NCBI GenBank assembly: GCA_009692265.1
Contig: SHZM01000006.1
Span: 3,080-67,079 of the forward strand
Reading direction: 5' to 3'
Length of the DNA: 64,000 nucleotides
Source: Gammaproteobacteria bacterium
GTDB lineage: Bacteria > Pseudomonadota > Gammaproteobacteria > Ga0077536
Shown here piece by piece: positions 1 to 64,000 of the stretch. Position numbers and translations under genes: made by a program. The notes beneath the pieces were generated by a model that searched no databases, was not told the DNA's origin, and saw only the letters and a program-made list of their open reading frames with translations. Numbering within the stretch: the first letter of the stretch is position 1; every line of letters begins with the position of its first letter.

Positions 1-12
1 CTATACAATGCC

Positions 13-870
13 GTGGTCAGCTACACAAGGACAGCGCCCATGAGTTTTATCGACGTCGTCGACAAGGTTGAAGTACCCAAGCCCGCGCGGTTCTACACCG
101 CCCCGGCGTTCGAACAGGTCTTTGGTATTCCGGTCGCGTACCGCCGCCAAGGCAAAGGCGAGGCGGTGGTATTGATGCACGGCGCGGGGTTCACGCGAAT
201 GTGGCTCCCGCTGTATGGGATGCTGTCCGAAGCGGTCGATTTCATTGCGCCGGAAGCGCCGGGCTTTGGTGAGACGCCGATCCCGAAGTGGTTTAGAAAC
301 TTCGACGACCTGACCCTGCTCTATGATCAATTGTTCAATCAGCTCGGGCTCGAGCAAATCCATCTCATCGGCTTTTCGATGGGCGGCTGGGCGGCTGCCG
401 AATTCGCTTCGTTCTACCCGCGGCGGCTGAAATCACTTGCGCTCATCACCCCGGTTGGCTTGCGACTGCCGGATAATCCGGGGGTCGACATCTTCCAGCT
501 CGCAGCCCCGGAGCTCATGGATCGCCTGTTCAAAGACAAACATGTCATGCAGGAATTCATGATTGACCCGGAGGACTTCGATGAAGGCATCCATTTGTAT
601 TCGGAGTTCGCCGCCGCCGCGCGCCTGATGTGGGCACCGCGCTATAACCTCGCGCTCGAACGGCGCCTGCAACGCCTGACCTGCCCGACCCTGGTACTCG
701 GCGGCGAGGATGACCGACTGGTCCCGAACGAAATGTCCGATCGCTATGCCACCGTGCTGCCGAATGCGCGCCTGATCCGCGTTGCCGGCACCGGGCATGA
801 GCCTTGTCTCGAACGTCCGCGCGAAGTTGCCGATGCCCTGTTAGGCCTGATTAAGGAGACCACGTCATGA
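13..870 (+). CDS. alpha/beta-fold hydrolase (MhpC-like)
   Basis: GFSMGG nucleophile-elbow (GxSxG) motif, HGAG oxyanion motif, ~285 aa. Stop overlaps the next start (ATGA at 867-870). Confidence 0.8.
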   Translation: MVSYTRTAPMSFIDVVDKVEVPKPARFYTAPAFEQVFGIPVAYRRQGKGEAVVLMHGAGFTRMWLPLYGMLSEAVDFIAPEAPGFGETPIPKWFRNFDDLTLLYDQLFNQLGLEQIHLIGFSMGGWAAAEFASFYPRRLKSLALITPVGLRLPDNPGVDIFQLAAPELMDRLFKDKHVMQEFMIDPEDFDEGIHLYSEFAAAARLMWAPRYNLALERRLQRLTCPTLVLGGEDDRLVPNEMSDRYATVLPNARLIRVAGTGHEPCLERPREVADALLGLIKETTS

Positions 871-2237
871 ACAAGCTACGCTTTTACTTCTTTCACCTGA
901 TGCCTTACCCGTTCATTCCGCCGACCGCGGAATTCCCTTCGTCGTGGGTCTCGCTGTCGAACAAGCATTACGACCCGCAACGGGGCCGCATCCTCTACCA
1001 GGAGTACATCGAGCAACTGGTGGCGGCGGAGCGCCATGGTTTCGACGGCGTCGCCATCAACGAACATCACGCCAATTTCTACGGCACCATGCCCTCGCCG
1101 AACATCATCGCGGCGATGCTCGTACAACGCACCACGCACATTCCGATCGGCGTCATCGGCAATGCCATTCCGCTGCATGGCAATCCGTTGCGGGTCGCCG
1201 AAGAAATCGCCATGCTCGATGTGATCTCGGGCGGACGCATCATTTCCGGCTTCGTGCGCGGCATCGGCTGTGAGTACTTCAACAACGGCGTGACGCCGGC
1301 CGACTCGGTCGAACGCTTCGACGAAGCCCATGACTTGATCGTGAAAGCCTGGACCGACGACGGCCCCTTTACCTGGCAGGGCGATCATTTCTACGTGCCC
1401 AACGTCAATATTATCCCCAAGCCTTTGCAGCAACCGCATCCGCCGATTTGGATCCCGGGTCAGGGCTCGCTGGAGACTCTGCAGTTCATCGCACGCCACC
1501 ATTACACCTACATGATGGTGTTCGCGCCGCTGTGGTTCACCAAGCTCGCCTTCGACGGTCTGCGCGAGGAATGCCGCCGCCTCGGTTACGACGCGCCGAA
1601 GAGCATGTTCAACGCCTGCGTGCCGACCTATGTCGCCGAGACCGACGAACAGGCCCATCGCGAAGCGAAGGCGCATCTGTCGTGGGTGTTCAACACCGGC
1701 CTCAAGATCCCGGACCAGTTGTTCTTCCCGCCCGGCTATATGACGACCAAGTCGTTCCGCAATTTCATTGGTCTGCTGAAGAAGGGCAAGGTCAAGCCGC
1801 AACAACAGTTGACCTATGACGAGTTGCTCAAAGATCGCTACATCATCGTCGGCTCAGCGGAGACCGTGAAGAACCAGCTCGGCGAGTACTGCGACGAGGT
1901 CGGCGCCGGTGGCATCCTCGCGGCCGGCTCGTCCTACGGCCCGATGCCGAACTGGATGGTGATGAAGAACATGCAGATCTTCTCGGAAGAAGTGATGCCG
2001 GCCTTCCGCGAGGCCGACGGCAAGCCCGATCATCTGCGCCTCGAACCGCCGGCGCCACGCACGCGCTCCGAGTTCGCCGCACGGAGCGGCCGGCCGGAGG
2101 AGCCGGCGCGATCGCGGGTGACCGGTTCGACCGAGCTGATTGACCACCGCTTAGCGCATCTGCCTGAGTTGATCGACAGCACGATGACGCGAGCGACAAC
2201 CGCGCGCGCGAAAGAGCGGCCAGCCTCGGCGGGATGA
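867..2237 (+). CDS. LLM-class flavin-dependent oxidoreductase (luciferase-like monooxygenase); C-terminal ~60 aa is an aberrant Arg/Pro-rich tail
   Basis: N-terminus 'LRFYFFHLMPYPF…YDPQRGRILYQEYIEQLVAAERHGFDGVAINEHH' is typical of the LLM family. The 3' end runs directly into repeat copy 1. Confidence 0.8.
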   Translation: MNKLRFYFFHLMPYPFIPPTAEFPSSWVSLSNKHYDPQRGRILYQEYIEQLVAAERHGFDGVAINEHHANFYGTMPSPNIIAAMLVQRTTHIPIGVIGNAIPLHGNPLRVAEEIAMLDVISGGRIISGFVRGIGCEYFNNGVTPADSVERFDEAHDLIVKAWTDDGPFTWQGDHFYVPNVNIIPKPLQQPHPPIWIPGQGSLETLQFIARHHYTYMMVFAPLWFTKLAFDGLREECRRLGYDAPKSMFNACVPTYVAETDEQAHREAKAHLSWVFNTGLKIPDQLFFPPGYMTTKSFRNFIGLLKKGKVKPQQQLTYDELLKDRYIIVGSAETVKNQLGEYCDEVGAGGILAAGSSYGPMPNWMVMKNMQIFSEEVMPAFREADGKPDHLRLEPPAPRTRSEFAARSGRPEEPARSRVTGSTELIDHRLAHLPELIDSTMTRATTARAKERPASAG

Positions 2238-2426
2238 GCGCCCAGCGGCCTAAAAGGTCGACATTTCGCGGCAGAAAACGCTCTCGGCGAGGCCCCGGTG
2301 TCGCGGCTCAGTGGAATTCCGGGATAGTCGGTTCTCTAAGGTGCGGACGTGCCTCTCCACGGCGCTCGACTTCAACCTCGGTGGTGCTCGATCGCGCCGA
2401 AAAGGGCGGTTGTATTTCCCTTCCGC
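2238..2426. repeat. Copy 1 (5'-truncated) of a ~200-240 bp dispersed repeat
   Basis: Near-identical to 13936-14172 and 15583-15820 ('gcgcccagcggcctaaaaggtcgacatttcgcggcag…gggcggttgtatttcc'). Confidence 0.85.
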
Positions 2427-2465
2427 ATCGCGTGTAGCTTCGAGGGCGTTCAGTAGACGCTCCGC

Positions 2466-2690
2466 CATGGGCTAACTCGCACCGGGGTCCAGCGCGGCGG
2501 CCATCGTCTGCACCGGCTGGGCACCTTGGCAGAAATTACCGATTGCAATCGATCCGTTGCCGATGATGTGGCTCTTGTGATCGTAGGCATTGTCACCGGT
2601 GTAGCCATAGACCTCGCCACTTGCCGTCACCACCCCAATCTGGCGCCACGAGAAGTAGCTGTCGCTACGGCGTAGCTCATCTTCATATTT
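2466..2690 (-). pseudogene. C-terminal remnant of an unidentified gene (N-terminus missing or frameshifted)
   Basis: Minus-strand translation '…SYFSWRQIGVVTASGEVYGYTGDNAYDHKSHIIGNGSIAIGNFCQGAQPVQTMAAALD*' is protein-like, but no intact start or upstream domain is present. Confidence 0.25.
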
Positions 2691-3005
2691 GCGGAGAACT
2701 TTTTCCTTGCTGGCGCAGTTCGTTCATTCGATAAGCATTGAGTGGATTTGCCGTAGCCTGTGCCGTGACGATGAATCAGTTCGGATCCCAGTGTGGCAGG
2801 AGTCTAAAATGCAAAGGGGTAATGCGCTCGGCGTTCAGGGTGATCGTGCACAAAGCAATGTCGATTTCCTGGCGTTCGGGATTGGTGGCGAGTACGGCAT
2901 CCATCATGGTGCTGACGTCGTAACGTTATCGGGGATACTCTAACCAATGTCCATGTCACTAGCGCGTCAGAGTTTTCTTAAACCTCTTCCGGAGCGTGCA
3001 TTGCA

Positions 3006-3887
3006 ATGAATCCATCCATCGCCCATCGTCGCGCCGCGTTTGCGGAACGGATCCGCGCGCGCGAGTTCACGCTCGCGCCCGGCATCTTCGATTTTATTTC
3101 GCTGCGGATTGCCGATCAGGTGGGTTTCGATGCTCTGTATCTCAGCGGCTATGCCTCGATCGCCTCGAATCTTGGCTTGCCCGATGCAGGGCTCGCGTCC
3201 TATGCCGAGATGGTGGCGATGGCTACCAAGTTTGCGCAGTCCACGACCACGCCGATTGTGGCGGACGCGGATACCGGGTTTGGTGACCTACTGAATATTC
3301 ATCACACTGTTCGCGGGTACGAACGGGCCGGCGTCTGTGCGATTCAACTGGAAGACCAAGAGTTTCCCAAAAAATGCGGCCATACCACCGGCCGGCGCGT
3401 GGTCGCCCGTGCCCAAATGGTGCGTCGTATCGAGATCGCCGTCGCCGCGCGTGAGGATCCCAACCTACTGATCGTCGCGCGTACCGATGCGCGTACTGCG
3501 TTAGGGCTGGAGGAGGCGATCGCACGCGCCATCGCTTATCGCGCCGCGGGCGCCGATGTCATTTTCGTCGAGTCACCCGAAACACGCGGAGAATTCGCGG
3601 CGATTGGTGCGCGGGTTGATGCGCCGCTCGTGGCCAATATGGTAGAAAGCGGCCGTTCACCCGTGTTACCCAAAGATGAACTCGTCGCGCTCGGGTTTAC
3701 CCTCGCAATCTATCCGGGCACCGGCATGTGCGCCATGGCAGCAGCGCTGAATTTCGCTTTCGCAGCGCTAAAAGAAGTTGGTCATAGCGACGGCACGCGG
3801 GTGCCGCTCGCGAGTTTACAGACCATGCACGACATCACCGGATTCCCCGCCGTGTGGGCCCTCGAAGAAAAGTGGCAAGGAGACTGA
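3006..3887 (+). CDS. Isocitrate lyase/PEP mutase family protein (methylisocitrate lyase / carboxyvinyl-carboxyphosphonate phosphorylmutase-like)
   Basis: 293 aa with 'LYLSGYA…PIVADADTGFG' and other ICL/PEPM-superfamily signature regions. Confidence 0.85.
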   Translation: MNPSIAHRRAAFAERIRAREFTLAPGIFDFISLRIADQVGFDALYLSGYASIASNLGLPDAGLASYAEMVAMATKFAQSTTTPIVADADTGFGDLLNIHHTVRGYERAGVCAIQLEDQEFPKKCGHTTGRRVVARAQMVRRIEIAVAAREDPNLLIVARTDARTALGLEEAIARAIAYRAAGADVIFVESPETRGEFAAIGARVDAPLVANMVESGRSPVLPKDELVALGFTLAIYPGTGMCAMAAALNFAFAALKEVGHSDGTRVPLASLQTMHDITGFPAVWALEEKWQGD

Positions 3888-3890
3888 ACA

Positions 3891-4964
3891 ATGCCAACAC
3901 CCCGCGCACCCTTGTCCTTGGGCTTATTCATGCCCAATTGCAGCTACGCGTATTCGATTAGCACCTACAAACCCGAGGTGGATGACTGGACCTATGCGTC
4001 CAACCTCAAGATCGCACAAGCCGCGGAACGCGCCGGTTTTGATTTTCTATTTCCAGTCGCCAAGTGGAAAGGCTACGGCGGCAAGACGAATTACTTAGGA
4101 ACCTCGCTGGAGACGATGACCTGGGCGAGCGCGTTGTTAGCAAACACGCAACGCATTCAAGTGTTCTCCACCGTACATGTGCCAATCTTTCATCCTTTGG
4201 TGGCCGCCAAAATGGGTGCGACGCTCGATCATATTAGCAATGGTCGATGGGGCCTTAATGTCGTGAGTGGCTGGAGCGAACGCGAGTTCGGGCAAATGCA
4301 TATAGACGTGATTCCGCACGCGGAACGCTATGCACGAACATCGGATTACATTGAAATCATCAAAGCGTTGTGGACCGGTGAACCAGGCACGATTAACCAC
4401 CATTCGCAGTGGTACCAGATTACCGATGGCTGGGTGATGCCGCAGCCGACGCGCCGTCCCCATCCACCAATTGCGAACGCCGGGGTGTCCGACGATGCCA
4501 AGGAGATGGCGGCGCGTTGGTGCGATTGGGCGTTTATCTCACTACCGTCGGCGGCCGCGACTGCCGAGGTTACGAGTGACATCAAGGCCCGTGCACGACG
4601 CCACGGCCGGGAGATCAAATGCGCGGGTTATCCCTTTGTGCTGTGGCGAGATACCGAACGCGAAGTCGCTGATGAGCGTAGACGCATCATTGAACACTGT
4701 GATCGCGAAGCCGTAGAAAATTGGGCACGCGGGTTAGCGCCGCATAGCGGGTCTTTCGATAACTTCAGTGTGGAGATGTTCACGCTGGGTGGCGGCGCAC
4801 TACCGATATTTGGCACGCGTGAGCAGGTCGCGGAACAGATAGATCAGCTATACCGCGCGGGACTCGATGGCATGCTGATGGTGTTTCTTTCATATTACGA
4901 CGACACCTTACGCTTTGAGCAAGAGATAATGCCGTTGTTGCGGCAGCTCGGTACCGTCGGTTAG
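3891..4964 (+). CDS. LLM-class flavin-dependent oxidoreductase
   Basis: 357 aa with the LLM-family N-terminal pattern 'LSLGLFMPN…AERAGFDFLF'. Starts 4 nt after the preceding gene. Confidence 0.85.
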   Translation: MPTPRAPLSLGLFMPNCSYAYSISTYKPEVDDWTYASNLKIAQAAERAGFDFLFPVAKWKGYGGKTNYLGTSLETMTWASALLANTQRIQVFSTVHVPIFHPLVAAKMGATLDHISNGRWGLNVVSGWSEREFGQMHIDVIPHAERYARTSDYIEIIKALWTGEPGTINHHSQWYQITDGWVMPQPTRRPHPPIANAGVSDDAKEMAARWCDWAFISLPSAAATAEVTSDIKARARRHGREIKCAGYPFVLWRDTEREVADERRRIIEHCDREAVENWARGLAPHSGSFDNFSVEMFTLGGGALPIFGTREQVAEQIDQLYRAGLDGMLMVFLSYYDDTLRFEQEIMPLLRQLGTVG

Positions 4965-5132
4965 CAGCCTAATCGGTAAAACCTGCTGGCATAGGAACAA
5001 TTGAAGGCTGCTAAGTTGCATCGCCTGCTACACATCCTCGATGCGAGACTGCTCGAATTGCCTGGTACTGTTGAAAGTCAGTCGAGGAAGCGGTGGCTAA
5101 ATACTAGATGATGTGATTCGAGGAGAGGACAT

Positions 5133-7151
5133 ATGGGGCGTGTACGCGTAGCAGTGGATATCGGTGGCACCTTCACCGACATTTGCATACTCGACGAGGA
5201 CACCCATGCGCTGCGGGTCTTGAAATTACCCTCCTCTCAAGACCCGATCGACGCGGCACTCGATGGCCTTACCAAAGCGGGGTTGCACCTTGCGGACGTT
5301 TCTCTCTTCGCACACGGCACCACCGTCGCCACCAATGCGTTAATTCAACGCAATCTACCGCCTACGGCAATGGTGGTGACAGCGGGTTTCCGAGATGTTA
5401 TCGAAATCGGCAACTCGACCAAGGAAGATTTGTGGGACGCCTACCGCGATAACCCGCCACCTTATATACGACGACGGGACCGCTTACCGATCGCGGAACG
5501 AACCGATGCTTCCGGCAAAGTAGAACAGGCGATTGACCCGCTCGAAGCGCGGACCCTCGCGAGCAAACTTCGCAAACGTGGTTATCAATCCGTTGCGATC
5601 TGCTTTATGAACTCATTTGCAAACGCGGCCAATGAGAAAGCCATGAAGACGCTCTTGCAACAGGAACTTCCGGGGGTGGCGATCTGCACATCCGCCGAAG
5701 TGCTGCCCGAGATTTTTGAACATGATCGTTTCTCGACCACTGTCATTAATGCCGTACTGCGACCTGTCGTCGGCGAATACGCACTGCGCTTGCAAGAGCG
5801 ATTGAAGCAGGGCGGTTACCGCAGCGATGTGTTGCTCCTCCATAGCGGCGGCGGGGTGATGACACCCAAAAGTGTCGATACTCATGCTGCTCGTTTGGCG
5901 AGTTCGGGAATTGCCGCCGGGGCGATCGCGAATCGTTACATTGGCCAATTGTGTGGCTTTCCGAATTCGATTGGGTTTGACATGGGAGGTACCAGCACCG
6001 ATGTGTCGTTGGCGTGGCAAGGGCAACTGACTACCACACGCGATTGGCACATCGAATACGGACATCCAGTGTGTTTTCCAAGTATCGATATTAAAACCAT
6101 CGGCGCCGGTGGTGGCTCGATTGCGTGGATCGATGAAGCGGGGTCACTCCGCAACGGCCCGCAGTCAGCTGGCGCGTCCCCGGGACCGGCGTGTTACGGC
6201 CGCGGCGGCGAGAACCCGACGAATACTGACGCCAATTTAGTGCTGGGACGTCTTGATGGAAGCTTGGTGGGAGGAGATCTCAAATTAGACGTAAAGCGCG
6301 CTATAACGGCAATCGAGTCAAAGATCGCCCGCCCGCTCGGCATGGATTTAATCAGCGCGGCGAGGGCTATTATCAAAGTAGCGAACGGCAACATGTCCGA
6401 CGCGATAAGGTTAGTGTCAATCATGCGCGGGTATGATCCACGCGACTTCGCATTAGTCGCGTTCGGGGGCGCCGGTGCGCTGCACGGGGCGGCGTTGGCT
6501 CGGGATCTTTCGATCCCCTCGGTTATTGTGCCGCCACACCCTGGTGTTACGTCAGCGCTGGGGTGCCTGCTCGTGGATATTCGCCACGATCTGTTGACGA
6601 CTTTTGTGCGTGATGCCTCGAGTGTCGATCCGCATGAAATCGATCTCGAGTTTCAAAAACTCGAAGCGGAAGCGCGGGAGCGGCTGCACCATGAAGGCGT
6701 TGGTGATCAAAACGTCGTGCTCCAACGAACCATCGACATGCGCTATCAAGGCCAATGGCGATCGCTGTCAGTACCTGCCAGTACCCCATTCATCGATATG
6801 CACGAAGCCATTCAAAGCTTCAGTACAGCTCATCAACGTGAATATCACTATCAACGGGTGGGCGCCGGTATTGAAGTTTTTCGCCTGAGCTTAACGGCCA
6901 TTGGTTTAACCCCCAAAGCTGAACTAGCAAAGCATGTACCGCGCCATGACATACCAGTGCCGTATACCAAGCGACCGGTTATTTTCGACGAAGACACTTG
7001 TGAGTCTTCGATTTATCAGCGCGATGACTTACACAGCGGCGCTAGATTCAGTGGGCCAGCGGTGGTGCAACAACTCGACGCGACGACCGTGGTGCCGCCC
7101 GGTGTTAGCGTCACCGTGGACCCGTGGCTTAACCTAATCATGACAGTGTGA
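5133..7151 (+). CDS. hyuA: Hydantoinase/oxoprolinase family protein, A subunit
   Basis: N-terminus 'VRVAVDIGGTFTDICILD' is diagnostic of hydantoinase A / acetone-carboxylase beta. 672 aa. Immediately followed by the B subunit. Confidence 0.9.
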   Translation: MGRVRVAVDIGGTFTDICILDEDTHALRVLKLPSSQDPIDAALDGLTKAGLHLADVSLFAHGTTVATNALIQRNLPPTAMVVTAGFRDVIEIGNSTKEDLWDAYRDNPPPYIRRRDRLPIAERTDASGKVEQAIDPLEARTLASKLRKRGYQSVAICFMNSFANAANEKAMKTLLQQELPGVAICTSAEVLPEIFEHDRFSTTVINAVLRPVVGEYALRLQERLKQGGYRSDVLLLHSGGGVMTPKSVDTHAARLASSGIAAGAIANRYIGQLCGFPNSIGFDMGGTSTDVSLAWQGQLTTTRDWHIEYGHPVCFPSIDIKTIGAGGGSIAWIDEAGSLRNGPQSAGASPGPACYGRGGENPTNTDANLVLGRLDGSLVGGDLKLDVKRAITAIESKIARPLGMDLISAARAIIKVANGNMSDAIRLVSIMRGYDPRDFALVAFGGAGALHGAALARDLSIPSVIVPPHPGVTSALGCLLVDIRHDLLTTFVRDASSVDPHEIDLEFQKLEAEARERLHHEGVGDQNVVLQRTIDMRYQGQWRSLSVPASTPFIDMHEAIQSFSTAHQREYHYQRVGAGIEVFRLSLTAIGLTPKAELAKHVPRHDIPVPYTKRPVIFDEDTCESSIYQRDDLHSGARFSGPAVVQQLDATTVVPPGVSVTVDPWLNLIMTV

Positions 7152-7161
7152 AGGTTCTAAT

Positions 7162-9126
7162 ATGGATACGCCCGTGCGGGCCGGAACGACGCTCGATCCG
7201 GTCACTTTCGAAGTCTTACGCAATGCACTCGTCAACATTGTTGACCAAATGGCCGAACAGGTGCGTCGCACTTGTTTTTCATTCGTCGTCTACAACCGTG
7301 ATTTCTCTAACGCCTTATGTGATGCGGATGGAAATACCGTCGCCCAAGGGAATCAAGATTTAGCCGCGCACGTTGGTACCTTGCATTACACCTGCAAGGC
7401 AGTGTTGGAGGAATTCCGCGGTGAGATTCACCCGGGCGATGTGTTTCTTATCAATGATCCTTATGTCGGGGGCACACATTTCAGTGACACCCGCGTTTTG
7501 TTGCCGATTTTCGTTCAGGATGAACTGATTGCCTGGGCGCAAGCGAATGGTCATTGGGCTGATATGGGCGGTAGCGTACCGGGTTCTTTCGATGTCACGG
7601 CGCGCGATATGTTTAAAGAAGGGATTCGCATACCACCCGTTAAGATCTGGAGGCGCGGCGAATTCTGCGCGGACGTGGCAAAACTGATCGCGAAAAACAC
7701 CCGCGATCCCGCCGCGATTCTCGGTGACATGGAAGCACAGACGCAAGCGACACGCATTGCCGAGCGCGAACTACTTAGGTTATGCACCAAGTACGGGGTC
7801 GCAACCGTCAAAACCGCGTTTGCAGAAGTGCAAGACTATGTAGAGCGCGCGGTTCGCTTACGCCTGAGTGAGTTACCAGATGGTAGTTGGGAGACGGTCG
7901 ATTTTATTGATCAGGACCCAAGTGAAAGCGAGGGGCTTATCCCGATCCGGGTCAAAATGACGATCCGCGGGGATAGCATAGAATTTGACTTAAGCGGTTC
8001 ACATCCAACCATCGGGACTATCTATAACTGTGCATTCGGTGCCACGTTCGCGGCAATCGTGTCCGGCATGAAAACCTTCTTTCCGGATGTCCCTTTGAAT
8101 GCGGGGCTTTACCGTACGATCAAAGTCATTGCACCCGACGACACCGTTATCAGTGCACGGTGGCCAGTGGCGGTTTCCGGTTTTGTCATGGGGTTTGAAA
8201 AGATCATGAATGCGATCTTCGAACTCTTCTCGCAAGTGATGCCGGAAAGAGCGATGGCCTGTGCGTTCAATATTGAATACTTACAAACGGGGGGCTTCGA
8301 TGCACGCGGTGAGAAGCGAACCTTTTTTATGCTTTACGACTGGCTATCCGGCGGATGGGGTGGACGCAACGGCAAAGACGGTCTAGGGGTTACTGCCTCA
8401 TGCTTTGGTGTAGGCCTCATGACCCAACCGGTAGAAGGTCAAGAAAGAATGTGTCCGGTGCGTACGGATCGCATGGAGATCGTCATCGACAGTGGCGGTC
8501 CGGGCGAATTTCGCGGTGGTGTTGGACTAGATAAGGGCGGCACGTTGCTGGAAGTTGAGCGTTGCGTGTTCTCTTATTTTTGCGATCGCGAACGCTCAAT
8601 TGTATGGGGAATTAACGGCGGTTTGCCCGCTCGCCCCCATGGCTTGTGGTTAGAGCGGCCAGGCGAAGAGGCGCGCTTTTTGGGTGCCATGTTTTCCGAT
8701 GTACCCGTCACTAGTGGCACGAAATTTTGGCGAGGGACCTCGGGCGGCGGCGGTTACGGAGACCCGCTCAAGCGCGATCCGCGTCGTGTACTGGAAGACG
8801 TGGTCGATGACTATGTGTCCCTCGAGCGTGCGCGCCAAGACTACGGTGTCGTACTCGAACTAGTAGACGAAGACCTTGCGGAGTACACCATTAACGCGCA
8901 GGCGACGCGCGAAACACGCGCCTACATCGCCACTAATCGTAAACGTTGGCTCGACGAGGATCCGGCAACGGTCTCCGCACGCTTTCGCGCCCGTGAACTG
9001 GACCTTTACGACGTCATCCGCCGCTATGGTGTAATCTGTGATTGGGGAACAGGCCACCTACTGCCCGCGACTACTCGCGATTTCCGAGCGATGATGCAGA
9101 AGCGGTGCGTCCCTTATTGGACTTAG
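7162..9126 (+). CDS. hyuB: Hydantoinase B/oxoprolinase family protein
   Basis: N-terminus 'LDPVTFEVLRNALVNIVDQMAEQVRRTCFSFVVYNRDFSNALCDADGN' is characteristic of hydantoinase B. 654 aa. Confidence 0.9.
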   Translation: MDTPVRAGTTLDPVTFEVLRNALVNIVDQMAEQVRRTCFSFVVYNRDFSNALCDADGNTVAQGNQDLAAHVGTLHYTCKAVLEEFRGEIHPGDVFLINDPYVGGTHFSDTRVLLPIFVQDELIAWAQANGHWADMGGSVPGSFDVTARDMFKEGIRIPPVKIWRRGEFCADVAKLIAKNTRDPAAILGDMEAQTQATRIAERELLRLCTKYGVATVKTAFAEVQDYVERAVRLRLSELPDGSWETVDFIDQDPSESEGLIPIRVKMTIRGDSIEFDLSGSHPTIGTIYNCAFGATFAAIVSGMKTFFPDVPLNAGLYRTIKVIAPDDTVISARWPVAVSGFVMGFEKIMNAIFELFSQVMPERAMACAFNIEYLQTGGFDARGEKRTFFMLYDWLSGGWGGRNGKDGLGVTASCFGVGLMTQPVEGQERMCPVRTDRMEIVIDSGGPGEFRGGVGLDKGGTLLEVERCVFSYFCDRERSIVWGINGGLPARPHGLWLERPGEEARFLGAMFSDVPVTSGTKFWRGTSGGGGYGDPLKRDPRRVLEDVVDDYVSLERARQDYGVVLELVDEDLAEYTINAQATRETRAYIATNRKRWLDEDPATVSARFRARELDLYDVIRRYGVICDWGTGHLLPATTRDFRAMMQKRCVPYWT

Positions 9127-9269
9127 ATCGAGGACGTTGGCTAGACATTAGACGCTATTCAAATTCGCGTACCGCGACGATACTGGGGCCTGGTTGGTCA
9201 CGCGCGAGTTACACGATGTTTATTCAAAGCTTATCTGGCAGCACGCTTCGCGAGGTACGTAGGCGAACG

Positions 9270-10232
9270 ATGGAGTGCTTGGCTGCCATGCTGGCGCTGA
9301 ACCTCGCAACGAGTGCATGTGCTGAGGATAAGGTCGGCGCGAGCGCCTACGGCCCCGCGGATGAGGTCGGCGCATTAAATGTCCTGACCGACTCCACACG
9401 GCTCGCCGTGCTACAGCGAATTGCCAGCGGCAAGATTTACGACCTCAGCGTGGAGAGTTTTCCTGGAATGCCCGGGTTGGTGCACCTCGGCATGGGCGAC
9501 CCCGAATACCATCACTGGATGACGCACACGCCGGAAGGACTCGCGATCGAGGGTTTGAATCCCGGCGACCCGCAGCATCCCATCGGGTTGTACGACGATG
9601 CGATAATTATGTCTGTCCACACCGGTACCCATATCGATGCGCTGAATCATGCGGGCTACGGTGATCAGATCTATAACGGCTTCAAGCGCTCCGAACATCT
9701 TGGTAACAAGGGCTGGAAGGTCGCCGGCGCGGATCGCATTCCCGCCATCATCACGCGTGGCGTGCTGATCGACGTTGCAGGTTGGAAGAAGCTCAACGTG
9801 CTACCACCGTCCTACGAAATTACGCCGTCCGATCTCGAAGCAGCACTCGCCGCACAAGGCACCTCACTGCAAAAAGGCGACGCGGTGTTCATTCGCACTG
9901 GCCGGATGACGTTATGGCCAGACCCCACGACGTACGTGCCTCACGAACCGGGTATCGCACAACCGGGCGCCGCTTGGCTGATTGAGCATGGGGCCGTCAC
10001 GATGGGCGCCGATACGATCGCGTTCGAACGTCTGCCCATCAAGGGCAAAGCCGTCCACAGCTTTGTATTTGCAGAACGCGGCGTCACGATCATGGAGAAC
10101 GTCTGGTTGGAGGATCTCGCGAGCGACAGATGCTATGAGTTCGTGTTGTTTGCAGCACCAATCAAACTGCGGGGTGCGACAGGTGCGCCGATCCGACCCT
10201 TCGCTTTACCGATAAAAATAACATCGAAGTAG
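9270..10232 (+). CDS. Cyclase family protein (kynurenine formamidase-like, PF04199)
   Basis: 'HTGTHIDALNH' matches the HxGTHxDxxxH cyclase motif. The ORF-track start at 9042 overlaps hyuB. The internal ATG at 9270 (MECLAAMLALNLATSACA, signal-peptide-like) is the more plausible start. Confidence 0.75.
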   Translation: MECLAAMLALNLATSACAEDKVGASAYGPADEVGALNVLTDSTRLAVLQRIASGKIYDLSVESFPGMPGLVHLGMGDPEYHHWMTHTPEGLAIEGLNPGDPQHPIGLYDDAIIMSVHTGTHIDALNHAGYGDQIYNGFKRSEHLGNKGWKVAGADRIPAIITRGVLIDVAGWKKLNVLPPSYEITPSDLEAALAAQGTSLQKGDAVFIRTGRMTLWPDPTTYVPHEPGIAQPGAAWLIEHGAVTMGADTIAFERLPIKGKAVHSFVFAERGVTIMENVWLEDLASDRCYEFVLFAAPIKLRGATGAPIRPFALPIKITSK

Positions 10233-10357
10233 CGATCGGATGCCTAGGTACCGAACTTGCAGCTATCGCGGATATCGCGGCGAATCCCTCAGCTGCAGCA
10301 GTCAAGCTGCTCTAGCTTGATTGATTTTTCCGCGCGAAAAAACTCGATTACCACCGA

Positions 10358-11008
10358 TTAATCGCGGCGCTGCCCCCAGCGTCCCCAGTGCATGACACCA
10401 TCGACCGCAGCGCGCGTGGTCGGCCCAAATCGACCGACCGGATAGCCAAGCGGGATTAGCGCGGCGATCTCCTTGTCGGTCGGTATATTTAACCGGACTT
10501 TGAGTTCATCTTCGAAGAAATAGTGCAGCGTGGTCAACGTGGCGCCGAGCCCGAATGCGCGGCAGGCTAAAAGAATGTTTTGCACCGCCGGATAAATTGA
10601 AGCGTGCAGTGTCGCTGTAATCGAACGCGGGTTACCGAGTTCAGCGTAGGTCGGGAAATCCGTGCCGGTGCAGGCCAGCAGAATCACCGGCGCTTCGTCC
10701 ATATGCTCGGCGAGATGAATCGCAGAATCGAACATGCGACGCCGTTCCGGCGGAATGTTCGCCATCGATGGGATCGTGCCCTCACGTTCGAGTCGGCGGT
10801 AGTTCGCGAGATAGTGATCGCGGATAAAGCGCTTATCGTCGACACCGTCGACGAGCACGAACCCCCAATTCTGGAAGTTGCTGCCGCTTGGCGCATGGAT
10901 GCCCGCCTCAATGACTCGCTTCAAGATCTCCGGCGAAATCGGGTCCGGTTTCAGTCGACGCATCGAGCGCGTCGAATAAATCGTTTCGAATAATCCGATA
11001 TCGGACAT
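10358..11008 (-). CDS. Nitroreductase family protein
   Basis: 216 aa with the nitroreductase N-terminus 'ETIYSTRSMRRLKPDPISPEILKRVIEAGIHAPSGSNFQNWGFVLV'. Confidence 0.85.
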   Translation of the reverse strand: MSDIGLFETIYSTRSMRRLKPDPISPEILKRVIEAGIHAPSGSNFQNWGFVLVDGVDDKRFIRDHYLANYRRLEREGTIPSMANIPPERRRMFDSAIHLAEHMDEAPVILLACTGTDFPTYAELGNPRSITATLHASIYPAVQNILLACRAFGLGATLTTLHYFFEDELKVRLNIPTDKEIAALIPLGYPVGRFGPTTRAAVDGVMHWGRWGQRRD

Positions 11009-11109
11009 GTCACGCTCCAGTGTTGGTTAGATTCGCGCTAAGGCCACTGCCAAGCGACGGCCCAGTTAGCCCTCTAGCAGCAGCTAATTAATCTCGGTAA
11101 GAACATCCA

Positions 11110-11613
11110 TCACGCCGGTTGCGCCGCTCTGAGTTGCGCCTCGCAATAGGCGGCCAGCCGTTCCAATTCGTGGGCACAATCGCCGGCGAAACATGTGCCG
11201 TGCATGACCGCGAGACGCGTGGGGTGCAATGCTTTGAGCGCCCGTATGGTCGGCGCGGTGGCGGCATCGACGATACTCTGTTCGCTGAGCGCGGGCCCAT
11301 CGCCTAACTGCGTAAAGAGATCGCCGGTGAAAAGCGTTTGCGTCGTTTCCTCGAAGATCAAGCCGGATTCCCACGCATGGGGTACATGCGGTGTGTCGAT
11401 ATAGCGTACCCGTTTGTCACCCAAATCGAGCACCTCGCCATTCGCGAGCGGACGCGGCGGTCGGTCCGCGAGATCGTTGAGCGATACCATGCACGCAATT
11501 GCACCGTGCACGACCTGTGCCTGTGGCGCGGTCGCGAGCCATTGGTTCATCGATGCGCGTCTGCATGTGCAAACTCCCTTGCGGCTGGACCCACTAAAAA
11601 AATATGGCTGCAC
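11110..11613 (-). pseudogene. MBL-fold metallo-hydrolase, C-terminal fragment
   Basis: The C-terminal region is protein-like ('…IDTPHVPHAWESGLIFEETTQTLFTGDLFTQ…') but the HxHxDH N-terminal half is absent. It lies in the decayed region. Confidence 0.4.
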
Positions 11614-11907
11614 TGGCAGTATACCGACAGCTAAGGGCGGGCAGGCGGGTCTGCGATCCTGAAGTCGGCGCCAGAATCAGTTGAACGGCCAACCTGTCAC
11701 ACGCCACGGACTGCACGGCGTTTTGATGCGGGTTTGAGGTCGTATAACACGGGCACCATGGACCGTGGTCGTTGGCGCTTTGCGAGCGGCTGCCGACATG
11801 CCAGTTGGTTCGGCGGTCTGTGCGCAGTGTACGCCGGCAACATACCGCGGTTGCGCGACAATGGGGCACCCCTGATGCGCCTGGCTTTCGTTCCCGCCAG
11901 TTAAGTC

Positions 11908-12528
11908 GTGTTGCTCGACACCTGGCATACCAGCGGCTTACAGGGGACCGCTAGCGATGACTTTCAGTGCAGCAATGTCTTCGTGCCATACGCGCGCACA
12001 ATCGACTTGTTCGGTCCACCGCGCGACTCTTCTCCGGTGTGGCGATTACCTATCAGTCTGCGCTTCGCGATGAGCAAGGCCGCCGCGACCTGTGGCATCG
12101 CGCGCAGCGCAATGGATGCGCTGCTGCCGCTGCTGGAACGTGTATCGTTCGCTGGTGCGCGGCCCGCGCGCGAGGAACCGAGAGTGCACGTGATGCTGGC
12201 CGAAGCCGAAGCCGCCATCGAAGGCGGGCGCGCGTACCTTTATCAAAATGTGGAGGAGGCGTGGGCGGCGGTTCAGGCCGGGAACATGCTCGATACGGCG
12301 GCCGTCGCGAAAGTACGACTAGCAATCGTGTCCGCTGCGCGCCGCGCGTCCGATGCCGTGCAAAATTGTCAGGAACTCGGCGGGACTGCGGCGATTTTTG
12401 ACCCAGCGCTCGATCGCGCCGAGCGCGATCTAAACGTGGCCGGACAGCACCTGCAGTTGCAAGCGCATGTCATGGAAGATGTCGGGCGTGTCCTCCTCGG
12501 CATGACGCCACGGAGTCCGATGTTTTGA
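11908..12528 (+). pseudogene. Acyl-CoA dehydrogenase-like flavoenzyme, C-terminal fragment
   Basis: Only a ~200 aa C-terminal helical-domain-like segment is present ('…AKVRLAIVSAARRASDAVQNCQELGGTAAIFD…'). There is no N-terminal or beta-domain. Confidence 0.45.
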
Positions 12529-12697
12529 CGCCCGCGATCGGCAACCCGGCGCGACGACTGCTGCGTCACGCGTCGATCGTCATCGCCTTCCAAATCACAC
12601 CGGCCTGAACACGGGCACCGGTTGCTCATCGCACGTTTCAAAACCCAGCCTAACCTGCTGGCCGATCGCGAGTGCGTCCAGATCGCCTGATCCGGCC

Positions 12698-13920
12698 GTG
12701 ATGAGTCAGGTGCTAGGCATCGTCACTCGAGCCATCGCGAGTCATCTGATCAAAGCCGCCGGCTATCAACATGAGACGGCGCAGACTGGCGCGGTGACGT
12801 TGATTCAACGTTTCGGCAGCGCTTTGAACATGAACATCCACTTCCACATGCTGTTCCTCGACGGCGTGTATGTGACGAGCGGCGAGCGGTTGAGCTTTCG
12901 GCGGTTGCCGCCGCCAACCGTGGCCGCGCTTGAGAAGTTGGTTCGCGGGATCAGCGAGCGGGTCGGCCGCGCACTCGAACGCCAAGGGCTGCTGGTGCGG
13001 GACCTGGAAAACAGCTTTCTGACGCTGGGCTCCGCTGAAGGCTCGGGCTTCGATGACCTTTTGGGTCATTCCATCACCTACCGGATTGCGCTCGGTCCCC
13101 ACCAAGGCCGCAAGGCGTTTACGTTGCAGCCGGTGCCAGTAGTCACCGCAGCAGACGGCAACAGTTCCGTCGCGAAAGCAGCCGGGTTCTCGTTGCACGC
13201 CGGGGTGGCGTGCGAAGCACGAAGCACACGAGCGGGAGAAGCTGGAACGCCTGTGCCGCACTATCACGCGCCCGGCGGTCTCGACTGAGCGCCTGTCGCT
13301 CACAACCCAGGGGAATATTCGCTACCGTCTGAAAACGCCGTACCGGGATGGCACGACGGACGTGGTGTTTGAGCCGCTGGATTTGATGGCGCACCTCCCT
13401 GTGCGCCACCCTTCGGGCGACCTGCGGTCGTCCAAATCGGCAGTCCTGCCGATTTGTCATGGCCCGGCTGACCGCCTTAGGTAGCCGACGCCACGGGTCA
13501 ATCTCACGCGCTACCACGGCGTGTCGCGCCGAACCATCGACTGCGTGAACAAGTGACGCTGGCCCGGCGCGACCGGCGCAAGGCTGAGACTGCCGAAGAA
13601 CCTACTCCCGCGCGCCACGTCTCGATGACGTGGGCGCAACGGTTGAAGCGGATATTACTCCGGGCATCCTGCCCTTCGCCCTACGGGCCGGCCTGCGGCT
13701 GTTCCAATTCGCTCCAGGCGATTGGGTCAAGATCGACATCTTGACCTGCGAGCATTGTGGTGGTGCGGTCAAAGTGATCGCGAGCATCGAAGATCCTGCC
13801 GTGATCAAGAAAATCCTCGATCATCTCGAGCGGCGGGCCGAGCCCGCGACACCCGTATTCAGACCCTTCGCCCGCGCGCCGCCGCAGATGGCATTACCGG
13901 GACTGAAGGAACCGGGCTGA
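12698..13920 (+). mobile_element. tnpA: IS91-family (rolling-circle HUH) transposase remnant, frameshifted
   Basis: 'LIQRFGSALNMNIHFHMLFLDGVY' is the HUH motif region. 'NIRYRLKTPYRDGTTDVVFEPLDLMAHL' appears in a second frame. The C-terminus is 'CEHCGGAVKVIASIEDPAVIKKILDHL' in a third frame. Multiple frame changes indicate a pseudogene. Confidence 0.75.
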
Positions 13921-13935
13921 CGGTACTGCACCCTT

Positions 13936-14172
13936 CCCTACCCACGGACGCGAGGCTGGCCCGACACCCGGCTTAGCCTCACTCGCGCCCAGCGGCCTAA
14001 AAGGTCGACATTTCGCGGCAGGAAACGCTCTCAGCGAGGCCCCGGTGTCGCGGCTCAGTGGAATTCCGGGATAGTCGGCCCCGTAAAGTACGGACGTGCC
14101 TCTCCACGGCGCTCGACTTCCACCTCGGCGGTGCTCGATCGCGCCGACAAGGGCGGTTGTATTTTCTATCCG
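13936..14172. repeat. Copy 2 of the ~240 bp dispersed repeat, abutting the 3' end of the IS91 tnpA remnant
   Basis: Aligns over ~237 bp with 15583-15820 and over ~190 bp with 2238-2426. Begins 16 bp after the tnpA remnant ends. Confidence 0.85.
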
Positions 14173-14335
14173 CCCCTACCTCAATTTTTCCATTGGTTCG
14201 AAATGGCGCGCGCTCATCCACAGGGCCTGGCCTAGTGCCGATCCACTCGTAGGTTTCTGGGGTAACGAAAGGGTAACTGCCTCGTTCAGCAGAATCGAGC
14301 ACTGCTGAAGGTGGCGCGCGACGGCGAGCGTGTTA

Positions 14336-15367
14336 CTACGGCGTATCGCGGTCTCCGCAGGCGAGCAGCGTCCGGAGCGCGCACCGGATCGCTGTCTCAT
14401 CGTCCGGACATTGCCACGGATTACCCGCGCGATGGCCCCAGATCGACGCTATGACGCGCAATTCGGCATGCGGCATCAGGGCAGATTCGCGGCGACTGTC
14501 TTCGACCGTGAAGTAAAGATCGGTCGACGCCGGCATCACCAAGGTACGGGCTGTGATCGCGCCAAGTGCACGGGTGAGATCGCCGTGGTAGCGATCGTTA
14601 TCCGAAATATCGGAAGCCAGCCACGTGTCGAGCATCGACAGGAGGTCACGCGGGTCCCGTCTGAGAAAGCGCTGCTCCCAACCGCGCACGAGAAAGTCCT
14701 CCAGCGATTCATATCCATGTTGAGCCCATACAAGCTCGCGATAAAAAGCCTGACTGAGTGCCCAGCCGGCGTAGACACGCGCAAACGCTTTAACCGCGCG
14801 TGTCGGATGCGCATCGAAGGTGCCGTCGCGCCATGCCCCATCGGCATGCAACGTCGCTCGCAGTCCTTCCAGGAAGACGCGATTGTGCGGCGAGGTCTTC
14901 GCCGAAGTGCATAGGGCGCAAATTCGCGCGACGCATTCCGGATGCAAGGCGCCCCAGTGCAACGCCTGCTGACCACCCATCGACCAGCCGTAGACAAGCG
15001 CGAGTCGCGTTATACCAAAGACGTCCGCGAGCAGCTGTCGTTGGGCCTCGACATTGTCCACATGCGTGAATACGGGAGGCGAGCGACTTCGGAAAGCTTC
15101 ACCAAGCGTGCTGGGGGAACTTGAAAGACCATTGCCGAACTGATTAACCACCACGATGAAATAGCGGGTCGGATCGAGTATCCGATTCTCGCCGATCGCC
15201 CATTCAAGATCAGGATGCTGCGCGCCGTACCAGCTCGGATACAGGATCACGTTATCGCGAGTCGCGCTAAGCGCGCCGTAGGTTTTGTACGCCACGACCG
15301 CTTGCGGCAGGATGGCGCCTCGCTGGAGGCGAAAATTCGGAATGACAAATTGCTGATACTCCATCAC
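14336..15367 (-). CDS. Homoserine O-acetyltransferase-like alpha/beta hydrolase (MetX family)
   Basis: 343 aa with 'VYGWSMGGQQALHWGALHPE' (GxSxG) and MetX-like N-terminal beta-strand region. Intact, and flanked by direct repeat copies 2 and 3. Confidence 0.8.
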   Translation of the reverse strand: MMEYQQFVIPNFRLQRGAILPQAVVAYKTYGALSATRDNVILYPSWYGAQHPDLEWAIGENRILDPTRYFIVVVNQFGNGLSSSPSTLGEAFRSRSPPVFTHVDNVEAQRQLLADVFGITRLALVYGWSMGGQQALHWGALHPECVARICALCTSAKTSPHNRVFLEGLRATLHADGAWRDGTFDAHPTRAVKAFARVYAGWALSQAFYRELVWAQHGYESLEDFLVRGWEQRFLRRDPRDLLSMLDTWLASDISDNDRYHGDLTRALGAITARTLVMPASTDLYFTVEDSRRESALMPHAELRVIASIWGHRAGNPWQCPDDETAIRCALRTLLACGDRDTP

Positions 15368-15582
15368 GAGACGGTGACAGATTTATTTCCGCGCCTCAAC
15401 CGGCGACTGCCGCGGTGGCAATTTATTTTTGAGCTAGCCAGGATCTCGCACGCAATAGCGCGCGAGCACCCGAGCCCGGACAGGTTGACCCCGATGATCC
15501 ACCCACGAATCCGCGCCCACTTCGAACGGGCGAGGGGTCTGCCACGTGACTCGCGAGGTCTCGGTCGGAGTATTCGCACCCA

Positions 15583-15820
15583 CCCTACGCACGGACGCGA
15601 GGCTGGCCCGACACCCGGCTTAGCCTCACTCGCGCCCAGCGGCCTAAACGCTCGACATTTCGCGGCAGGAAACGCGCTCAGCGAGGCCCCGGTGTCGCGG
15701 CTCAGTGGAATTCCGGGGTAGTCGGCCCCGTAAGGTGCGGACGTGCCTCTCCACAGCGCTCGACTTCAACCTCGGCGGTGCTCGATCGCGCCGAAAAGGG
15801 CGGTTGTATTTCCTATCCGC
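15583..15820. repeat. Copy 3 of the ~240 bp dispersed repeat
   Basis: Near-identical to copy 2, including the 5' extension 'ccta…cacggacgcgaggctggcccgacacccggcttagcctcactcg'. Confidence 0.85.
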
Positions 15821-15822
15821 GT

Positions 15823-16521
15823 CGTGTGTTCCCTCTGCTTCTCGGGATCGTTGAACAAAATAAATTCGTTCAATTCCTTGTAAATCTGCGCTCGGGATTG
15901 ATGAATGGCATTGGCGTCGCGGGTGAAATGCGCAAGCTGCTCGGCCGTGTATGGCGTGTCTTCCTTCGGCGCGAACCAGTTCGCGGTGCGCTGGAACAGA
16001 TGGAGCGCGCTGGTATTGTGCGCGATCTCGGGGACGAACTGGACGGCGCTCGCGGCACTACCGCTCACCACGATCGGCGCACGGAATTCCTGACCATCGG
16101 TAGTCGTGACCTGCCACCGCGAAGTCGTATCCTTCCAACGCGCGGCAGTAACCGGATGCTGAAAGCGCACGTAAGGCAGGATGCCGTAGTTCTCGGCAAC
16201 CTGCTGCAGATATTCAAGGATTTCAGCCTGGCCGGAGAATGGCCGCGACCAGTCAGTTTTTAATTCAAACGAAAACGAATAGAGATGCGATTTGACATCG
16301 CACTCGGTGCCCGGATAGCGGTTGTGCCATCAGGTGCCGCCAACGCCCCCAGCTTTTTCCAGGACAACAATGTCCTTGATGCCCGCTTCGAGCAACTTGG
16401 CTGCGGTGCATATCCCGCCAGGGCCGGCCCCGATAACGATCACTCTAAAGTCGTGTTTCTCGGCGGCAGCCATAGGATGTTTCGCTCGCAAACTCGATGA
16501 TAAAATTGATGAGTCGTCCAT
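15823..16521 (-). pseudogene. Flavin-containing (Baeyer-Villiger-type) monooxygenase, frameshifted and 3'-truncated by repeat copy 3
   Basis: The N-terminus 'HDFRVIVIGAGPGGICTAAKLLEAGIKDIVVLEKAGGVGGT' carries a GxGxxG FAD motif. It continues in another frame as '…RFQHPVTAARWKDTTSRWQVTTTDGQEF…', and the reading frame runs into repeat sequence at ~15830. Confidence 0.6.
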
Positions 16522-16871
16522 ATCGGCCGGCGACGTTCATCGGCGTGATGACGCCGATTTTACTGAAAACACCTCGGGTGAGTAGCGGGGTCGGGAAACG
16601 AGTCGCCCCGGGAACATCGAAGTGAACTCGATACGACGAATAGGTCGCGAATCAGCCAAGCGTCTTGGCCAATTGACCACACCGAATCCCTGGTGCAGAT
16701 TAACAGCCGATATCCGCCTACCCCTATTGATAGGCACTGCGATCCATCAGTAAATCGCTTCTGAGAAAGTTTACAATGCCGCGTAATTCAGGTTTGACCT
16801 ATTCGACCAGCATGCTCTGGTGGTTCGGGACATGCACGCTTCGCGCGTGGACGAACACGTCAGCATAGCCC

Positions 16872-17468
16872 GTGGAAATCCTAGTCCCCGGTTACGCAGG
16901 GCGCGCGGTCATGGTGCCGGTTGGCAGCACACTCAAGGTCGTTGATGTGGAAGGTTGCCAAATTGGTGATCTCTTCGTGCTCGCAGCATCCGATCTCGAT
17001 GAACGTCTGAGTCCTGGCGTGACGCGCTTGATCAATTTCACACCGTTCCCACACCTGGGAGAATCTTTCTACAGCAACCGTCGCCGATCCCTGTTAACTT
17101 TGCTGGAAGATACGTCGCCTGGTCTGCATGACATGACCTTTGCGCCGTGCGATGCCGAGCTCTATCGAACATTCAACGCCGGAGACGAGCATCCGAATTG
17201 CCGCGATAACTACTTTCGCGCAATGGCTGCCTTAGGTGTCGCTGCACACTCACACCCCGATCCGATCAATGTGTTTCAGAACACGCCCGTCAATCTCAAC
17301 GGCAGCTATACGATCGGCGCAGCCTTGTCGCGCCCCGGCGATTACATCGCGCTGCGCGCAAACATTGATTTGATCATTGCGTTAACCGCATGTTCGGTCG
17401 ATATCCCGTTTGAGGGTATACAACCAAACGGTGGTCGCTCGACATCGCTGCGTCTAGAAATCTCTTGA
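16872..17468 (+). CDS. DUF1989 / urea-carboxylase-associated family protein
   Basis: 198 aa. The pattern 'GCQIGDLF…FAPCDAELY…CRDNYFRAMAALG…IGAALSRPGDYIALRA' resembles DUF1989. Confidence 0.7.
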   Translation: MEILVPGYAGRAVMVPVGSTLKVVDVEGCQIGDLFVLAASDLDERLSPGVTRLINFTPFPHLGESFYSNRRRSLLTLLEDTSPGLHDMTFAPCDAELYRTFNAGDEHPNCRDNYFRAMAALGVAAHSHPDPINVFQNTPVNLNGSYTIGAALSRPGDYIALRANIDLIIALTACSVDIPFEGIQPNGGRSTSLRLEIS

Positions 17469-17486
17469 GGCTTTAATGTCACGCCT

Positions 17487-18602
17487 GTGTTCGTAGCCAA
17501 CCGCTACCAACAAATTGCTCTCTGCGCGGGCAACACCTGCGCCTACGCCGTAGTGAACACAACGCCACTCGTACTCGGCGCCTTAATGCAAAGCTTTGTG
17601 CTCGACGAAGCCCAGGCTGGTGCGTGGATCACGCTCGAATTACTGGTGATGGGCGTCGTTGCGCTGCTCATTGCACCTTGGATGGGTGGCACCCGCAAGC
17701 GACAAATCGCATGGCTCGCAGCTGGCGTCATCGTGGTCAGCGAGCTCGCGGCCGCCGGTACTTCTTCCGCGTCATGGATGTTGGTATGGCTAACGGGTCT
17801 GGGCCTTGGTGCCGGCCTCATGCTGGCCGCTAACAACGCCATCATCGCGGCAACCTCCACCCCCGATAAGCTTTTTGGCTACGCGTTCATGGTGGCTTAC
17901 GGGATCACGGCGTTGCTGGTTTTCGCAATGGCGCCGGCGATTGCGCGGACAGAACATGCTGGCGCTTATGTCGTGCTTGCAGCATTTACCGCGCTACTAG
18001 TGCCTTGGTTACGCGTGTTGCCGAACCCAGGTGGCACGATCACCGCCGACCCCGTGCGCGTTGTCGCGACTTCTCGCGGGGTGATTTTGTTGGTCGGCAT
18101 CGCGCTGATCGGGGTCGGGATGATGGGGTTCTACGCCTATATCGAGCGCCTAGGTGTACGCCTCGGATTGTCACCGAATACGATTGCCCTCGTCTTCGCA
18201 TTCCAACAGATAGCGTCGGTTTTTGGTGCGGCGCTGGCGGCATCGCACGGCACAAAAGTGGGATTGCTGCGATCACTCCTCATCAGCACCTTGCTGCACA
18301 CGAGCGCTATTCTCACTGCAGTGTTCGGCGATTCCCTGGCGTGGTTCGCCACCGGCGTGATCGCAGAAGGCTTCACCTTCCTGTTTCTACTACCCCTGCA
18401 ATTTACCTTGGCCGCGCAAATCGATCCGAGCGGGCGCTGGGCGGCAGCTGCCAACGGCGTATTGATGATCAGCACCGGCGCCGCGCCATTTCTCGTGGGT
18501 GTCTTGATTAGTGCCTTTGACTATCGGGCCATCGGTTGGTTGATGTTAGCCGTCTCCCCATTGGGGATGTGGGCTTTCGTGACCGCGAGCAAGACCAAGT
18601 AA
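17487..18602 (+). CDS. Polytopic membrane protein, MFS-transporter-like (YbfB/YjiJ-like)
   Basis: 371 aa, very hydrophobic, with ~10-12 predicted TM helices. There is no soluble domain. Confidence 0.55.
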   Translation: MFVANRYQQIALCAGNTCAYAVVNTTPLVLGALMQSFVLDEAQAGAWITLELLVMGVVALLIAPWMGGTRKRQIAWLAAGVIVVSELAAAGTSSASWMLVWLTGLGLGAGLMLAANNAIIAATSTPDKLFGYAFMVAYGITALLVFAMAPAIARTEHAGAYVVLAAFTALLVPWLRVLPNPGGTITADPVRVVATSRGVILLVGIALIGVGMMGFYAYIERLGVRLGLSPNTIALVFAFQQIASVFGAALAASHGTKVGLLRSLLISTLLHTSAILTAVFGDSLAWFATGVIAEGFTFLFLLPLQFTLAAQIDPSGRWAAAANGVLMISTGAAPFLVGVLISAFDYRAIGWLMLAVSPLGMWAFVTASKTK

Positions 18603-18803
18603 GGCACGTGTTGCCCTCGTATCACGATGCAAAAACGCCATGCCGATCTTACCCATCCCCTCATAAAATTCGGTGCTCATAGATGTGCGAAGACCCCGGT
18701 GAATGCACGATGCTGTACCAACAGGTCACTGAAGCGCTGAAGTAACGGCCGTAAGCGTGGCTCGGGCATCGTCGGGATTGCGTCGTAGAGCATCATGCCT
18801 TGA

Positions 18804-20132
18804 CGGGTCCTGTCAGGAATTATGTGTTTGTGAGCCATACTTTGATCCGGGGAGGATAGAGCATGGCAACGAAGAAAGCGTCGGCGTTCAGCGCCGAATC
18901 ATTGGATGAGCTGTTGGCTGATCAGGACCCTGGTACGGTCTTGAACTCGGATGGCTTTCTGGGAGATTTAAAGAAGGCCCTGGCAGAGCGGATGTTAAAT
19001 GCCGAGATGGATGTCCATCTTGGCCGTGAGTCTGAACGAGAGTCGGGTAACCATCGCAACGGGAGTAGTACCAAGACCGTACTGAGTGGTGACGGCGAAG
19101 TCGTATTGTCGATACCTCGCGACCGTCATGGTCGCTTTGATCCGGCGCTGATAGGCAAATATCAACGGCGGTTTCCAGGCTTCGACGAGAAGATTATCGC
19201 GTTGTATGGGCGGGGGATGAGCACGAGGGATATTCAGGCCCACGTGGGCGAACTATACGGCGTGACGATGTCACCGGATTTGGTGTGTGCGGTAACAGAA
19301 TCGGTGATGGAGGAAGTGCGCGCGTGGCAATCGAGACCCTTGGAAGCGACCTATGCGGTGGTCTTTTTTGACGCCTTGCGGGTGAAGATTCGGGACGAGG
19401 GAATGGTACGTAATAAAGCGGTGTATCTGGCGATTGGGATGCGCTGCTCGGGGCACAAGGAAGTCCTGGGGCTGTGGATTGAGCAGACGGAAGGCGCGAA
19501 ATTTTGGTTGCGCGTGATGAACGAGCTACGCGCACGCGGCCTGCAGGACATTTTGATTTCAGTGGTGGATGGGCTGAAGGGATTCCCGGAGGCGATCACC
19601 TCCGTGTACCCGGAGACCGTGGTCCAGACGTGCATCGTGCATCTCCTGCGTAATTCGCCCTATCTAGCTTCCTGGAAAGACCGCAAGGCGCTGACTGCGG
19701 CGCTGAAACCGATATACCAGGCCGATAGCCTGGAAGCCGCTGAGCGCGCGCTGACGGCCTTTGAAGCCGGTCCCTGGGGACAGCAGTTTCCGACGATTGC
19801 CGAAAGCTGGCGTCGTCACTGGGCGCACATCATTTCGTTTTTCGCGTTTGCGGCGCCGGTCCGCACCACCTTGTACACGACCAACGCGATTGAGAGTTTG
19901 CACAGCGGGGTGCGCAAAACGATTCGCAACAAAGGCCATTTCCCAAACGATGATTCCGCCACCAAACTCATCTGGTTGGCACTACGAAACATTACCGCGA
20001 AATGGGTCAATCCGCCTATCGCCTGGGCTCAAGCCAAGGCACAATTCGCGATACAATTCGGAGACCGATTCAGTGTCGCCGATTAATCAACAACGGCTCA
20101 CACACAAAATTTCTGACAAGCTCTCAGGCCCG
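18804..20132 (+). mobile_element. IS256-family insertion sequence (intact transposase CDS 18863..20086)
   Basis: 407 aa transposase with 'LDELLADQDP…DGFLGDLKKALAERMLNAEMDVHLG…VVDGLKGFPEAI…CIVHLLRNS', an IS256/mutator signature. Imperfect terminal inverted repeats at 18804-18836 ('cgggtcctgtcagg…gtgtttgtgagcc') and 20095-20132 ('ggctcacacacaaa…ctctcaggcccg'). Confidence 0.9.
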
Positions 20133-20139
20133 GCAATCC

Positions 20140-20650
20140 GAATGACAGCGGCGCCCGAGCAAACGGTCTGAAGGCGGGGGTTGCGGGCTCAGTCCACCGA
20201 TCGAGGTGTTCCAGGATCTGTTTGATCACTGCCGGATCTTCAATGCTCACGATCACCGTGACAGCGCCCCGTAGTGGTCACAGACCTCGATATCGAGCTT
20301 AAACACCCGCTTCAATCGTTGCGCCCATGTCATCGACATGTGGCGTTGGTACCAGTGGGGCAAGCCGGGCGATAAAATACTCCGGGCATCCTGCCCTTCG
20401 CCCTGCGGGCCAGCCAGCGGCACCCGACGAAAGGTTAAGCGCTCGCCCGCCGTCACCTACACGCCGTCGAGAAACAGCATATGGGCCGCTCCTGCGCATC
20501 CCTGCGCCCGTGGCATTCGTGCATCCATCCCCAGCAAAGTGGATGCTTAGCGCGCTGCCGAAACGCTGGATCAACCTCACCGCCAGTCTGTGCTGTGGCG
20601 TGGTGACAGCCGGCACCGGCATCGGTGCGCAGTGCAGTATTTGGGGGTAG
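20140..20650 (-). mobile_element. Second IS91-family transposase remnant (3' portion, frameshifted)
   Basis: Minus-strand frames give 'HRLAVRLIQRFGSALSIHF…', 'MSMTWAQRLKRVFKLDIEVCDHYGALSR' and 'IVSIEDPAVIKQILEHL', matching the IS91 TnpA C-terminus. IS256 sits immediately next to its 3' end. Confidence 0.6.
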
Positions 20651-20830
20651 GTTGCGCTGAGAGCGTACGCTGGACTTCGTTGGCCCGCGATTCGACCCGG
20701 TTGATCACGACTGAGAACGGTGAGGGTTCCCCGGTAGTCACTATTTCCGCACTTCTATAAAGACTCGATTCAAGTGCGAAGCGCGGTTATCCTTGCCCCG
20801 ACTGCAGGTTCAATTCAAAGGAAACTAAAC

Positions 20831-21232
20831 ATGAGCGAACTCCGCCACATCCGTCCGGCTGGCCTGGCCAATACCCCCACTTACACTCATGTCGTTGCAG
20901 CGCGTGGCGCCGAGACGCTGTACATCGCTGGACAGGTCGCCATGGACACAGCCGGCAAGACAGTCGGTATCGGCGATCTCGCCGCTCAGACCGAACAGGT
21001 GATGCAGAATCTGCGGACCGCATTGCACGCCGCAGGCGCGACATTTCATGATGTAGTCAAGATCACAACTTTCGTCGTGGGTTACGCGCCGGAACAACGC
21101 GCAATCATCGCAGCAGTACGCGGCAAATATCTGCCCGAGGGCACGCCACCGGCCAGTACCTTGGTCGGCGTCGCCGCGCTGGCAGCGCCCGAGTGGTTGA
21201 TTGAAATCGAAGCGGTAGCCGTCATCGGTTGA
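20831..21232 (+). CDS. ridA: RidA family protein (YjgF/TdcF, reactive-intermediate deaminase)
   Basis: 'YTHVVAARGAETLYIAGQVAMDTAGKTVGIGDLAAQTEQVMQNLRTALHAAGATFHDVVKITTFV' is the RidA signature. ATG at 20831 with 'aagga' SD. Confidence 0.85.
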   Translation: MSELRHIRPAGLANTPTYTHVVAARGAETLYIAGQVAMDTAGKTVGIGDLAAQTEQVMQNLRTALHAAGATFHDVVKITTFVVGYAPEQRAIIAAVRGKYLPEGTPPASTLVGVAALAAPEWLIEIEAVAVIG

Positions 21233-21633
21233 GGTATCGCCCCACAGCACGTTATCGCGAAGCCCGTTTTCCACACTTACCCGACCGGCGTCGGTCGTCA
21301 ACAGCGGACGCCTTCATTCTTAGGCGGTGAGTCGTAGCACCTGGCGCGCTCGTAGCCAAGATCCTCGGCAATCTGGGCGTATTCCGGGGTCTTGAGTGGC
21401 GTCGCGAGAGCACGCGCAAGTTTGAGCGCCATAGGTCAAATCCCGAATAGGGTCAACGTAGAACAACTGTCGCGTGCAGGGACTCCAACAGCGCCCGTCA
21501 GGTCGGACATCGCTGCGTGATCGTCTCTGGGGCCCACAGCCCAGGGCCGATGCGCCGATTTCGCGTGCAGATCCGTGCGCAGCCCGAATTCAGTAAACTG
21601 TTCTTCGAATTCATCTCCGCGGGTGGTTGTTTC

Positions 21634-22869
21634 ATGTCGAGCATCGCTTTTGACTTCCCGGCCGAAATAGTCGCAATGCGCGACGCTATTCAAGTGTTCG
21701 TCAAGCGCGAGGTACTCGCACGGCACCGACGCCACGCGACACTCCTTGACGATCCGCGACGCCGCTATGCAGCGGATGGTCGCTATAGCGATGAGGTGCA
21801 CGCCATCATCCGCGACGTGCGAATGGCATCGTCGAATGCGGGTTTCTTCAATATGTGTGTGCCCACCGCGATCGGTGGGAGCGGATTAGGACACCTGGCC
21901 TACTTTGTGGCCTGGCAAGCGATTTACCACACGTGCGGCGCCCAACACTTTTTAGCACCCTATACCATCGGGCACTGGGCGTTTGCGGCGAGTCCGGTCC
22001 TGGAACATGTAACCGACGCAGTGCGTCAACGGATTTTGCCGGGCCTTCTGAGCGGTGAGAAATCGATGTGCTTCGGTTTGTCCGAGCCTAGCGCGGGCTC
22101 CGATGCCAGCATGATCAAAACCCGCGCCGTCGCCGACGGCGCGGGCTTTAGGATCACCGGCCGGAAACTGTGGACGAGCAATTCACCGCACGCAGACTAC
22201 TGCGTGGTATTTGCAGTTACGGATGCGGAGGCCGCGGCTGCGCATCGCGGTGGAATTTCCGCGTTCCTGGTACCGACGAACGCGCCGGGCTTTACGCTCG
22301 AGAGCGTGGTACGTTTATTCGGGCACGTGGGCGGTGATGAAGGCGCATTGGTATTGGACAATGTCCGCGTCGAGCGCGAACAACTGATCGGAAGTTTGCA
22401 TCAAGGCTTCGCTACCGCTCTCCTTGGGGTGTCGCTCGGTCGGGTCTACAACGCGGCGCGCGCAGTCGGACTCGGCCGCTGGGCGATCGAACTCGCGCTG
22501 ACTTATGCCCAGCAACGCGAAGCGTTTGGTCACGCCATTGCCGACTATCAAGGCATCACCTTTCCGCTGGCCGAATCGGCGACCCAGCTCCACGCTGCGC
22601 ACTTAATGGGCATTAACGCCGCGCTGCTGCTCGACCGCGGCGAGCGGGCGATAAAGGAGCTCTCAATGGCGAAAAGTTATGCGGTGGAAGTGGGCCTGCA
22701 AGCCGTGGATCGCGCCATCCAAACCCACGGTGGCATGGGGCTCACCAACGAAGTGGGATTGGCCGAAATCTGGCAAATTTTACGGATTATCAATATCGCA
22801 GATGGCACTAACGAAATTTTGCGCCGAACCATCTTGCAACGGCTGTTGAAGGGCGATACGGATCTTTAG
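21634..22869 (+). CDS. Acyl-CoA dehydrogenase family protein
   Basis: ACAD-like layout ('…KLWTSNSPHADYCVVFAVT…', C-terminal 'QTHGGMGLTNEVGLAEIWQ'). Likely start is the internal ATG at 21634 (MSSIAFDFPAEIVAM…). Confidence 0.85.
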   Translation: MSSIAFDFPAEIVAMRDAIQVFVKREVLARHRRHATLLDDPRRRYAADGRYSDEVHAIIRDVRMASSNAGFFNMCVPTAIGGSGLGHLAYFVAWQAIYHTCGAQHFLAPYTIGHWAFAASPVLEHVTDAVRQRILPGLLSGEKSMCFGLSEPSAGSDASMIKTRAVADGAGFRITGRKLWTSNSPHADYCVVFAVTDAEAAAAHRGGISAFLVPTNAPGFTLESVVRLFGHVGGDEGALVLDNVRVEREQLIGSLHQGFATALLGVSLGRVYNAARAVGLGRWAIELALTYAQQREAFGHAIADYQGITFPLAESATQLHAAHLMGINAALLLDRGERAIKELSMAKSYAVEVGLQAVDRAIQTHGGMGLTNEVGLAEIWQILRIINIADGTNEILRRTILQRLLKGDTDL

Positions 22870-23282
22870 CCCGAGCGTGCCGGTACGCGATCGAGAACAA
22901 CACTGCAAAGCTTAGGAAATTTAACGGCCCTTCGCCGACCCTGTCCCGCGGAATCGAACGTCGAGTGCAGGAAAATGGAAGGCTCGTGAAGGACCGGTCG
23001 GCGGTGGGAAGTAGCTGTTTCGCTCAGAATGGCGCGAGCCCGTTCCCCCAGGGGAGTGCTTGACCTCGAGATATCGCGCGTTTGGATCGACTGGCGCGCA
23101 CGACCCCTTGCCGGGGTCAGGCCAGCTTCGCGTCCCTGCGTGAGAAAGGGGCAGTGCCTTCAGCGCGATGTTCGCGATCCAGCACCGAAAATATTCACTC
23201 GTGGTGCCGGTAAAGGGAAACGGACAGACCGTCGTCGGCGCGGTGTCAGGGGCAGCGGCGATATCATCCACAGTCGAATCCG

Positions 23283-23804
23283 CTAGCGATTATCGGCGCG
23301 GACCCTCTGCCATACCACGTGAGGTGTGACCTGCGTGCCGTGCGCCGGAAAGGCCTTGCTCGTTAATGTCAGCGTATCGCCCGCGAGTTCGTAGAACCGT
23401 ACCTGATCGCCGCCGAGCCAGTTCGGGAACAGGCTCGCGGTGACATGGTGGGTCAGCGTATGTGCGGCCGTATCGATTGCGAAGCTGCCGTAGTACGCGA
23501 TGTAACTATTGTAGGCAGCGATTTTCTCCTCGGGAGTGCCGCTATAGAGTTCCGCGGTTTTAAACTTCGCGCGTTCGCCGTGCATGATCTGGGCGGACAT
23601 CAAGCCATCCGCGGTATAGGTGAGGCGCCCCACCGGATGTTCACCGAAGGGTTGCTGGACACTGCCATCCGCACCGAGATTCTCCAGACTAACCAAATCC
23701 CAGCTGCCGATCACGGTCGTTGCGCCCACGGTCTCGACGTCAGCCGCGATTGCGAGTGACCAAATCAAGAAGAGTACTAATATGGAGCTTAGTCGGTATG
23801 TCAT
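23283..23804 (-). CDS. Lipocalin-like domain protein with N-terminal signal peptide
   Basis: The signal peptide is 'MTYRLSSILVLFLIWSLAIAA'. The body 'TVIGSWDLVSLENLGADGS…GRLTYTADGLMSAQI' resembles Lipocalin_5/DUF lipocalin-like. Confidence 0.55.
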   Translation of the reverse strand: MTYRLSSILVLFLIWSLAIAADVETVGATTVIGSWDLVSLENLGADGSVQQPFGEHPVGRLTYTADGLMSAQIMHGERAKFKTAELYSGTPEEKIAAYNSYIAYYGSFAIDTAAHTLTHHVTASLFPNWLGGDQVRFYELAGDTLTLTSKAFPAHGTQVTPHVVWQRVRADNR

Positions 23805-23897
23805 GTGAACTCCCTTAGGGTTGAAGTGACGATAATCCATAAAATTCATCGTGTCGTGACTCATCGGCAATTCCGCTGCTAGTTGATCCTTTGCGGA

Positions 23898-24671
23898 TTA
23901 TCGCTCGAGCAATATGGCCACCTGCTGCGTACTGTACCCAAGGTACCGGTAACGAAGGCCCTCGCGCTCGATGAATTCTTGAAAAGCCCGATACTCGTGA
24001 GCGCGCCAATTCGTGTAGTTAAAGTATTCGTCGAACACCAATACGGCGCCTGGCGCAAGCCGTTGGCCCAGATGGTCAAAAATCACTTTGGTTGACGAGT
24101 AGAGATCACAATCGATGTGGATGAACGCAATTTTCTCATGGTGATTACCGCTCCAAACGGGCAGCGACTCGGCGTAGAGCCCCACGACCAACGACACATT
24201 GTCCGGCATGGTCGGTTGCTGACCATCGCGATCGAAGACCCCTTTGGGCGCGTTCCAGCCCGCCCAATCCTCAGGATTCCCGCGAAAACTGTCGAAGCCG
24301 TAAAACTGACGCTGCGGCAAACGGGTCGCGAAATAGGACAGTGATTTACCTCGGTCGACGCCAAACTCAAGCAGAATTCCCTGGTCCGGAACATAACGCA
24401 GGGCCAAGTCCCAGAGCTTTTGACGGGTACGCAAACCTAAGGCGTCGATGGCATTGGCTTGGATGTAATTGACGGTATCGTCCAACGCACGGAGCCGCAG
24501 CGCCTGCCCCGGATCGCAGTACAGGTCGAATAAACGGCGGCCCACACTAGTGATGGCGCGGTTGATCATCGCCTTAAACATCCCAGCTCCTACTGCTCGG
24601 CAATAAGCCGTGATTCTCGCTGCCAAGGCAAAGGCGACACAAGCGCTCATCGGGCTGCTACGGCGAATCAT
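23898..24671 (-). CDS. TylF/MycF-family class I SAM-dependent O-methyltransferase (macrocin-O-methyltransferase-like)
   Basis: 'LLEFGVDRGKSLSYFA…FYGFDSFRGNPE…IAFIHIDCDLYSSTKVIFDHL…GAVLVFDEY' is characteristic of TylF/MycF. Confidence 0.8.
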   Translation of the reverse strand: MIRRSSPMSACVAFALAARITAYCRAVGAGMFKAMINRAITSVGRRLFDLYCDPGQALRLRALDDTVNYIQANAIDALGLRTRQKLWDLALRYVPDQGILLEFGVDRGKSLSYFATRLPQRQFYGFDSFRGNPEDWAGWNAPKGVFDRDGQQPTMPDNVSLVVGLYAESLPVWSGNHHEKIAFIHIDCDLYSSTKVIFDHLGQRLAPGAVLVFDEYFNYTNWRAHEYRAFQEFIEREGLRYRYLGYSTQQVAILLER

Positions 24672-24699
24672 TTTTCTTCTTCATGGCGCCCTTCGGGGA

Positions 24700-25110
24700 C
24701 GGAAGTCCACCGTGATTACCCCTTCGCGCTCGCCGAGGTCCCGGGTTTCGATCCGTATTGAATTGTCAGCCGATACGCCGACGTCGCGGTCTTCAGTACC
24801 GGGCGAGAGAATTTCGATAACACGATCGGGCGGCCCTTCAATGCTGTGAAGTTTGATGATGTCGTAGTTTCTTTAGGCGATAAGCACGAGATCAGGTTGG
24901 ACTACTTCTCGCATATCACCCTGCCCGAAGATGACATCTACCGGCGAATCCAGGATTTTCCCGAGCCGGTGGGCCTTGACGAGTGCCATGCGCGAGATGA
25001 TGGGGTGGGGTTCGCTCTGCTGTCCCCGACCTTGTGCTACGCGCGCTGGTTGATTCGACAAATATTCCTGGAACCCTACTGCACAGGTAGACTTGCGGCT
25101 ACGCTTTGGT
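24700..25110 (-). pseudogene. Uma2-family (DUF820, PD-(D/E)xK) endonuclease with in-frame TAA
   Basis: The minus strand reads '…AHRLGKILDSPVDVIFGQGDMREVVQPDLVLIA*RNYDIIKLHSIEGPPDRVIEILSPGTEDRD…'. The conserved PDxxIEIxSP motif continues in frame after a TAA at ~24870-24872. Start is uncertain. Confidence 0.5.
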
Positions 25111-25229
25111 GCATCCAGACTATTAGACGCGACGCCACCCGCCACGGTCGTGGCGTCACGTTGCGGGAAGCAAGCGTGTTTTTCACCGGCGCGTAAGATC
25201 CACATGCCGCGCACAACGAGGGGGCCATT

Positions 25230-26087
25230 ATGTCTGCCGTCGTATCGATACCCGAGTCGCGCCGATTGATCGTCGGCAGCCGCAACTACAACCCAATCCA
25301 ATGGACACCCTTCGGTTGGGATGATCCGCTGCACGGTGCACAGACCAAGGGCGAAGTAGCAGTGATTCGGCCGCAGGGCACCTCCGGCAACTTGGCCGCC
25401 GGGCTGTGGCGCACCGGGCATCACATCGCCGGCTGCGAGGCCGACGGATCGTGTCACATCGATTACTCCGCTCCGCTCGGCGACGAGACGATGGTGATAC
25501 TCGAAGGCAATGTGTGCATCACCGAGACCGCCAGTGGCCGCACGCATCGCGTCGGTGCCGGCACTATCTTGAGCCACCCCAAGCATGTTGACTTGCACTG
25601 GGACATCGAGGGACCGTTCCTCAAAAAATTCTGGGTGATCTGGGACAGCCCGCAGCCGGCGACGGCCGAGGATCGCCTGTATGTCGCTAATATCAGCGAC
25701 GAGCCCGCGGTGTGGGCACCCTTTGAATGGCGCGAACCCGGGCGCGGCGCTCAAGTGTGCGGCGAGATCCACACCATCCGGCGCACTGGTTCCACCGGCA
25801 CCTATATGTGCGGTCTGTGGCGCACCGGCATCGGCATCGCTGGTTGCGCAGCTGATGGTTCCGCCACCACGCGCTATAGCGCGCCGCTCGGCGACGAAAC
25901 CAGTTTGATACTCGAAGGCCGCGCCCACGTCGTAAACGAGGAAAGCGGCGAAGCCTTTGACGTGCAGGCCGGCGACGTCGTGTGCTTTCCGTCAGGGGTG
26001 CCGGTGCGCTGGACGTCGAAATCGCGTTATCTAAAAAAATTCTGGGTAATCACTCGTGAGGCCGCACCCGGCTCGAAGATCGCGTAA
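25230..26087 (+). CDS. Tandem-cupin (bicupin) domain protein
   Basis: There is an internal duplication of ~140 aa: 'W.PF.W..P..GAQ..GE…IRR.G…GLWRTG..IAGC.ADGS…YSAPLGDET..ILEG' occurs twice. Beta-barrel cupin-like. Confidence 0.7.
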   Translation: MSAVVSIPESRRLIVGSRNYNPIQWTPFGWDDPLHGAQTKGEVAVIRPQGTSGNLAAGLWRTGHHIAGCEADGSCHIDYSAPLGDETMVILEGNVCITETASGRTHRVGAGTILSHPKHVDLHWDIEGPFLKKFWVIWDSPQPATAEDRLYVANISDEPAVWAPFEWREPGRGAQVCGEIHTIRRTGSTGTYMCGLWRTGIGIAGCAADGSATTRYSAPLGDETSLILEGRAHVVNEESGEAFDVQAGDVVCFPSGVPVRWTSKSRYLKKFWVITREAAPGSKIA

Positions 26088-26430
26088 CGGTTCTTTCCGC
26101 CACCAATTTCTTATCTCTCCCTTCGGACTCAAATCGGACACGCTTTTGTCGCGTCATTGTCATCCGTTTGAAATGTGCCCACGTTAGTCACGCAACGTCA
26201 CGTAGATTCGGGGGAATACCGTGCTTAAGTGCACATCCAGAAAACTTCGGTAATATTTCACGAAACGCTGTTCACAGCCTTTCACATTGGAGCGGACTCC
26301 CGTCACAATTCGACACAAGGTACGCGGAGGCCTATTACCCGACCCGCAGGAAAGCGGCCGGCACAAACTACCACCACGCGAAAGCGTGATGGCAGAGCGA
26401 TCCAAAGAGCTCTCAGAAAGGATTCAGACT

Positions 26431-26973
26431 ATGAAAAAGGCAACCAAACTCATCGGAATGGCAGTTGGTGCGACGATGCTTGGCACTAGCGGGCTCGCAA
26501 ACGCAACAACGGTTGATCTCGGAGCGGCCGGATTGGGTGTACCGCTAGCGTTTAGCGGCTTCGCACCAATTGGCGCTTTCATCGACACTTTCAAGTTTTT
26601 ACTTCCTCCGAATGGTGGCTCTGGTTACAGCGTAGTTAATTTTCCGCTGACCATTCCACTCGGCACATTCAATGCAATTTTCTCCACGTTATCGCTGTTC
26701 TCCAATCCGGACGGCATTGAGTTTAACGGCGACGACGCGCTTCTTGTATCCAACTCAACGGGCGGCTCGTCAATGTTCCTGACGTTACCGGCGGCTGCAG
26801 GAGGCAACATGTATCTCACTGTAGCTGGCATCACCAACGGGACTGCCGGAGGTTTGTACTCTGGAGCGATCAGCACGACAGCAGCGTTGGTGCCGCTACC
26901 GCCAGCCGCGTGGATGCTGGGTTCGGCGCTAGTAGGCTTGGTGACGGTCGGTCGCCGCAAACTGGGCGTCTAA
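26431..26973 (+). CDS. Secreted protein with C-terminal VPLPA-CTERM/PEP-CTERM-type sorting signal
   Basis: The signal peptide is 'MKKATKLIGMAVGATMLGTSGLANA'. The C-terminus 'VPLPPAAWMLGSALVGLVTVGRRKLGV' has the motif-TM-RRK architecture of exosortase substrates. Confidence 0.7.
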   Translation: MKKATKLIGMAVGATMLGTSGLANATTVDLGAAGLGVPLAFSGFAPIGAFIDTFKFLLPPNGGSGYSVVNFPLTIPLGTFNAIFSTLSLFSNPDGIEFNGDDALLVSNSTGGSSMFLTLPAAAGGNMYLTVAGITNGTAGGLYSGAISTTAALVPLPPAAWMLGSALVGLVTVGRRKLGV

Positions 26974-27227
26974 AGAAACCTGGTCTTCATTTCTGCCGTA
27001 ATGCCAGGGCTAGTCCCCGGCGTCCCCACTCATTGATCGTGAAGATCGGCCTGGCTGATCATTCGCGTTGGTGCCCAACCCTATGTCCGTCATCCGGGGC
27101 TAAGGCCGCGGATTTTTTCAAGCACTTTCCTTCGACGTCCACGCTGGCGAGACCTTTGCCATCGTGGACCGTAGTGGTTGCGTGCTAAATGGGGACGTAG
27201 GGATCAATTTTTCGCCAATGATCTGTT

Positions 27228-27545
27228 CCGCGTGCAGCAGCGATAATTCGTCAGCTTCGAAGTTTTGTGGTAAGCGCGGAAAGTCGTTCGCGCAGCGTTG
27301 TCCATCCTGTGGAGCCTAGATCCTTGCAGGCAGTAAATTCTGTAACCACAGCGGGAATCGAACCGCCGCAGGGACAGCTGTAGTCGCGCCATCAATCGAA
27401 CACACGGCCACGCGTGCGCCCCGTGCCTACACCCCCAAACACCTCGTCGACAAAATCCTGCAATCCAAATCCGCGCTCGAAGGCGAACACAAGCAAGTCA
27501 CCGTGCTGTTTGCTGACGTGAAGGGCACGTTAGAATTCGCGGAAT
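27228..27545 (+). pseudogene. N-terminal fragments of a zinc-ribbon adenylate/guanylate-cyclase-type signalling protein
   Basis: 'MICSACSSDNSSASKFCGKRGKSFAQRCPSCGA*' is a zinc ribbon. A later fragment in another frame is '…YTPKHLVDKILQSKSALEGEHKQVTVLFADVKGTLEFAE*'. Only ~100 aa remain. Confidence 0.45.
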
Positions 27546-27582
27546 AACTCGATCCCGAAGCCTGGCATCACAAATCCCCGAA

Positions 27583-27825
27583 ATGTCAAAAAGCGATTTC
27601 GCCTCGCGTCTCACTCGCGATGGTTACGGAGAATTTTCTACAGGCCAATACGAACCGCATCACGCGCAAGCGGACCACACTCATGATTTTGATCTTCAGG
27701 TACTGATCACGGCAGGCGAGATTACCGTTACTTCTCTGGGCGTGGAGAAAACTTATCGCACCGGAGACGCCGTTGAGGTCCGCACCGGCCAAGTCCACCG
27801 CGAGGCGGTGGGGCCACACGGGTAA
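27583..27825 (+). CDS. Small cupin-domain protein
   Basis: 80 aa. 'HTHDFDLQVLITAGEITVT…GDAVEV…GQVHRE' resembles a single cupin barrel. Confidence 0.45.
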   Translation: MSKSDFASRLTRDGYGEFSTGQYEPHHAQADHTHDFDLQVLITAGEITVTSLGVEKTYRTGDAVEVRTGQVHREAVGPHG

Positions 27826-28382
27826 GTTATGCGTTGGGGATAAGACGCACGGCATAGACACCGTGAGTGCGCACGATGCGTCGCGCAATTAATGCCGTGC
27901 CGCCCGCCGCGCGGGCTCAGTCATAAACCCTCATACCCTTTATCAGCCGACTCCCGAATCCGCGCAAAATACGCCGGTCCGCCTAAATGCGCCGCGAACG
28001 GGCGATGCTTGCCGGGAATATTACTGCCGGTGTGCCAAGATTCGGTTTGCGGAAAGAGCGATTGCGCAGCGGCCGCTTCTTGAGACCAGATGCGATCAAC
28101 ACTCGGTGCCGGTTCAATCGCGCCGATACCGTGCTTGCCTAGAGTATAGGGAGAATAGCCGGCCTCTGCGGCAGAATCGAGTCTGCGATTGGCGCCGCCG
28201 AAGTGTAGGCAGCACGCCCGGTTTCCAGTTTACTTGCAGACCAAAACTACCTAGCGAATTCAGGAGAACAGCATGGCTAAAGTCGCGGCGTGTCACGACA
28301 GCGCAGGCTATCAGGCGGCGCTCAAGGCGTTGGGGAACGGTGTAACCCGCGATCTCCCGATCGTTGAAGGTGCGTAGGCCAC

Positions 28383-28949
28383 GTGCGAACCACTATTCGT
28401 CCCTATCGCGAACACTGGCCGCAACTTGGCGAGCGGGTCTATGTCGATGCGGCCGCCGTCGTGATCGGCGATGTAGTACTCGGTGCGGATAGCTCGGTTT
28501 GGCCTTGTGCGGTCATTCGGGGTGACGTCGCCTCCATCCGAATCGGCGCGCGCTCCAGCGTGCAAGATGGCGCGGTCTTGCACGTAACACACGACGGACC
28601 TTTCACGCCGGGCGGGCGGGGACTCGTGATTGGCGACGACGTGACGATCGGCCACGGCGCAGTACTGCACGCCTGCATAGTGGGTACGGCGTGCTTGATC
28701 GGTATGAACGCCACGATCCTCGATGGCGTTGTGATCGAAGACGAAGTGATGGTAGCCGCCGGCGCGCTGGTGCCACCAGGCAAGCGTCTACCCACCGGTA
28801 CGCTGTGGGCGGGTAACCCGGCACGCCTGGTTCGGGCGCTGGCCGCCGAGCAGTGCGCCTACCTGCATTACAGCGCGAAGCACTATGTGAAGATCAAGGA
28901 CGAATACCTCACCGCTGCAGCGCCCACGCAGGAACAGGGTCGTGGTTGA
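28383..28949 (+). CDS. Gamma carbonic anhydrase family protein (left-handed beta-helix, YrdA/PaaY-like)
   Basis: Hexapeptide-repeat protein with 'VYVDAAAVVIGDVVLGADSSVWPCAVIRGDVASIRIGARSSVQDGAVLHV'. GTG start. Confidence 0.85.
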   Translation: MRTTIRPYREHWPQLGERVYVDAAAVVIGDVVLGADSSVWPCAVIRGDVASIRIGARSSVQDGAVLHVTHDGPFTPGGRGLVIGDDVTIGHGAVLHACIVGTACLIGMNATILDGVVIEDEVMVAAGALVPPGKRLPTGTLWAGNPARLVRALAAEQCAYLHYSAKHYVKIKDEYLTAAAPTQEQGRG

Positions 28950-29024
28950 GGCCAGCGCTGATCTCATGGTCACGGACCATCGCCGATCGAATTTTCACCG
29001 AGCAAGGTTGCGGAGGAGGACACA

Positions 29025-29975
29025 ATGACCATGCGCAGTATGCGCTGCTTACTCGCGGTGCCGGCAGTGCGGGAGGAATTTTTTCAGAAAGCGGCGGATA
29101 GCAGCACCGATGCGCTCTTTCTCGATCTCGAAGACAGTGTCGCGCCCGATCGCAAGATTGCAGCACGCGCGAATGCCGCACGAGCATTGCACGAAATTGC
29201 ATGGAAACGGAAACGGGTGTTGGTACGCACCAATGCGCTGGATACTGAATGGGCGTTTCGCGACATAGAACATCTCGGGGCGAACTGTCCGCGCTTGGAC
29301 GGTTTTCTCATCCCCAAGGTGGGATCGGTAGAAGAACTGCATTACGTCGAAGCGCTGCTCGGTGCGCTTAATCGCGAACGCCCACCGGATCGCGCGCTTG
29401 AGCTACACATTCTGATCGAGACGGCGCTCGGCATGGCGCGCGTCGAGGCGATTATAGAGGCTGCTAAGCGGATTGTATCGGTGTCGTTTGGGGTCGGCGA
29501 TTATTCGCTGAGCCTTGGCGGTCAAGATCGACTCGTCGGTGGTGCGAATAAGCACTACGCCATGTTGACGGATGAAAATCCCGACACCTCGCGCGAAGCC
29601 CATTGGAACGACCAGTGGCATTACGCGCTCGCGCGTGTCGTGAACGCCTGCCATGCGTTCAATGTGATGCCCCTCGATGGACCCTTCGGGAATTTTGCCG
29701 ACACCCGCGGTTTTCTCGCCGCCGCGGCGCGCGGGCGAGTCCTCGGCTACCAGGGGAAGTGGGCCATCCATCCCACCCAGATCGCGCTCGCCAATCAAGC
29801 CTACACACCGAGTGACGAAGAAGTGAGTTGGGCCCAAGCGGCGCTCAGCGCACTTGATGAGGCCGAGCGCGCAGGCAAGGGTGCGGTGGCATTGAACGGT
29901 CAATTGCTCGATGTCGCTCATCGCAAAATCGCGAATCAGATCCTCGCGCGCGCCGCATCCGTGCATGACCCCTGA
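29025..29975 (+). CDS. HpcH/HpaI aldolase / citrate-lyase beta (CitE)-like acyl-CoA lyase
   Basis: 'LLAVPAVREEFFQKAADSSTDALFLDLEDSVAPDRK…' and the overall 316 aa layout match the CitE/malyl-CoA lyase family. Confidence 0.85.
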   Translation: MTMRSMRCLLAVPAVREEFFQKAADSSTDALFLDLEDSVAPDRKIAARANAARALHEIAWKRKRVLVRTNALDTEWAFRDIEHLGANCPRLDGFLIPKVGSVEELHYVEALLGALNRERPPDRALELHILIETALGMARVEAIIEAAKRIVSVSFGVGDYSLSLGGQDRLVGGANKHYAMLTDENPDTSREAHWNDQWHYALARVVNACHAFNVMPLDGPFGNFADTRGFLAAAARGRVLGYQGKWAIHPTQIALANQAYTPSDEEVSWAQAALSALDEAERAGKGAVALNGQLLDVAHRKIANQILARAASVHDP

Positions 29976-30650
29976 CACCCGGCAGCCGCTGCAAGGCGTC
30001 TGCGCACTGGATGTCGCGACCATGCTGGCCGCGCCGTTCTGCGCCTGCGTGCTTGGTGATTTTGGCGCCGAGATGATCAAGGTCGAAATGCCTGGTACGG
30101 GCGATCCATTCCGCAAGTTCGGCACGATGACCGCGACAGGCTCAAGTTTGAATTGGTTGAACGATGATCGAAATAAAAAAATCGATCACGCCGGATTTAA
30201 GAAAACCGGATAGCGCGAAAATTTTGAAACGCTTGGTTGCCGACTGCGACATCCTGGTTGAGAACTTTCGACCAGGCACGTTGGAGCGCTGGGGCTTGGC
30301 TACGACAGCCTGAAGGCAATCAATCCCGATCTGATCATGGTGCGGATTTCGGCCTACGGCCAAGACGGACCGTATCGTGATCGCCCCGGTTTCGCACGTA
30401 TTGCGCATGCCTTTTCAGGCGTCGCTTATCTCGCCGGGGAAGCCGGTGGACCGCTGGTGGTACCTGGCTCGACGTCGCTCGCCGACTGTATTTCAGGACT
30501 GTAGGGCGCGCTCGGTTCGTTGCTTGCGTAAACGTTGCGACAACGCTTTGGGATCGGGCAGACGATCGACATCGCGCTCTACGGGTGTGATTTGAGGTAG
30601 GTTGGGGTGAGCACCCGAACCACAATATGAGCGCTAGGGGCGGAGTTAAA
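29963..30650 (+). pseudogene. CaiB/BaiF-family (class III) CoA-transferase, disrupted by multiple stops and frameshifts
   Basis: The N-terminus 'PLQGVCALDVATMLAAPFCACVLGDFGAEMIKVE.PGTGDPFR' is typical. It then reads '…[60 protein letters not shown]…' in other frames with in-frame stops. Confidence 0.65.
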
Positions 30651-30699
30651 TCCGTCCGCATAAATCAAGAAAGTTCGGGTTCGGGTACTCACCCCAACC
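30600..30699. repeat. Imperfect 22-bp inverted repeat (arms 30600-30621 and 30678-30699, 56-nt spacer) just upstream of the NtaA-like gene
   Basis: Arm 1 is 'ggttggggtgagcacccgaacc' and arm 2 is 'ggttcgggtactcaccccaacc'. They are reverse complements with 1 mismatch. Confidence 0.6.
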
Positions 30700-30719
30700 T
30701 TCGCTAAAAAGGATACTGC

Positions 30720-32066
30720 ATGCGGCACGTTGAATCTCCCCAACAGATGACCTTAGTGGCTTTTCTGCAGGCGCAGAACTGCTCCAACTACACGGCATCG
30801 TGGCGGCATCCCGAGACAGCGCTCGATTTCATGACGCCGGAGTATTACCAACGGATCGCACGTATCCTCGAAGCCGGAAAATTCGATCTGGCGTTTTTCG
30901 ACGATCGGTTGGCGATGCCAGACATCTACCATCACGACTACGCCGAAACCGTTCGGCACGGGATCCGCGCCGTAAAAATGGATTTGCCGACGATCCTGAT
31001 GGCCATGGGGCTCAGCACGAAACACCTCGGCCTAGGCGCGACGTACTCGACCACCTACTACGAGCCGTTCCATGTCGCACGGGTGTTCGCAACGCTGGAT
31101 CTGATGACCGGCGGTCGCGCGGCCTGGAATGTCGTGACGTCATTGAACGATACCGAAGCCGCTAATTTTGGCCGCGAGCACTTGCTCGATCACGATCTGC
31201 GCTACGACCGCGCTGACGAGTTTATGGAAATTGTGCTGGGTCATTGGGCGAGCTGGGAAGACGGCGCGATCCTTCAAGACCGGGCCACTGGCTTGTTCGC
31301 GGATCCCGACAAGGTACGGCGCTTGGACTATCAGGGTCGCTGGCTGCGATCCCGCGGGCCGTTCACCGTGCCACGTTCGCCGCAGGGACATCCAGTCATC
31401 ATTCAAGCGGGGCAAAGCGGTCGCGGTCGTGAATTCGCGGCACGTTGGTCGGAACTCGTGTTTGTGATTCATCCCAATATTGAATTCGCGAAACGCAGCT
31501 ACCGAGAATTCAAGCAGGCGGTCGCAAGCAAGGATCGGGATCCCGCCAATGTCAGGATCTCGCCGGCCATATATGCGGTTATCGGCGCGACCCAGACGAT
31601 GGTGGAGGACAAGCTCGCGTTGATTGATGGACTCGCGAAACCGATCGATGCGCTGACCTTGCTCTCCGAAGTATTGAACTTCGATTTCGGAGCGAAGGGG
31701 ATGGATGATCCGTTCACGGCGGAAGAATTGGCCTCTGCGACTGGCCTGCAGGGGATCCTCGATCGCGTCATGCGCTTAAGCGGCTTGGCAAATCCCACGG
31801 TGCGGGATTTTTTACACTTCAGTGGTCGCGGTACGCTACGCGAGCTGCCGCTGTTCGCTGGTACTCCAACTCAGGTTGCCGATCAATTGGAAGAATGGTT
31901 TGTCGGGGAGGCCTGCGACGGCTTTGTGTTGGCGGCGACCCATATGCCAGGGTCTTACGAAGATTTTGCGCGCCTGGTGATCCCGGAACTTCAGCGACGC
32001 GGCCTGTTTCGCATGGAGTACCCGGGGATGACTTTGCGCGACACCCTCGGTTTCGCGAAACCATAA
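30720..32066 (+). CDS. LLM-class FMN-dependent monooxygenase, NtaA/SnaA/DszA subfamily
   Basis: 448 aa. 'WRHPETALDFMTPEYYQRIARILEAGKFDLAFFDDRLAMPD…' is typical of nitrilotriacetate-monooxygenase-A-like enzymes. Confidence 0.85.
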   Translation: MRHVESPQQMTLVAFLQAQNCSNYTASWRHPETALDFMTPEYYQRIARILEAGKFDLAFFDDRLAMPDIYHHDYAETVRHGIRAVKMDLPTILMAMGLSTKHLGLGATYSTTYYEPFHVARVFATLDLMTGGRAAWNVVTSLNDTEAANFGREHLLDHDLRYDRADEFMEIVLGHWASWEDGAILQDRATGLFADPDKVRRLDYQGRWLRSRGPFTVPRSPQGHPVIIQAGQSGRGREFAARWSELVFVIHPNIEFAKRSYREFKQAVASKDRDPANVRISPAIYAVIGATQTMVEDKLALIDGLAKPIDALTLLSEVLNFDFGAKGMDDPFTAEELASATGLQGILDRVMRLSGLANPTVRDFLHFSGRGTLRELPLFAGTPTQVADQLEEWFVGEACDGFVLAATHMPGSYEDFARLVIPELQRRGLFRMEYPGMTLRDTLGFAKP

Positions 32067-32084
32067 AGGAGTCCACCACGCGCG

Positions 32085-32263
32085 GCGTTGTTTTTCTCGG
32101 TAGTCGAAAAATCGATTTGAAGGAGTTCCGGGATCCAACGCCAGGTCCGGGCGAAGTTGTGCTTGCGATCAATGCCTCCGGCGTGTGTGGCAGCGACCTT
32201 AAATTTTACCGGGGACGTAGACTCGGGATACTCACCCAATCGTCACTTAGAAATTATGGGTAA
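32085..32263 (+). pseudogene. Zinc-dependent alcohol dehydrogenase (MDR) N-terminal fragment
   Basis: 'VVFLGSRKIDLKEFRDPTPGPGEVVLAINASGVCGSDLKFYRG' is the GroES-like N-terminus with the Zn Cys. It stops after ~60 aa. Confidence 0.4.
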
Positions 32264-32804
32264 TCCGGAACACCGCGATTTCCCGAGGCATTCTTGGGTG
32301 TCCCGGAATAATTCTGTCGTCGGCGACATTGGCTTGAATGGGTCGATTCGATGGGTGTCCCCGATTCGGCTCCGCGATCGAGCATCATCGGCACTGAAAC
32401 CACCGAGATGCCGAAGACCAGCGTTGCGAAGAAAGCGCCCACCGTGCAATAAGCGAACAGAAATTGTGGATGGTCGACCGAGAACAGGTGCGTCAGGAAA
32501 TATTTCATCGTCGGCATCGGCATGCCGGCGAATTGGTGGGGGGCGGGCGTCGGCGGATCGCGGTGTTCGGATTCTTCCATCGAGCGGATTCCCGTGACCG
32601 GTTCGCGTGGCGGTCGCAGGCGTAAGGCACAAGTACAGGTTTAGGTACAGGTCACTCAAGGCCTGCAATCAATCTTAATCCTAGCAGCGTGTCAGGCTTC
32701 GCGGGCAGGCACATCGCAGGCGCTTGGTCGATGTCAACAATTCGCACTACGCAGGCAATCCCGGCGGCGCATAGGCGCCGCTGGGATTAATTTTGGTGGG
32801 GGGA

Positions 32805-33020
32805 TCAGCCTTCCCGCTCAAGCGCCTTACGCAGAGTATCCTTGCTGCGCAGGCGCGCGAGGTCTTCCTCGAATTCCCGGCTCTCGGCCCGCAGCTGCAG
32901 GATGTGCCAAACTATCCAGAAGGCACCGACCACGATGACCATCAGCATTTCGGTGCCGACGAACGGGTACATGGGGCCGATATCCGTCATCGCCCCGGCA
33001 AAGGATTCGATTGTCGCCAT
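32805..33020 (-). CDS. Small (71 aa) single-TM membrane protein immediately downstream of amt
   Basis: ATG is 23 nt after the amt stop. The sequence is 'MATIESFAGAMTDIGPMYPFVGTEMLMVIVVGAFWIVWHILQLRAE…'. Confidence 0.4.
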   Translation of the reverse strand: MATIESFAGAMTDIGPMYPFVGTEMLMVIVVGAFWIVWHILQLRAESREFEEDLARLRSKDTLRKALEREG

Positions 33021-33042
33021 GTCTGTTGTCTCCTGTATGAGT

Positions 33043-34452
33043 TTAACCGCGAGCCGCCAGCAGATCGCCAGCTTCTGCGTGTACCGATTGCGTGACTTCC
33101 GCAGCGTCGAGTTCGCGCTGAATCTCGATCGAGACATCGAGTCCAGCGAGTTCGATTTCGCGCGGGATGCGAAGCAGACCGAAGGCATTCAACACCTTGG
33201 CTGCCACATAGCCGGGGAACACGCCCAGCACTGCAAACATGATCACGGCACCGATGAAATTGCCCCAGGGGGTGATCGCGGCGAAGCCCGCGGTCGGCGA
33301 TGAGGGATAGCCCCACAGCACAAACCCGGCGACCACCACCCCCAGGAAGCCTGTATAACCATGCACGGCGACCGCGCCAACGGCGCTGTCGAGCTTGAAG
33401 CGCCGTTCCATGTAATAGTGCAGCTTGTAGGAAATAACCGGCACGGTCGCGCCGATCAGGAAGGCCTGCAGCGGGTGATACAGATCATTACCTGCGGACG
33501 CGGCGATCACCCCGGCGAGACCACCCGAGTAGGTCCAGAAAGCATCGCCCTTCGCCACCGCGTGCATCGAAAGCATGCCGCCGCATAAGGCCGTGATGAA
33601 ATTGAACGTGATAGCTGACAGTGTGGTCGGTGCCAGATAGATATTGGTCGCCGAGAAAAACACGCCATCGCCGGCCTGTACATCAAACATTGGGATGTTG
33701 CACGCGGCGTAGAAACCCCAGAAGCCGGTGTAGATCAGGAAAAGCCCGATCGTCACCAACCATGGATTGTGCGGATTGATGTTGCGGGCTGTCCCGTCCG
33801 GCTTGAATTTGCCGAGGCGCGGTCCGAGCACCAGCAGCACGCCCAAGGTAAAGCCGCCGGCGATGGCATGCACCACCCCGGATGCGTACGCATCGTGGTA
33901 GCCAAGCTTGGCCACCATCCAGCCCGCCGGATGCCAACCCCAGGCCGCATCGATTATCCACAGCACCGAACCAATCAGCACGGCCAGGATCCAGAAGGCA
34001 CCCGAGCGGATCCGTTCGATGCAGTCGCCAGAGACGATGGAGGCGGTGGTCCAGGAGAACAGCAGGAACGCCGCGAAAAACACCCCGTTGAGGCGGGCCC
34101 ACAGCGCAGTATCGGCAGCCGTCACCGCGGCTGTCGCTGGCGCGCCGCCCATGTGAGTGCCCATCAATTCGCTCCACGGGACCGCGAAGGATGCCGGGAT
34201 GAGTCCACCTGTGATCCCGGGTCCGTTCGGGAGCGCCGAATAGATCCACCAGCCGAACAGATAGAACGTGATCCCCACCGTCGGGATCACCATGGTGTTC
34301 TTCATCAACGTATGCATGTGATTCTTGCGCCGCGAGGCGCCGACTTCATACATGCAAAAGCCAACGTGGATCAGAAACATGAAAACCACTGTCACCCAGT
34401 AGTAAAACTCGGTGAACAGTACGGTCAGTGCTGTGATGTCTTTATCCATCAT
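33043..34452 (-). CDS. amt: Ammonium transporter (Amt/MEP family)
   Basis: ~470 aa polytopic protein with Amt family features. Start 'ggagga-N5-ATGATGGAT' at 34452. It lies co-directionally downstream of DMFase-like cassette A. Confidence 0.9.
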   Translation of the reverse strand: MMDKDITALTVLFTEFYYWVTVVFMFLIHVGFCMYEVGASRRKNHMHTLMKNTMVIPTVGITFYLFGWWIYSALPNGPGITGGLIPASFAVPWSELMGTHMGGAPATAAVTAADTALWARLNGVFFAAFLLFSWTTASIVSGDCIERIRSGAFWILAVLIGSVLWIIDAAWGWHPAGWMVAKLGYHDAYASGVVHAIAGGFTLGVLLVLGPRLGKFKPDGTARNINPHNPWLVTIGLFLIYTGFWGFYAACNIPMFDVQAGDGVFFSATNIYLAPTTLSAITFNFITALCGGMLSMHAVAKGDAFWTYSGGLAGVIAASAGNDLYHPLQAFLIGATVPVISYKLHYYMERRFKLDSAVGAVAVHGYTGFLGVVVAGFVLWGYPSSPTAGFAAITPWGNFIGAVIMFAVLGVFPGYVAAKVLNAFGLLRIPREIELAGLDVSIEIQRELDAAEVTQSVHAEAGDLLAARG

Positions 34453-34624
34453 ATCCTCCTCGGTTGTTTTACTCAGGCACGCGCCTGTCCCCCATACGCC
34501 GGCGACACCTTGGGTCGCCGACACCTGTTTAGACCAGCGATCCTGCGACTCCATTCCAGCCGGCGCGCTGCGCGTGACCGACCCCGGGTTTTCCCTGGGT
34601 GGCGGCTGCGGTCAGGTGCGCCGC

Positions 34625-35020
34625 TCAGAGACTGCGGACAGGCATCCTTTCCCCCCGCGTGCGCCGCAAGCGCGTGGCGGCGCGGCTGGCGGCGGCTGGC
34701 GTGTCGAACGTCAGTGCTTCAAATATGATCAACGGGCGCGCGCGATCCGCGCTTAATTGGCCGACGCACCAGCGCCGCTCCGTTTCGGTACAGACCACCA
34801 CATACGCGCCTGGTAGCGGGCCGAAGTGCCGGTTATTGAGCGTAAAAAGACACTCCGCGAGTTGATTGAGTTTGTCCGGATCGAGCGTGCCGAGTAATGC
34901 AGACTCGAGTTTATTCGGGGTGCCCGCGAGCGCGGGCATCACATGTTTGCCGCGCGGTGGCGCGAGAGGCCGCCCCGGGTTCTGCTGCGGCGCCGGTTTT
35001 CGCGCGCGACGCGGACTCAC
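34625..35020 (-). CDS. Protein of unknown function (~131 aa), DMFase-cassette-associated, copy A
   Basis: GTG start overlaps the large-subunit stop (GTGA at 35017-35020). It is a paralog of 42499..42927 (shared 'GP.PG.YVvV…R..VGQL.AD.A.P…FE.L.F'). Confidence 0.6.
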   Translation of the reverse strand: MSPRRARKPAPQQNPGRPLAPPRGKHVMPALAGTPNKLESALLGTLDPDKLNQLAECLFTLNNRHFGPLPGAYVVVCTETERRWCVGQLSADRARPLIIFEALTFDTPAAASRAATRLRRTRGERMPVRSL

Positions 35021-37401
35021 GGCAATGGTCCTTTCTTGAGAAAGCCCTTGATCACGTTCTTCATCAGGCGCGACACGTTGTTGTCGTAATTGTGGTGGGA
35101 CAGTGCGCCACACCAGGCCAGCGAGCCGGGCGCGAAGACCGCCCCGTCATTCGGCGTCTTGTAGTAGATCATGTCCGCCCGAATCATCGGATTCTCATCG
35201 CCGCCGCCGTAAAAACCGCGCACCGAGAAGTGGACTTCCTCGTTGACCTGCAGCATGAGATCCGTATGGCCTTCGGAGCGCGCGAGAAGGAACGCGTGGT
35301 GCGGCGTGCCGAATTCCAGATCGTAGCGGTCGATCTCCAGGCCCGCGGCGCCGCCGCCGACGAGGCCGAAGTCACCGATCACCTCGTCCTGACCGATCCC
35401 TTGAAACATCCACGCGCATTCGGGCCGCAGGCTATCCGCTTCGCGCCGATAGTAAGTGGAAACATCGAAACCATAACCGGTGAACGTGAGTCCGCAGACT
35501 TTGCTCGGGATGCGACCGCGCGCCCGCCACATTCCGCCGTACTTGCCGTCAAATGCATTGTTGTATTCGCCCGGATTCGCGGTCCACGCGCGGGTACCGG
35601 CCTCGCCTTTGCGTACTTCGATGATATTGCTGTTGTCCGGATGGTACTGGCTGCACCAGTAAAAGCCGTTGGCACCGAGGTACATCCAGCGCCCGCCGCT
35701 GGCCTGGTAAGCCTCGTAGGCATTGAGCATGCGTTCGGAAGAGTACTCCGGATGGCTGCCCGTCAAGACCACCTGATAACGGGACAACAGCCCGAGTCCC
35801 TCGCGATCGAGATCCTCATCGGTATGCACATCGAACTCGAAATTCATCTGTTCGAGCCAATCGGTCAAATGCAGATCCGCGTTAAACTGCCATAACGACG
35901 GCGACAACCAGTGCCGATACTTCGGGCGCATGTTCAAGATCGGTCGCAGGCGCGAGCTGTAGCACACCCCACTGCCGTCCGAATGGCAGGAATAAGTGGA
36001 CAGACCGTATTCGCGATGCTCATTCAGATAGAGATCCGAAGCGTTCATGATCGGCACGCGCCCGGCCAGTAGCTGCGCGACGACGGAATTGGTGGCAAGG
36101 TTGTCGTTCGAATAGGCCATGTAGCTGTTGGTCGGCACGATGAACGCAATCTTCGCGGTCGCCGTCCCGCGCGGCGGCCGCACGAAGAACGGAATGTAGT
36201 CTTCGGTTTCCGGCGAATCCTTGCCACCGATCCGCAGGCGAGCCGCATAGGCCCCACTCTTCAAGGTGGTGGGCAAGGTATAGGTAAAATCCACTGCCCA
36301 CCGCGCATCGTCGAGGTCATCGTCATGGAAATGGATCGCGCCATACTCATGCGGAATGTGGTGATAGACGATATCGTCGCCGCTCCAGTTATAGCCGGTC
36401 ATGCCGCGGACCGGGAGATTGATGGCGAACCCATGCAACTGATTCGGTGAGATATCCACGATCTGGCACGAGGCGATATTAGTCGTGATGTTGGCGTGAA
36501 AATCCCAGGCACCCACCACGGCAATGCGCAGCTCCGCAGCGGCTCCCGCGAAGCCGCGCGCGAGCGCATCGATTTCTGCTTTCGAAAGTGCTCTATTCGA
36601 AATCCTGGGACGGTCGATTTTCCCGTTATAACACCAGACCTGTTCCGGCAGGGACACCGCGGAGATGGCCTCCTTGTAGTGACCCCCTTGAATGCTGCGT
36701 CCCGAGTCCGTCTCCGCGGTCGCCGCGGCGAACAGGACCGGCGCGTCATTCTTGGCCGGACCATGGGCGCTCTTGGTCTTTACCACTGCGCTAGTCTCGT
36801 GCGCAGGGTGCAGCAGCGCCATGCCGAGTCCGCCATTCGTCGATGACACGATCGGTTCCTGATACAGCACCACCTGCCCGGTGTCCGCGTCGTAGCTGGC
36901 CGCCACCAGGTACCATACCTTACGACGCAATGGTTTCCCGCTCGTGAGCGTGGTGAGCTTGCCGCGCGTCCCGCCGATCATCACAGTAAGACAACCCGCT
37001 TCATCAACAAACAGACCATAGCCGGACTTCCGGCCGACATCCCACTTGGTCACTACGCCCTGCATGCCTTTGTCATGGCAGTAGCCATGCGGTCCGGGGC
37101 CTGGGGTGGTGGGGAAAATAAAGGCCTGCACGGTGAAGCTTGCACAGTCCAGGCGTGAGTCGGCCGGTATCACTACATACGAGCCACCGTGAATCTTCTG
37201 CGGTCGCCCTTGGTAGCGTTGATTGCAGGGCGCTTTGATTTCTTTTTCCTTGAAACCAGGTCCTTCGGGATTCGTATCCCCATGGATTACACGCACGATC
37301 TGGACGTCGTAGCGCTCTCCCTTCTCGGCATTCACATAGAATTTGATCGTCTCGCCAGGACATGCGGAATACTTATCGCTGTAGCCGGTGATCCGAAGCA
37401 T
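35017..37401 (-). CDS. N,N-dimethylformamidase large (beta) subunit family protein, copy A
   Basis: 794 aa. It has the LamG-like central region and the conserved C-terminal catalytic region '…GGRWMYLGANGFYWCSQYHPD…YGGMWRARGR…' typical of DmfA2-family proteins. Preceded by a 'gagga' SD. Confidence 0.85.
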   Translation of the reverse strand: MLRITGYSDKYSACPGETIKFYVNAEKGERYDVQIVRVIHGDTNPEGPGFKEKEIKAPCNQRYQGRPQKIHGGSYVVIPADSRLDCASFTVQAFIFPTTPGPGPHGYCHDKGMQGVVTKWDVGRKSGYGLFVDEAGCLTVMIGGTRGKLTTLTSGKPLRRKVWYLVAASYDADTGQVVLYQEPIVSSTNGGLGMALLHPAHETSAVVKTKSAHGPAKNDAPVLFAAATAETDSGRSIQGGHYKEAISAVSLPEQVWCYNGKIDRPRISNRALSKAEIDALARGFAGAAAELRIAVVGAWDFHANITTNIASCQIVDISPNQLHGFAINLPVRGMTGYNWSGDDIVYHHIPHEYGAIHFHDDDLDDARWAVDFTYTLPTTLKSGAYAARLRIGGKDSPETEDYIPFFVRPPRGTATAKIAFIVPTNSYMAYSNDNLATNSVVAQLLAGRVPIMNASDLYLNEHREYGLSTYSCHSDGSGVCYSSRLRPILNMRPKYRHWLSPSLWQFNADLHLTDWLEQMNFEFDVHTDEDLDREGLGLLSRYQVVLTGSHPEYSSERMLNAYEAYQASGGRWMYLGANGFYWCSQYHPDNSNIIEVRKGEAGTRAWTANPGEYNNAFDGKYGGMWRARGRIPSKVCGLTFTGYGFDVSTYYRREADSLRPECAWMFQGIGQDEVIGDFGLVGGGAAGLEIDRYDLEFGTPHHAFLLARSEGHTDLMLQVNEEVHFSVRGFYGGGDENPMIRADMIYYKTPNDGAVFAPGSLAWCGALSHHNYDNNVSRLMKNVIKGFLKKGPLP

Positions 37402-37472
37402 GGGGTTGTCCTCATTTATGTACCGTCGACGCCGCGCGCCAGAAATGTTCGGTTCGGTGCCAACGCGGCCGT

Positions 37473-37922
37473 TCAGCGCACTTTATGCCCGTAACTGGCC
37501 AGGAGTTCGTGCACCCGTTTGACGAAAATCGCGTGCTCACAGGAATCTTCGGATGGATAGGAGTCGGCGAAGATCTTGACCGGCTTGCCGCGCACGCCAG
37601 TACACATGCCAATGCGGTAATCGCGATGCGCGGCGACACAGATTCGCACGTACTTGCCGGCCATCGGCGCACGCCGGAGTTTGTCGATCACATGCGCAAG
37701 TTCTTCACTGTGCTGCACACCGGCCTTGCCACCTTTGCCCGGCAAGCCGATCGGGTTCTCGCAATGTTCAGCGAGCAGGCGCTCGCGCGTCGTGCGGTCG
37801 GTCAGCAGCGGGAGGACATGGGTGCGGGTAATGAAGTCATCCGTACTGGTATAACCCTGGTTGGTTTGGACGCCGGTCGGTTTGGTCGCCATCGTTCCTC
37901 CCAGGCTTTTTGACTCGTGCAA
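37473..37922 (-). CDS. Putative DMFase small (alpha) subunit-like protein, copy A
   Basis: ~140-149 aa gene directly upstream of the large subunit. It is a paralog of 45352..45783 (shared 'IDKLR…', 'EHAIFVKR'). The size matches the ~15 kDa DMFase alpha subunit. The assignment is by context. Confidence 0.55.
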   Translation of the reverse strand: MHESKSLGGTMATKPTGVQTNQGYTSTDDFITRTHVLPLLTDRTTRERLLAEHCENPIGLPGKGGKAGVQHSEELAHVIDKLRRAPMAGKYVRICVAAHRDYRIGMCTGVRGKPVKIFADSYPSEDSCEHAIFVKRVHELLASYGHKVR

Positions 37923-37993
37923 TACTTATAACACTGGCGTCCGGCAAAATGAAGGTTAGTTCTTTCAATGCGCAGAAACTTTCTCTACTCTCA
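37893..37993. promoter_or_regulatory. Divergent intergenic/promoter region between DMFase-like cassette A (minus) and the GS-like operon (plus)
   Basis: ~100 bp, locally AT-richer ('cttataacactggcgtccggcaaaatgaaggttagttctttcaatgcgcagaaactttctctactctcaatgcaacgt'). It is flanked by divergent start codons. Confidence 0.45.
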
Positions 37994-39364
37994 ATGCAAC
38001 GTATGAATACGACCCCGCTAAACTGGTCTGCCGCTTCGGGTACCGCGCTTAGCGACATTTTGGAGCGCGAGCGCATCGAGTTTGTGCACGCGGGGATCTT
38101 CGATACTGAAGGAGTGTTCCGCGAAAAGCGGTTGCCGGTGGCGCTGGCGCGCCGGTACCTGGCGGAGGGTTGGTCTTTCATCGACGCGCTGCCGTACTGG
38201 GGGCCCAACGACACGGTACGCGCGGACCGCGCTTATCGCAGCGAAGCCTGCCAGCTTGATGTCGCGAGTCTGCGCCCTTACCCGTTCGAACCTCACGCCG
38301 CGTTGCTGGTGGCGGACTACACCGGCGACAGCGCCGCGTTGTCGCCGCGGGCACTGCTCGCGGCCCAGATCGCGCGCGCGCACCAACTTGGCTTCGAACC
38401 CCTTGGCGCAAGCGAGTTCGAGTTCATCATTCTCGACGAAACGCCCGCTACGCTGAGCGCCAAGAATTTCGATCAGCTGCAGACGCTGGCACAGGAGAAT
38501 TGTTGCTGGTCGGGGCTATATCCGGCCGCGGGCGCAGAATTCCTGCGCGATTACGATCACTGTCTGCGGGCCGGGGATATTCCCCTGCATCATCTGTGCT
38601 CGGAACTGGGCCCGGGGTGCCTGGAAGCCGCGCTGCCCGTGCGCCAACTGGCGACGGCGGCGGACGATGCCGCACTTTTCAAGCTGTTCACCAAGGCGTT
38701 CTGCATTCAACGCAGTCTCACCGCTTCTTTCATGGCCCAGCTCTCGGATACGCATCCCGGACTGGGCGGGCATCCCAGCTTGTCGCTGCGCACGCGCACG
38801 ACTGACGTCGCCGCGTTCCATGCGGCCGACGATCCGCGCGGAATCTCGATCGTGTGCCGGCAATTTATCGCGGGCATCCTGCAAGCCTTGCCCGAACTCA
38901 TGCCGATGTTCGCCAGTACGGTGAATGCTTATCGCCGGTATGTGCCGGGCAATTGGGCGCCACGCACCGCGACCTGGGGGCTCGGGAATTACACCTGTGG
39001 TTTACGGGTGGTGGCTGGCGCGCCGGACGACTGTCGGATTGAATTTCGCTTGCCCGGCGCGGATACCAATCCGCACCTGGCCTTCGCGCTGATGCTCGGC
39101 GCCGGGTTGCGGGGAATCGAGCAAAATCTGCAACCCCCGCCTGAAACGACCGACATCGGCCGCGAGTTCGTGCATCCGGCGATCGGTCCGTTACCGCGCT
39201 CGCTGCTCGAAGCCGCCGAACGCATGCAGCGTAGTACGCTGGCGGCTGATTTGTTTGGGGCCGAGTTCGTGACCCATTTCACCCAGAGCTGTATTCAGGA
39301 AGACATCACAATGCGCCGGCACGTCGCGGCATTTGAACGCAAGCGTTACCTTCATCACGTATGA
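37994..39364 (+). CDS. Glutamine synthetase-like protein 1 (divergent GlnA-family paralog)
   Basis: It has the GS catalytic-domain layout ('GASEFEFII', 'NAYRRYVPGNWAPRTATWGLGNYTCGLRV'). The canonical HHE.APGQ.E region is replaced by 'HHLCSELGPGCLE'. Confidence 0.75.
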   Translation: MQRMNTTPLNWSAASGTALSDILERERIEFVHAGIFDTEGVFREKRLPVALARRYLAEGWSFIDALPYWGPNDTVRADRAYRSEACQLDVASLRPYPFEPHAALLVADYTGDSAALSPRALLAAQIARAHQLGFEPLGASEFEFIILDETPATLSAKNFDQLQTLAQENCCWSGLYPAAGAEFLRDYDHCLRAGDIPLHHLCSELGPGCLEAALPVRQLATAADDAALFKLFTKAFCIQRSLTASFMAQLSDTHPGLGGHPSLSLRTRTTDVAAFHAADDPRGISIVCRQFIAGILQALPELMPMFASTVNAYRRYVPGNWAPRTATWGLGNYTCGLRVVAGAPDDCRIEFRLPGADTNPHLAFALMLGAGLRGIEQNLQPPPETTDIGREFVHPAIGPLPRSLLEAAERMQRSTLAADLFGAEFVTHFTQSCIQEDITMRRHVAAFERKRYLHHV

Positions 39365-39405
39365 GCGTGGCGCTTTAAACCATCAGCACCCGGAGGAGCC
39401 TTGCT

Positions 39406-40872
39406 ATGACCGCATTGGAGAATTACGTCAAAGACACTGCGCGCGCGGAAGGCGTCAAGAAAGTCCGCGCGATGATCAAAGCGCTGGGCGTCGAGTACAT
39501 CTACTTCCAGTTCGTGTCGGTCACCGGGCGAATCGTCGGTAAGGGTGCGCCTGCCGATCACTGGGAGCGAATCGCCACTAAGGGCTTCCAGCTGGTCTAT
39601 GGTTCGACCGCCAATCTGTTCATCAGTCGCAAAGGGCGTTACCTCGGCTACGGGCCGGAGGCCCATGAGCTGGTCGGCATCGCAGATCCGGAAACGTTTG
39701 TGCAGTTGCCGTGGGAACCGCGCGTGGCGCGGGTGTTCTGCACCTTATTCCGCAATCGCGAAGAGCTGGTCGACCCCGGCGGCTATCTGAGCTCGGATTG
39801 CCGCGGCAATCTCACACGCGCCCATACCGCGTTCGAAAAAAAGCACGGCCTGCGGCTGCGGCTCGGCACCGAACCCGAAATGATGTGGTTGAAAAAGGGT
39901 GCCGACGGCAAACCCGCTGGCGGCGTCACCAAGCCTTATTGTTACCACATCGATCAGTTCGAAGAACTGCGACCGATCACGCTCAAGGTGACCGAGTACT
40001 GTCGCAAGATGGGTATTGACTGCATTCAGGGTGATCACGAAGACGCCCCCGGACAGCTCGAACTGAACTGGACGTACGACGATGTCGAGCGGACGTCCGA
40101 TCGGCTGACCACCTACCGTCAGATCTGCACGCAGGTGGCTCGCGAGTTCAACGTCATCGCGTGCTTCATGACCAAGCCTTTCATGAAAGTCTCGGCGAAC
40201 GGCTGTCACCATAATTTCTCGCTGTGGAAAGGCGGCAAGGACCAGGTGACTACCTTCGATGGCCTGTCGAAGTTCGGCATGTCCGAGGTGTTCACCTACG
40301 TCACGGGTGGCCAGAACAAATTCGATCCCGAAGGCAAGGATCTCCGCATGCCCGGGCCGATCGGCCAATGGGCCGCCGGCGGCATCGTTAAACACCTGCC
40401 AGCGCTGACTGCGCTCGGGGCGTCCACGGTGAACTCCTACCGGCGCCTGCTCGACCAGGGCTACTGGGCGCCCGTCTACAACAATTGGGGCTATCAGAAT
40501 CGGACCTGTGCGCTGCGCGTGTCCGCACCAGGGCGTTTCGAGTATCGTGCCGTCGATTCGATGGTCAATCCCTATTTGTTGAATGCAGCGTTGCTGGCGG
40601 TCATGGATGAAGGCATCAGCCAAAAGCTGGATCCCGGTCCGCTGGAGCAGCGCAATATCTACGAACTCGAACTCGCCGGGAAAAAAGTGGTGAAGCTGCC
40701 CACGAACCTCGGCATGGCGCTGGATGCGATGGAGGCCGATCCCTTGGTGCGCTCGGCGCTTCCGGGCGAGATGTGGGATGTGTTCATCGACTACAAACGT
40801 GATGAATGGGACAAATTTCTGGCGACGGTCACAGCCTGGGACCACGACACTTACATGGACTATCTGCCCTAG
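39406..40872 (+). CDS. Glutamine synthetase-like protein 2 (gamma-glutamyl-amine ligase type, GmaS/PuuA/IpuC-like)
   Basis: 'GDHEDAPGQLELNW', 'NSYRRLLDQGYWAPVYNNWGYQNRTCALRV' and 'EPEMMW' are canonical GS catalytic motifs. 488 aa. Confidence 0.85.
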   Translation: MTALENYVKDTARAEGVKKVRAMIKALGVEYIYFQFVSVTGRIVGKGAPADHWERIATKGFQLVYGSTANLFISRKGRYLGYGPEAHELVGIADPETFVQLPWEPRVARVFCTLFRNREELVDPGGYLSSDCRGNLTRAHTAFEKKHGLRLRLGTEPEMMWLKKGADGKPAGGVTKPYCYHIDQFEELRPITLKVTEYCRKMGIDCIQGDHEDAPGQLELNWTYDDVERTSDRLTTYRQICTQVAREFNVIACFMTKPFMKVSANGCHHNFSLWKGGKDQVTTFDGLSKFGMSEVFTYVTGGQNKFDPEGKDLRMPGPIGQWAAGGIVKHLPALTALGASTVNSYRRLLDQGYWAPVYNNWGYQNRTCALRVSAPGRFEYRAVDSMVNPYLLNAALLAVMDEGISQKLDPGPLEQRNIYELELAGKKVVKLPTNLGMALDAMEADPLVRSALPGEMWDVFIDYKRDEWDKFLATVTAWDHDTYMDYLP

Positions 40873-40887
40873 CCCGGAGCAAACATC

Positions 40888-41772
40888 ATGCGGGACTTCA
40901 GCCTTAGCGACGGACAGGTTACTGACTTCGAACGGGATGGCTTCATCACCGTCGATCGCATCATCGATGACGACGAAGTGGCACTCCTGCGTGCGCGCTA
41001 TGACGAGTTGTTCAAAGGTCACTGGGAAACCGGCCTGGTGCCCGACGAAGTAAACTGGCTGGAAGGACGCGATCCCCCCGATCACACCCGTCAAATCTGC
41101 AATGGCTGGAAATCCGATCGGTTTGTGGCGAGCGTCATCCTGCAGGAATCGATCGGCCGGGCCTGCGCTACGCTCGGCCGTTGGCCCGGGACCCGCATCA
41201 GCCAGGACAACATTCTGTGGAAGCCGCCAGGCGGCAAACCGTTAGGGTTCCATCAAGATTCTGCCTACGAACAATGGACGAACCTGCCGGACTGGGTGAG
41301 CTGCTGGATTGCGCTCGATGACACCAGCGCCGAAGGTGGCACGGTTGAGTATGTGCGGGGATCGCACCGCTGGGGCCAGTCCGGCATGATCGAGCAGTTT
41401 CATGCGCCGCAGAACCCGGTCAAAGACCTCGAAAAAGCCGCCGCTGCGGCGGGGGTTACGCAGATCGAGCGGGTGCCGATCGTCGTCAAAGCCGGCGGCG
41501 GCGCGTTTCATGGCGGCTGGACCTGGCACGGCTCGGACGTCAACCGCTGCGAGGTCCCGCGCCGTTCGATCGTGGCCCATTGCATGTCCTCCGAAACCCG
41601 CTTTCATCCGACCTATGTCGGCTATATCTACAGCCGGTACAAACGTTTCGGCGATGACACCATGGATGAAGCCTTTTTCCCAATTCTGTGGCGCCAGGAT
41701 GGCTACCGCTCACCGTTCATTGCACCCTACGCCGCACGGCACATTACCTGGGGCGAAGCGCTGCCGGCGTGA
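40888..41772 (+). CDS. Phytanoyl-CoA dioxygenase (PhyH) family Fe(II)/2-oxoglutarate dioxygenase
   Basis: 'WKPPGGKPLGFHQDSAYEQW' (HxD) and 'GGAFHGGWTWHGS' (distal His) form the PhyH fold. The stop overlaps the next gene's GTG. Confidence 0.85.
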   Translation: MRDFSLSDGQVTDFERDGFITVDRIIDDDEVALLRARYDELFKGHWETGLVPDEVNWLEGRDPPDHTRQICNGWKSDRFVASVILQESIGRACATLGRWPGTRISQDNILWKPPGGKPLGFHQDSAYEQWTNLPDWVSCWIALDDTSAEGGTVEYVRGSHRWGQSGMIEQFHAPQNPVKDLEKAAAAAGVTQIERVPIVVKAGGGAFHGGWTWHGSDVNRCEVPRRSIVAHCMSSETRFHPTYVGYIYSRYKRFGDDTMDEAFFPILWRQDGYRSPFIAPYAARHITWGEALPA

Positions 41773-42482
41773 GGCGCCGGCTCGGCCTGCTGGCCTGCGA
41801 CAGCATCTGGGAACCCCTGCGTTCCCGTTTTGGCGATTACGCCGAGATGTACACCGCGCTGCTCCAGGCGGCCGGTGCCGACTTCGAACTCAAGGTTTTT
41901 GCGGTTCATCGAGGCGTGCTGCCGGCGCATCCGAGGGACTGCGATGCGTGGCTGATCTCCGGCTCGCGCGCCGGGGTGTATGACGCCCAACCCTGGATCG
42001 CGACCTTGCAGAATTTCGCACGTGCGGCGCATGCGATCGAGGTCCCCCAGGTCGGGATCTGTTTCGGTCATCAGTTGCTGGCACAGGCTCTCGGTGGCCG
42101 CGTCGAACGCGCGGCCACCGGCTGGGGTCTCGGCAATCTTGAGGTCGAACTGCGCGGCGAGTCGGCGTACCCGGCACCGACGTCCGGTCCGCTCCGGTTG
42201 TTCATGGCGCATCAAGATCAGGTTGTGACCCTGCCACCCGACGCGCAGTGGCTGGCCGCGGCGGCGCATTGCCGCCACGCTGCGTTCGCGCTGGGTGAGC
42301 AGGTGCTGGGCGTCCAGGCGCATCCCGAGTTCACGGCTGACTTCATGCGGGAGATGACCCTCGAAGCGACGTTCGAAATCCCGCCCGCCGTGCGCGCCGC
42401 GGCGCTCAGCAGTTTTGCTAAGCCGGTCGACAGCGCCGTTATCGGGCGCTGGATCGCCACTTTTCTGGGGCTGCTCAGCTGA
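41769..42482 (+). CDS. Class I glutamine amidotransferase-like protein (gamma-glutamyl-amide hydrolase type, PuuD/IpuF-like)
   Basis: 'VGICFGHQLLAQALGG' holds the catalytic Cys and 'VQAHPEF' the His. GTG start gives a GTGA overlap with PhyH. Confidence 0.75.
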   Translation: MRRRLGLLACDSIWEPLRSRFGDYAEMYTALLQAAGADFELKVFAVHRGVLPAHPRDCDAWLISGSRAGVYDAQPWIATLQNFARAAHAIEVPQVGICFGHQLLAQALGGRVERAATGWGLGNLEVELRGESAYPAPTSGPLRLFMAHQDQVVTLPPDAQWLAAAAHCRHAAFALGEQVLGVQAHPEFTADFMREMTLEATFEIPPAVRAAALSSFAKPVDSAVIGRWIATFLGLLS

Positions 42483-42498
42483 GTTCGGGCACCGGCGG

Positions 42499-42927
42499 TT
42501 AGCGGCAGCTGAGCTGCGCCGCCGCGCGGAGTTCTGTCGCCTTGGCGCGCGCCTTCGCTTCGCTCGCGAACACCAGATCCTCGAACAACTGCACCGGCGC
42601 GGCCGGATCCGCACACAGTTGCCCGACCGCATAACGCCCGGATGCCACTGCGACAATCACATAAAAGCCGCGCACCGGGCCGGGTCGCGCACCGTTGAGG
42701 CGATACAGCACTTTGGCAAGATCGGCGAAGTGGCTGTCATCTTCGACCACCGCCTCGACGCGTGTCGGCGGCGCATCGGAGCGCACCCAGCGATGCGGCA
42801 TTTCTCCGGCGTCGCTGGTGAGCGGTAGTGCTTGCTCGCCGCGATAGGCCGGATGCAGCCACCAGGTCTCATCGCGTTTCAGCGGGACTTCGGCGGCCGC
42901 TTTGACTTTCGAGCGGCGGGGGTTCAC
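42499..42927 (-). CDS. Protein of unknown function (142 aa), DMFase-cassette-associated, copy B
   Basis: ATG overlaps the large-subunit stop (ATGA). Paralog of 34625..35020. Confidence 0.6.
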   Translation of the reverse strand: MNPRRSKVKAAAEVPLKRDETWWLHPAYRGEQALPLTSDAGEMPHRWVRSDAPPTRVEAVVEDDSHFADLAKVLYRLNGARPGPVRGFYVIVAVASGRYAVGQLCADPAAPVQLFEDLVFASEAKARAKATELRAAAQLSCR

Positions 42928-45368
42928 GGCAGAGGACCGTTCTTCAGGAAGCCATCAAGCGTATTGCGCATCAACCGCGACACGTTGTTGTCGTAGCGAT
43001 TGTGCGACAGCGAGCCGCACCAGGCCATCGAGCCGACCGAAAACACCGCGCCGTCATTCGGGGTCTTGTAGTAGACGATGTCCGCACGGGTGCGCGGATT
43101 GTTGTCCCCCGTGCCGCCGGCGATATACCCGCGCGCGTTAAAAGTTGACTCTTCGGTGACCGAGACGAACATGTCGGAATGACCTTCTGAATTTGCGAGC
43201 AAATAGGCGCGATGCGGCGTGCCCAGTTCCAGATCGTAGCGATCGAGTTCGAGCCCGGCCGCGCCATCCCCGACCAGGCCGAAGTTCCCGATCGGCTCGT
43301 CACGCGCAATGCCTTTGAACATCCACTTGCATTCGGGCAGTTCGCTGTCCGGCGCCCGGCGGTAGTACGAGGAGTAAGTCAAGCCGAACGACGTGAACGT
43401 GACGCCGAGAATCTTGCTCATGACCCTGCCGCGTACCCGCCACAGGCCACCATGCTTGCCGTCGAACGCATTGCAGTATTCGCCGGGCGCGATGGTCCAG
43501 GCACGGGTCCCGTTGTCGCCTTTGCGCACTTCGACAATGTTCGGGTTCTCCGGGTGGGGCTGACAGATCCAGTAAAAGCCGTTCGCGGCGAGATACATGA
43601 AGCGGCCGCCGGCCTGCTGGTAATCGTGATACGCCTGCATCTGCTGCTCGGACACATACTCCGGATGATGGCCGGTCAGCACGATGCGGTACTGGTTCAA
43701 CAGCGCTACGCCTTCACGCTGCACGTCTTCGTCGGTCAGGATGTCCAAGTCGTAATTCATCTCGTGCAGCCAGTCGACCAGATGCAGATCCGCATTGAAC
43801 TGCCAGAGCGACGGCGACAACACATGCACGTATTTGGGACGCATATTCAGAATCGGGCGCAGCCTGGACGAAATATTCACGCCCCAGCCGTCGCGGTAGG
43901 ACGTATAAGTGCCAAGCCCGTAACCGCGCTCTTGGTTCAGCAGCAGATCACCCGGCTGCAGCAGCGGCACCTGGCCCGTCAGCAGTTGCGCGATCACGGA
44001 ATTCACGCTCAAGTTATCGTTCGCATAGGCGAGGTAGCTGTGCATCGCCATCACGAGCGCGATTTTCGCGGTCGGGCCGCTGGCCGGCGGGCGCACGAAG
44101 AACGGGACATAATCCTCGTACTCAGCGCTGGTGGAGCCATTCACACGCAAGCGCGCGGCATACACCCCGCTTTTGAGATTGGCCGGAACTTTGAACGTGA
44201 ACGACGGCGCCCAGCGCGCGTCGTCGACCGACTCATCGTGAAAATGAATCGCGCCATATTCTTGCGGGGCGTGACGGAAGCTCATGTAGTCGGAAGACCA
44301 GTTGCAGCCGGTGACCCCGCGCACCGGCAGATTGACGCCGACGCCGTGCAGATGGTTCGGGCCCGTATCCACGATGTGCGTCGAGGCCGCGTTATCCGCG
44401 ATGTTCGCGCTGAAATCCCAGGCCCCGACCACTGCGCCGCGCAGTTCGCCGGGGATGTTTTCACAACCGGCTGACGCCAGCAGCATTTCCACCTCGGCCG
44501 CGCTGAGCGCGCGATTCGCGAGCTTAGGGCGTTCGATCTTGCCGTTGTATTTCTGGGTGTGGACCGGGATCTCCCACGGCATCGGGAGATGCTTGAAGTG
44601 GCCACCATGCAGCGTGCGCCCGGAGTGGGTCTCCAGCGTGCTGGCTGCAACCAACAGCGGACAATCGCTCGTACGCGGGCCGGCGCTGCGGGTGCGATAA
44701 CACGCGCTCCCGGCGGTGTCGTCGAGCGGGTGCAGCATGCTGAGGCCATGGCCACCATTCGTGATCGTCACGAACGGGGTCTGCCACACGCGAATCTCGC
44801 CGCTTGCCGCATCAAACGTGGCCGCCACCTTGTACCAGACCTTGCGAAACAGCGGTTTGCGGGTCGCGTATTCTTCAACCTTGCCGCGGCCGCGCCCGAT
44901 GCGGAGCGCCAGTTCACCACTTTCGTTGATGAACAGGCCATAGCCGACGCCCGTGGACGTGTTGAATTTAGAGATAATCGCCTGCGCGCCCACCGCCACA
45001 CCCTCGGTATCGACCAGCGGCGTGGTGGGATAGACGTAGGCGCACAAAGTGAAACTCTGCACGTCGAGCCGTGCATCGTGCGGCACCATGACATAGCTGC
45101 CGGCATACACCGCCTGATGCTGACCGCGATAGCGGCGATTAGTAGCGCTGCGGACCAGTTTTTCCTTGAATCCCGGCCCCTCCGGGTTCGTATCTCCGTG
45201 AATCAACCGCACGATGTCGGCCTGATACGGTTCGTCGAACTCGCTGTGCACGTGGAAAGTGACTTCTTCGCCCGGGCGGACCGAACACCGATCGGTGTAG
45301 CCGGTCACGCGCAGCATCATTGGTTGGGTGTTTGCCATGCGGATCAGCCTTTCAGGATTCGATGCCAT
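42924..45368 (-). CDS. N,N-dimethylformamidase large (beta) subunit family protein, copy B
   Basis: ~800 aa and collinear with copy A throughout ('MLRVTGYTDRCSVRPGEE…', '…GGRFMYLAANGFYWICQPHPEN…'). The start is likely the internal ATG at 45338 or 45320. Confidence 0.85.
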   Translation of the reverse strand: MASNPERLIRMANTQPMMLRVTGYTDRCSVRPGEEVTFHVHSEFDEPYQADIVRLIHGDTNPEGPGFKEKLVRSATNRRYRGQHQAVYAGSYVMVPHDARLDVQSFTLCAYVYPTTPLVDTEGVAVGAQAIISKFNTSTGVGYGLFINESGELALRIGRGRGKVEEYATRKPLFRKVWYKVAATFDAASGEIRVWQTPFVTITNGGHGLSMLHPLDDTAGSACYRTRSAGPRTSDCPLLVAASTLETHSGRTLHGGHFKHLPMPWEIPVHTQKYNGKIERPKLANRALSAAEVEMLLASAGCENIPGELRGAVVGAWDFSANIADNAASTHIVDTGPNHLHGVGVNLPVRGVTGCNWSSDYMSFRHAPQEYGAIHFHDESVDDARWAPSFTFKVPANLKSGVYAARLRVNGSTSAEYEDYVPFFVRPPASGPTAKIALVMAMHSYLAYANDNLSVNSVIAQLLTGQVPLLQPGDLLLNQERGYGLGTYTSYRDGWGVNISSRLRPILNMRPKYVHVLSPSLWQFNADLHLVDWLHEMNYDLDILTDEDVQREGVALLNQYRIVLTGHHPEYVSEQQMQAYHDYQQAGGRFMYLAANGFYWICQPHPENPNIVEVRKGDNGTRAWTIAPGEYCNAFDGKHGGLWRVRGRVMSKILGVTFTSFGLTYSSYYRRAPDSELPECKWMFKGIARDEPIGNFGLVGDGAAGLELDRYDLELGTPHRAYLLANSEGHSDMFVSVTEESTFNARGYIAGGTGDNNPRTRADIVYYKTPNDGAVFSVGSMAWCGSLSHNRYDNNVSRLMRNTLDGFLKNGPLP

Positions 45369-45783
45369 ATTGGTCGAGCAACGCCTTGAGGCGTTTCAAA
45401 AAAATCGCGTGTTCGGCGTCCTCCCGCGAGCGATAGCGTTCCTTGGTGATCTTCACCACGCCGCCACGTCGCCCCGGCAGGATCCCGATCGCGTATTCCT
45501 GCCATGGCACGGTTTCGACAATGGTGTGCTTGCCGGCCTGGGGCGTCATCCGCAACTTGTCGATCAGATGTTTCAGTTCCGGGCTGTGATTGGGGGGTTT
45601 AACGCCCGGCTGTGCCGCCGCGCCGCGTGGATGCGTCCGATGTTCGGCGATGATGCGCGCGCGACTCGCCGGATCCCGCAGGTGCGGCAGGATGTACATT
45701 CGGTTGTCGTAGTCGTCGACTGCGGTGAATCCGTAGTCACGGGCCAACGCAGTGGTCGGACCTGGATGACGTCTGGTGGCCAT
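45352..45783 (-). CDS. Putative DMFase small (alpha) subunit-like protein, copy B
   Basis: 143 aa. Paralog of 37473..37922. It lies directly upstream of large subunit B. Confidence 0.55.
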   Translation of the reverse strand: MATRRHPGPTTALARDYGFTAVDDYDNRMYILPHLRDPASRARIIAEHRTHPRGAAAQPGVKPPNHSPELKHLIDKLRMTPQAGKHTIVETVPWQEYAIGILPGRRGGVVKITKERYRSREDAEHAIFLKRLKALLDQYGIES

Positions 45784-46178
45784 AGTTTACCTCTGAGATG
45801 CGTGACGCAAAGGCGCGCGACGGATGCGTGATGAGCTACTGATCGTGTCACAGTCCTGCGGACTTCGACAAGGTTGGTGCCGTTCGCGACGGACCCCGCG
45901 CGCCGCGCCATAGGGCCATGCGGCCAAGTTTTCTGAAAGAGACTCGGCCCCTGCTAAGCTCACACGCTTTGTCAGCGAACCGTGCTGAATCATCTAGCAA
46001 TACTGGGCATGTCAGAAATTTTGTGTGAGCCGTTGTTAATAATTAATCAGTTAAAGTGAATCGTTCGCCGAACTGGATCGCGACTTGGATTCACGCCCTT
46101 TGTTCAGACTCATACCCCATTGGACAAGGCTCCCTATCGACGCTCGCTTAATTTTGAGACCGGCTCTAATCTTCCGTC

Positions 46179-47153
46179 ATGCCCCGACCGCCCGCCGCCC
46201 GCAAAGCCAGCACTCGCAAAACAGCCAAGCCAAAGGACAAATCAAACTCGCGCCCGGCACCAGCGACGCCCAGCGCACCACGCAAACCCAAAGTCACCAA
46301 GAAGGCCAAGCGCGCAGCCGATAGATCCGCGAGCACGCAATCGACACCGCCCATCAAGCGGGTAAAGCTAGTTGCTGCGCCATCAGCATTCACCGAACGG
46401 TGGTCCAAACGAATCGCATTTCTGAGCCGTGTTCCCGCCTTCGTCTATCTGTTCGTCGGAGTGCTTCTGCTGATCGTACTGGTACCCAGCGCCAACTGGG
46501 TTTATCAAGTGGTGCGCAAGCCGTCCGAATTGTTCTTCCCGGTCAGCGACGATTTATACAAGACGCCCGCCGAGACCTGGCGCAGCTATGCACCGCTGTT
46601 TGTCGCCCATGCCACCCCCATCATGACCGCCGAACTGCTGGCTGCCCTGGCGCAGAAGGAAGCGTCGGGCAATCCGGTCGCGCGAACCTACTGGCGCTGG
46701 TCCATCACCCTCAATCTATTTGAAATCTATCGCCCGGCATCGAGCGCTGTCGGCATGTACCAGTTCACCGATGGCACCTTCGAGGAAGCGAAACGCTACT
46801 GCATACACGATCATCGTGTAGTCGCCGACGGCCCGTGGCATGACATGCACAGTTGCTGGTTCAACAATCTCTACGCGCGGGTGATCCCCTCCCATGCAGT
46901 GGAACTGGCGGCCTCGAATCTCGACCGCCGAGTGCGGGAAATCCTCGCGCGCAAAGGCATCAAGCGCGCCACGCTGCGTCAGCAGCAGGTACTCGCCATC
47001 ATCACCCACCTTTGCGGCGCCGGCGCTGGGGCTAGATACGCATCCCATGGCCTGCAATTGCTGCCCGGCCAGCGCTGTGGCGATCACGATCCGCGTGACC
47101 ATGTTGAACGGGTGATGGGCTTGAGCAGGACCTTCGCGCGGATGCGCAAGTGA
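46179..47153 (+). CDS. Lytic transglycosylase (SLT) domain protein with basic, Lys/Pro-rich N-terminus and one TM segment
   Basis: 'LAQKEASGNPVA…GMYQFTDGTF' matches the E-S-G-NP…G-MQ SLT-domain signature. The N-terminal 80 aa are K/P/A-rich and histone-like. Confidence 0.55.
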   Translation: MPRPPAARKASTRKTAKPKDKSNSRPAPATPSAPRKPKVTKKAKRAADRSASTQSTPPIKRVKLVAAPSAFTERWSKRIAFLSRVPAFVYLFVGVLLLIVLVPSANWVYQVVRKPSELFFPVSDDLYKTPAETWRSYAPLFVAHATPIMTAELLAALAQKEASGNPVARTYWRWSITLNLFEIYRPASSAVGMYQFTDGTFEEAKRYCIHDHRVVADGPWHDMHSCWFNNLYARVIPSHAVELAASNLDRRVREILARKGIKRATLRQQQVLAIITHLCGAGAGARYASHGLQLLPGQRCGDHDPRDHVERVMGLSRTFARMRK

Positions 47154-47225
47154 CGGGCATATCAAGAGTACGCGCTTTATCATGTCCGCCGCACTCACAG
47201 ATCCCGTAACGATGGAGACAAACCC

Positions 47226-48011
47226 ATGATCACAGTAGCGCAGATAGGCAAGGTTTACGTCAAAGCCACCCAGTTTCTGCATCCCGAGCGCGTTGATGTA
47301 TTGAGCACCGGCATCCGCTATGACCGTGAGTTCGCGCTGGTTGAGGACGATGGAAAATTCGTATCGTCCGACAAACATGGCGACTTCTTTCCGCTGAAAT
47401 TCAGTTTTGATGGCGACCACATGCGTCTCGATTTCTCCGATGGGCAGACCGTCAGCGGGCCAGCGGTCAGCAACGGGCGGAAATGGACTATCAATCACGC
47501 GGGCCTGCGCGACATAGCGATGGCCCTGGTCGAAGGGCCGTGGACCGAGGTGCTATCGAAATTTGCCGGTCGGCCCATGCATCTCGCGCGCTGCGCGGTG
47601 ACCAATGGTGCCGTCGACGTCTTCCCCATTACCTTTGTCACGACTGGTTCGCTGCAGCGACTAGCGCGTGAAGTGGGCGCGCCGGTCGACGCCGCGCGCT
47701 TTCGTGCCGGCTTTGTGTTTAACAATAGCATCGAGCATGAAGAAGACGCGTGGGCCGGGCGTTTATTGCGAGTCGGTGCGGTAACGCTCAAGGTGCGCAC
47801 CGCGGTGCCGCGCTGTGGCATTACCGGTTTCAATCCGGCGAGCGGGGTGCGCGATCAGGAAGTGATGAAGGGGCTGATTCGTTATCGCGAGAAGACTTCA
47901 CTGCCGGACGGCCTGTTGCCGGGCTTCAGCACGCCGGGCTTTGCCACCTATGCCGAAGTGGTGACGCCAGGTCTGGTGCAGCTCGGTGACCGCGTAGAGT
48001 TGCTGGCTTAA
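47226..48011 (+). CDS. MOSC domain-containing protein
   Basis: 261 aa. It has the MOSC beta-barrel pattern, including the conserved Cys in '…VRTAVPRCGITGFNP…'. Confidence 0.75.
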   Translation: MITVAQIGKVYVKATQFLHPERVDVLSTGIRYDREFALVEDDGKFVSSDKHGDFFPLKFSFDGDHMRLDFSDGQTVSGPAVSNGRKWTINHAGLRDIAMALVEGPWTEVLSKFAGRPMHLARCAVTNGAVDVFPITFVTTGSLQRLAREVGAPVDAARFRAGFVFNNSIEHEEDAWAGRLLRVGAVTLKVRTAVPRCGITGFNPASGVRDQEVMKGLIRYREKTSLPDGLLPGFSTPGFATYAEVVTPGLVQLGDRVELLA

Positions 48012-48283
48012 AGCGCCGACTTATATCGGACAATCGCACTGAAATTTGCCGCCACAAAGAAGGCTTGCGGGTCGGTACTCCCAGCGATGAGACCAAGAAT
48101 TTGCGTGGTCGCCGAGAAGTCGCGCGCAAGCGCACGATAAAGCGCGATTACACTTGAATCTGCTGTCGAAATTTTGCCGTCTGGATAATCATGTCGTAAA
48201 ACGGAATAAAACTCTTATCGCGTGCGACATGCCCTTCCTCTATCTGCTGTAACAGCGGACGTTCCCCTCGTAATATCTTCGCT

Positions 48284-49102
48284 ATGACATCGTTAACGAC
48301 TACCTTGCTCAGCCACGAGACGGCGATCCGCTTCGGCGTATTTATGGGTCTATTTTTTGCTATCGCGCTGTGGGAAGTCCTCGCACCATGGCGCAGGACG
48401 GCGCTTTCACGGTGGCGACGCTGGCCAAATAATCTCGGCATTGCCGCGCTAAATGCGGCGGTAGTGCGGATTACCCTGCCGGTTACGGCGATTAGCACCG
48501 CCGCCATCGTTGAACAGCATGGATGGGGAATGATGACGACACTGGAGCTTCCGGTATGGCTGGCGGTAATTACGTCCATCCTGCTGCTGGATTTCGTGAT
48601 CTATTTTCAGCATCGACTCTTCCATGCGGTGCCGAGTTTGTGGCGGCTTCATCGTATGCATCACGCGGATTTGGAGTTTGACGTGACCACCGGGGCACGT
48701 TTTCATCCCATCGAAATTTTGATTTCGATGGTAATCAAGCTCGCAAGTGTGACGGTGCTCGGCGCGCCAGCGCTCGCGGTATTGATTTTTGAAGTGCTTT
48801 TGAATGCCACCTCGATGTTCAATCACGGCAATATCGTTTTGCCGCCGAAGGCCGAAGGAGTGTTGCGCTGGTGGGTTGTGACCCCGGAGATACACCGGAT
48901 CCACCATTCGATCGCGCACGCGGAGACCAATAGTAATTTCGGGTTCAATTTGCCGTGGTGGGATCGGCTTTTTGCGACTTATCGTGCGGAGCCCGCCGCT
49001 GGACGTGGCGGGGTGGCGATCGGCATCCCAATGTTTCGTGAACCGGGCGAACTGCGTCTCGATCGCATGTTGCTGCAACCCTTTCGGTATGATTTGCCCT
49101 GA
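48284..49102 (+). CDS. Sterol desaturase / fatty-acid hydroxylase family membrane protein
   Basis: His-box motifs 'HRLFH', 'HRMHH' and 'HRIHHS' within a TM context. Confidence 0.8.
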   Translation: MTSLTTTLLSHETAIRFGVFMGLFFAIALWEVLAPWRRTALSRWRRWPNNLGIAALNAAVVRITLPVTAISTAAIVEQHGWGMMTTLELPVWLAVITSILLLDFVIYFQHRLFHAVPSLWRLHRMHHADLEFDVTTGARFHPIEILISMVIKLASVTVLGAPALAVLIFEVLLNATSMFNHGNIVLPPKAEGVLRWWVVTPEIHRIHHSIAHAETNSNFGFNLPWWDRLFATYRAEPAAGRGGVAIGIPMFREPGELRLDRMLLQPFRYDLP

Positions 49103-49153
49103 GATACCTCACGGACAATGCGATGAATTAATCTCGGTTGGAGCCGTCTCCAT

Positions 49154-51109
49154 TTAATGCCCCCAACGCTCACGCCATGACTCGAACATCAACACTCCCC
49201 ACAACATATATTGGAGGTTTTGCGCGCCTGCCAGGTGCGCGCGCCACGCGGATCGGATCGGCCCCGGATTGAAATACCCTGCTTGGCTAAGCCGCGATTC
49301 GGCGAGGAGATCTTCGGCCCATTCGCGCAGCGGGCCGCGCAGCCAGCTATCAATCGGGATCCCGAATCCTATCTTTGGGCGTTCGAACATGGCGCGGGGG
49401 ACATGCCGCGCGAGCACCTCGCGCAATACCCACTTTCCCTTATTCTCACGAACCTTCCAGGCATGCGGCATTCGCCACGCGAGCTCCACGACTTCGTGAT
49501 CCAAGAACGGCACTCGGGCCTCTAGACTTACTGCCATGCTTGCGCGGTCAACTTTAGTAAGAATGTCTCCCGGCAGGTAATGCAATGAATCCAATAGCAT
49601 CATCTTCTCCACAAAGTCGATGCCATTTGGCAGGGTCGCGGCAAGCGCCTGAATACTTGCCGGCTCGCGGGCGTCCAAAACGATTTCGTCCGGGCTCTGC
49701 CACAAAGAGATCAGGCTTTGATACATCGTCAGTGGAGCGTCGATCGCCAACAAGCGCGCAAGCTTATGCAGCTTGTCACCAGGTGTCGGCTGCCGTAAAC
49801 GCGCGGGCAGTACCGGCTGTAGTTTCGTAAACACGCGATCCCAGGTCAGTGGAGAAACAGCGCTTATCGCGCGCGCTCCGGCTTGCCGGACAATCTGCGG
49901 CAGGCACTGTTGATGTCGCCATAACGCCGTCGCGAGCGAATATCGCGAGTAGCCCGCGAATAATTCATCCCCGGCATCACCGGACATCGCCACCGTGACG
50001 TGGCGGCGCGCGAGGGCACACACCAGGTAAGTTGGGATCTGCGAGGAGTCGGCAAACGGCTCGTCGAACATCGTCGCTAATTGTGGGATGACCGCCTGGG
50101 TTTCCTCCGGGCTGACGTAAAGTTCGGTGTGATCGGTGCCAAGATGCTTGGCGACTGCTCGCGCATACGGTGCCTCGTCATAGTCTGGCACCGTAAACCC
50201 AATGCTGAACGTGCGTACAGGACGCGAACTCTGCGCCTGCATCAGAGCAACAATGGTGGAGGAATCAATTCCGCCAGATAGAAACGCGCCTAACGGCACA
50301 TCCGCAACCATCCGCAGTCCGACCGATTTTTTCAGCGCCTGTTCCAGGAGTTCAACACCTTCTTCCGCGCTACAGGACAACAGATCACGTTTGGCGTGAG
50401 CCACGGCATCCGTCATAGACCAATAGGCGCGAGGTGGGGCAAGTTGAGAGCCATCGGCTTTTAGAGTGAGAAAAGTCCCCGGGACTAGTTTGCGAAATCC
50501 TCGATAGACGCAGTGAGGCTCCGGGATGTAGTTATGGCGCAGATAAAGCGACAGCACATCGCGATCGATCTCGGGCCGAAATCCTGGCCAGGCGTGGAGC
50601 GCTTTCAATTCAGAGGTGAACAGGAAGGTGCCGCCGGACCAACCGTAATAGAGCGGCTTTTCGCCTATTCGATCGCGCGCGAGATGCAGCACGCGCTCGC
50701 GTCGATCCCATAACGCGATCGCGAACATGCCATTGCTGCGCCTGAGGGTTTCCTCAACGCCCCAGGCGGAAAATCCTTCAAGGAGAACTTCGGTATCCGA
50801 GTAACCCACGAACTGCGCGCCACCTTGGGCAAGTTCGCCGCGGAGTGCGGCGAAATTATAAATTTCGCCATTGAACACCGTGACGTAGCGTTCGCACTTG
50901 GAATGCATGGGTTGTGCGCCGGCTGGCGAAAGATCAAGGATCGAGAGGCGACGATGGCCCAGTGCAATGCCTGCGGGGGCATCGACCCAAATGTCACCGG
51001 CGTCGGGACCTCGATGGAGTAAGGCGTCCGACATGCGTCGAACCTTGGTGGCGATATCGTGGTCCCTACCACGCGCCGCATTGTTCAATATTCCAGTAAT
51101 TCCACACAC
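49154..51109 (-). CDS. asnB: Asparagine synthase (glutamine-hydrolysing)
   Basis: N-terminal 'MCGITGILNN' holds the Ntn Cys. 'SGGIDSS' is the PP-loop motif. 651 aa. Confidence 0.9.
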   Translation of the reverse strand: MCGITGILNNAARGRDHDIATKVRRMSDALLHRGPDAGDIWVDAPAGIALGHRRLSILDLSPAGAQPMHSKCERYVTVFNGEIYNFAALRGELAQGGAQFVGYSDTEVLLEGFSAWGVEETLRRSNGMFAIALWDRRERVLHLARDRIGEKPLYYGWSGGTFLFTSELKALHAWPGFRPEIDRDVLSLYLRHNYIPEPHCVYRGFRKLVPGTFLTLKADGSQLAPPRAYWSMTDAVAHAKRDLLSCSAEEGVELLEQALKKSVGLRMVADVPLGAFLSGGIDSSTIVALMQAQSSRPVRTFSIGFTVPDYDEAPYARAVAKHLGTDHTELYVSPEETQAVIPQLATMFDEPFADSSQIPTYLVCALARRHVTVAMSGDAGDELFAGYSRYSLATALWRHQQCLPQIVRQAGARAISAVSPLTWDRVFTKLQPVLPARLRQPTPGDKLHKLARLLAIDAPLTMYQSLISLWQSPDEIVLDAREPASIQALAATLPNGIDFVEKMMLLDSLHYLPGDILTKVDRASMAVSLEARVPFLDHEVVELAWRMPHAWKVRENKGKWVLREVLARHVPRAMFERPKIGFGIPIDSWLRGPLREWAEDLLAESRLSQAGYFNPGPIRSAWRAHLAGAQNLQYMLWGVLMFESWRERWGH

Positions 51110-51478
51110 GGTGTTCTGCTACTTCCGTTTTCATAAAAGGCGCACAGAGTATTTCAGAACTTAGGTCTAGCACACGCCTTCAAGACCAGGCTCAGGGCGC
51201 GACCTGCGTTACCCGCGGGTGGTTGAGCTTAAAACAGGACATAAGCTTCGTGCGAATATCGATTTTTATTTTTATATCTTTGTTTATTATGATTAATATC
51301 TTCGCAAGTTTTAAAATTCAAAAGTGGGAGTGACCCTTCTCATCCCTGCGCGTGGGGTTTAACCGCGCAGAGATGCGTCTGCTTTGTGCTCGACTACCCC
51401 GCGCCAAAAGTTAAGTTGAACCGACCTTCGACATATGCGAACTTAGGCGCACGCTGGTGCTATACAGCATCGAACCCG

Positions 51479-53731
51479 ATGACTAAAAAAATAATCCTTG
51501 CCTCCATTCTGGCACTGTATGCGCTCGCTGCGCAGGCTAGGCCTAAAGAACGTTCACTAGACGAATACTGGTGGCTTTGCCCGATTGATCGGAGCGTCCC
51601 CGTGCGCCCTGAGTTTTCGAGTGAAGGTATCGCGCCCGGGAGCACCGAGGTGCGCTCGGATACCGCCCGCATCGTTGATCAAGAATCCACCTACTTCGCC
51701 GGCGACGCCGAACTCCTTCAGGGGAAGACAGCGATCAAAGCCAATGAAATTACCTACGATCAGCAGACCGAATCAGGTTCCGCGGAAGGGGACACCTCTA
51801 TCTGGAGTGATTCCTTCCTGTGGCGCGGTGAGCGGGCTCTGTTCGACCTCAACTTAAGCCGTTCCCGCCTTGAGCATGGCAGGTACTGGTTGATAGATCG
51901 GCAAGGCCGAGGTGTCGCGGACTTCATCAAGCGAGATGGGAAGGACAATATCACTCGCCTTACGGGAGTGGATTACACAACCTGTCCGCGAAACGCGGAA
52001 AGTTGGAAATTTTCAGCGTCAAAAATCAAACTTGATCACGATTTGGACCGTGGTTACGCGACTAACGCTATTCTGAAAGTTCGCGGCGTTCCCGTTTTCT
52101 ATATTCCGTATATCAATTTCCCGTTAAGCGGGAAACGAAAATCCGGATTCCTGACGCCCTCCATTAGGTCCTCAAATGAATCAGGTCTGGATCTCCAAAT
52201 CCCGTACTATCTCAACCTCGCACCGAACCAGGATGCGACAGTTGCGCCCCGTATTATTGCCGATCGAGGAGAAATGCTGACGGGCGAATATCGCTACATG
52301 GGCCGTACGTTTGGCAGCCAACTTACGTTCGAAGTACTACCGAGTGACGATCTTGCCGGCGGCGAGAACCGGTCGTCAGTCTCCTTTGCGCACCAGCAAA
52401 GGTATGCCGACGATCGCGGCTATCTCAATGCGCTTATCCAGAATGTGTCCGACGCGCAGTATTTTGAGGACTTTGGACATAGCCTAAGCGTTACCAGTCA
52501 GCGCTATCTGGATCGCCGAATCGAAACGACTTATCACGGCCAGCAAATTTCCGTCTACGGGATCATGCAGAGCTATCAGGATATTGATGACTCTGCTGAT
52601 GGTTCGCGTGGACCTTATCGGCGCATCCCGAAAATTCTGGCGCAAACTCGCTTTCCACGACGTCATCTGACGCCGCATTTCTACGCATTGTCTGAATTAA
52701 CCTATTTCGATCGCGATGCCAGTGTTACGGGTGCCCGGCTAGATATTGAACCGACTGTTTCACTCCCCATTATCAAACCATGGGCCGACGTCAATCCTGC
52801 GCTTGGTGTCCGCTACACCGACTATCAATTGACGAACTCACTGAATTTTGACGACCACGAAAACCGCACCGTCCCGGTTTTAAGTATGGATGGACAGTTG
52901 TTTTTTGAACGTCGCTTTGAATTTTGGGACTCTCGCATGTTGCAGACCTTAGAGCCGCGAGCGTTTTACTTATTGATCCCTAAAGTGGGGCAAAGCGAAT
53001 TCCCGGTATTCGATTCCGGCTTATTTGATTTTTCGTTCATTAATTTGTTTAGAAATAACCGCTTTTCCGGCCGTGATCGAATTGGCGACGCGAATCAACT
53101 CGCGCTCGCGGTCACTTCCCGCAATTTCAGTTTGGAATCAGGCCATGAATTGTTTCGCACCAGCCTTGGTCAAATCTATTATTTTCGCGACCGCGAAATT
53201 GCAGTCCCTGGACTAACCATCAGCGATAGCAGCTCCTCGGAATTAATTGGCGAATTTGCGACCTATCTGAGCGACGCCTGGTCCGGGAGGGTAACCATGC
53301 AATGGGATCCTGACTCGAGTCGAACGAATAAATCGGCATTCTCCGTGCGCTACGCGCCGGCGGACGGCACAATCATGAACGTCGCGTACCGGCAACGGAA
53401 TCTTACCCCCGACACCCGGCGCCGCGCGCTTAGCGACATAGAGCAAGCCGATGTGTCGTTTCGGCTCCCGCTAACCGAAAATCTGAGTGTGGTTGGGCGC
53501 TGGGCGTATTCGCTGCAAAATCAGCAGGCGCTAGAAGTGGTCGGTGGTCTTGAGTATGAAAGCTGTTGTTGGGGGATTCGCTTGTTCAGCCGCCGCTTTA
53601 TCCGCAACGTCGAAGGCGAATTCGACAACGCCATTTTTATTCAAGCCGAATTCAAGGGCCTGGGTGGGCTCGGTCGTAGCGCATCGTCCTTCTTGAGGAA
53701 AAGCATCCCTGGTTACGACCCCTTGTTTTGA
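51479..53731 (+). CDS. lptD: LPS-assembly outer-membrane protein LptD
   Basis: The signal peptide is 'MTKKIILASILALYALAAQA'. It has an OstA-like N-terminal domain and a large C-terminal beta-barrel. ~750 aa. Confidence 0.85.
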   Translation: MTKKIILASILALYALAAQARPKERSLDEYWWLCPIDRSVPVRPEFSSEGIAPGSTEVRSDTARIVDQESTYFAGDAELLQGKTAIKANEITYDQQTESGSAEGDTSIWSDSFLWRGERALFDLNLSRSRLEHGRYWLIDRQGRGVADFIKRDGKDNITRLTGVDYTTCPRNAESWKFSASKIKLDHDLDRGYATNAILKVRGVPVFYIPYINFPLSGKRKSGFLTPSIRSSNESGLDLQIPYYLNLAPNQDATVAPRIIADRGEMLTGEYRYMGRTFGSQLTFEVLPSDDLAGGENRSSVSFAHQQRYADDRGYLNALIQNVSDAQYFEDFGHSLSVTSQRYLDRRIETTYHGQQISVYGIMQSYQDIDDSADGSRGPYRRIPKILAQTRFPRRHLTPHFYALSELTYFDRDASVTGARLDIEPTVSLPIIKPWADVNPALGVRYTDYQLTNSLNFDDHENRTVPVLSMDGQLFFERRFEFWDSRMLQTLEPRAFYLLIPKVGQSEFPVFDSGLFDFSFINLFRNNRFSGRDRIGDANQLALAVTSRNFSLESGHELFRTSLGQIYYFRDREIAVPGLTISDSSSSELIGEFATYLSDAWSGRVTMQWDPDSSRTNKSAFSVRYAPADGTIMNVAYRQRNLTPDTRRRALSDIEQADVSFRLPLTENLSVVGRWAYSLQNQQALEVVGGLEYESCCWGIRLFSRRFIRNVEGEFDNAIFIQAEFKGLGGLGRSASSFLRKSIPGYDPLF

Positions 53732-53776
53732 GGGGGTTTTGAGAGCGCTGCGTTACCGACACCGCCTCGAAGGACG

Positions 53777-54301
53777 CTACGGCACCTGAGTGCAGACTAG
53801 ACCGAGTACCTTTTCAAACGCCTGGTCGGCAAGGGCTCGCATCTCCTCATCGGTCCGATCTTGAATCGGATGCGCCACAAACAAATTATCCGGATGAAAG
53901 CCGACCGCTTCGCCCTGCGTTATCGCCGCCGTCTTGAATACTTCGGAGGCGATAAAACCGCCGGGGATACCACGACTGTCGAGCTCTCTGATGTCATGCA
54001 AACTGCACGACGTACAGGAACCTCAGTCTGCCAATCCTTCGACCACGACATCACATTGACTGGCAATTTCTTGCACCAGACTGATCGGCGCAGGCCGCGT
54101 AAACGTGGGTTTTTTATAGCGCTTCGTACTCACGCCGCGGAGATTAAACAGTTGCTCGATTCGATCGAGAAATACGTTACCGCGCGCTTTAGAGATATCG
54201 AGCAGGCCGACGGTCAAACCGGTCAGCGAAGCGGGCTTTGTCAGCGGCGCACGCTGTATCGGATCGAGTTCGCCCGTAGGGTCCAGCAATATTGCCTTCA
54301 T
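53777..54301 (-). CDS. Candidate UGSC-family selenoprotein (in-frame TGA at 54023-54025)
   Basis: The minus strand reads 'MKAILLD…VVEGLAD-TGA-GSCTSCSLHDIRELD…LGLV'. The TGA sits inside a U-G-S-C-T-S-C (UxxCxxC) motif. A 7-8 bp hairpin begins 11 nt 3' of the TGA. The ATG overlaps the upstream gene's stop (ATGA). If TGA is a true stop, this is instead a 92-codon ORF. Confidence 0.5.
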
Positions 54302-55746
54302 GGTGTAATCTCCTTGGTAACGGGATCCGTGCCTAACGATCCCTTCATCAGCCACCCGGGGATGATAGCGGAAAAAAGTCCGGCCGCACCGCCAGCGCGC
54401 ACCAGACTCAAACCGCCGTGACGAAACTTGGGCATTGTGGGCGGAACATCGGCGACACTAACCAGCGCCTTATCGGTGCCCATGCCGAGATCTTGCGCCG
54501 GAATCTGTAAGTGCTCGTGTAGCGCCGCGACTACCTCAGCCTTACTCCAACCAGCTTCATCAAACACCCGCCCATGCTCAGGACCGATAACAATCACCAC
54601 GTCCGCCGCATTAGCGATGTCGATATGATTAATGCCGCGCAGACTGCCAGCCAGCGAATAAATTAGCCCGGCGGGTGCGCGTGATTTCTGATCAAGGCAA
54701 CCGAGCGGGCCGTCAGCGCTAAACAGCGTCACGCTCGATCGCTCGCGGCTGATGCCATGATCTTCAGCCAGGGTCGTCCACGGCGTGTTTTCGTCTTCAG
54801 CAAAGCAAAACGTGTATTTAGCCGGTGTACCGAAAGTCGATTGATCGGCCTCCAGCGGTTTACCGCCACCAACGTTGCGCACCACCAATTGCAGCGCTCG
54901 GCCAATCGTTGCGTTGGCGCGATTACCCTGTCCCAGGACGTTGCCTTGCCAGTTCATTCCGATGGCTTCCCGCACGGGGCCATTCACGATGATCATCGGC
55001 GCTGAAAACCAGGTCGTTGCCAATAGGCCGTGCAGACAGAACACCGGATCTAACGCGGCCTCGACCGCCGCGAGCACGACCGGTAAGTACTCAGGTTTGC
55101 AGCCCGCCATGACCGCATTAATGGCGACTTTCTCCACGCTACAAGGAGAAAGATTAGGCGGCATCGCGCCGAGAATTTCGTTGGGATCGCGCGTGGTCCC
55201 TGTGAGCATCCGATAAACTCTTTCTTCAGTGGGAGGAACAAGCGGTAGCCCGTCGCTCCAACCGCGTTCGAAACACCATTCAAACTCATCTTCGAGTGGG
55301 GGCACTTCAATCCGTCGCGCCTGCATTGTGCGGGTGCCATAACGCACCGCCAAACGCTCGGCAATCCCAGGTTCAACGGAGACCGATCCACAGCCGGGTC
55401 GGTATGCCGGCAATTCGGGGGCCAGCGCGGCTAGTCCCGTAAGTGCCTCCCACTCCGCTCGCTGCCACCCGACGGCGCGCGCTGCTTCGCGGCCGTCGGT
55501 GATTCGAATCAAGGTCGGTACGGTTTCGATCCCGAGCCGAAAGGAATATTCCAGTCCGCGATCGTCAATGACGTGCGAGTTCGACGAGAAAGTCGGATCG
55601 TCTTGGACGTAGACAGTGACCGATAGCCCACGGCTCTCGATACTTTTCAGGATAGGGTCGACCAATAGGCAGGTGGGGCAGTCGCGCTTGACGACCGCGA
55701 TGAGGCCTTCGGGGAATTGCATTATCAGCGCTCTACTTGGGCTCAC
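54298..55746 (-). CDS. Thioredoxin-fold (CPTC) N-terminal domain protein with large C-terminal domain of unknown function
   Basis: 'VVKRDCPTCLLVDPIL' is a CxxC thioredoxin/glutaredoxin-like motif. 482 aa. It is translationally coupled to the UGSC gene. Confidence 0.6.
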   Translation of the reverse strand: MSPSRALIMQFPEGLIAVVKRDCPTCLLVDPILKSIESRGLSVTVYVQDDPTFSSNSHVIDDRGLEYSFRLGIETVPTLIRITDGREAARAVGWQRAEWEALTGLAALAPELPAYRPGCGSVSVEPGIAERLAVRYGTRTMQARRIEVPPLEDEFEWCFERGWSDGLPLVPPTEERVYRMLTGTTRDPNEILGAMPPNLSPCSVEKVAINAVMAGCKPEYLPVVLAAVEAALDPVFCLHGLLATTWFSAPMIIVNGPVREAIGMNWQGNVLGQGNRANATIGRALQLVVRNVGGGKPLEADQSTFGTPAKYTFCFAEDENTPWTTLAEDHGISRERSSVTLFSADGPLGCLDQKSRAPAGLIYSLAGSLRGINHIDIANAADVVIVIGPEHGRVFDEAGWSKAEVVAALHEHLQIPAQDLGMGTDKALVSVADVPPTMPKFRHGGLSLVRAGGAAGLFSAIIPGWLMKGSLGTDPVTKEITP

Positions 55747-55799
55747 CCGGAGTATAGCCCAGCCCCTGGCTGCTTTGGCCAGGGGGGCTGCGGTCGCTC

Positions 55800-56951
55800 T
55801 TAGAAACCCCTCAATTTCGCGTACCGATCGCGGTGAAAGCTCGCATCGCCAAACAGCTGCTGAGCGACTCGCGCGCGCTTGAGGAAAAAGCCGATCTCTT
55901 CCGCATCGGTCATCCCGATCCCGCCATGCAGTTGGACCGCCTCGTTCGAAACCAATTCCAGGGTTTCGCTGGCCTTCGCTTTAGCCAGGCTCGCCAATAA
56001 CGCGAGGTCACTCGTCCGCTCATCGAGTGCGCTTAGTGCTGCGATAACAGCGGACTTCGTTAATTCAATCTCACAAAACATCAACGCCGCGCGATGCTTT
56101 AGCGCCTGGAAAGATCCGATCGGTACCCCGAACTGAGTCCGCAGGTTTAGGTAGGCGCGCGTGCGATCAAAGGCTTCCAGCGCGCTTCCCAACATCTCGG
56201 CGGCGAGACCGCTGCGCGCGCCGTCGAGCACCGGCTCGAGCAGGTTATACCCCGCATTGCACTCGCCCAACACGGCCTGCGCGCTGACTTCGACATTGGA
56301 GAATTGGAGGTTTGCGGCATTCCGAGAATCGACCATCGTCGTCCGTTGACAGGTGATTCCTTCGCACCGCGTATCAACGAGGAATAGCGTTAAGCCGCGC
56401 GGATCGTCGTCCGCGGCACCGGTACGCGCGACGACGATCAACTGATCCGCAACGTGACCGTCGAGCACACAGGTTTTGTTCCCGCTCAGACGATAGCCGG
56501 CGCCGGTGCGCTCGGCGCGCGTCGTAATCCGACACGGCTGATGTCGCGAGCCTTCTTCAAAGGCGAGCGCGACAATTCGCTCGCCAGTCGCAATCGCCGT
56601 CAGCGCATCGTCCTTTTGCGCGGCACTCCCACCGACCGCGATCAGCGGCGCCGCCGTCAGGGCTGTGGAGACTAGCGGCGATGCCGCCAGTTGGCGACCG
56701 GATTCTTCGAAGATCTGCCCAATTCCACGATAGCCGAAAGCGGTACCGCCGTATTCTTCCGGAATCAGGATTCCAGCCCAACCGAGTGCGGCCATCTCTC
56801 GCCAACGTTCACGATCGAATCCGACCGGATCGTTATCGTCCCGTAATTTTCGTAACGTATTGATTGGCATTTTCTGAGTGAAGAAATCGTGTGCTGATTG
56901 TTTCAGCATCGTCTCTTCTTCCGTTAGTACCAGTGCGGCCTGGGCGATCAT
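55800..56951 (-). CDS. Acyl-CoA dehydrogenase family protein
   Basis: ACAD-like C-terminus '…QLHGGIGMTDAEEIGFFLKRA'. The start at 56951 forms an ATGA overlap with the upstream ACAD. Confidence 0.8.
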   Translation of the reverse strand: MIAQAALVLTEEETMLKQSAHDFFTQKMPINTLRKLRDDNDPVGFDRERWREMAALGWAGILIPEEYGGTAFGYRGIGQIFEESGRQLAASPLVSTALTAAPLIAVGGSAAQKDDALTAIATGERIVALAFEEGSRHQPCRITTRAERTGAGYRLSGNKTCVLDGHVADQLIVVARTGAADDDPRGLTLFLVDTRCEGITCQRTTMVDSRNAANLQFSNVEVSAQAVLGECNAGYNLLEPVLDGARSGLAAEMLGSALEAFDRTRAYLNLRTQFGVPIGSFQALKHRAALMFCEIELTKSAVIAALSALDERTSDLALLASLAKAKASETLELVSNEAVQLHGGIGMTDAEEIGFFLKRARVAQQLFGDASFHRDRYAKLRGF

Positions 56952-58153
56952 TCGGGCAGGCCCAAGACATTTTTCGCGATCACGTTCAGCTGGATCTCCG
57001 AAGTACCACCTTCGATCGAATTCCCCTTCGAGCGCAGCCATTGCCGACACACGGTCAGCTCCTCGGGCTCGAACCCTTCGCCTTCCCAACCGAGTGCGTT
57101 CATGCCCACGCATTTAAGGATCAATTCGAACTTTCGCTTGTTCTGTTCGGTGCCGTAATACTTGAACATGGAAGACGTGCCGCCATTCGCCGCACCGACC
57201 GCACTTTCTTGCCCGGCACGACGTAGCGAGAGTTCAAAGGCGTGATCATTCATTACGTGTTGAGCGACCGCATCGCGTAGCACGGGATCCGCGATCCTGC
57301 CGTCTGCATCGCCGAGGTATTTCCTAGCAACAATCTCAACCGATGGCACTGTGCCTCCGATAGCGCGACCAATCCGCGAGATCATCCCGCGTTCGTGCTG
57401 TAACAGCTGTTTCGCGATCTCCCAGCCACCGTTGACCTTGCCAATCAAATTCCGTTTTGGGACTTGGACATTGTCGAAAAACGTTTCGCAAAACACCGAG
57501 CCGCCACTGATCAATTTAATTGGACGGGTCTCGACCCCCGGGCTTTGCATATCAAACAGCAGAAAACTGATACCACCTTGCTTGGTGGTGGTATCTGTGC
57601 GCACGAGACAAAAAATCCAATCGGCGTAATTCGCGTAGGAAGTCCAAATCTTCTGTCCATTGACAAGGTAATGATCACCGCAGTCCTCGGCGCGCGTCTG
57701 TAGACTCGCTAAATCCGAGCCGGCGCCCGGCTCGCTATAACCCTGACACCATCGAATTTCGCCACGTGCGATCGGCGGCAAGTGTTCGGCCTTCTGCGCG
57801 ATGGTGCCGTATTGTAGAAGGACCGGACCGAGCATGCTGATCCCGAAACCAAAGAGCGGCGTGCGACAGTTCAAACTCTGCATTTCTTCCGTGAGGATCA
57901 GCGCCTCCTCGGGTGTAAGTCCACCACCACCATATTCCCTGGGCCATCTCGGCACGGTCCAGCCGCGCTCGACCATACAGTCGAACCACAGCTTGCTATC
58001 AGGCTGCGCAAAACTAGGATTTCGTCCACCCCAGACTCGTTCCTCGTCGGGAAGAGGGGTGCGCATTGAGTGCGGGCAATTCGCCTCCAACCAGGCGCGG
58101 GTGTCTGTTCGGAAGCTATCGAGCATAGTCATCGAGGTTCCTTTGTCGCACAC
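56948..58153 (-). CDS. Acyl-CoA dehydrogenase family protein
   Basis: 'GYSEPGAGSDLASLQTRAE…YLVNGQKIWTSYANYADW' is an ACAD signature. It pairs with the downstream ACAD, like a heteromeric FadE alpha/beta pair. Confidence 0.8.
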   Translation of the reverse strand: MCDKGTSMTMLDSFRTDTRAWLEANCPHSMRTPLPDEERVWGGRNPSFAQPDSKLWFDCMVERGWTVPRWPREYGGGGLTPEEALILTEEMQSLNCRTPLFGFGISMLGPVLLQYGTIAQKAEHLPPIARGEIRWCQGYSEPGAGSDLASLQTRAEDCGDHYLVNGQKIWTSYANYADWIFCLVRTDTTTKQGGISFLLFDMQSPGVETRPIKLISGGSVFCETFFDNVQVPKRNLIGKVNGGWEIAKQLLQHERGMISRIGRAIGGTVPSVEIVARKYLGDADGRIADPVLRDAVAQHVMNDHAFELSLRRAGQESAVGAANGGTSSMFKYYGTEQNKRKFELILKCVGMNALGWEGEGFEPEELTVCRQWLRSKGNSIEGGTSEIQLNVIAKNVLGLPE

Positions 58154-58249
58154 TGTAAAGGGATTTCGGTGCAGTCGATGGTGCCAAGACTAGCCCCGGG
58201 GCGCAACGGTATTGGATAAACTGTTAGTGGTGCGACTTCATACGGAATT

Positions 58250-59443
58250 GTGATTTTTATGAACAACGTTCCTGCGTCCGATAATCCGGACTCCGCGGAG
58301 AAAGAGCGGCGCGCGCTGGACCGTTTGTGTTTCGGCGATCAACTGGAATCAGAATTTCGTGCCCACTACGAAAAGTCCGCGGTGCAGACTCGGATTGCAC
58401 TGTGTTGGCTCGGTATCGTGTTAATTGGTCTCACCCCTGTTTACGACTCGCTGCTGTTGCATCCGTCAGCCGACTTGGTGCCAACGCTGCGCTGGATTCA
58501 ATTCGGATTGGAAATTCCGATGCTCGCCCTCGCTTTGGTAGTCGTCGTCACGCCAAGCTTGCAGTCCTGGTCAACCGCGATGATCGTTCTATCGGCCGTC
58601 GCCGCGGGTTTCGGGATCATTGTGCAACGCGTGCTTGGCGCTGAGTACAATTTTGAAGTCCCCCAGGATTTCGCGGCGGTGGTAAGCGCCGCGGTGTTTT
58701 TGCTTGGCCGCATTCGCTTCCGGATATTTCTGCCGTGGGCGTTGCTCATGGTGTCGGTCTCAACGGCCGTCGATCTTCTGATTTTCGGCACCACGAGCCG
58801 AATCCTGTATGCCTTGATTTCATCGTGGATGCTGCTCTGTATTGTCGCAATCGGCGGCTATTTTTTGGAACGCGGGGCGCGACTTAATTGGCTCCAGAGT
58901 ACACGTCTCCTGCAGCAAGCTCAGCACGATGGATTAACCGGTCTCCTTAACCGGCGCTACTTCGACGACGCAATGAGCCGCTTGCTACGAGGCTCTGCCC
59001 GCGAACATAAAAGCGTCAATTTACTTATTCTCGATGTCGACGATTTCAAAGCGTATAACGATTCCTACGGCCATCAAGCCGGTGACGAGTGCCTGCGAAA
59101 AATCAGTCGTTGGTTGGAATCGAACATGCGACGTCCGCGTGACTTTTGCGCGCGTATCGGCGGCGAGGAATTCGCCGCGGTGTGGTACGACACTGACTCG
59201 ACTAACGCTGTGCGTCTCGCCGAAAAATTGCGTACCGGAGTCGCCGACCTCGCGATCGAACATCGCCTCGCGAGCACCGGCTCGGTGGTCACCGCGTCCG
59301 CAGGTCTAGTCCAAATCAGGACTGTCCCCATGACGGAAAACATCGGGAACGTCGCTTCGGATCTGATCGCGCAGGCCGATGCTGCCCTGTACTTGGCGAA
59401 ACGCGAGGGTCGAAACCGGCTGGTGGCTGCAAGCGAGAACTAG
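58250..59443 (+). CDS. Membrane-anchored GGDEF-domain diguanylate cyclase
   Basis: The N-terminus has ~6 TM helices. The C-terminus has 'GLLNRRYF…LLILDVDDFKAYNDSYGHQAGDECL…RIGGEEFA' (GGEEF). Confidence 0.85.
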   Translation: MIFMNNVPASDNPDSAEKERRALDRLCFGDQLESEFRAHYEKSAVQTRIALCWLGIVLIGLTPVYDSLLLHPSADLVPTLRWIQFGLEIPMLALALVVVVTPSLQSWSTAMIVLSAVAAGFGIIVQRVLGAEYNFEVPQDFAAVVSAAVFLLGRIRFRIFLPWALLMVSVSTAVDLLIFGTTSRILYALISSWMLLCIVAIGGYFLERGARLNWLQSTRLLQQAQHDGLTGLLNRRYFDDAMSRLLRGSAREHKSVNLLILDVDDFKAYNDSYGHQAGDECLRKISRWLESNMRRPRDFCARIGGEEFAAVWYDTDSTNAVRLAEKLRTGVADLAIEHRLASTGSVVTASAGLVQIRTVPMTENIGNVASDLIAQADAALYLAKREGRNRLVAASEN

Positions 59444-59470
59444 TCCCAGGTAAGGGCAAAGAAAATCGCG

Positions 59471-60856
59471 ATGCCTGCTGATCCGACCGGTGTACTCGCA
59501 CCCGCTTCCCGTCTTCACCAACTATTGCTTTGTGAAGCGATCCGGCGTCAAGAAGAACGCGGCGAAGTGTTGAATGATGGCGCGGCAACGCTAAACGCGC
59601 GGCAGGCCAACACGAGCTTCCCCGCGAAGATTCAAGCCCGTGCGCTAAATCTCGCGCGCGACAGCGGCCAACTTCAATCGCTACAACGATGGCTCCGCAC
59701 CGCGCGTGCGGCGCTGGTGGGTCTCCTCATCCTCGCCGCAGTTAGTGGCGTCGGCTTCGCGGTTGCTGCGCTCGGCGGCGGCCGAGTGAATCTCGCATGG
59801 GCGCTGGGCTGCCTGCTAGGCATGCACTTGGTGAGCCTAACTTTGTGGATCATTTCGTTAAGTTTCGGTCGACACCTGTTCGGCACACTGGTGAGCCAGG
59901 GGTGGTTGTGGCTCAGCAGCCGAGTTGACCGGCAAGGCGCATCGGAACCGTGGACCGCAAGCCTGGTCGGCTTGCGCGAGGGAGCACGCGCGGGGCGTTG
60001 GGGAATCGCGCTTGTCACGCACGGGTGGTGGCTAGTCGCGTTGAGCTTCTCCGCGTTAACCGTCGTGGCGCTATTGGTGATTCGCCGCTATAGCTTTGCT
60101 TGGGAAACGACGCTGTTAAATCCAGATACTTTCGTGGCCGTCACTCACCGCCTCGGTGCGCTACCGGCGCTGCTCGGATTTTCGTTACCGAGTGAGGCCA
60201 TGATCCGCGCCTCCAGCGAGGCCAACATCGACCACTTACGCTTCGCGTGGTCAAGTTGGCTGCTTGGGGTGTTGTTAGTTTACGGCGTCGCGCTGCGCTT
60301 GCTGTTGGCCTTATTCAGTTGGCATCGATGGGTACGGGCAAAAGCCGCCTTGGAACTCGATCTCGATCAGCCCGGCTACGCGTTACTGCGCGACCGTTTA
60401 ATGCCAACGGTGGAGCACTTGGGTATCAATGATCCGGCTTCTGACGTCGACGCGGCCAACGCCATCGTGGCTGCCGGTCGTCCGGTAGAAGGTGCGTTTC
60501 TGGTCGGCATCGAGCTTGATGGAACCCGACCCTGGCCACCAGCCTTACCCGAAGGGGTCATTGACCTAGGCGTGTTGGACTCGCGGGAACAGCGCCGCCA
60601 ACTGCTTACGCAGATCGCGCTACGCCCCGCCGCACGCTTAGTAATCGCCTGCGATCCACAGCGTTCGCCCGATCGCGGGACGGTGGCCTTAATTCGTGAG
60701 TTGGCTGCCGGCGCGGCACAGACTCGCCTGTGGCTTTCGCCGCTTCCGGGACAGGCGGTTGAACCGCGACGGATCGAAACCTGGCACTCCGCTTTACAAG
60801 GTGTCGTCCGCACCACCGAAGCACCTCTGCACTGGCTCGTTAACGGCGATGACTGA
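59471..60856 (+). CDS. DUF2868 domain-containing membrane protein
   Basis: 461 aa with multiple TM helices. It overlaps the following GTPase gene by 8 nt, a typical DUF2868-DUF3482 operon. Confidence 0.65.
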   Translation: MPADPTGVLAPASRLHQLLLCEAIRRQEERGEVLNDGAATLNARQANTSFPAKIQARALNLARDSGQLQSLQRWLRTARAALVGLLILAAVSGVGFAVAALGGGRVNLAWALGCLLGMHLVSLTLWIISLSFGRHLFGTLVSQGWLWLSSRVDRQGASEPWTASLVGLREGARAGRWGIALVTHGWWLVALSFSALTVVALLVIRRYSFAWETTLLNPDTFVAVTHRLGALPALLGFSLPSEAMIRASSEANIDHLRFAWSSWLLGVLLVYGVALRLLLALFSWHRWVRAKAALELDLDQPGYALLRDRLMPTVEHLGINDPASDVDAANAIVAAGRPVEGAFLVGIELDGTRPWPPALPEGVIDLGVLDSREQRRQLLTQIALRPAARLVIACDPQRSPDRGTVALIRELAAGAAQTRLWLSPLPGQAVEPRRIETWHSALQGVVRTTEAPLHWLVNGDD

Positions 60857-62213
60857 GCCACTGAAGCTAGCCGTGGTTGGTCACGCCAATGTAGGTAAGA
60901 CCTCATTGATGCGCACCCTACTTCGCGACCCGGAATTTGGAGTGGTCGCGCACACCCCCGGAACAACGAGACATGTAGAAGGCGCGAGGATGTCGGTCGC
61001 TGGTGATCCCGTCCTTGAACTTTATGACACACCGGGCCTGGAGGACGCGATCGAATTGCTCGCGCGTCTTGATCAACCCCTGCGCCCAAATGAACAACTC
61101 GATGGGCCAGCGCGGCTTGAGCGGTTTCTACAGACCTACGAAGCCCACACTCGCTTCGAACAAGAGTCAAAGGTAATACGCCAATTACTCGGCTCAACCG
61201 CGGGACTCTACGTGATTGATGTGCGCGAACCCGTACTGGCGAAATACCGCGATGAGCTCGCCATCCTCGCCATGTGTGGCCGTCCCCTGTTGCCGGTGCT
61301 GAACTTCGTCAACGCCGAGAACCGTGAAGCTGCATGGCGCACCGCGCTTGCGCGCCTGGGTCTGCACGCGGTGGTGTGCTTCGACACGGTAGCGCCGAGC
61401 GTAGACGGTGAACCCCGCTTATACGAGAGCCTTGCTCTGCTGATCGAAGCGGGACGTCCACAACTGCAGCGTGTGCTGGACGATCACCTTGCGCAGCGTC
61501 GGTTGCGCCGCCAAGCAGGTGCTCGGCTAATCGCTGAATTATTGCTCGACAGCGCGGCCGCCCAGCGGACAGTCGCGGCGGCGGACGTTCTACACGAAAC
61601 AACGCAACTTCAAGTGGCGATTCGCGAGCGCGAACAAGTCTGCGTCAAGGCTCTGCTTCGCTGCTACAACTTTCACCCGAATGACGTCGTCACCCATTCG
61701 CTACCATTGCTGGCTGGCCGTTGGCGTGATGATTTATTTAACCCCGAAACTTTGCGGGTGTTCGGTGTGCGGATCGGCACCGGGATGGTCGCCGGCGCGG
61801 CTGCCGGTGTCGGGATCGATATTTTCACTGGCGGCTTGAGTCTGGGCGCGGCCACTTTACTTGGTGCCCTCATCGGCGGCGCGTGGCAGAGCGTCGGACA
61901 CTACGGCACCCGACTCCGCGGCAAACTCCAAGGTCAACGAACTCTAACCATCGACGACTCGATAGTGTGCCTGCTGGTGCTACGCCAAAGTCAGCTGCTC
62001 GCGATGCTTGAACGTCGCGGCCATGCAGCGCTGGAAGCAATGACCTTGGAAGCTCCAAACGAGGCCGCATGGATCACCGGGAAGCTCCCGGAAACAGTGC
62101 GTAAAGCGCGTGCACATCCGGAATGGTCGACATTAAATTCCACCTGCGACTTAGACACGCCTAGGCGTAGCACCGCGATCGAGAACTTAATGGCCGCGCT
62201 AATAATGAACTGA
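60849..62213 (+). CDS. GTPase/DUF3482 domain-containing protein
   Basis: 'LKLAVVGHANVGKTSLMRTLL' is a P-loop (G1) and 'DTPG' is G3. The C-terminal half resembles DUF3482 with glycine-rich membrane-associating segments. Confidence 0.75.
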   Translation: MTEPLKLAVVGHANVGKTSLMRTLLRDPEFGVVAHTPGTTRHVEGARMSVAGDPVLELYDTPGLEDAIELLARLDQPLRPNEQLDGPARLERFLQTYEAHTRFEQESKVIRQLLGSTAGLYVIDVREPVLAKYRDELAILAMCGRPLLPVLNFVNAENREAAWRTALARLGLHAVVCFDTVAPSVDGEPRLYESLALLIEAGRPQLQRVLDDHLAQRRLRRQAGARLIAELLLDSAAAQRTVAAADVLHETTQLQVAIREREQVCVKALLRCYNFHPNDVVTHSLPLLAGRWRDDLFNPETLRVFGVRIGTGMVAGAAAGVGIDIFTGGLSLGAATLLGALIGGAWQSVGHYGTRLRGKLQGQRTLTIDDSIVCLLVLRQSQLLAMLERRGHAALEAMTLEAPNEAAWITGKLPETVRKARAHPEWSTLNSTCDLDTPRRSTAIENLMAALIMN

Positions 62214-62402
62214 CCTACGCGCAACCGTGCCGCTCGCGGGCAATCAGTGCCTTGACAATAACTGCTTAGGCAGTAATATCGCGGCGTGCCCCCCGCCCCA
62301 CCTCCAACCAGCGCTCCTGTGCGGCGCGCGCGTTCGTCCTCCAACAAGGCGGAGCATTACCGTGGCGACAAATACGCCATCGATGATTCCTATGGTTACT
62401 TG

Positions 62403-62810
62403 ATGCGGCGCTTGCAGGCGTCGCTCCTACGGCATATCGACAAGCGGATCCGACCCTACGATCTCACGGCGTTGCAATGGGGACCGCTGCTGCTGCTCGC
62501 GCAGAACAAGGGCAATACCGCCGCGGCGCTCGCGCGGGCGCTCGAAATCGATACCGGCGCAATGACCCGCATGGTGGATCGCCTGGAGACTAAAAAACTT
62601 GTGCGTCGTACTCGAAGCACCGGTGATCGCCGGGTCGTGCATCTTGAGTTGACGAGCGAAGGTCGACGCGTTGTCGAGCAGGTACCGTTCGTGCTCGCTG
62701 ACGTGCTGAATCTTCATTTAACCGGATTCACGCGCGCCGAAACGGAACAGTTCGTCGATTTTCTACGGCGAATGATTGGCAATGGAAGCGGAACCGATGT
62801 TGCCCGTTAA
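62403..62810 (+). CDS. MarR-family transcriptional regulator
   Basis: 'LTALQWGPLLLLAQN…MVDRLETKKLVRRTRSTGDRRVVHLELTSEGRRVVEQ' is a MarR winged helix. The upstream part of the 62286 ORF (Arg-rich) is probably untranslated. Confidence 0.75.
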   Translation: MRRLQASLLRHIDKRIRPYDLTALQWGPLLLLAQNKGNTAAALARALEIDTGAMTRMVDRLETKKLVRRTRSTGDRRVVHLELTSEGRRVVEQVPFVLADVLNLHLTGFTRAETEQFVDFLRRMIGNGSGTDVAR

Positions 62811-64000
62811 GTTGATGACCCTACGAGCGGCGCTCGTATTGCTTATTGCCGTCGGCCTCGGCTGCGTCCGGTTTGATGGCATCGAGACTGAAGGCAAACA
62901 GCTAGAACCACCTGTGAGTCTACTCGACACAACGTTCGCCGCGTGGCCGGACGCCGCGTGGTGGACCGAGTATCAGGATTCAGCCCTTAGCCGTCTCATC
63001 GAGCACGCGCTGGCGGAGAATCCCACTATTGAGCTGGCCGAAGCACGCCTACGCGCAGCCCAGGCAGCAAGCGAATTCGTCGGCGCCGCTCGCCAACCGC
63101 GGCTCGAAGCGAGCTTCGACAGTACCTGGCAACGGTATAGCGAAAACGGTTTTGCCCCGCCGTTCGCCGGCGGATCTCACGACACCGATAATCGCCTCGC
63201 CTTCGATGCCAGTTACGAACTCGATTTATTTGGCCGCCAGCGCGCCGCGCTGGCCGCGACCGAGGCCCAGGTCACGGCCACGCAAGCGGCAACCCAAACA
63301 GCACGTCTCGGCGTTGCCACCGCGGTCGCCAGAGTCTATTTCCAACTCGCGCAGGCCTGCGCTGAACACTCTGTGGTAGAACAAACGCTAAAACAGCGCC
63401 GTCATATCGTTGATCTCGTCAAATCACGGGTTGCACTCGGAATCGATTCCAATGTCGAGTTACGGCAGGCCGAAGGAGCGATCCCGCGCACCCAAGAGGA
63501 ACTCGCGTTACTGCTGGAACGGATCTCATTGCTGCGGATTTCATTGAGCCGCCTCACGCTTGCACCGCCCGCGACGACAGATACCTTGGTCCCACAGCTG
63601 ACTCGGATCCCAACCCCGATTCTGCCCGGCATCATTCCATCTGATCTGGTGGCGCGCAGGCCCGATGTCGTCGCTGCTCAGTGGCGGATCGCGGCAACCT
63701 TCAAGGGCGTCGAATCAGTCCGCGCCGAGTTTTATCCCAGCGTGAATCTCTCAGCGTTTGCCGGTTTCGGCGCGCTGGGGTTGGGTGCCTTACTCCAGGG
63801 CAGCTCATTGATTTACGGCGTCGCGCCGACGCTTCGCCTCCCGATTTTCGATGCCGATCGGCTGCGCGGAAAACTCAAATTCGTTAACGCACAGACCGAT
63901 ATCGCGATCGCCGAATACAACGACACCCTGCTCCACGCCATGGGCGAGGTAGTGCGTGCGGTCACCTCGATCCGAACCTTGGAACAGCGCACTACGGCCC
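62797..64000 (+). CDS. Efflux transporter outer-membrane factor (TolC/NodT family), 3'-partial
   Basis: A lipoprotein-like N-terminus 'LLIAVGLGC' is followed by OEP-repeat helices ('…ELAEARLRAAQAASEFVGAARQPRLEAS…'). It continues beyond the window and its start overlaps the MarR stop. Confidence 0.8.
   Translation, partial: MLPVKLMTLRAALVLLIAVGLGCVRFDGIETEGKQLEPPVSLLDTTFAAWPDAAWWTEYQDSALSRLIEHALAENPTIELAEARLRAAQAASEFVGAARQPRLEASFDSTWQRYSENGFAPPFAGGSHDTDNRLAFDASYELDLFGRQRAALAATEAQVTATQAATQTARLGVATAVARVYFQLAQACAEHSVVEQTLKQRRHIVDLVKSRVALGIDSNVELRQAEGAIPRTQEELALLLERISLLRISLSRLTLAPPATTDTLVPQLTRIPTPILPGIIPSDLVARRPDVVAAQWRIAATFKGVESVRAEFYPSVNLSAFAGFGALGLGALLQGSSLIYGVAPTLRLPIFDADRLRGKLKFVNAQTDIAIAEYNDTLLHAMGEVVRAVTSIRTLEQRTTA

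Follow-up and report, generated by a model that had tools for sequence, protein, structure and literature searches.

A conserved operon joining two glutamine-synthetase-like genes to a PhyH-family dioxygenase: a candidate gamma-glutamylation route for methylated amines

Which metabolic task is served by an operon in which two glutamine-synthetase-like (GS-like) genes precede genes for a PhyH-family dioxygenase and a class-I glutamine-amidotransferase-like hydrolase (GATase)? The question is raised by a gammaproteobacterial locus that we analysed within a 64-kb stretch of DNA, hereafter the window. The four genes occupy the + strand at 37994-42482, in the order GS-like 1 (GS1), GS-like 2 (GS2), PhyH and GATase, exactly where an initial annotation had placed them (Table 1). 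The intergenic gaps measure 41 bp (GS1/GS2) and 15 bp (GS2/PhyH), with GGAG-type ribosome-binding sites, and the sequence directly confirms the GTGA that the same annotation reported, in which the stop of PhyH overlaps the start of the GATase. The GS1 open reading frame opens at TTG 37910, and the lengths of its orthologues (453-457 aa) favour the ATG at 37994 as the start; for the GATase, the GTG start agrees with the NCBIfam PRK05665 model at the N-terminus (residues 3-233 on 3-233). In Acidimicrobiales the four-gene set recurs in the reordered form GS2-GATase-GS1-PhyH. A chance grouping is dismissed because the identical gene set recurs in other phyla, and we conclude that the operon is real and conserved.

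Table 1. Features of the operon and of its flanks, with coordinates in the window.
Feature	Coordinates	Strand	Characteristics
71-aa membrane protein pairing with Amt	32805..33020	-	GP[IML]YPFVG motif
Amt-family transporter	33043..34554	-	PF00909 1.3e-49
Second small alpha'-like ORF, 3' of beta 1, start codon uncertain	34625..34939	-	42% identical over 73 aa to 42499-42927
DMFase large (beta)-subunit-like amidohydrolase 1	35017..37401	-	794 aa; DMFA2_C 2.5e-94 + Laminin_G_3
DMFase small (alpha)-subunit-like, unit 1	37473..37892	-	78% identical to L004 gene 6592-7011 (PF26354 DMF_alpha)
GS-like 1 (GS1)	37994..39364	+	456 aa; Gln-synt_C 1.7e-69
GS-like 2 (GS2)	39406..40872	+	488 aa; Gln-synt_C 4.9e-76
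PhyH-family Fe(II)/2-oxoglutarate dioxygenase	40888..41772	+	294 aa; PF05721 4e-22
Class-I glutamine-amidotransferase-like hydrolase (GATase)	41769..42482	+	237 aa; PF00117 1.3e-15
alpha'-like small ORF, DMFase unit 2	42499..42927	-	69% identical to L004 syntenic gene 327-749
DMFase large-subunit-like amidohydrolase 2	42924..45368	-	814 aa; DMFA2_C 8.4e-88
DMFase alpha-like small subunit, unit 2	45352..45783	-	42% identical to 37473-37892

The active site of GS2 suggests that the protein is probably a GmaS-type glutamate-alkylamine ligase, that is, a gamma-glutamylmethylamide synthetase. Its best PDB matches are 9qur, 'Glutamate--methylamine ligase' (197 bits), and 7cql, RhGmaS (165 bits). The catalytic residues of RhGmaS are Asp177, Glu186 and Arg312, its MMA pocket is lined by Tyr147, Gln175, Glu179 and Asn188, Trp300 takes the place of the flap Glu, and Asp50' is absent (PMC7948447). 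Specifically, Y180, Q208, D210, E212, E219 and N221 of GS2 correspond to RhGmaS Y147, Q175, D177, E179, E186 and N188, and W222, Y224, W354, R366 and R371 to W189, Y191, W300, R312 and R317; residue numbers in the 7cql chain are shifted by a 20-residue tag, with D210, E219 and R366 aligning to chain residues 197, 206 and 332. All the catalytic and methylamine-site residues of the crystallised GmaS that were mapped are kept in GS2, Lys30' not being mappable, and GS2 combines the flap Trp (W354) with a Tyr (Y65) at the position of the ammonium-site Asp50', as in GmaS, which is devoid of Asp50'. GS2 scores 302 bits on the curated GmaS model TIGR03105, under the cutoff of 469.6, in two stretches, the match being split by an insertion at about residues 295-318. 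It carries an extra segment of about 25 residues relative to GmaS and shows 28-30% identity to the canonical GmaS encoded beside MgdABCD in locus L091; in sequence terms, it represents a distinct 488-aa family. Elsewhere, GS2 orthologues are found where gmaS would be expected, with MgsABC-like genes, Tdm, Tmm and Amt as neighbours. MgsABC-like neighbours accompany 28 of the 42 PhyH-linked GS2 orthologues and are also present in loci L088 and L090, while none is found by the window GS2.

GS1 is a divergent member of the glutamine synthetase family (best PDB match 5dm3, 150 bits), in which the metal-ligand motifs SEFEF, ELGPGCLE, GGHP and RIEFR are retained. Family-wide, Asp177 and Asn188 (RhGmaS numbering) are replaced by C202 and A213, and the phosphate-binding Arg339 (RhGmaS Arg312) was not found: its position is taken by Tyr (Y333) in 16/16 orthologues examined and also in loci L086, L091 and L092. 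Because this Arg serves in GmaS and GS to polarise the gamma-phosphate of ATP, GS1 may be inactive or no independent ligase; its role may be that of a second ligase or of a partner subunit. Both GS-like proteins remain under every NCBIfam equivalog cutoff, GS1 and GS2 reaching 140 and 229 bits on the GlnA model TIGR00653 (cutoff 429) and 130 and 196 bits on the PuuA model NF045547 (cutoff 650). In addition, the flap Glu327 is changed to Trp in both (GNWAP, GYWAP). These scores and the flap substitution bear out the original view that the pair is something other than housekeeping GlnA.

PhyH scores 80 bits on PF05721, against a gathering cutoff of 22, and the facial triad (H122-x-D124, H214) as well as the 2OG-binding R225 is invariant in 17 orthologues. 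Its AF2 model (pLDDT 78) was assigned the PhyH fold by Foldseek, and among the top fold matches is MysH, a PhyH-fold enzyme that carries out N-dealkylation. PhyH did not reach the EctD (ectoine hydroxylase) equivalog (35 bits versus 336.5) or the PhnY* (methylphosphonate hydroxylase) equivalog (27 bits versus 500). It belongs to a tight orthogroup (54-95% identity) with members in Gamma- and Alphaproteobacteria, Acidimicrobiales, Mycobacterium and Cyanobacteria. Oxidation of an amide N-methyl group needs hydrogen-atom abstraction, as carried out by P450 or Fe/2OG enzymes, and not a flavin amine oxidase; we propose that PhyH is an N-alkyl (N-methyl) hydroxylase/demethylase.

The GATase scores 58 bits on PF00117 (cutoff 22.8) and 179 bits on PRK05665, under the cutoff of that model, and its triad is present as Cys98 (GICFGHQ) and His185-x-Glu187 (AHPEF). 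Its initial assignment to the PuuD/IpuF type needs a slight correction: the protein is of the GuaA-N-terminal/gamma-glutamyl-peptidase type, with 3m3p (Methylobacillus) and 9k7i, gamma-glutamyl peptidase 1, as best PDB matches, and PF07722 (Peptidase_C26, the PuuD family) gave no match in the window GATase and only a weak one in its Acidimicrobiales counterpart. By analogy, we propose a gamma-glutamyl-amide/glutamine hydrolase. The gene is absent from two close relatives of the locus (L006 and L008).

The amidases and the amt gene described at this locus are also real. The operon is flanked by two complete units (DMFA2_C 1e-88 or better) that are predicted to encode DMFase-type amidohydrolases, with the DMFA2_C domain, the Tyr/Tyr/Glu set and small subunit genes all present. 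Large subunit 1 gives 626 bits to the solved DMFase large subunit 6lvb_A and conserves the Tyr/Tyr/Glu positions (SYMAYSN, GLSTYS, SHPEY) that presumably are the Fe ligands of 6lvb DMFase (Y399, Y440, E521); large subunit 2 shares these positions and 59% identity with it. Another solved relative of the large subunit, at 442 bits, is N-acetyl-beta-phenylalanine acylase. The alpha-like protein of unit 1 matches 6lvb_B weakly. The alpha'-like slot of unit 1 is also filled in L004 and L008, and the alpha'-like ORF of unit 2 clusters with 6 other loci, its L004 counterpart likewise sitting after a large subunit. DmfA1A2, the N,N-dimethylformamidase of Paracoccus and Methylobacterium (6lvb), hydrolyses DMF to dimethylamine and formate. 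The flanks resemble it in large subunit, Tyr/Tyr/Glu set and adjacent small-subunit-like genes, and differ from it in having two paralogous units, each with two small ORFs (alpha, alpha'). Translation of Amt likely begins at the ATG at 34452, and the sequence of the transporter suggests that (methyl)ammonium is probably the substrate. It is 65-69% identical to the Amt genes of the GS2/MgsABC loci L088 and L090, where small ORFs after Amt have the motif of the 71-aa protein.

The gene neighbourhood was surveyed in 80 species-representative genomes with PhyH orthologues. A GS-like gene lies at most 10 kb from PhyH in 46/80 genomes and at most 3 kb away in 40/80; at 34/80 PhyH loci there is none within 10 kb, which counts against the reading that we prefer. 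GS2 is found within 10 kb in 42 of the 80, GS1 in 23, each time accompanied by GS2, a class-I GATase in 20 (16 with GS1) and an MgsC-like gene in 31. PhyH adjoins four different GS-like subfamilies, and its neighbours elsewhere include Tmm (782 bits to solved Tmm), Tdm, a TmoX-like transporter, Gfa, and GcvT/DmmD-like and DMGDH-like proteins. The Tmm, Tdm, Gfa and NMG-synthase-like genes near PhyH, together with the GmaS active site of GS2, support the link to methylamine metabolism suggested at the outset. In the minimal cyanobacterial loci (Tdm-Amt-PhyH-SBP-GS2), PhyH is the sole candidate for processing the GS2 product, because no Mgs genes are nearby. In about 28 loci, PhyH and GS2 occur together with complete MgsABC-like and DAO genes, so that a gamma-glutamylmethylamide demethylase would be partly redundant there, unless its true substrate is the dimethyl amide. 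The window GS2 shares its active site with the GmaS of the N-methylglutamate pathway (GmaS, MgsABC, MgdABCD), whereas PhyH, GS1 and GATase are absent from the described pathway. The 64-kb window has neither MgsABC nor Mgd genes. The initial annotation had PhyH acting instead of NMG synthase, but NMG-synthase-like genes accompany PhyH and GS2 in most other genomes, and PhyH is therefore not a simple replacement for that pathway.

The most informative result of the analysis is a P450 counterpart operon, GS1-GS2-P450-GATase-Amt-small ORF, present in loci L091 and L092 of marine/methylotroph Alphaproteobacteria; a GS1-GntR-GS2-P450 arrangement occurs in Methyloligella. Compared with the window, the P450-type loci show 50% identity for GS1 and 63-65% for GS2, and their P450s are 68-75% identical to one another. 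This operon is the window operon with a P450 in the PhyH position, a non-orthologous displacement that gives the Ipu architecture. The isopropylamine (Ipu) pathway of Pseudomonas sp. KIE171 comprises a GS-like ligase (IpuC), a P450 (IpuD) and a GATase-like hydrolase (IpuF); as in the window, one operon combines genes for a ligase, a C-H hydroxylase (predicted in the window) and a class-I GATase-like hydrolase. Besides L091 and L092, locus L086 is a relative of the window operon in which a P450 occupies the position of the hydroxylase. The gamma-glutamylation-pathway architecture initially proposed is supported by this GS1-GS2-X-GATase-Amt order mirroring IpuC/IpuD/IpuF, a likeness of gene architecture. 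Unlike Ipu, the window has a PhyH Fe/2OG dioxygenase that needs no ferredoxin partner, two GS-like genes and a methylated-amine context, and its hydroxylation is predicted at the N-attached carbon, leading to dealkylation and not to a stable amino alcohol. The Puu (putrescine) and Tdn/Atd (aniline) systems share the succession of gamma-glutamylation, oxidation and de-glutamylation, and Acidimicrobiales versions of the window operon carry a PuuR-like XRE-cupin regulator; the window oxidant is, however, neither a DAO-type oxidase nor a Rieske dioxygenase, and its GATase lacks the Peptidase_C26 match.

The pathway that we favour, with about even chances of being correct, starts with gamma-glutamylation of an amine, probably mono- or dimethylamine; hydroxylation of the N-methyl carbon by PhyH would then free formaldehyde, and the resulting product would be hydrolysed by the GATase. 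Judging from homology and context, the two DMFase-type amidohydrolases (alpha-beta-alpha' each) would free di- or monomethylamine from N-substituted formamides/amides, and the Amt/71-aa protein pair would import methylammonium. GS2 would then ligate the amine to the glutamate gamma-carboxyl with ATP, possibly as a hetero-oligomer with GS1, or GS1 might take the bulkier dimethylamine. With Fe(II), 2-oxoglutarate and O2, PhyH would hydroxylate the N-methyl carbon of the gamma-glutamyl-N-methylamide, and the carbinolamide would shed formaldehyde, converting N5,N5-dimethylglutamine to N5-methylglutamine and then to glutamine. Finally, by analogy with PuuD, IpuF and GGP1, the GATase-like hydrolase would cleave the gamma-glutamyl product (glutamine or carbinolamide) to glutamate and ammonia. 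Counting against this pathway, no GS-like enzyme is known to us to accept dimethylamine, and no Amt protein is known to carry it. No formaldehyde-handling gene was found in the 64-kb window, and the missing Arg of GS1, the partial redundancy with MgsABC-like and DAO genes and the absence of the GATase gene from L006 and L008 also weigh against it.

The main rival, unlikely in our judgement, has PhyH act on free dimethylamine (or trimethylamine) as a 2OG-dependent stand-in for DmmABC, demethylation yielding monomethylamine and formaldehyde and GS2 trapping the monomethylamine, with GS1 and GATase in separate accessory roles. PhyH occupies the dmm position in some Tmm/Tdm/GmaS loci and would, like DmmDABC (dimethylamine monooxygenase), free formaldehyde from an N-methyl group; it differs in its unrelated family, in depending on 2OG where DmmDABC uses NADPH and haem, and in that it may act on a gamma-glutamyl amide instead of free dimethylamine. 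In loci L067 and L054, Tmm and Tdm are neighbours of PhyH, with GS2, MgsABC-like and DAO genes in the same loci, and these genes cover the way from trimethylamine to glutamate except for the step from dimethylamine to monomethylamine. In L058 and L059, PhyH and a GcvT (DmmD-like) gene are divergently oriented, and DMFase, whose product is dimethylamine, adjoins PhyH in 8/80 loci, of which three have no GS-like gene in the vicinity. Also in favour, dmmDABC is missing from many tmm/tdm/gmaS-positive bacteria (PMC5520151), and a GntR regulator adjoining PhyH resembles TmoR, a DMA-responsive GntR regulator (PMC13390433). However, under this explanation gamma-glutamylmethylamide would have no further use in the window clade or the cyanobacterial loci, where no Mgs genes are nearby, and it accounts neither for the fixed GS1-GS2-X-GATase order around PhyH or P450, as in Ipu, nor for the unrelated GS-like subfamilies that neighbour PhyH in Mycobacterium and Bradyrhizobium/Paraburkholderia. 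Moreover, free amines of two carbons are not known to us as substrates of any PhyH-type enzyme.

More doubtful still is an Ipu-like route acting on a non-methyl alkylamine (ethylamine, isopropylamine or ethanolamine), in which PhyH would hydroxylate a carbon off the nitrogen and the GATase would release an amino alcohol, with no aldehyde and glutamine formed. The architecture is identical to IpuC/IpuD (P450)/IpuF, and ethylamine is accepted by GmaS-type enzymes. Mycobacterial PhyH loci (PucR regulator, GS-like gene, permease) resemble GlnA4-type ethanolamine loci (compared from PMC6529630). Against this, the operon has neither an alcohol nor an aldehyde dehydrogenase to process the amino alcohol, an Amt-type transporter suggests a very small amine, and the context is consistently one of methylated amines and C1 units (Tmm, Tdm, MgsABC-like, Gfa, GcvT, DMFase).

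We consider it very improbable that PhyH acts on amides by oxidative N-demethylation (DMF to N-methylformamide to formamide), with the GS-like proteins only assimilating the freed ammonia or amine. Such demethylation is the long-postulated second DMF pathway, for which, to our knowledge, no enzymes have been identified, and in several lineages PhyH has amidases of the DMFase-like, amidase-signature and creatininase-family kinds as neighbours; yet most PhyH loci have GS2 and no amidase, the P450-type operons have no amidase either, and the 55-86% identity of PhyH between hosts whose amidases differ widely points to one shared substrate. Ordinary nitrogen assimilation by two glutamine synthetase isoforms and a glutaminase beside an unrelated hydroxylase would suit the GS catalytic domain and metal ligands of both GS-like proteins, and is hardly credible given scores far under the GlnA, GlnT and PuuA equivalog cutoffs, the replacement of both the ammonium-site Asp50' and the flap Glu327, and GS synteny with PhyH or P450 kept across phyla.

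The literature searched yielded no description of a gamma-glutamyl-amide route with PhyH, or of PhyH on free dimethylamine, in keeping with the earlier claim that such a route had not been described for amine assimilation. Overall, the initial interpretation of the locus finds support in part. In conclusion, following by analogy the logic of 'gamma-glutamyl-protected oxidation' of the puu, ipu and tdn pathways, the operon and its flanks may constitute a module that uses methylated amines/N-methyl amides as a source of nitrogen (and C1), a proposal that we hold to be evenly balanced between right and wrong; from its sequence, it appears to represent an undescribed bacterial route for obtaining nitrogen from methylated amines.

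The initial annotation had proposed an operon of four genes at 37994–42482, and our profile search of the window recovered all of them, in one direction and each with a Pfam domain match: two glutamine-synthetase-family proteins, GS-like 1 (GS1) and GS-like 2 (GS2), an Fe(II)/2-oxoglutarate (2OG) dioxygenase of the PhyH family (hereafter PhyH) and a class-I glutamine-amidotransferase-like protein (GATase). Specifically, the GS1–GS2 and GS2–PhyH gaps measure 41 and 15 bp, each holding a GGAG-type ribosome-binding site, and the overlap noted earlier is present in the sequence, the PhyH stop codon and the GATase GTG start sharing GTGA. In the NCBIfam PRK05665 model, the N-terminus falls on this GTG start, and the GS1 start at ATG 37994 is backed by orthologue lengths of 453–457 aa. 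An Rfam scan of 30000–48500 at E ≤ 0.1 gave no match; a sigma-70 and terminator scan of the divergent intergenic region and a sigma-54 consensus search returned nothing above chance.

Features of the operon, its surroundings and the GS1-family members compared (window positions unless a locus is named)
Feature	Coordinates	Strand	Length	Match or remark
GS-like 1	37994–39364	+	456 aa	Gln-synt_C 1.7e-69
GS1-family member	L086:7260–8591			
GS1-family member	L091:8001–9329			
GS1-family member	L092:8001–9311			
GS-like 2	39406–40872	+	488 aa	Gln-synt_C 4.9e-76
PhyH-family dioxygenase	40888–41772	+	294 aa	PF05721 4e-22
Class-I GATase	41769–42482	+	237 aa	PF00117 1.3e-15
DMFase large-subunit homologue, unit 1	35017–37401	-		DMFA2_C; 626 bits vs solved DMFase 6lvb
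DMFase large-subunit homologue, unit 2	42924–45368	-		DMFA2_C
Alpha-like small ORFs, upstream of large genes	37473–37892, 45352–45783			42% identical to each other
Alpha'-like small ORFs, downstream of large genes	34625–34939, 42499–42927			
Amt	33043–34554			downstream of unit 1
71-aa membrane protein	32805–33020		71 aa	downstream of unit 1, pairs with Amt
Hydantoinase/oxoprolinase A and B, then 'putative cyclase'	5133–10232			
Luciferase-like monooxygenases	867–2237, 3891–4964, 30720–32066			
Mutator-family transposase	18863–20086			PF00872, 2e-120
MOSC_N+MOSC protein	47226–48011			

The possibility that the GS-like proteins are housekeeping GlnA, raised in the initial annotation, found no support, as both fall below the NCBIfam cutoffs of GlnA, type III GS and PuuA. 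The best solved relatives of GS2 are the 'glutamate--methylamine ligase' 9qur (197 bits) and the Rhodovulum GmaS 7cql (165 bits). When aligned to the latter, with the numbering corrected for a 20-residue tag, GS2 keeps Tyr147, Gln175, Asp177, Glu179, Glu186, Asn188, Trp189, Tyr191, Arg312 and Arg317, as well as Trp300, where GS has the flap Glu, and carries Tyr, not Asp, at the Asp50' position; the residues kept are those to which the GmaS structure paper assigns a catalytic role or a place in the methylamine pocket (PMC7948447). In addition, GS2 orthologues hold the gmaS slot in two loci of relatives, L088 (Amt, DAO, GS2, MgsABC-like, Tdm, where Mgs is N-methylglutamate (NMG) synthase) and L090. 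GS2 represents a distinct 488-aa family with an insertion, only 28–30% identical to the canonical GmaS encoded beside the NMG dehydrogenase genes mgdABCD in locus L091.

GS1, in turn, is of the 5dm3 type by PDB comparison. In the family members compared, the metal ligands are all kept, and conserved Cys, Ala and Tyr occupy the positions of GmaS Asp177, Asn188 and Arg312, the last equivalent to the phosphate-binding Arg339 of GS. Since GS1 never occurs without GS2 among the loci examined, and its stop codon overlaps the GS2 start in L091 and L092 (translational coupling), GS1 may be a partner subunit and not an independent ligase, and the two proteins together may make up a hetero-oligomeric GS-like enzyme.

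As regards the other two proteins, H122, D124, H214 and R225 of PhyH are invariant in the orthologue alignment. PhyH has an AF2 model of pLDDT 78, and its Foldseek matches in the PDB are MysH, SnoK/SnoN, amino-acid hydroxylases and EctD, all of them generic PhyH-fold neighbours at 17–22% identity. These neighbours, including the N-dealkylating enzyme MysH, are consistent with a small amino-acid-like substrate without assigning one. The GATase contains the Cys98-His185-Glu187 triad; among solved structures it is closest to a Methylobacillus protein and the plant gamma-glutamyl peptidase 1, and the Pfam profile search gave no Peptidase_C26 match.

The flanking amidases, previously described as resembling N,N-dimethylformamidase (DMFase), were confirmed as such: both large genes encode DMFase large-subunit homologues (DMFA2_C 1e-88 or better), 59% identical to each other, in which the conserved Tyr, Tyr and Glu positions are presumably the DMFase iron ligands. 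Each is accompanied by an alpha-like and an alpha'-like small ORF, the latter distinct from alpha (about 36% identity over 53 aa). The small ORFs gave no Pfam match in the profile search of the window, and we identify them as DMFase small-subunit-like genes because the syntenic small genes of L004, the closest metagenome contig, carry a precomputed PF26354 DMF_alpha assignment. The three-gene units alpha/large/alpha' span 34625–37892 and 42499–45783 and are also found in L004, L008, L022 and L043. Given that DMFase as described contains a single small subunit, the two small ORFs per unit may reflect a differing subunit composition. The amt gene attributed to the locus is likewise there; its product is 65–69% identical to the Amt of the GS2/MgsABC-like loci L088 and L090, and the 71-aa membrane protein is motif-conserved with the small protein paired to Amt in those loci.

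Further from the operon, the hydantoinase/oxoprolinase A and B subunits, followed by the arylformamidase-type cyclase gene, and several luciferase-like monooxygenases hint at a catabolic island for amides and N-heterocycles in the wider region, within which lies an intact Mutator-family transposase. A MOSC_N+MOSC protein is encoded near the module and another beside Tdm in the cyanobacterial locus L089 (3136–3933); the two are only 24% identical, and no link was drawn from what may be coincidental.

The PhyH orthogroup is tight, with 120 of the best matches at least 60% identical and the entire group reduced to one representative by clustering at 50%. A genome scan returned at least 545 species-level relatives, from Gamma- and Alphaproteobacteria, Acidimicrobiales, Mycobacterium, Myxococcota and others. 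For the best 80 PhyH loci, ORFs within about 10 kb of PhyH were called and clustered, and the recurrent clusters annotated; the low-GC loci L012 and L013, for which the GC3-weighted caller does not work, were covered by tblastn. A GS2 orthologue was present in 42 of the 80 loci and a GS1 orthologue in 23, all 23 with GS2, while class-I GATases occurred in 20 (16 of them with GS1) and a GS-like gene of any kind stood within 3 kb of PhyH in 40. The split glutamate-synthase-like trio typical of NMG-synthase architecture (class-II GATase, GXGXG, FMN domain) was found in 31 loci, DAO-family oxidoreductases in 23, DMFase beta in eight, Tmm in five (representative: 782 bits against a solved bacterial Tmm), Gfa in three, and Tdm and a GcvT-only (DmmD-like) protein in two each. 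Acidimicrobiales loci are arranged as MgsA-MgsB-MgsC, DAO, XRE-cupin regulator, GS2, GATase, GS1, PhyH; the four-gene set of the window is thus kept across phyla in another order, which argues for a functional unit.

These comparisons also brought up other gene arrangements. Two conserved proteins without a Pfam family, one of 111–143 aa (65–77% identity across classes) and one of about 200 aa, follow MgsC in GS2-type loci (L085:2708–3121, L058:16957–17571, L088:14632–14967 and many others) and may belong to the DAO-type oxidoreductase as additional subunits. In Bradyrhizobium (L001:9802–17202) and Paraburkholderia dilworthii (L003:7758–17186), PhyH orthologues of 63–67% identity lie in a biosynthetic-looking cluster comprising an O-carbamoyltransferase, a 67-aa ORF, PhyH, an ATP-grasp ligase, a glycine-decarboxylase P-protein-like gene, a GS-like gene and an EamA exporter, for which a carbamoylated hydroxymethyl-amide product is conceivable. 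In the Mycobacterium MAGs L025, L034 and L065, PhyH adjoins a creatininase-family amidohydrolase, an amino-acid permease, a 523-aa GS-like protein and a PucR/GAF regulator, a layout recalling GlnA4-type ethanolamine loci. The closest genomes, L006, L010 (up to 95–98% protein identity) and L024, are MAGs labelled Klebsiella or Enterobacteriaceae; these labels look wrong, since in gene content and neighbours the genomes agree with uncultured environmental Gammaproteobacteria.

A look-up of relatives of GS1 and GS2 led to three loci with a P450 gene. L091 (CP051234.1, a 4.47-Mb genome) encodes MgsC, a canonical GmaS and MgdABCD-like proteins, followed by GS1-like, GS2-like, P450, GATase, Amt and a small ORF; L092 (a 1.7-Mb TARA scaffold, its GS1 protein indexed in 77 blocks) has the same run from GS1-like to the small ORF, then another GS-like gene and an FMO; and L086 (Methyloligella) has GS1-like, GntR, GS2-like and P450. 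Compared with the window proteins, their GS1 and GS2 are 50% and 63–65% identical, and the three P450s are 68–75% identical among themselves. A P450 and an SDR gene also follow the GATase in L004, on the opposite strand (11614–13621), this P450 being only 27–31% identical to those of the marine module. Because L091 and L092 have the order GS1-GS2-P450-GATase with related GS1 and GS2, we conclude that a conserved module exists with a C–H hydroxylase placed after the ligases and before the GATase, and that the window operon is its PhyH version. With a P450 as the hydroxylase, the architecture is that of the isopropylamine pathway, where the gamma-glutamyl amide is hydroxylated by a P450 (IpuD) and a GATase-like hydrolase (IpuF) takes off the glutamyl group, and this likeness is the strongest support for the oxygenase acting on the ligase product. 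For monomethylamine, L091 already possesses a canonical GmaS along with Mgs and Mgd, so that another amine may be what the module serves, dimethylamine (DMA) being the obvious candidate.

Judged from gene content and homology, the operon is probably a methylated-amine/amide module in which PhyH would demethylate nitrogen oxidatively and release formaldehyde; gamma-glutamyl-N-methylamide as its specific substrate is about as likely as not. The reading given in the initial annotation is supported in part. A tblastn search of the 64-kb window found no MgsABC-like, DAO, u137 or u204 proteins, its clade is without Mgs genes in 64 kb, and the cyanobacterial L087 and L089 hold Tdm, Amt, PhyH, a binding protein and GS2 with no Mgs genes nearby, so that PhyH is the sole candidate for processing the GS2 product. 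Also counted for action on a ligase product is the position of PhyH beside unrelated GS-like subfamilies in Mycobacterium and in Bradyrhizobium/Paraburkholderia. Free DMA is a less likely substrate; in its favour, PhyH occurs in L067 and L054 with Tmm and Tdm in loci otherwise covering all steps except DMA to monomethylamine, L058 and L059 have a DmmD-like GcvT gene running divergently from PhyH, and dmmDABC is missing in many bacteria having tmm, tdm and gmaS (PMC5520151). N-methylglutamate demethylation by PhyH was dropped, as minimal loci are without NMG synthase.

The evidence for a ligase product and that for free DMA would be reconciled if DMA were gamma-glutamylated, which requires a ligase accepting it, and then demethylated to gamma-glutamylmethylamide, which would enter the NMG route or be demethylated again to glutamine. 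Tentatively, GS1-GS2-(PhyH or P450)-GATase(-Amt), acting on DMA via N5,N5-dimethylglutamine, could be the missing DMA route of tmm/tdm/gmaS bacteria without dmmDABC: a GS1/GS2 hetero-oligomer would gamma-glutamylate DMA, demethylation would occur as N5,N5-dimethylglutamine, and the product would feed into glutamine or the NMG pathway.

In a full-text literature search we found no description of PhyH or P450 partnering GS-like ligases in methylamine/DMA metabolism, and a 2026 paper on the regulation of trimethylamine clusters limits its list to Tmm, Tdm, Dmm, GmaS, Mgs and Mgd. The proposed route would fall within gamma-glutamylation-dependent amine catabolism. Methylated amines are a major dissolved organic nitrogen pool and aerosol precursors. 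The DMA-removal step is missing from many genomes having the rest of the pathway (PMC5520151), and the cross-phylum module of GmaS-type ligases and a C–H hydroxylase (PhyH in the window, P450 in marine Alphaproteobacteria) offers a specific, testable candidate for this gap. If it were indeed the missing DMA route, the 'DMA bottleneck' described for marine bacteria would be resolved and a new reaction class, a 2OG- or P450-dependent N5-methylglutamine demethylase, would be defined; the amine pathways that work by gamma-glutamylation would gain an Fe/2OG enzyme, DMFase homologues from organisms other than industrial DMF degraders would be given a functional context, and surveys of methylamine cycling would gain new marker genes.

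Follow-up and report, generated by a model that had tools for sequence, protein, structure and literature searches.

Proteins of the UGSC family have been listed as selenoproteins since about 2005–2008. One report notes UGSC in Hyphomonas neptunium and in an Olavius symbiont (PMC1976440), and the GOS paper ranks it as the fifth most abundant GOS selenoprotein family, with 255 selenocysteine (Sec) forms and 21 Cys forms (PMC2398784). A 2026 review places UGSC among the families with functions “largely uncharacterized” (PMC13188914). On selenium incorporation into this family, the literature we searched consists of computational catalogues and includes no experimental paper. Two other described systems are comparable in part. 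The motif UxxCxxC is the Sec context of the reductase selenoproteins GrdB/F/H, according to two sources (PMC13188914; PMC6778437), and bacterial SECIS elements (Escherichia coli fdhF type; bSECISearch consensus) are stem-loops within the ORF just 3′ of the UGA.

Here we analyzed a UGSC locus in a 64-kb stretch of gammaproteobacterial DNA, called the window below. Like the “UGSC-containing protein” of the GOS and Olavius reports, its gene has the U/C-G-S-C column and a predicted SECIS in the coding region, and belongs to a family that is divided into Sec and Cys forms with the Sec forms dominating. It differs from the described family in nothing that defines it; the thioredoxin-like fold guessed in the literature is not borne out by our structural model. 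As the family has long been known and is covered by curated NCBIfam and Pfam models, the gene adds a member and not a new kind. A systematic partner protein, three architectures of the pair, a predicted non-thioredoxin fold and linkage to selA-selB and selC go beyond the searchable literature.

A UGSC Family Gene With an In-Frame TGA

The features of the locus are listed in Table 1. Translation of the minus strand gives 92 codons (MKAILLD...VVEGLAD) followed by a TGA, another 81 codons (GSCTSCSLHDIRELD...TQVP) and a TAG. The initial annotation of the locus, made from the sequence, had described this 174-aa frame with its in-frame TGA, and translation reproduced all of its elements. It had also expected gene callers to split or truncate the gene. 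This has indeed happened: the public database lists only 92 aa under MSR13450.1, named “hypothetical protein,” and in other contigs gene callers give UGSC as two halves. Correcting MSR13450.1 to a 174-aa UGSC family selenoprotein is the main practical result for the gene in the window.

With Cys put at the TGA, the product scored 130.6 bits against the NCBIfam equivalog NF041046, “UGSC family (seleno)protein” (curated cut-off 125), and 123.3 bits against the Pfam family PF24696, “UGSC” (cut-off 25, E = 1.5e-35), the latter match covering residues 5–169 on both sides of the TGA. The family name proposed at the outset thus stands, as the product passes both models and has the U/C-G-S-C motif at the conserved column. 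The gene is a genuine member of the known bacterial UGSC selenoprotein family. Within the motif, G94, S95, C96, T97, S98 and C99 do not vary among the 21 sequences of alignment A1, and the motif recurs in 80 related loci.

TGA is the most common ordinary stop codon in the window, where it ends 12 of 24 family-annotated genes including the one directly upstream of UGSC. The code of this genome is therefore standard and TGA is not reassigned. A scan of the window for other read-through TGA codons returned only off-frame, Arg-rich noise, and the one candidate inspected (at 13918) looks non-coding.

Table 1. Features of the UGSC locus (window coordinates).
Feature	Position	Strand	Remarks
Complete UGSC-family selenoprotein gene	53777..54301	minus	174 codons (92 + Sec + 81) and TAG stop
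In-frame UGA, predicted selenocysteine residue 93	54023..54025	minus	Column conservation and Cys homologues
U-G-S-C-T-S-C redox motif (UxxCxxC), residues 93–99	54005..54025	minus	Alignment A1
Putative bacterial SECIS hairpin in the coding sequence	53993..54011	minus	8-bp stem, loop GUU at 54003..54001; 6-bp core with loop A-G-U-U-U
Shine-Dalgarno sequence AAGGAG for UGSC	54310..54315	minus	8 nt 5′ of the UGSC ATG; within the end of the partner gene
Partner gene, 474 aa	54298..55722	minus	100% identical to MSR13451.1; alternative GTG start at 55746
Thioredoxin-fold domain of the partner, residues ~1–100	55423..55722	minus	CPTC motif at 55680..55669
C-terminal domain of the partner, residues ~130–474	54301..55335	minus	Without described family
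Two acyl-CoA dehydrogenase genes (PimC/PimD-like, below equivalog cut-offs)	55800..58132	minus	NCBIfam and Pfam, and gene calls of the same cluster; directly upstream

Conservation of the Selenocysteine Column

A search of 5.8 billion proteins yielded about 20 full-length matches (171–191 aa) and about 100 matches of ∼96 aa to the N-terminal half only. Nearly all of the short database entries (97/99) stop at ...[IV]E[AG]LAD, one residue before the position of the TGA, and 18 full-length homologues read LAD/LSD/LAV-CGSCTSC at this column. This is what one expects of a Sec/Cys family when gene callers have cut the presumed Sec forms.

We then scanned the GTDB species, with one genome for each, and found at least 593 UGSC loci. 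The best 80 of these, which were used to count codons at the Sec column, come from Gammaproteobacteria, Alphaproteobacteria, Acidimicrobiia and other Actinomycetota, Chloroflexota, Nitrospirales and others, the closest relative being a gammaproteobacterial MAG from Lake Baikal with 76% identity. The relatives align to residues 1–169 or more of the query, that is, through the TGA. At the Sec column, 79 of the 80 loci carry TGA and one carries TAG. Together with the Cys of the 18 full-length forms, this agrees with the expectation of the initial annotation that homologues should have Cys or Sec here.

The frame beyond the TGA is open for a median of 80 codons and a minimum of 55 (79 loci measured). 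Differences from the window sequence at first, second and third codon positions amount to 0.26/0.23/0.56 downstream of the TGA and 0.32/0.23/0.64 upstream. The same excess at third positions on both sides argues that both halves are under equal protein-coding selection. Two observations had been named at the outset as speaking against a selenoprotein, namely homologues that end at this position with nothing conserved downstream, and a lack of coding conservation in the last 81 codons. Neither was seen; full-length Cys forms exist, the frames are open in the 79 loci, and the downstream codons show the third-position substitution bias.

The single TAG is found in an Actinomycetota MAG (MFD02581.bin.2.65, L055:10270–10272), where the hairpin described below and the downstream frame are intact and tRNA-Sec is absent within 10 kb. 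Geodermatophilaceae are reported to recode UAG to Sec in UGSC-motif selenoproteins by means of a tRNA-Sec(CUA) (PMC5330540); the TAG could be a further such case or a long-read sequencing error. Two metagenomic homologues have other residues at the Sec column: Trp (TGG) in protein P0001 (L087:333–848), with the hairpin intact, and Arg in protein P0004. Both probably derive from Sec forms through a single-base error or a recent mutation.

A Hairpin Downstream of the UGA With the Properties of a Bacterial SECIS

The mRNA can form the hairpin 5′-GUCGUGCA-GUU-UGCAUGAC-3′, starting exactly 11 nt after the UGA. [quoted passage not shown] The hairpin falls within every one of these limits: its upper stem has 8 bp (core 6 bp), its apical loop is GUU (or A-G-U-U-U for the 6-bp core), the loop lies 19 nt from the UGA, and the hairpin alone folds at −9.1 to −10.6 kcal/mol. 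In its 56-nt context the energy is −21.4 kcal/mol (z = −2.8 relative to dinucleotide shuffles), and one of 200 shuffles was as good.

Because the T-S-C...H-D peptide is conserved, its codons (S-C...H-D) fix four of the eight pairs in the stem. The mere existence of the hairpin is thus weaker evidence than the behavior of synonymous sites, and the informative positions are the three stem pairs that connect two third-codon positions. We compared 70 distinct Sec-form sequences, in which 98.4% of the stem cells are paired. Pair 18–30 is G-C in 36, G-U in 31 and A-U in 3 of them and is broken in none; pair 21–27 is C-G in 66, U-A in 3 and U-G in 1. Compensatory changes are thus seen at two wobble-wobble pairs, although the covariation amounts to 6 cells at 2 pairs and few independent events. 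RNAalifold, run without a given structure, recovered the core 16–21/27–32 with no broken pair in 71 sequences. Only AGU (Ser) and UGU (Cys) are used as the loop codon in the Sec forms, which makes G23-U24 invariant among them.

As a control we used five distinct Cys-form genes coding for the same T-S-C-x-x-H-D peptide. In these, pair 18–30 is broken in three and pair 21–27 in two, and none of the five has the G-U loop. Their hairpin energies range from −1.5 to −7.2 kcal/mol (n = 5), compared to a mean of −11.2 kcal/mol (range −12.4 to −7.1) for the Sec forms. Sec and Cys forms differ with Fisher p values of 1.5e-4 and 6e-8, the Cys side being only five distinct forms. The contrast, in a small sample, is what would be predicted for an RNA element needed only for Sec decoding. 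The SECIS-like hairpin that had been proposed 11 nt 3′ of the UGA is thus backed by the published consensus and by a constraint on synonymous sites that the Cys forms lack. One of the five Cys-form genes (L086:3285–3330) still has a SECIS-like hairpin of 7 bp with a G in the loop, compatible with a recent conversion from Sec to Cys.

The hairpin shares the apical-loop G-U, the 19-nt distance between UGA and loop and an adequate stability with bacterial SECIS elements of the fdhF type. It differs from them in being short and compact with no evident bulged U, and in an unusually high sequence conservation, which is due to the stem being built largely from codons of an invariant peptide. It is also not covered by an Rfam family: Rfam gave no SECIS or tRNA-Sec family in the whole window (gathering thresholds) or in a 201-nt region (E ≤ 10). 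A match to SAM-VI in the 201-nt region is a chance match (E = 7).

Predicted Fold of UGSC

The structure was assessed with an AF2 model (pLDDT 90.9) of P0002, a naturally occurring Cys form sharing 58% identity with the window protein. The model is one compact domain of five strands alternating with five helices, in which the Sec-equivalent Cys lies between strand 91–97 and the N-terminus of helix 100–115. Thioredoxin was absent from the top 60 structural matches to the model, and the predicted fold is flavodoxin-like (flavodoxin/Rossmann-like) and not thioredoxin-like. In the GOS paper from 2008 (PMC2398784) its authors suggested a Trx-like fold for UGSC. As thioredoxin is absent from these top 60 matches, this suggestion is not supported: for UGSC itself the model does not predict the thioredoxin fold. 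It is also quite unlikely, in our judgment, that UGSC acts as the thioredoxin-like oxidoreductase which these authors had in mind, even though its UxxC resembles CxxC redox motifs.

A Partner Protein Encoded Directly Upstream

The gene preceding UGSC encodes a 474-aa protein, annotated in the public record MSR13451.1 as “thioredoxin” only. It is better described as a two-domain protein. The thioredoxin fold with a CxxC motif was found in its N-terminal domain, and its C-terminal domain has an invariant Cys in the motif AGCKPEY (C208, 55101..55099). The whole partner matches no Pfam or NCBIfam family, and its C-terminal domain of ∼345 residues could be assigned neither to a described family nor to a solved relative. 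The partner's N-terminal ∼100 residues share fold and CxxC with the TlpA/ResA/DsbE-like and MPT53 thioredoxin-fold fusions. It differs from these in having no evident signal peptide or membrane anchor, in scoring below the Pfam thresholds, and in being fused to the C-terminal domain.

The TGA stop of the partner gene overlaps the ATG of UGSC (ATGA at 54301..54298). Overlap of a stop and a start codon in this way is a classic arrangement for translational coupling, and judging from the gene arrangement the two genes are probably coupled. Four-nucleotide overlaps between partner and UGSC were also present in the called genes of seven related contigs. In 85 of 86 loci, in Sec and Cys forms alike, a partner homologue is encoded on the same strand as UGSC and has its 3′ end before the Sec codon. 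In the reciprocal direction, both of two sampled partner homologues are followed by a split UGSC gene. When the neighbors of the 85 loci were clustered, no third conserved gene was found. One cluster with members in 77 loci was rejected, as it consists of antisense shadow ORFs inside the partner gene.

The whole-partner profile matched 6,852 clusters (50% identity) in a search of 1.84 billion representatives. The C-terminal domain also occurs alone (∼350 aa), and in the one example examined it is directly preceded by a split Sec-form UGSC gene. Other matches contain the domain as a tandem duplicate (P0264, P0276, P0283 and P0297, ∼710–740 aa) or, in P0366 (551 aa), fused to an unrelated N-terminal domain of ∼200 residues.

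In three proteins (P0333, P0357 and P0375) UGSC and the C-terminal domain form single chains of 534–561 aa, matching Pfam UGSC with E = 1e-34 to 1e-46. Of the motif's Cys residues, these distant fusions keep only the first, which is equivalent to Sec, and the Cys of AGC-x-PEY in the C-terminal domain (C208 here) is always present. The GOS paper mentions a “UGSC/Unknown_1 fusion” (PMC2398784), and the fusions found here are probably of this kind, from which we infer that “Unknown_1” is the C-terminal domain of the partner. A near-obligate partner of UGSC is thus identified by its adjacency, by the reciprocal direction of search and by Rosetta-stone fusions.

Linkage to the Selenocysteine Machinery in Relatives

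Within the 64-kb window no tRNA, and thus no tRNA-Sec, and no Rfam match was found, and selA, selB and selD are absent among its ORFs of at least 150 aa. In the relatives, 9 of 15 tRNAs within 10 kb of UGSC are tRNA-Sec, and in 9 loci the distance between UGSC and tRNA-Sec is at most 4 kb. The order in Halopseudomonas pachastrellae JCM 12285 is partner-UGSC-selA (570 bits)-selB (401 bits)-tRNA-Sec, and the partner-UGSC module of two Actinomycetota MAGs lies among selD, selA, selB and tRNA-Sec. This suggests that UGSC is co-inherited with its decoding machinery in the sel-linked relatives.

The loci in which the module adjoins selA, selB and tRNA-Sec are L072:8526–13880 and L035, L049, L054, L062, L071, L080, L059 and L074. 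The hosts with such linkage are Halopseudomonas, Marinobacter, Pseudohongiella and the two Actinomycetota MAGs, with selD included in the actinobacterial loci. Among them, Halopseudomonas pachastrellae and Marinobacter lacisalsi CECT 7297 are cultured organisms open to genetics that have the module in a selA-selB-selC cluster.

Interpretation of the Locus

Taken together, we think it very likely that the gene encodes a UGSC selenoprotein whose UGA is read as Sec with the help of a SECIS 11 nt further on; this protein and the partner would form a two-protein redox enzyme. The assignment of the UGA as a Sec codon and of the hairpin as its putative SECIS is strongly supported at the sequence level. 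A different reading takes the TGA as a plain stop, the gene being a decaying remnant or encoding a 92-residue protein in an organism that has lost or never had the Sec machinery, with the downstream frame untranslated. This would fit the lack of sel genes and tRNA-Sec in the 64-kb window and the public annotation, which treats the TGA in this way, and single-base variants at the column do occur elsewhere, as the TGG in L087. However, the 81 downstream codons are intact with the same third-position excess as upstream, and the wobble pairs and the G-U loop of the SECIS are intact here and decayed in genes that have no need of them. A product of 92 residues would also be without the family's invariant GSCTSC..HD and HP.Q motifs, and the TGA is retained in all but one of the 80 loci. 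We regard a plain stop as highly improbable. Even less credible, to the point of being nearly dismissed, is the production of two polypeptides, one from the N-terminal ORF of 92 residues and one from a C-terminal ORF of 74 residues that re-initiates at the TTG at 54001. A mechanical ORF at 54001..53777 exists, and two halves are called by gene callers in other contigs, but the Cys-form homologues and the UGSC fusions run through the junction as single chains and the AF2 model is one compact domain with the motif at a central strand-helix junction. A restart at the TTG would also delete the invariant UGSCTSC motif.

The motif invites comparison with selenoprotein B. The initial annotation had pointed out that UxxCxxC is the Sec context of reductase selenoprotein B, which is correct for GrdB/F/H according to the sources cited above, and UGSC has it as U93-x-x-C96-x-x-C99. 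UGSC and GrdB/F/H or PrdB also have in common a dedicated partner subunit and, as proposed here, thioredoxin-type reduction. UGSC could accordingly be viewed as a divergent homologue of GrdB or PrdB, with the partner in the role of the substrate-activating subunit GrdE or PrdA. Against this, UGSC has no detectable sequence homology to GrdB/F/H or PrdB, is far smaller (174 aa) and occurs in other hosts and gene contexts. Pfam GRDB (PF07355) gave no match even at E ≤ 10, a search in which the HMMER speed filters may hide very weak matches. The partner resembles GrdE or PrdA by no search. The recurrent neighbors over the 85 loci are the partner and lineage-specific genes only, and no GrdA-, GrdC-, GrdE- or PrdA-type genes were seen in these neighborhoods, which were annotated via cluster representatives only. 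Moreover, the hosts are mostly from lineages usually taken as aerobic (Pseudomonadales, Acidimicrobiia) and not from Stickland fermenters. Homology to selenoprotein B therefore seems unlikely to us, and from the sequence comparison UxxCxxC appears to be a shared motif only.

For the UGSC selenoenzyme that we favor, the established bacterial mechanism would have SelB-GTP with Sec-tRNA(Sec) bind the hairpin on the translating mRNA and deliver Sec to the UGA, giving U93-G-S-C96-T-S-C99 in UGSC. From linkage, fusion, motif position and folds we infer a two-subunit function, in which UGSC would be the Sec-bearing catalytic subunit of a cytoplasmic redox enzyme and the upstream 474-aa protein its partner. 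The likely target of an attack by U93 is a substrate or a disulfide that the C-terminal domain of the partner holds close to the Cys of AGC-x-PEY. The selenenyl-sulfide formed by U93 would be resolved by C96 and C99 of UGSC, and the fused thioredoxin domain of the partner would restore the reduced state. As candidates for catalytic residues the analysis points to Sec93 in UGSC and Cys208 in the partner, and it argues against the thioredoxin fold assumed for UGSC. The question of function has thus become more tractable for one of the most abundant predicted selenoproteins of aquatic metagenomes.

A broader proposal, which we offer tentatively as possible rather than probable, is that UGSC and the partner's C-terminal domain constitute a widespread two-subunit selenoenzyme with a catalytic domain that has no described family or solved relative. 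It would occur in three arrangements (Trx-C-domain then UGSC, UGSC then C-domain, and fused) and may be a principal reason for keeping the Sec machinery where selA-selB-selC adjoin. A role in acyl-CoA metabolism is conceivable because acyl-CoA dehydrogenase, MaoC and enoyl-CoA hydratase genes are recurrent, non-universal neighbors.

Neighborhood of the Module in the Window

The two acyl-CoA dehydrogenase genes in the window lie on the same strand, 77 nt from the partner ATG. Since acyl-CoA dehydrogenases lie within ∼9 kb in only 26 of the 85 loci and at varying positions, we list them as context only.

Further away, the window contains a hydantoinase/caprolactamase-like pair of A and B subunits (5133–9126) that scores under the equivalog cut-offs. 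In two other loci (L088 and L089) a comparable pair of hydantoinase A and B genes adjoins the partner-UGSC module, which may be a coincidence. An ISCR-like transposase fragment (12698–13288) and an intact IS256-family transposase (18863–20086; 386 bits, above the cut-off) were also identified, with short or unannotated ORFs between these mobile-element remnants. Two ORFs of 794 and 814 aa on the minus strand (35017–37401 and 42924–45368) have no NCBIfam match at E ≤ 1e-25. The region 37910–42482 encodes two adjacent glutamine-synthetase-like paralogues (type III/gamma-glutamylputrescine-synthetase-like, below the cut-offs), followed by a 294-aa ORF without an NCBIfam match and a class-I glutamine amidotransferase, and may be a gamma-glutamylation catabolic cluster.

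Follow-up and report, generated by a model that had tools for sequence, protein, structure and literature searches.

What do two overlapping genes, one for a protein with a thioredoxin-like CPTC motif and the other for a UGSC protein, encode together, and which part of the first belongs with the second? Both genes lie in the window, the 64,000-nt stretch of DNA analysed here, and the features discussed below are collected in Table 1. The UGSC-containing selenoprotein family is known from Zhang and Gladyshev and is represented by NCBIfam NF041046 and Pfam PF24696. The searchable literature assigns it no function and gives it a "likely Trx-like fold", and a review of 2026 still groups it with the largely uncharacterised selenoproteins (PMC13188914). 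A near-obligate operon of UGSC with a thioredoxin-fused partner is not described in that searchable literature. As set out below, we consider it somewhat probable (roughly 0.55) that the two genes specify a complete selenoenzyme module made of two proteins, in which a composite Sec/Cys redox site would be recharged by thioredoxin.

Table 1. Location of the features of the UGSC cassette in the window
Feature	Position	Strand	Details and basis
UGSC-family selenoprotein gene	53777..54301	(-)	174 codons including Sec93, plus stop; translation, HMMs
SECIS-like hairpin beginning at the UGA	53980..54025	(-)	MFE -18.7 kcal/mol
Upper stem-loop of the hairpin, GUCGUGCA-GUU-UGCAUGAC	53993..54011	(-)	Folding
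In-frame TGA, predicted selenocysteine, residue 93	54023..54025	(-)	Homologous codons, flanking conservation
ATGA overlap of partner stop and UGSC start	54298..54301	(-)	Sequence
Partner gene, probable CDS	54298..55722	(-)	474 aa plus stop; ORF list
Longest ORF of the partner	54298..55746	(-)	482 aa, GTG start at 55746; ORF list
C-terminal ~340-aa domain, aa ~135-474	54301..55320	(-)	Profile search, alignment
UGSC Shine-Dalgarno AAGGAG, within the 3' end of the partner gene	54310..54315	(-)	8 nt before the ATG; sequence
Cys306 in FCFAE (with E309)	54805..54807	(-)	Alignment
Cys208 in NAVMAGC	55099..55101	(-)	Alignment
Linker motif P-G-C-G-S, aa 109-113, with Cys111	55384..55398	(-)	Alignment A1
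N-terminal thioredoxin-fold module, ~aa 1-100 of 474	55423..55722	(-)	Foldseek, AF2

The UGSC gene and its in-frame TGA

Read through its in-frame TGA, the downstream gene gave ...EGLAD-TGA-GSCTSC..., with the motif D-U-G-S-C-T-S-C (U93, C96 and C99). In HMM searches with U written as C, the product scored above the cut-off of both family models, reaching 123.3 bits (1.5e-35; cut-off 25) against PF24696 and 130.6 bits (cut-off 125) against NF041046. Judged by these profile scores, it is a bona fide member of the UGSC family.

The codon equivalent to Sec93 was TGA in 80 of the fetched loci (including 4 extra copies that were fetched separately), TGC in 1 and TAG in 2, and it was TGY in 80 Cys-form metagenome loci. 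U or C at this position was invariant in the homologue alignments, and the protein was conserved on either side of the codon. The SECIS-like hairpin was retained in Sec-form loci (mean MFE -15.6 kcal/mol, n=80) and absent from Cys forms (-9.9 kcal/mol, n=81); an Rfam search matched no model to it. Since the TGA is conserved and a SECIS-like hairpin follows it in Sec forms but not in Cys forms, we predict that it is a real Sec codon. Public gene callers break the gene into products of 92 aa and 74-76 aa.

UGSC is a small alpha/beta protein in which Sec93 lies at the N-terminal end of a helix. The UGSC part of a natural fusion, described below, was modelled by AF2 as a parallel beta-alpha-beta sandwich, and its matches in the PDB were flavodoxin-like folds and not thioredoxins, so that the modelled fold differs from the "likely Trx-like fold" of the literature. 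Thioredoxin HMM matches inside UGSC were discarded as an artefact; MAFFT had placed pieces of UGSC under thioredoxin columns, and the HMM in question was built with them included.

Start of the partner gene and its overlap with UGSC

The initial annotation gave the upstream protein a length of 482 aa. A database protein of 474 aa (P0001, NCBI name "thioredoxin") was 100% identical to the partner, and homologues align from the same residue; therefore the ATG at 55722 is probably the true start and the length should probably be corrected to 474 aa. The overlap of the two genes was present as claimed, with the partner's stop TGA (54300..54298) sharing bases with the UGSC ATG (54301..54299). The same -4 ATGA overlap was found at 36 of 76 species loci, and gaps of 0-20 nt at 18 further loci of the 76. 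A scan for promoters and terminators returned no signal above the shuffled background.

Pairing of the partner with UGSC across genomes

Pairing was examined from both genes. Starting from the partner, UGSC was located directly downstream on the same strand at 79 of 80 species loci, which came from many phyla. Starting from UGSC, a thioredoxin-plus-domain gene was directly upstream in 48/49 loci with enough upstream DNA, and the partner was also upstream in 22 of 23 partial loci. The exceptions were a partner without UGSC (L060) and a UGSC gene without a partner (L139). By these counts the pair is kept adjacent beyond chance, and the adjacency on which the initial annotation relied is a general property of the homologues.

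Flanking genes were assigned to 107 Pfam families, none of which occurred more than 6 times among 143 ORFs. Because the flanks are this heterogeneous, the idea of a constant third gene or pathway setting was rejected and the cassette is, on the basis of gene neighbourhoods, the whole unit. The copy in the window is a typical example of this widespread, uncharacterised cassette. Upstream of it in the window are acyl-CoA dehydrogenases, which recur only occasionally at other loci.

Homologues with other N-termini were also found next to UGSC. A protein consisting of the domain only was followed by a Sec-UGSC gene, and the same was true of a CPTS-variant homologue. The initial annotation had coupled a CxxC protein to UGSC; the coupling itself stood, but the coupled element is the C-terminal domain and not the CxxC module, since domain-only proteins and thioredoxin-less fusions still pair with UGSC. 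From this distribution, the C-terminal domain is the true partner of UGSC and the thioredoxin module, which domain-only neighbours of UGSC do without, is accessory.

Natural fusions of UGSC with the partner domain

Approximately 49 full-length UGSC-domain fusions were aligned (P0200, P0234, P0240, P0263 and ~45 more), with UGSC N-terminal and the partner's ~340-aa domain C-terminal; shorter forms that begin after the Sec codon also exist. These proteins are independent evidence, at the level of sequence, that UGSC and the domain work together. The AF2 model of a natural fusion had a pLDDT of 90.3 and a pTM of 0.92, compared with 90.6 and 0.73 for the 474-aa thioredoxin-fused partner, and the pTM of the fusion indicates a defined domain-domain packing in the model. 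Most fusions were of a single-Cys form, with CG[TA]S in place of UxxC. The equivalent of Cys306 was retained in all 35 single-Cys fusions and was lost only in 4 of the 14 fusions that keep CxxC, and this putative complementarity of Cys306 and CxxC, which favours the mechanism proposed below, corresponds to ~2-4 independent losses in a count uncorrected for phylogeny. In its searchable text, the GOS selenoproteome study (PMC2398784) mentions a "UGSC/Unknown_1 fusion" in passing, and by that description the present fusions are alike in joining a conserved unknown domain to UGSC.

The N-terminal thioredoxin-fold module and linker

The thioredoxin-like CPTC module attributed to the N-terminus was borne out by structural comparison. 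Foldseek searches of the PDB matched it to thioredoxins, ResA and DsbE with a probability of 1.0 and a target-normalised TM of 0.52-0.75, and the CPTC motif (aa 15-18 of 474, residues 23-26 of the 482-aa ORF; nt 55669..55680) directly preceded the first helix of the AF2 secondary structure (residues 16-30). Conservation of this motif had been named beforehand as a test of the claim, and CxTC was 100% conserved, at C15 and C18 each, in 244 close partner homologues.

In profile searches, the module of the window protein scored below threshold for every thioredoxin model in Pfam and NCBIfam, including TIGR01068 (14 bits vs a cut-off of 96.8 bits), and a Pfam search of the window partner returned neither a thioredoxin nor an AhpC-TSA match. 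Among distant homologues, the N-terminal module matched Redoxin/AhpC-TSA with a best E of 1e-16, with six or seven of them matching AhpC-TSA; the second Cys of the CxxC was replaced by Ser or Thr, some proteins being single-Cys (CPTS or CPTT). The peroxiredoxin context PxxxT/SxxC was absent from the window sequence VVKRDCPTC, which has no T/S at -3.

The first ~100 aa of the partner thus resemble thioredoxin and the TlpA-ResA-DsbE group in their thioredoxin fold and in a CxxC that opens helix 1. The partner differs from them in that its module is joined to a 340-aa domain and falls under all curated thioredoxin models, and in the loss of the second Cys from its distant homologues. TlpA and ResA carry a signal peptide or membrane anchor, whereas the partner sequence has neither.

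The PGCGS motif that follows the module was present in all thioredoxin-fused homologues of alignment A1, and Cys111 was kept in 242 of the 244 close homologues. The pLDDT of the AF2 model dropped to 58-72 over aa 111-140, and the linker after PGCGS is probably flexible in the modelled structure.

The C-terminal domain

The statement that ~380 aa of the protein belong to no recognisable family held across the resources searched. The partner matched no Pfam or NCBIfam family at E<=1, and sequence and profile searches of Pfam, NCBIfam and the PDB found no relative of the C-terminal domain. Its best Foldseek matches in the PDB covered 270-370 local columns at E values of ~1e-3 to 1e-2 and were marginal. 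Class I (Fe-S) fumarate hydratase and the Toblerone-fold cyclic amide hydrolases were rejected as candidate folds at a TM of ~0.2 and an rmsd of 12-16 Å. The domain, unlike these enzymes, has no three-Cys cluster site, and identity to them was 8-13%; the matches are not evidence of a common fold or function.

The domain was recovered in 5842 representative clusters (50% identity) at E<=1e-3, in stand-alone, tandem, thioredoxin-fused and UGSC-fused architectures. Cys208 (MAGC) and Arg275 (RANATIGRA, which also contains N270) were essentially invariant in the alignment, and a further motif was GWSDGLPxxPPT (D157). Cys306 was 98% conserved in close homologues, and C15, C18, C111, C208 and C306 were all 98-100% conserved across the 244. 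Tandem-duplicated domain proteins retained MAGC and RANATIGRA, and one tandem-domain context had no UGSC within ~1.8 kb downstream (128 nt of DNA only being available upstream). Because the tandem proteins keep the motifs and no UGSC follows in the context examined, the domain may have a Sec-independent chemistry of its own.

Proposed mechanism and alternatives

The cassette suggests a redox enzyme that depends on selenium and is as yet uncharacterised, with a thiol/selenol role indicated by the motifs of both proteins. We propose that UGSC would dock on the ~340-aa domain, where Sec93 and the domain residues Cys208 and Cys306 could form a composite redox-active site acting on a substrate that probably bears a carboxylate. 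After turnover, Sec would be held in a selenenylsulfide, either with Cys96 of UGSC (UxxC) or with Cys306. Cys15 and Cys18 of the thioredoxin module would reduce this bond, possibly by way of Cys111 on the flexible PGCGS linker, and the module would in turn be recharged by the thioredoxin reductase of the cell. Translational coupling would match the amounts of the two subunits.

An analogy with the glycine, sarcosine, betaine and D-proline reductases leads to a different reading, which we regard as unlikely. UGSC would be the counterpart of GrdB/PrdB in a miniature protein-B-type reductase: its Sec would attack a carbon of the substrate, leading to reductive cleavage of a C-N (or C-X) bond, and UxxC would resolve the adduct. 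The partner domain would take the place of GrdE/PrdA as substrate-activating subunit, perhaps once the invariant Gly207-Cys208 bond had cleaved itself to give a pyruvoyl group, and the thioredoxin module would stand in for the thioredoxin genes of grd operons. The architectures are parallel in that each pairs a small subunit containing Sec with a larger one lacking it, and in both thioredoxin is the likely electron donor. Many host groups, however, are mainly aerobic soil or water heterotrophs and not Stickland fermenters. UGSC shares in U93-G-S-C96-T-S-C99 the UxxCxxC motif of GrdB (PMC13188914), and among 80 UGSC members matches at E<1 were obtained to GrdB (76), GrdF (71), a general selenoprotein-B model (60) and GrdH (58), compared with at most 6 of the 80 for unrelated families. 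The best GrdB-type match was 1.6e-5, with Sec aligned on Sec at model position ~347-350, and some alignments spanned ~95 residues. Yet the bit scores were 12-22 against family cut-offs from 65 (TIGR01918) to 800, and changing the three motif Cys to Ala abolished the GrdB-family matches in 5/5 test proteins. Since the substitution removes all matches, the similarity probably resides in the motif; a true homology of UGSC to GrdB/PrdB was set aside, and only the motif and the analogy were retained. No GrdB/PrdB relative with which to compare folds came out of the PDB searches. The partner, moreover, is unrelated in sequence to GrdE/PrdA, matching neither these nor another family in Pfam and NCBIfam, with no such match among its homologues; the 25 families that recurred most often among the 143 flanking ORFs included no Grd/Prd family (grdA, grdC or grdD-like); and the prevailing CG[TA]S of the fusions departs from UxxC. 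Equally doubtful is the wider suggestion that UGSC and the domain are a new selenoenzyme, widespread in bacteria of soil, fresh water and sea, for Stickland-related reductive bond cleavage, in which a GrdB-like Sec loop and a domain of a fold new to solved structures would share the catalytic centre and Gly207-Cys208 might undergo self-processing.

It is also improbable, to a similar degree, that the cassette is a general antioxidant or thiol-repair system in which module and UGSC would work as a relay for reducing peroxides or disulfides, the large domain being only a scaffold or regulator. The Redoxin/AhpC-TSA matches of distant homologues (E 1e-16) and their CPTS/CPTT variants would fit such a relay, and the lack of fixed metabolic neighbours is expected of a housekeeping function. 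Most bacterial selenoproteins of the size of UGSC are thiol oxidoreductases according to the searchable text of PMC2398784, which also favours it. Against it, UGSC is still found paired with or fused to the large domain where no thioredoxin or peroxiredoxin module is present. The T/S-x-x-C context of peroxiredoxins is missing from the window protein, which also scores below the Pfam thresholds. Conservation is highest in the large domain, whose invariant Asp, Cys, Asn, Arg and Glu look more like an enzyme site than like a scaffold. Still less probable is a sulfur/selenium carrier or maturation system, in which UGSC would bring persulfide, selenide or Se/S to a domain that builds or repairs a cofactor or modifies a metabolite. 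The single-Cys variants common in fusions would suit a carrier cysteine, the flavodoxin-like parallel alpha/beta sandwich modelled for UGSC is compatible with this role, and SelA or SelB genes adjoin the cassette in a few genomes; but selenocysteine would be unusual at a carrier position, the domain has no tie to any known cofactor family, and the 143 flanking ORFs showed no consistent linkage to genes for cysteine desulfurase, SelD or cofactor biosynthesis. Finally, the genes might be neighbours by chance, or the TGA a true stop yielding two unrelated small ORFs, as the division of UGSC by public gene callers would suggest. The comparative sequence data already refute both: adjacency at 79/80 and 48/49 loci and the natural fusions contradict chance, while the alignment of TGA with Cys in homologues, protein conservation across the codon and a hairpin specific to Sec forms contradict a stop.

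With the selenoenzyme module as the preferred reading, UGSC is no longer just an orphan redox motif but part of a defined candidate enzyme of two subunits, with a near-obligate, sometimes fused, partner domain. The domain adds invariant Cys, Arg, Asp and Glu residues, many versions have a built-in thioredoxin module, and the family (>5800 clusters at 50% identity) is a large one without a Pfam model or solved structure. The candidate is open to expression, mutation and screening; cultured hosts include Geodermatophilus obscurus DSM 43162, which carries the cassette, and Hyphomonas neptunium (named in PMC1976440).

The gene pair in the window

The CPTC motif near the N-terminus of the partner and the ATGA overlap with the start of the UGSC selenoprotein gene, both reported by the initial annotation, are present in the sequence, with a ribosome-binding site (AAGGAG) 8 nt 5' of the UGSC start codon. 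All other points of that annotation hold, but the start codon, and with it the length of 482 aa for the partner, probably needs correction. Translation is likely to begin at the ATG at 55722, since P0001, a database protein with 100% identity, has 474 aa and homologues align from MQFPEGL. With U entered as C, the UGSC product scored above the curated cut-offs of its family models (Pfam PF24696, 123.3 bits; NCBIfam NF041046, 130.6 bits against a cut-off of 125).

Features of the gene pair and its immediate neighbours
Feature	Position in window	Strand	Source or reading
Partner ORF, longest form, 482 aa, GTG start	54298..55746	minus	ORF list
CPTC motif, aa 15-18 of the 474-aa partner	55669..55680	minus	sequence
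ATGA overlap, partner stop and UGSC start	54298..54301	minus	sequence
UGSC gene with in-frame TGA at 54023..54025	53777..54301	minus	...VVVEGLAD-U-GSCTSCSLHD...
Two acyl-CoA dehydrogenase genes	55800..58153	minus	
LptD gene	51386..53731	plus	

Conservation of the pairing

The coupling of the two genes, from which a thiol/selenol redox system had been proposed, recurred when co-occurrence was assessed from either side. When a single genome of each GTDB species was scanned for the partner, 80 loci were recovered (Pseudomonadota, Actinomycetota, Chloroflexota, Myxococcota, Spirochaetota, Acidobacteriota and other phyla), and 79 of these have UGSC as the next gene downstream, in the same orientation. 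The start was placeable in 76 loci, of which 36 have the 4-nt ATGA overlap and 18 a gap of 0-20 nt. From the UGSC side, in metagenomes and with cysteine forms picked by design, a thioredoxin-plus-domain gene was directly upstream in 48/49 loci whose upstream DNA reached 1150 nt or more, and also in 22/23 partial loci. Flanking genes were mixed, with 107 Pfam families across 143 ORFs and at most 6 occurrences of each; therefore, the two-gene cassette alone is the conserved unit. More than 8000 partner homologues, a lower bound, were returned by the first database search, and the cassette, of which the window holds an ordinary copy, is very common.

Two exceptions were seen. An Acidimicrobiia MAG (L060) carried the partner gene with no UGSC within 1.3 kb downstream, and on a metagenome contig (L139) an AraC-type regulator stood in place of the partner before a Cys-form UGSC.

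Selenocysteine codon and hairpin

Protein conservation runs through the Sec codon on both sides in all UGSC homologues. The homologous codon was TGA in 80 fetched loci (four of these being extra copies), TGC in one Lysobacter MAG (L033:2086) and TGY in 80 metagenome loci (L086-L165) that were chosen for Cys by design. Two Geodermatophilus loci, G. obscurus DSM 43162 (L057:7665-7667) and a MAG (L075), carried TAG in the context ...GCC GAC TAG GGC TCG TGC..., and the SECIS-like hairpin of the TGA forms also occurs 3' of TAG. Geodermatophilus is a genus reportedly found by Mukai et al. in 2016 to decode UAG as selenocysteine. No tRNA-Sec was present within the fetched loci.

In the window, the hairpin GUCGUGCA-GUN-UGCAYGAC starts 14 nt 3' of the UGA (-18.7 kcal/mol). 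It is common to the Sec forms (mean MFE -15.6, n=80) and missing from the Cys forms (-9.9, n=81), and no Rfam model matched it.

Cys-form genes (TGC or TGT at the Sec position; L033, L086-L165) are common. As they score 108-123 bits on NF041046, slightly under the cut-off of 125, annotation pipelines may leave them unnamed. SelB domains lay beside the cassette in three of the GTDB loci (L005-L084) and SelA in two, a hint that UGSC may be a principal selenoprotein of those genomes.

The partner domain

An exhaustive representative search with the partner gave 5842 related clusters, whose match coordinates define the C-terminal ~340 aa as the conserved unit. Four protein architectures contain this domain: a fusion with a thioredoxin-like module (~475 aa, the window type), the domain alone (~345 aa), a tandem form (~710 aa) and the domain after an N-terminal UGSC (~525-580 aa). 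A second search, with one such fusion as query, added several dozen full-length UGSC-domain fusions, one named 'UGSC family (seleno)protein' by NCBI, and forms of 412-468 aa that start after the Sec codon. Since Sec-UGSC genes also follow the domain-only homologue P0169 and the distant CPTS-type homologue P0179, it is the domain that is coupled to UGSC, with the thioredoxin module as an accessory.

The initial annotation had recognised no family in the C-terminal part, and the domain indeed had no match in Pfam, in NCBIfam or, by sequence or profile, in the PDB. Invariant in 36 diverse members were D157, P160 and P164 (GWxDGLPxxPPT), A206 and G207 (NAVMAGC), N270 and R275 (RANATIGRA), and E309; C208 was at least 90% conserved. 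In 244 closer homologues the CPTC cysteines C15 and C18 were 100% conserved, as was C208, followed by C111 (99%) and C306 (98%).

The tandem proteins P0185 (713 aa, L167:129-2270), P0151, P0188 and P0207 duplicate the domain in one chain, with MAGC and RANATIGRA retained in one repeat or more. The gene after that of P0185 encodes a tricarboxylate-binding protein of the TctC family, and no UGSC lies in ~1.8 kb downstream (one context, with 128 nt of upstream DNA). These features suggest that the domain probably has a chemistry of its own, with a carboxylate perhaps as target. Fusions P0286, P0287, P0306, P0307 and P0312 (579-581 aa) are ~50 aa longer than the others in the fusion alignment, five members of which match NCBIfam NF004842 (PRK06193, 'hypothetical protein'; best E 6.5e-5).

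Predicted structures

The AF2 model of the window partner was confident (pLDDT 90.6, pTM 0.73). Foldseek against the PDB bore out the thioredoxin-like reading of the N-terminal module, as residues 1-100 matched thioredoxins, ResA and DsbE with probability 1.0. For the large domain all matches were marginal and of poor geometry, and those to class I fumarate hydratase and Toblerone-fold hydrolases (TM ~0.2, rmsd 12-16 Å) were rejected as evidence of its fold. Low model confidence over residues 111-140, after the PGCGS motif, suggests a flexible linker.

The natural fusion P0234, modelled from a 60-sequence alignment, reached pLDDT 90.3 and pTM 0.92, which indicates that UGSC would pack against the domain in a defined way. 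The UGSC part of this model folds as a parallel beta-alpha-beta sandwich, in which the helix following strand 3 has the Cys/Sec at its N-terminus. In the PDB, this part matched generic flavodoxin-like folds, e.g. lumazine synthase and azoreductase, and not thioredoxins.

Proposed mechanism and alternatives

The full-length Cys-type fusions numbered 49, of which 35 are single-Cys (CG[TA]S) and 14 are CxxC forms. The equivalent of Cys306 was kept in 35/35 single-Cys fusions and lost in four fusions, all with CxxC (Fisher test, p ~0.005, ignoring relatedness, with three of these four fusions closely related). This pattern is what a composite site would predict, in which either Cys96 of UGSC or Cys306 of the domain could resolve an adduct at Sec/Cys93.

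The data show the conserved pairing, the fusions, the conserved residues and the signals for Sec decoding; how the subunits dock, the redox relay and the substrate are inferred. In the favoured reading, the pair would act as a two-subunit selenoenzyme, in one chain where fused elsewhere. UGSC would bring its Sec as nucleophile into a site shared with the partner domain, and the resulting Se-S bond would be re-reduced by the fused thioredoxin module, possibly with Cys111 on the flexible arm as a relay. Knowledge of the UGSC family goes back to ~2005-2008, and a fusion to an 'Unknown_1' domain was mentioned in 2008 (PMC2398784). In the literature searched, its function is still treated as unknown, and we found no description of its near-obligate operon with a thioredoxin-fused partner. 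Judged by sequence, the pair appears to be a thiol/selenol oxidoreductase system of an uncharacterised type, its partner domain having no known relatives.

The alternatives are taken here by weight. A GrdB-like enzyme of reductive cleavage is suggested by weak matches of the window UGSC to GrdB and GrdF, selenoprotein B subunits of the glycine/proline reductase type, with the Sec regions aligned. Across 80 UGSC members, GrdB was matched by 76, GrdF by 71, the general selenoprotein-B model by 60 and GrdH by 58 (best E 1.6e-5), against at most 6 members for each unrelated family. GrdB has a UxxCxxC motif (PMC13188914) exactly common to both proteins. However, when the three motif cysteines were changed to Ala in five UGSC members, all GrdB-family matches were lost and the UGSC match was kept; it is thus the motif that accounts for the similarity. 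Scores were far under the family cut-offs, and homology beyond the motif is putative at most; UGSC is given no Grd/Prd family assignment. The Grd/Prd system is kept as its closest mechanistic analogy, and a GrdB-like activity is improbable. A general antioxidant relay seems just as unlikely, and a sulfur or selenium carrier would be a more surprising outcome still. Chance adjacency of partner and UGSC is refuted.

Genes around the cassette

Directly 5' of the partner, on the same strand and 77 nt from its start, lie the two acyl-CoA dehydrogenase genes; the LptD gene converges from the downstream side. This arrangement is repeated in near-identical contigs, and acyl-CoA dehydrogenase is found again in loci L003 and L004, but across the flanking-gene survey it is no general feature. 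No Sec-machinery family was among the 25 Pfam families listed in a survey of 46 window ORFs. Nitrogen-compound and oxygenase genes are plentiful across the window: hydantoinase A/B, two N,N-dimethylformamidase-like and two glutamine synthetase-like genes, one ammonium transporter and three luciferase-like monooxygenases, together with one Mutator-family transposase.
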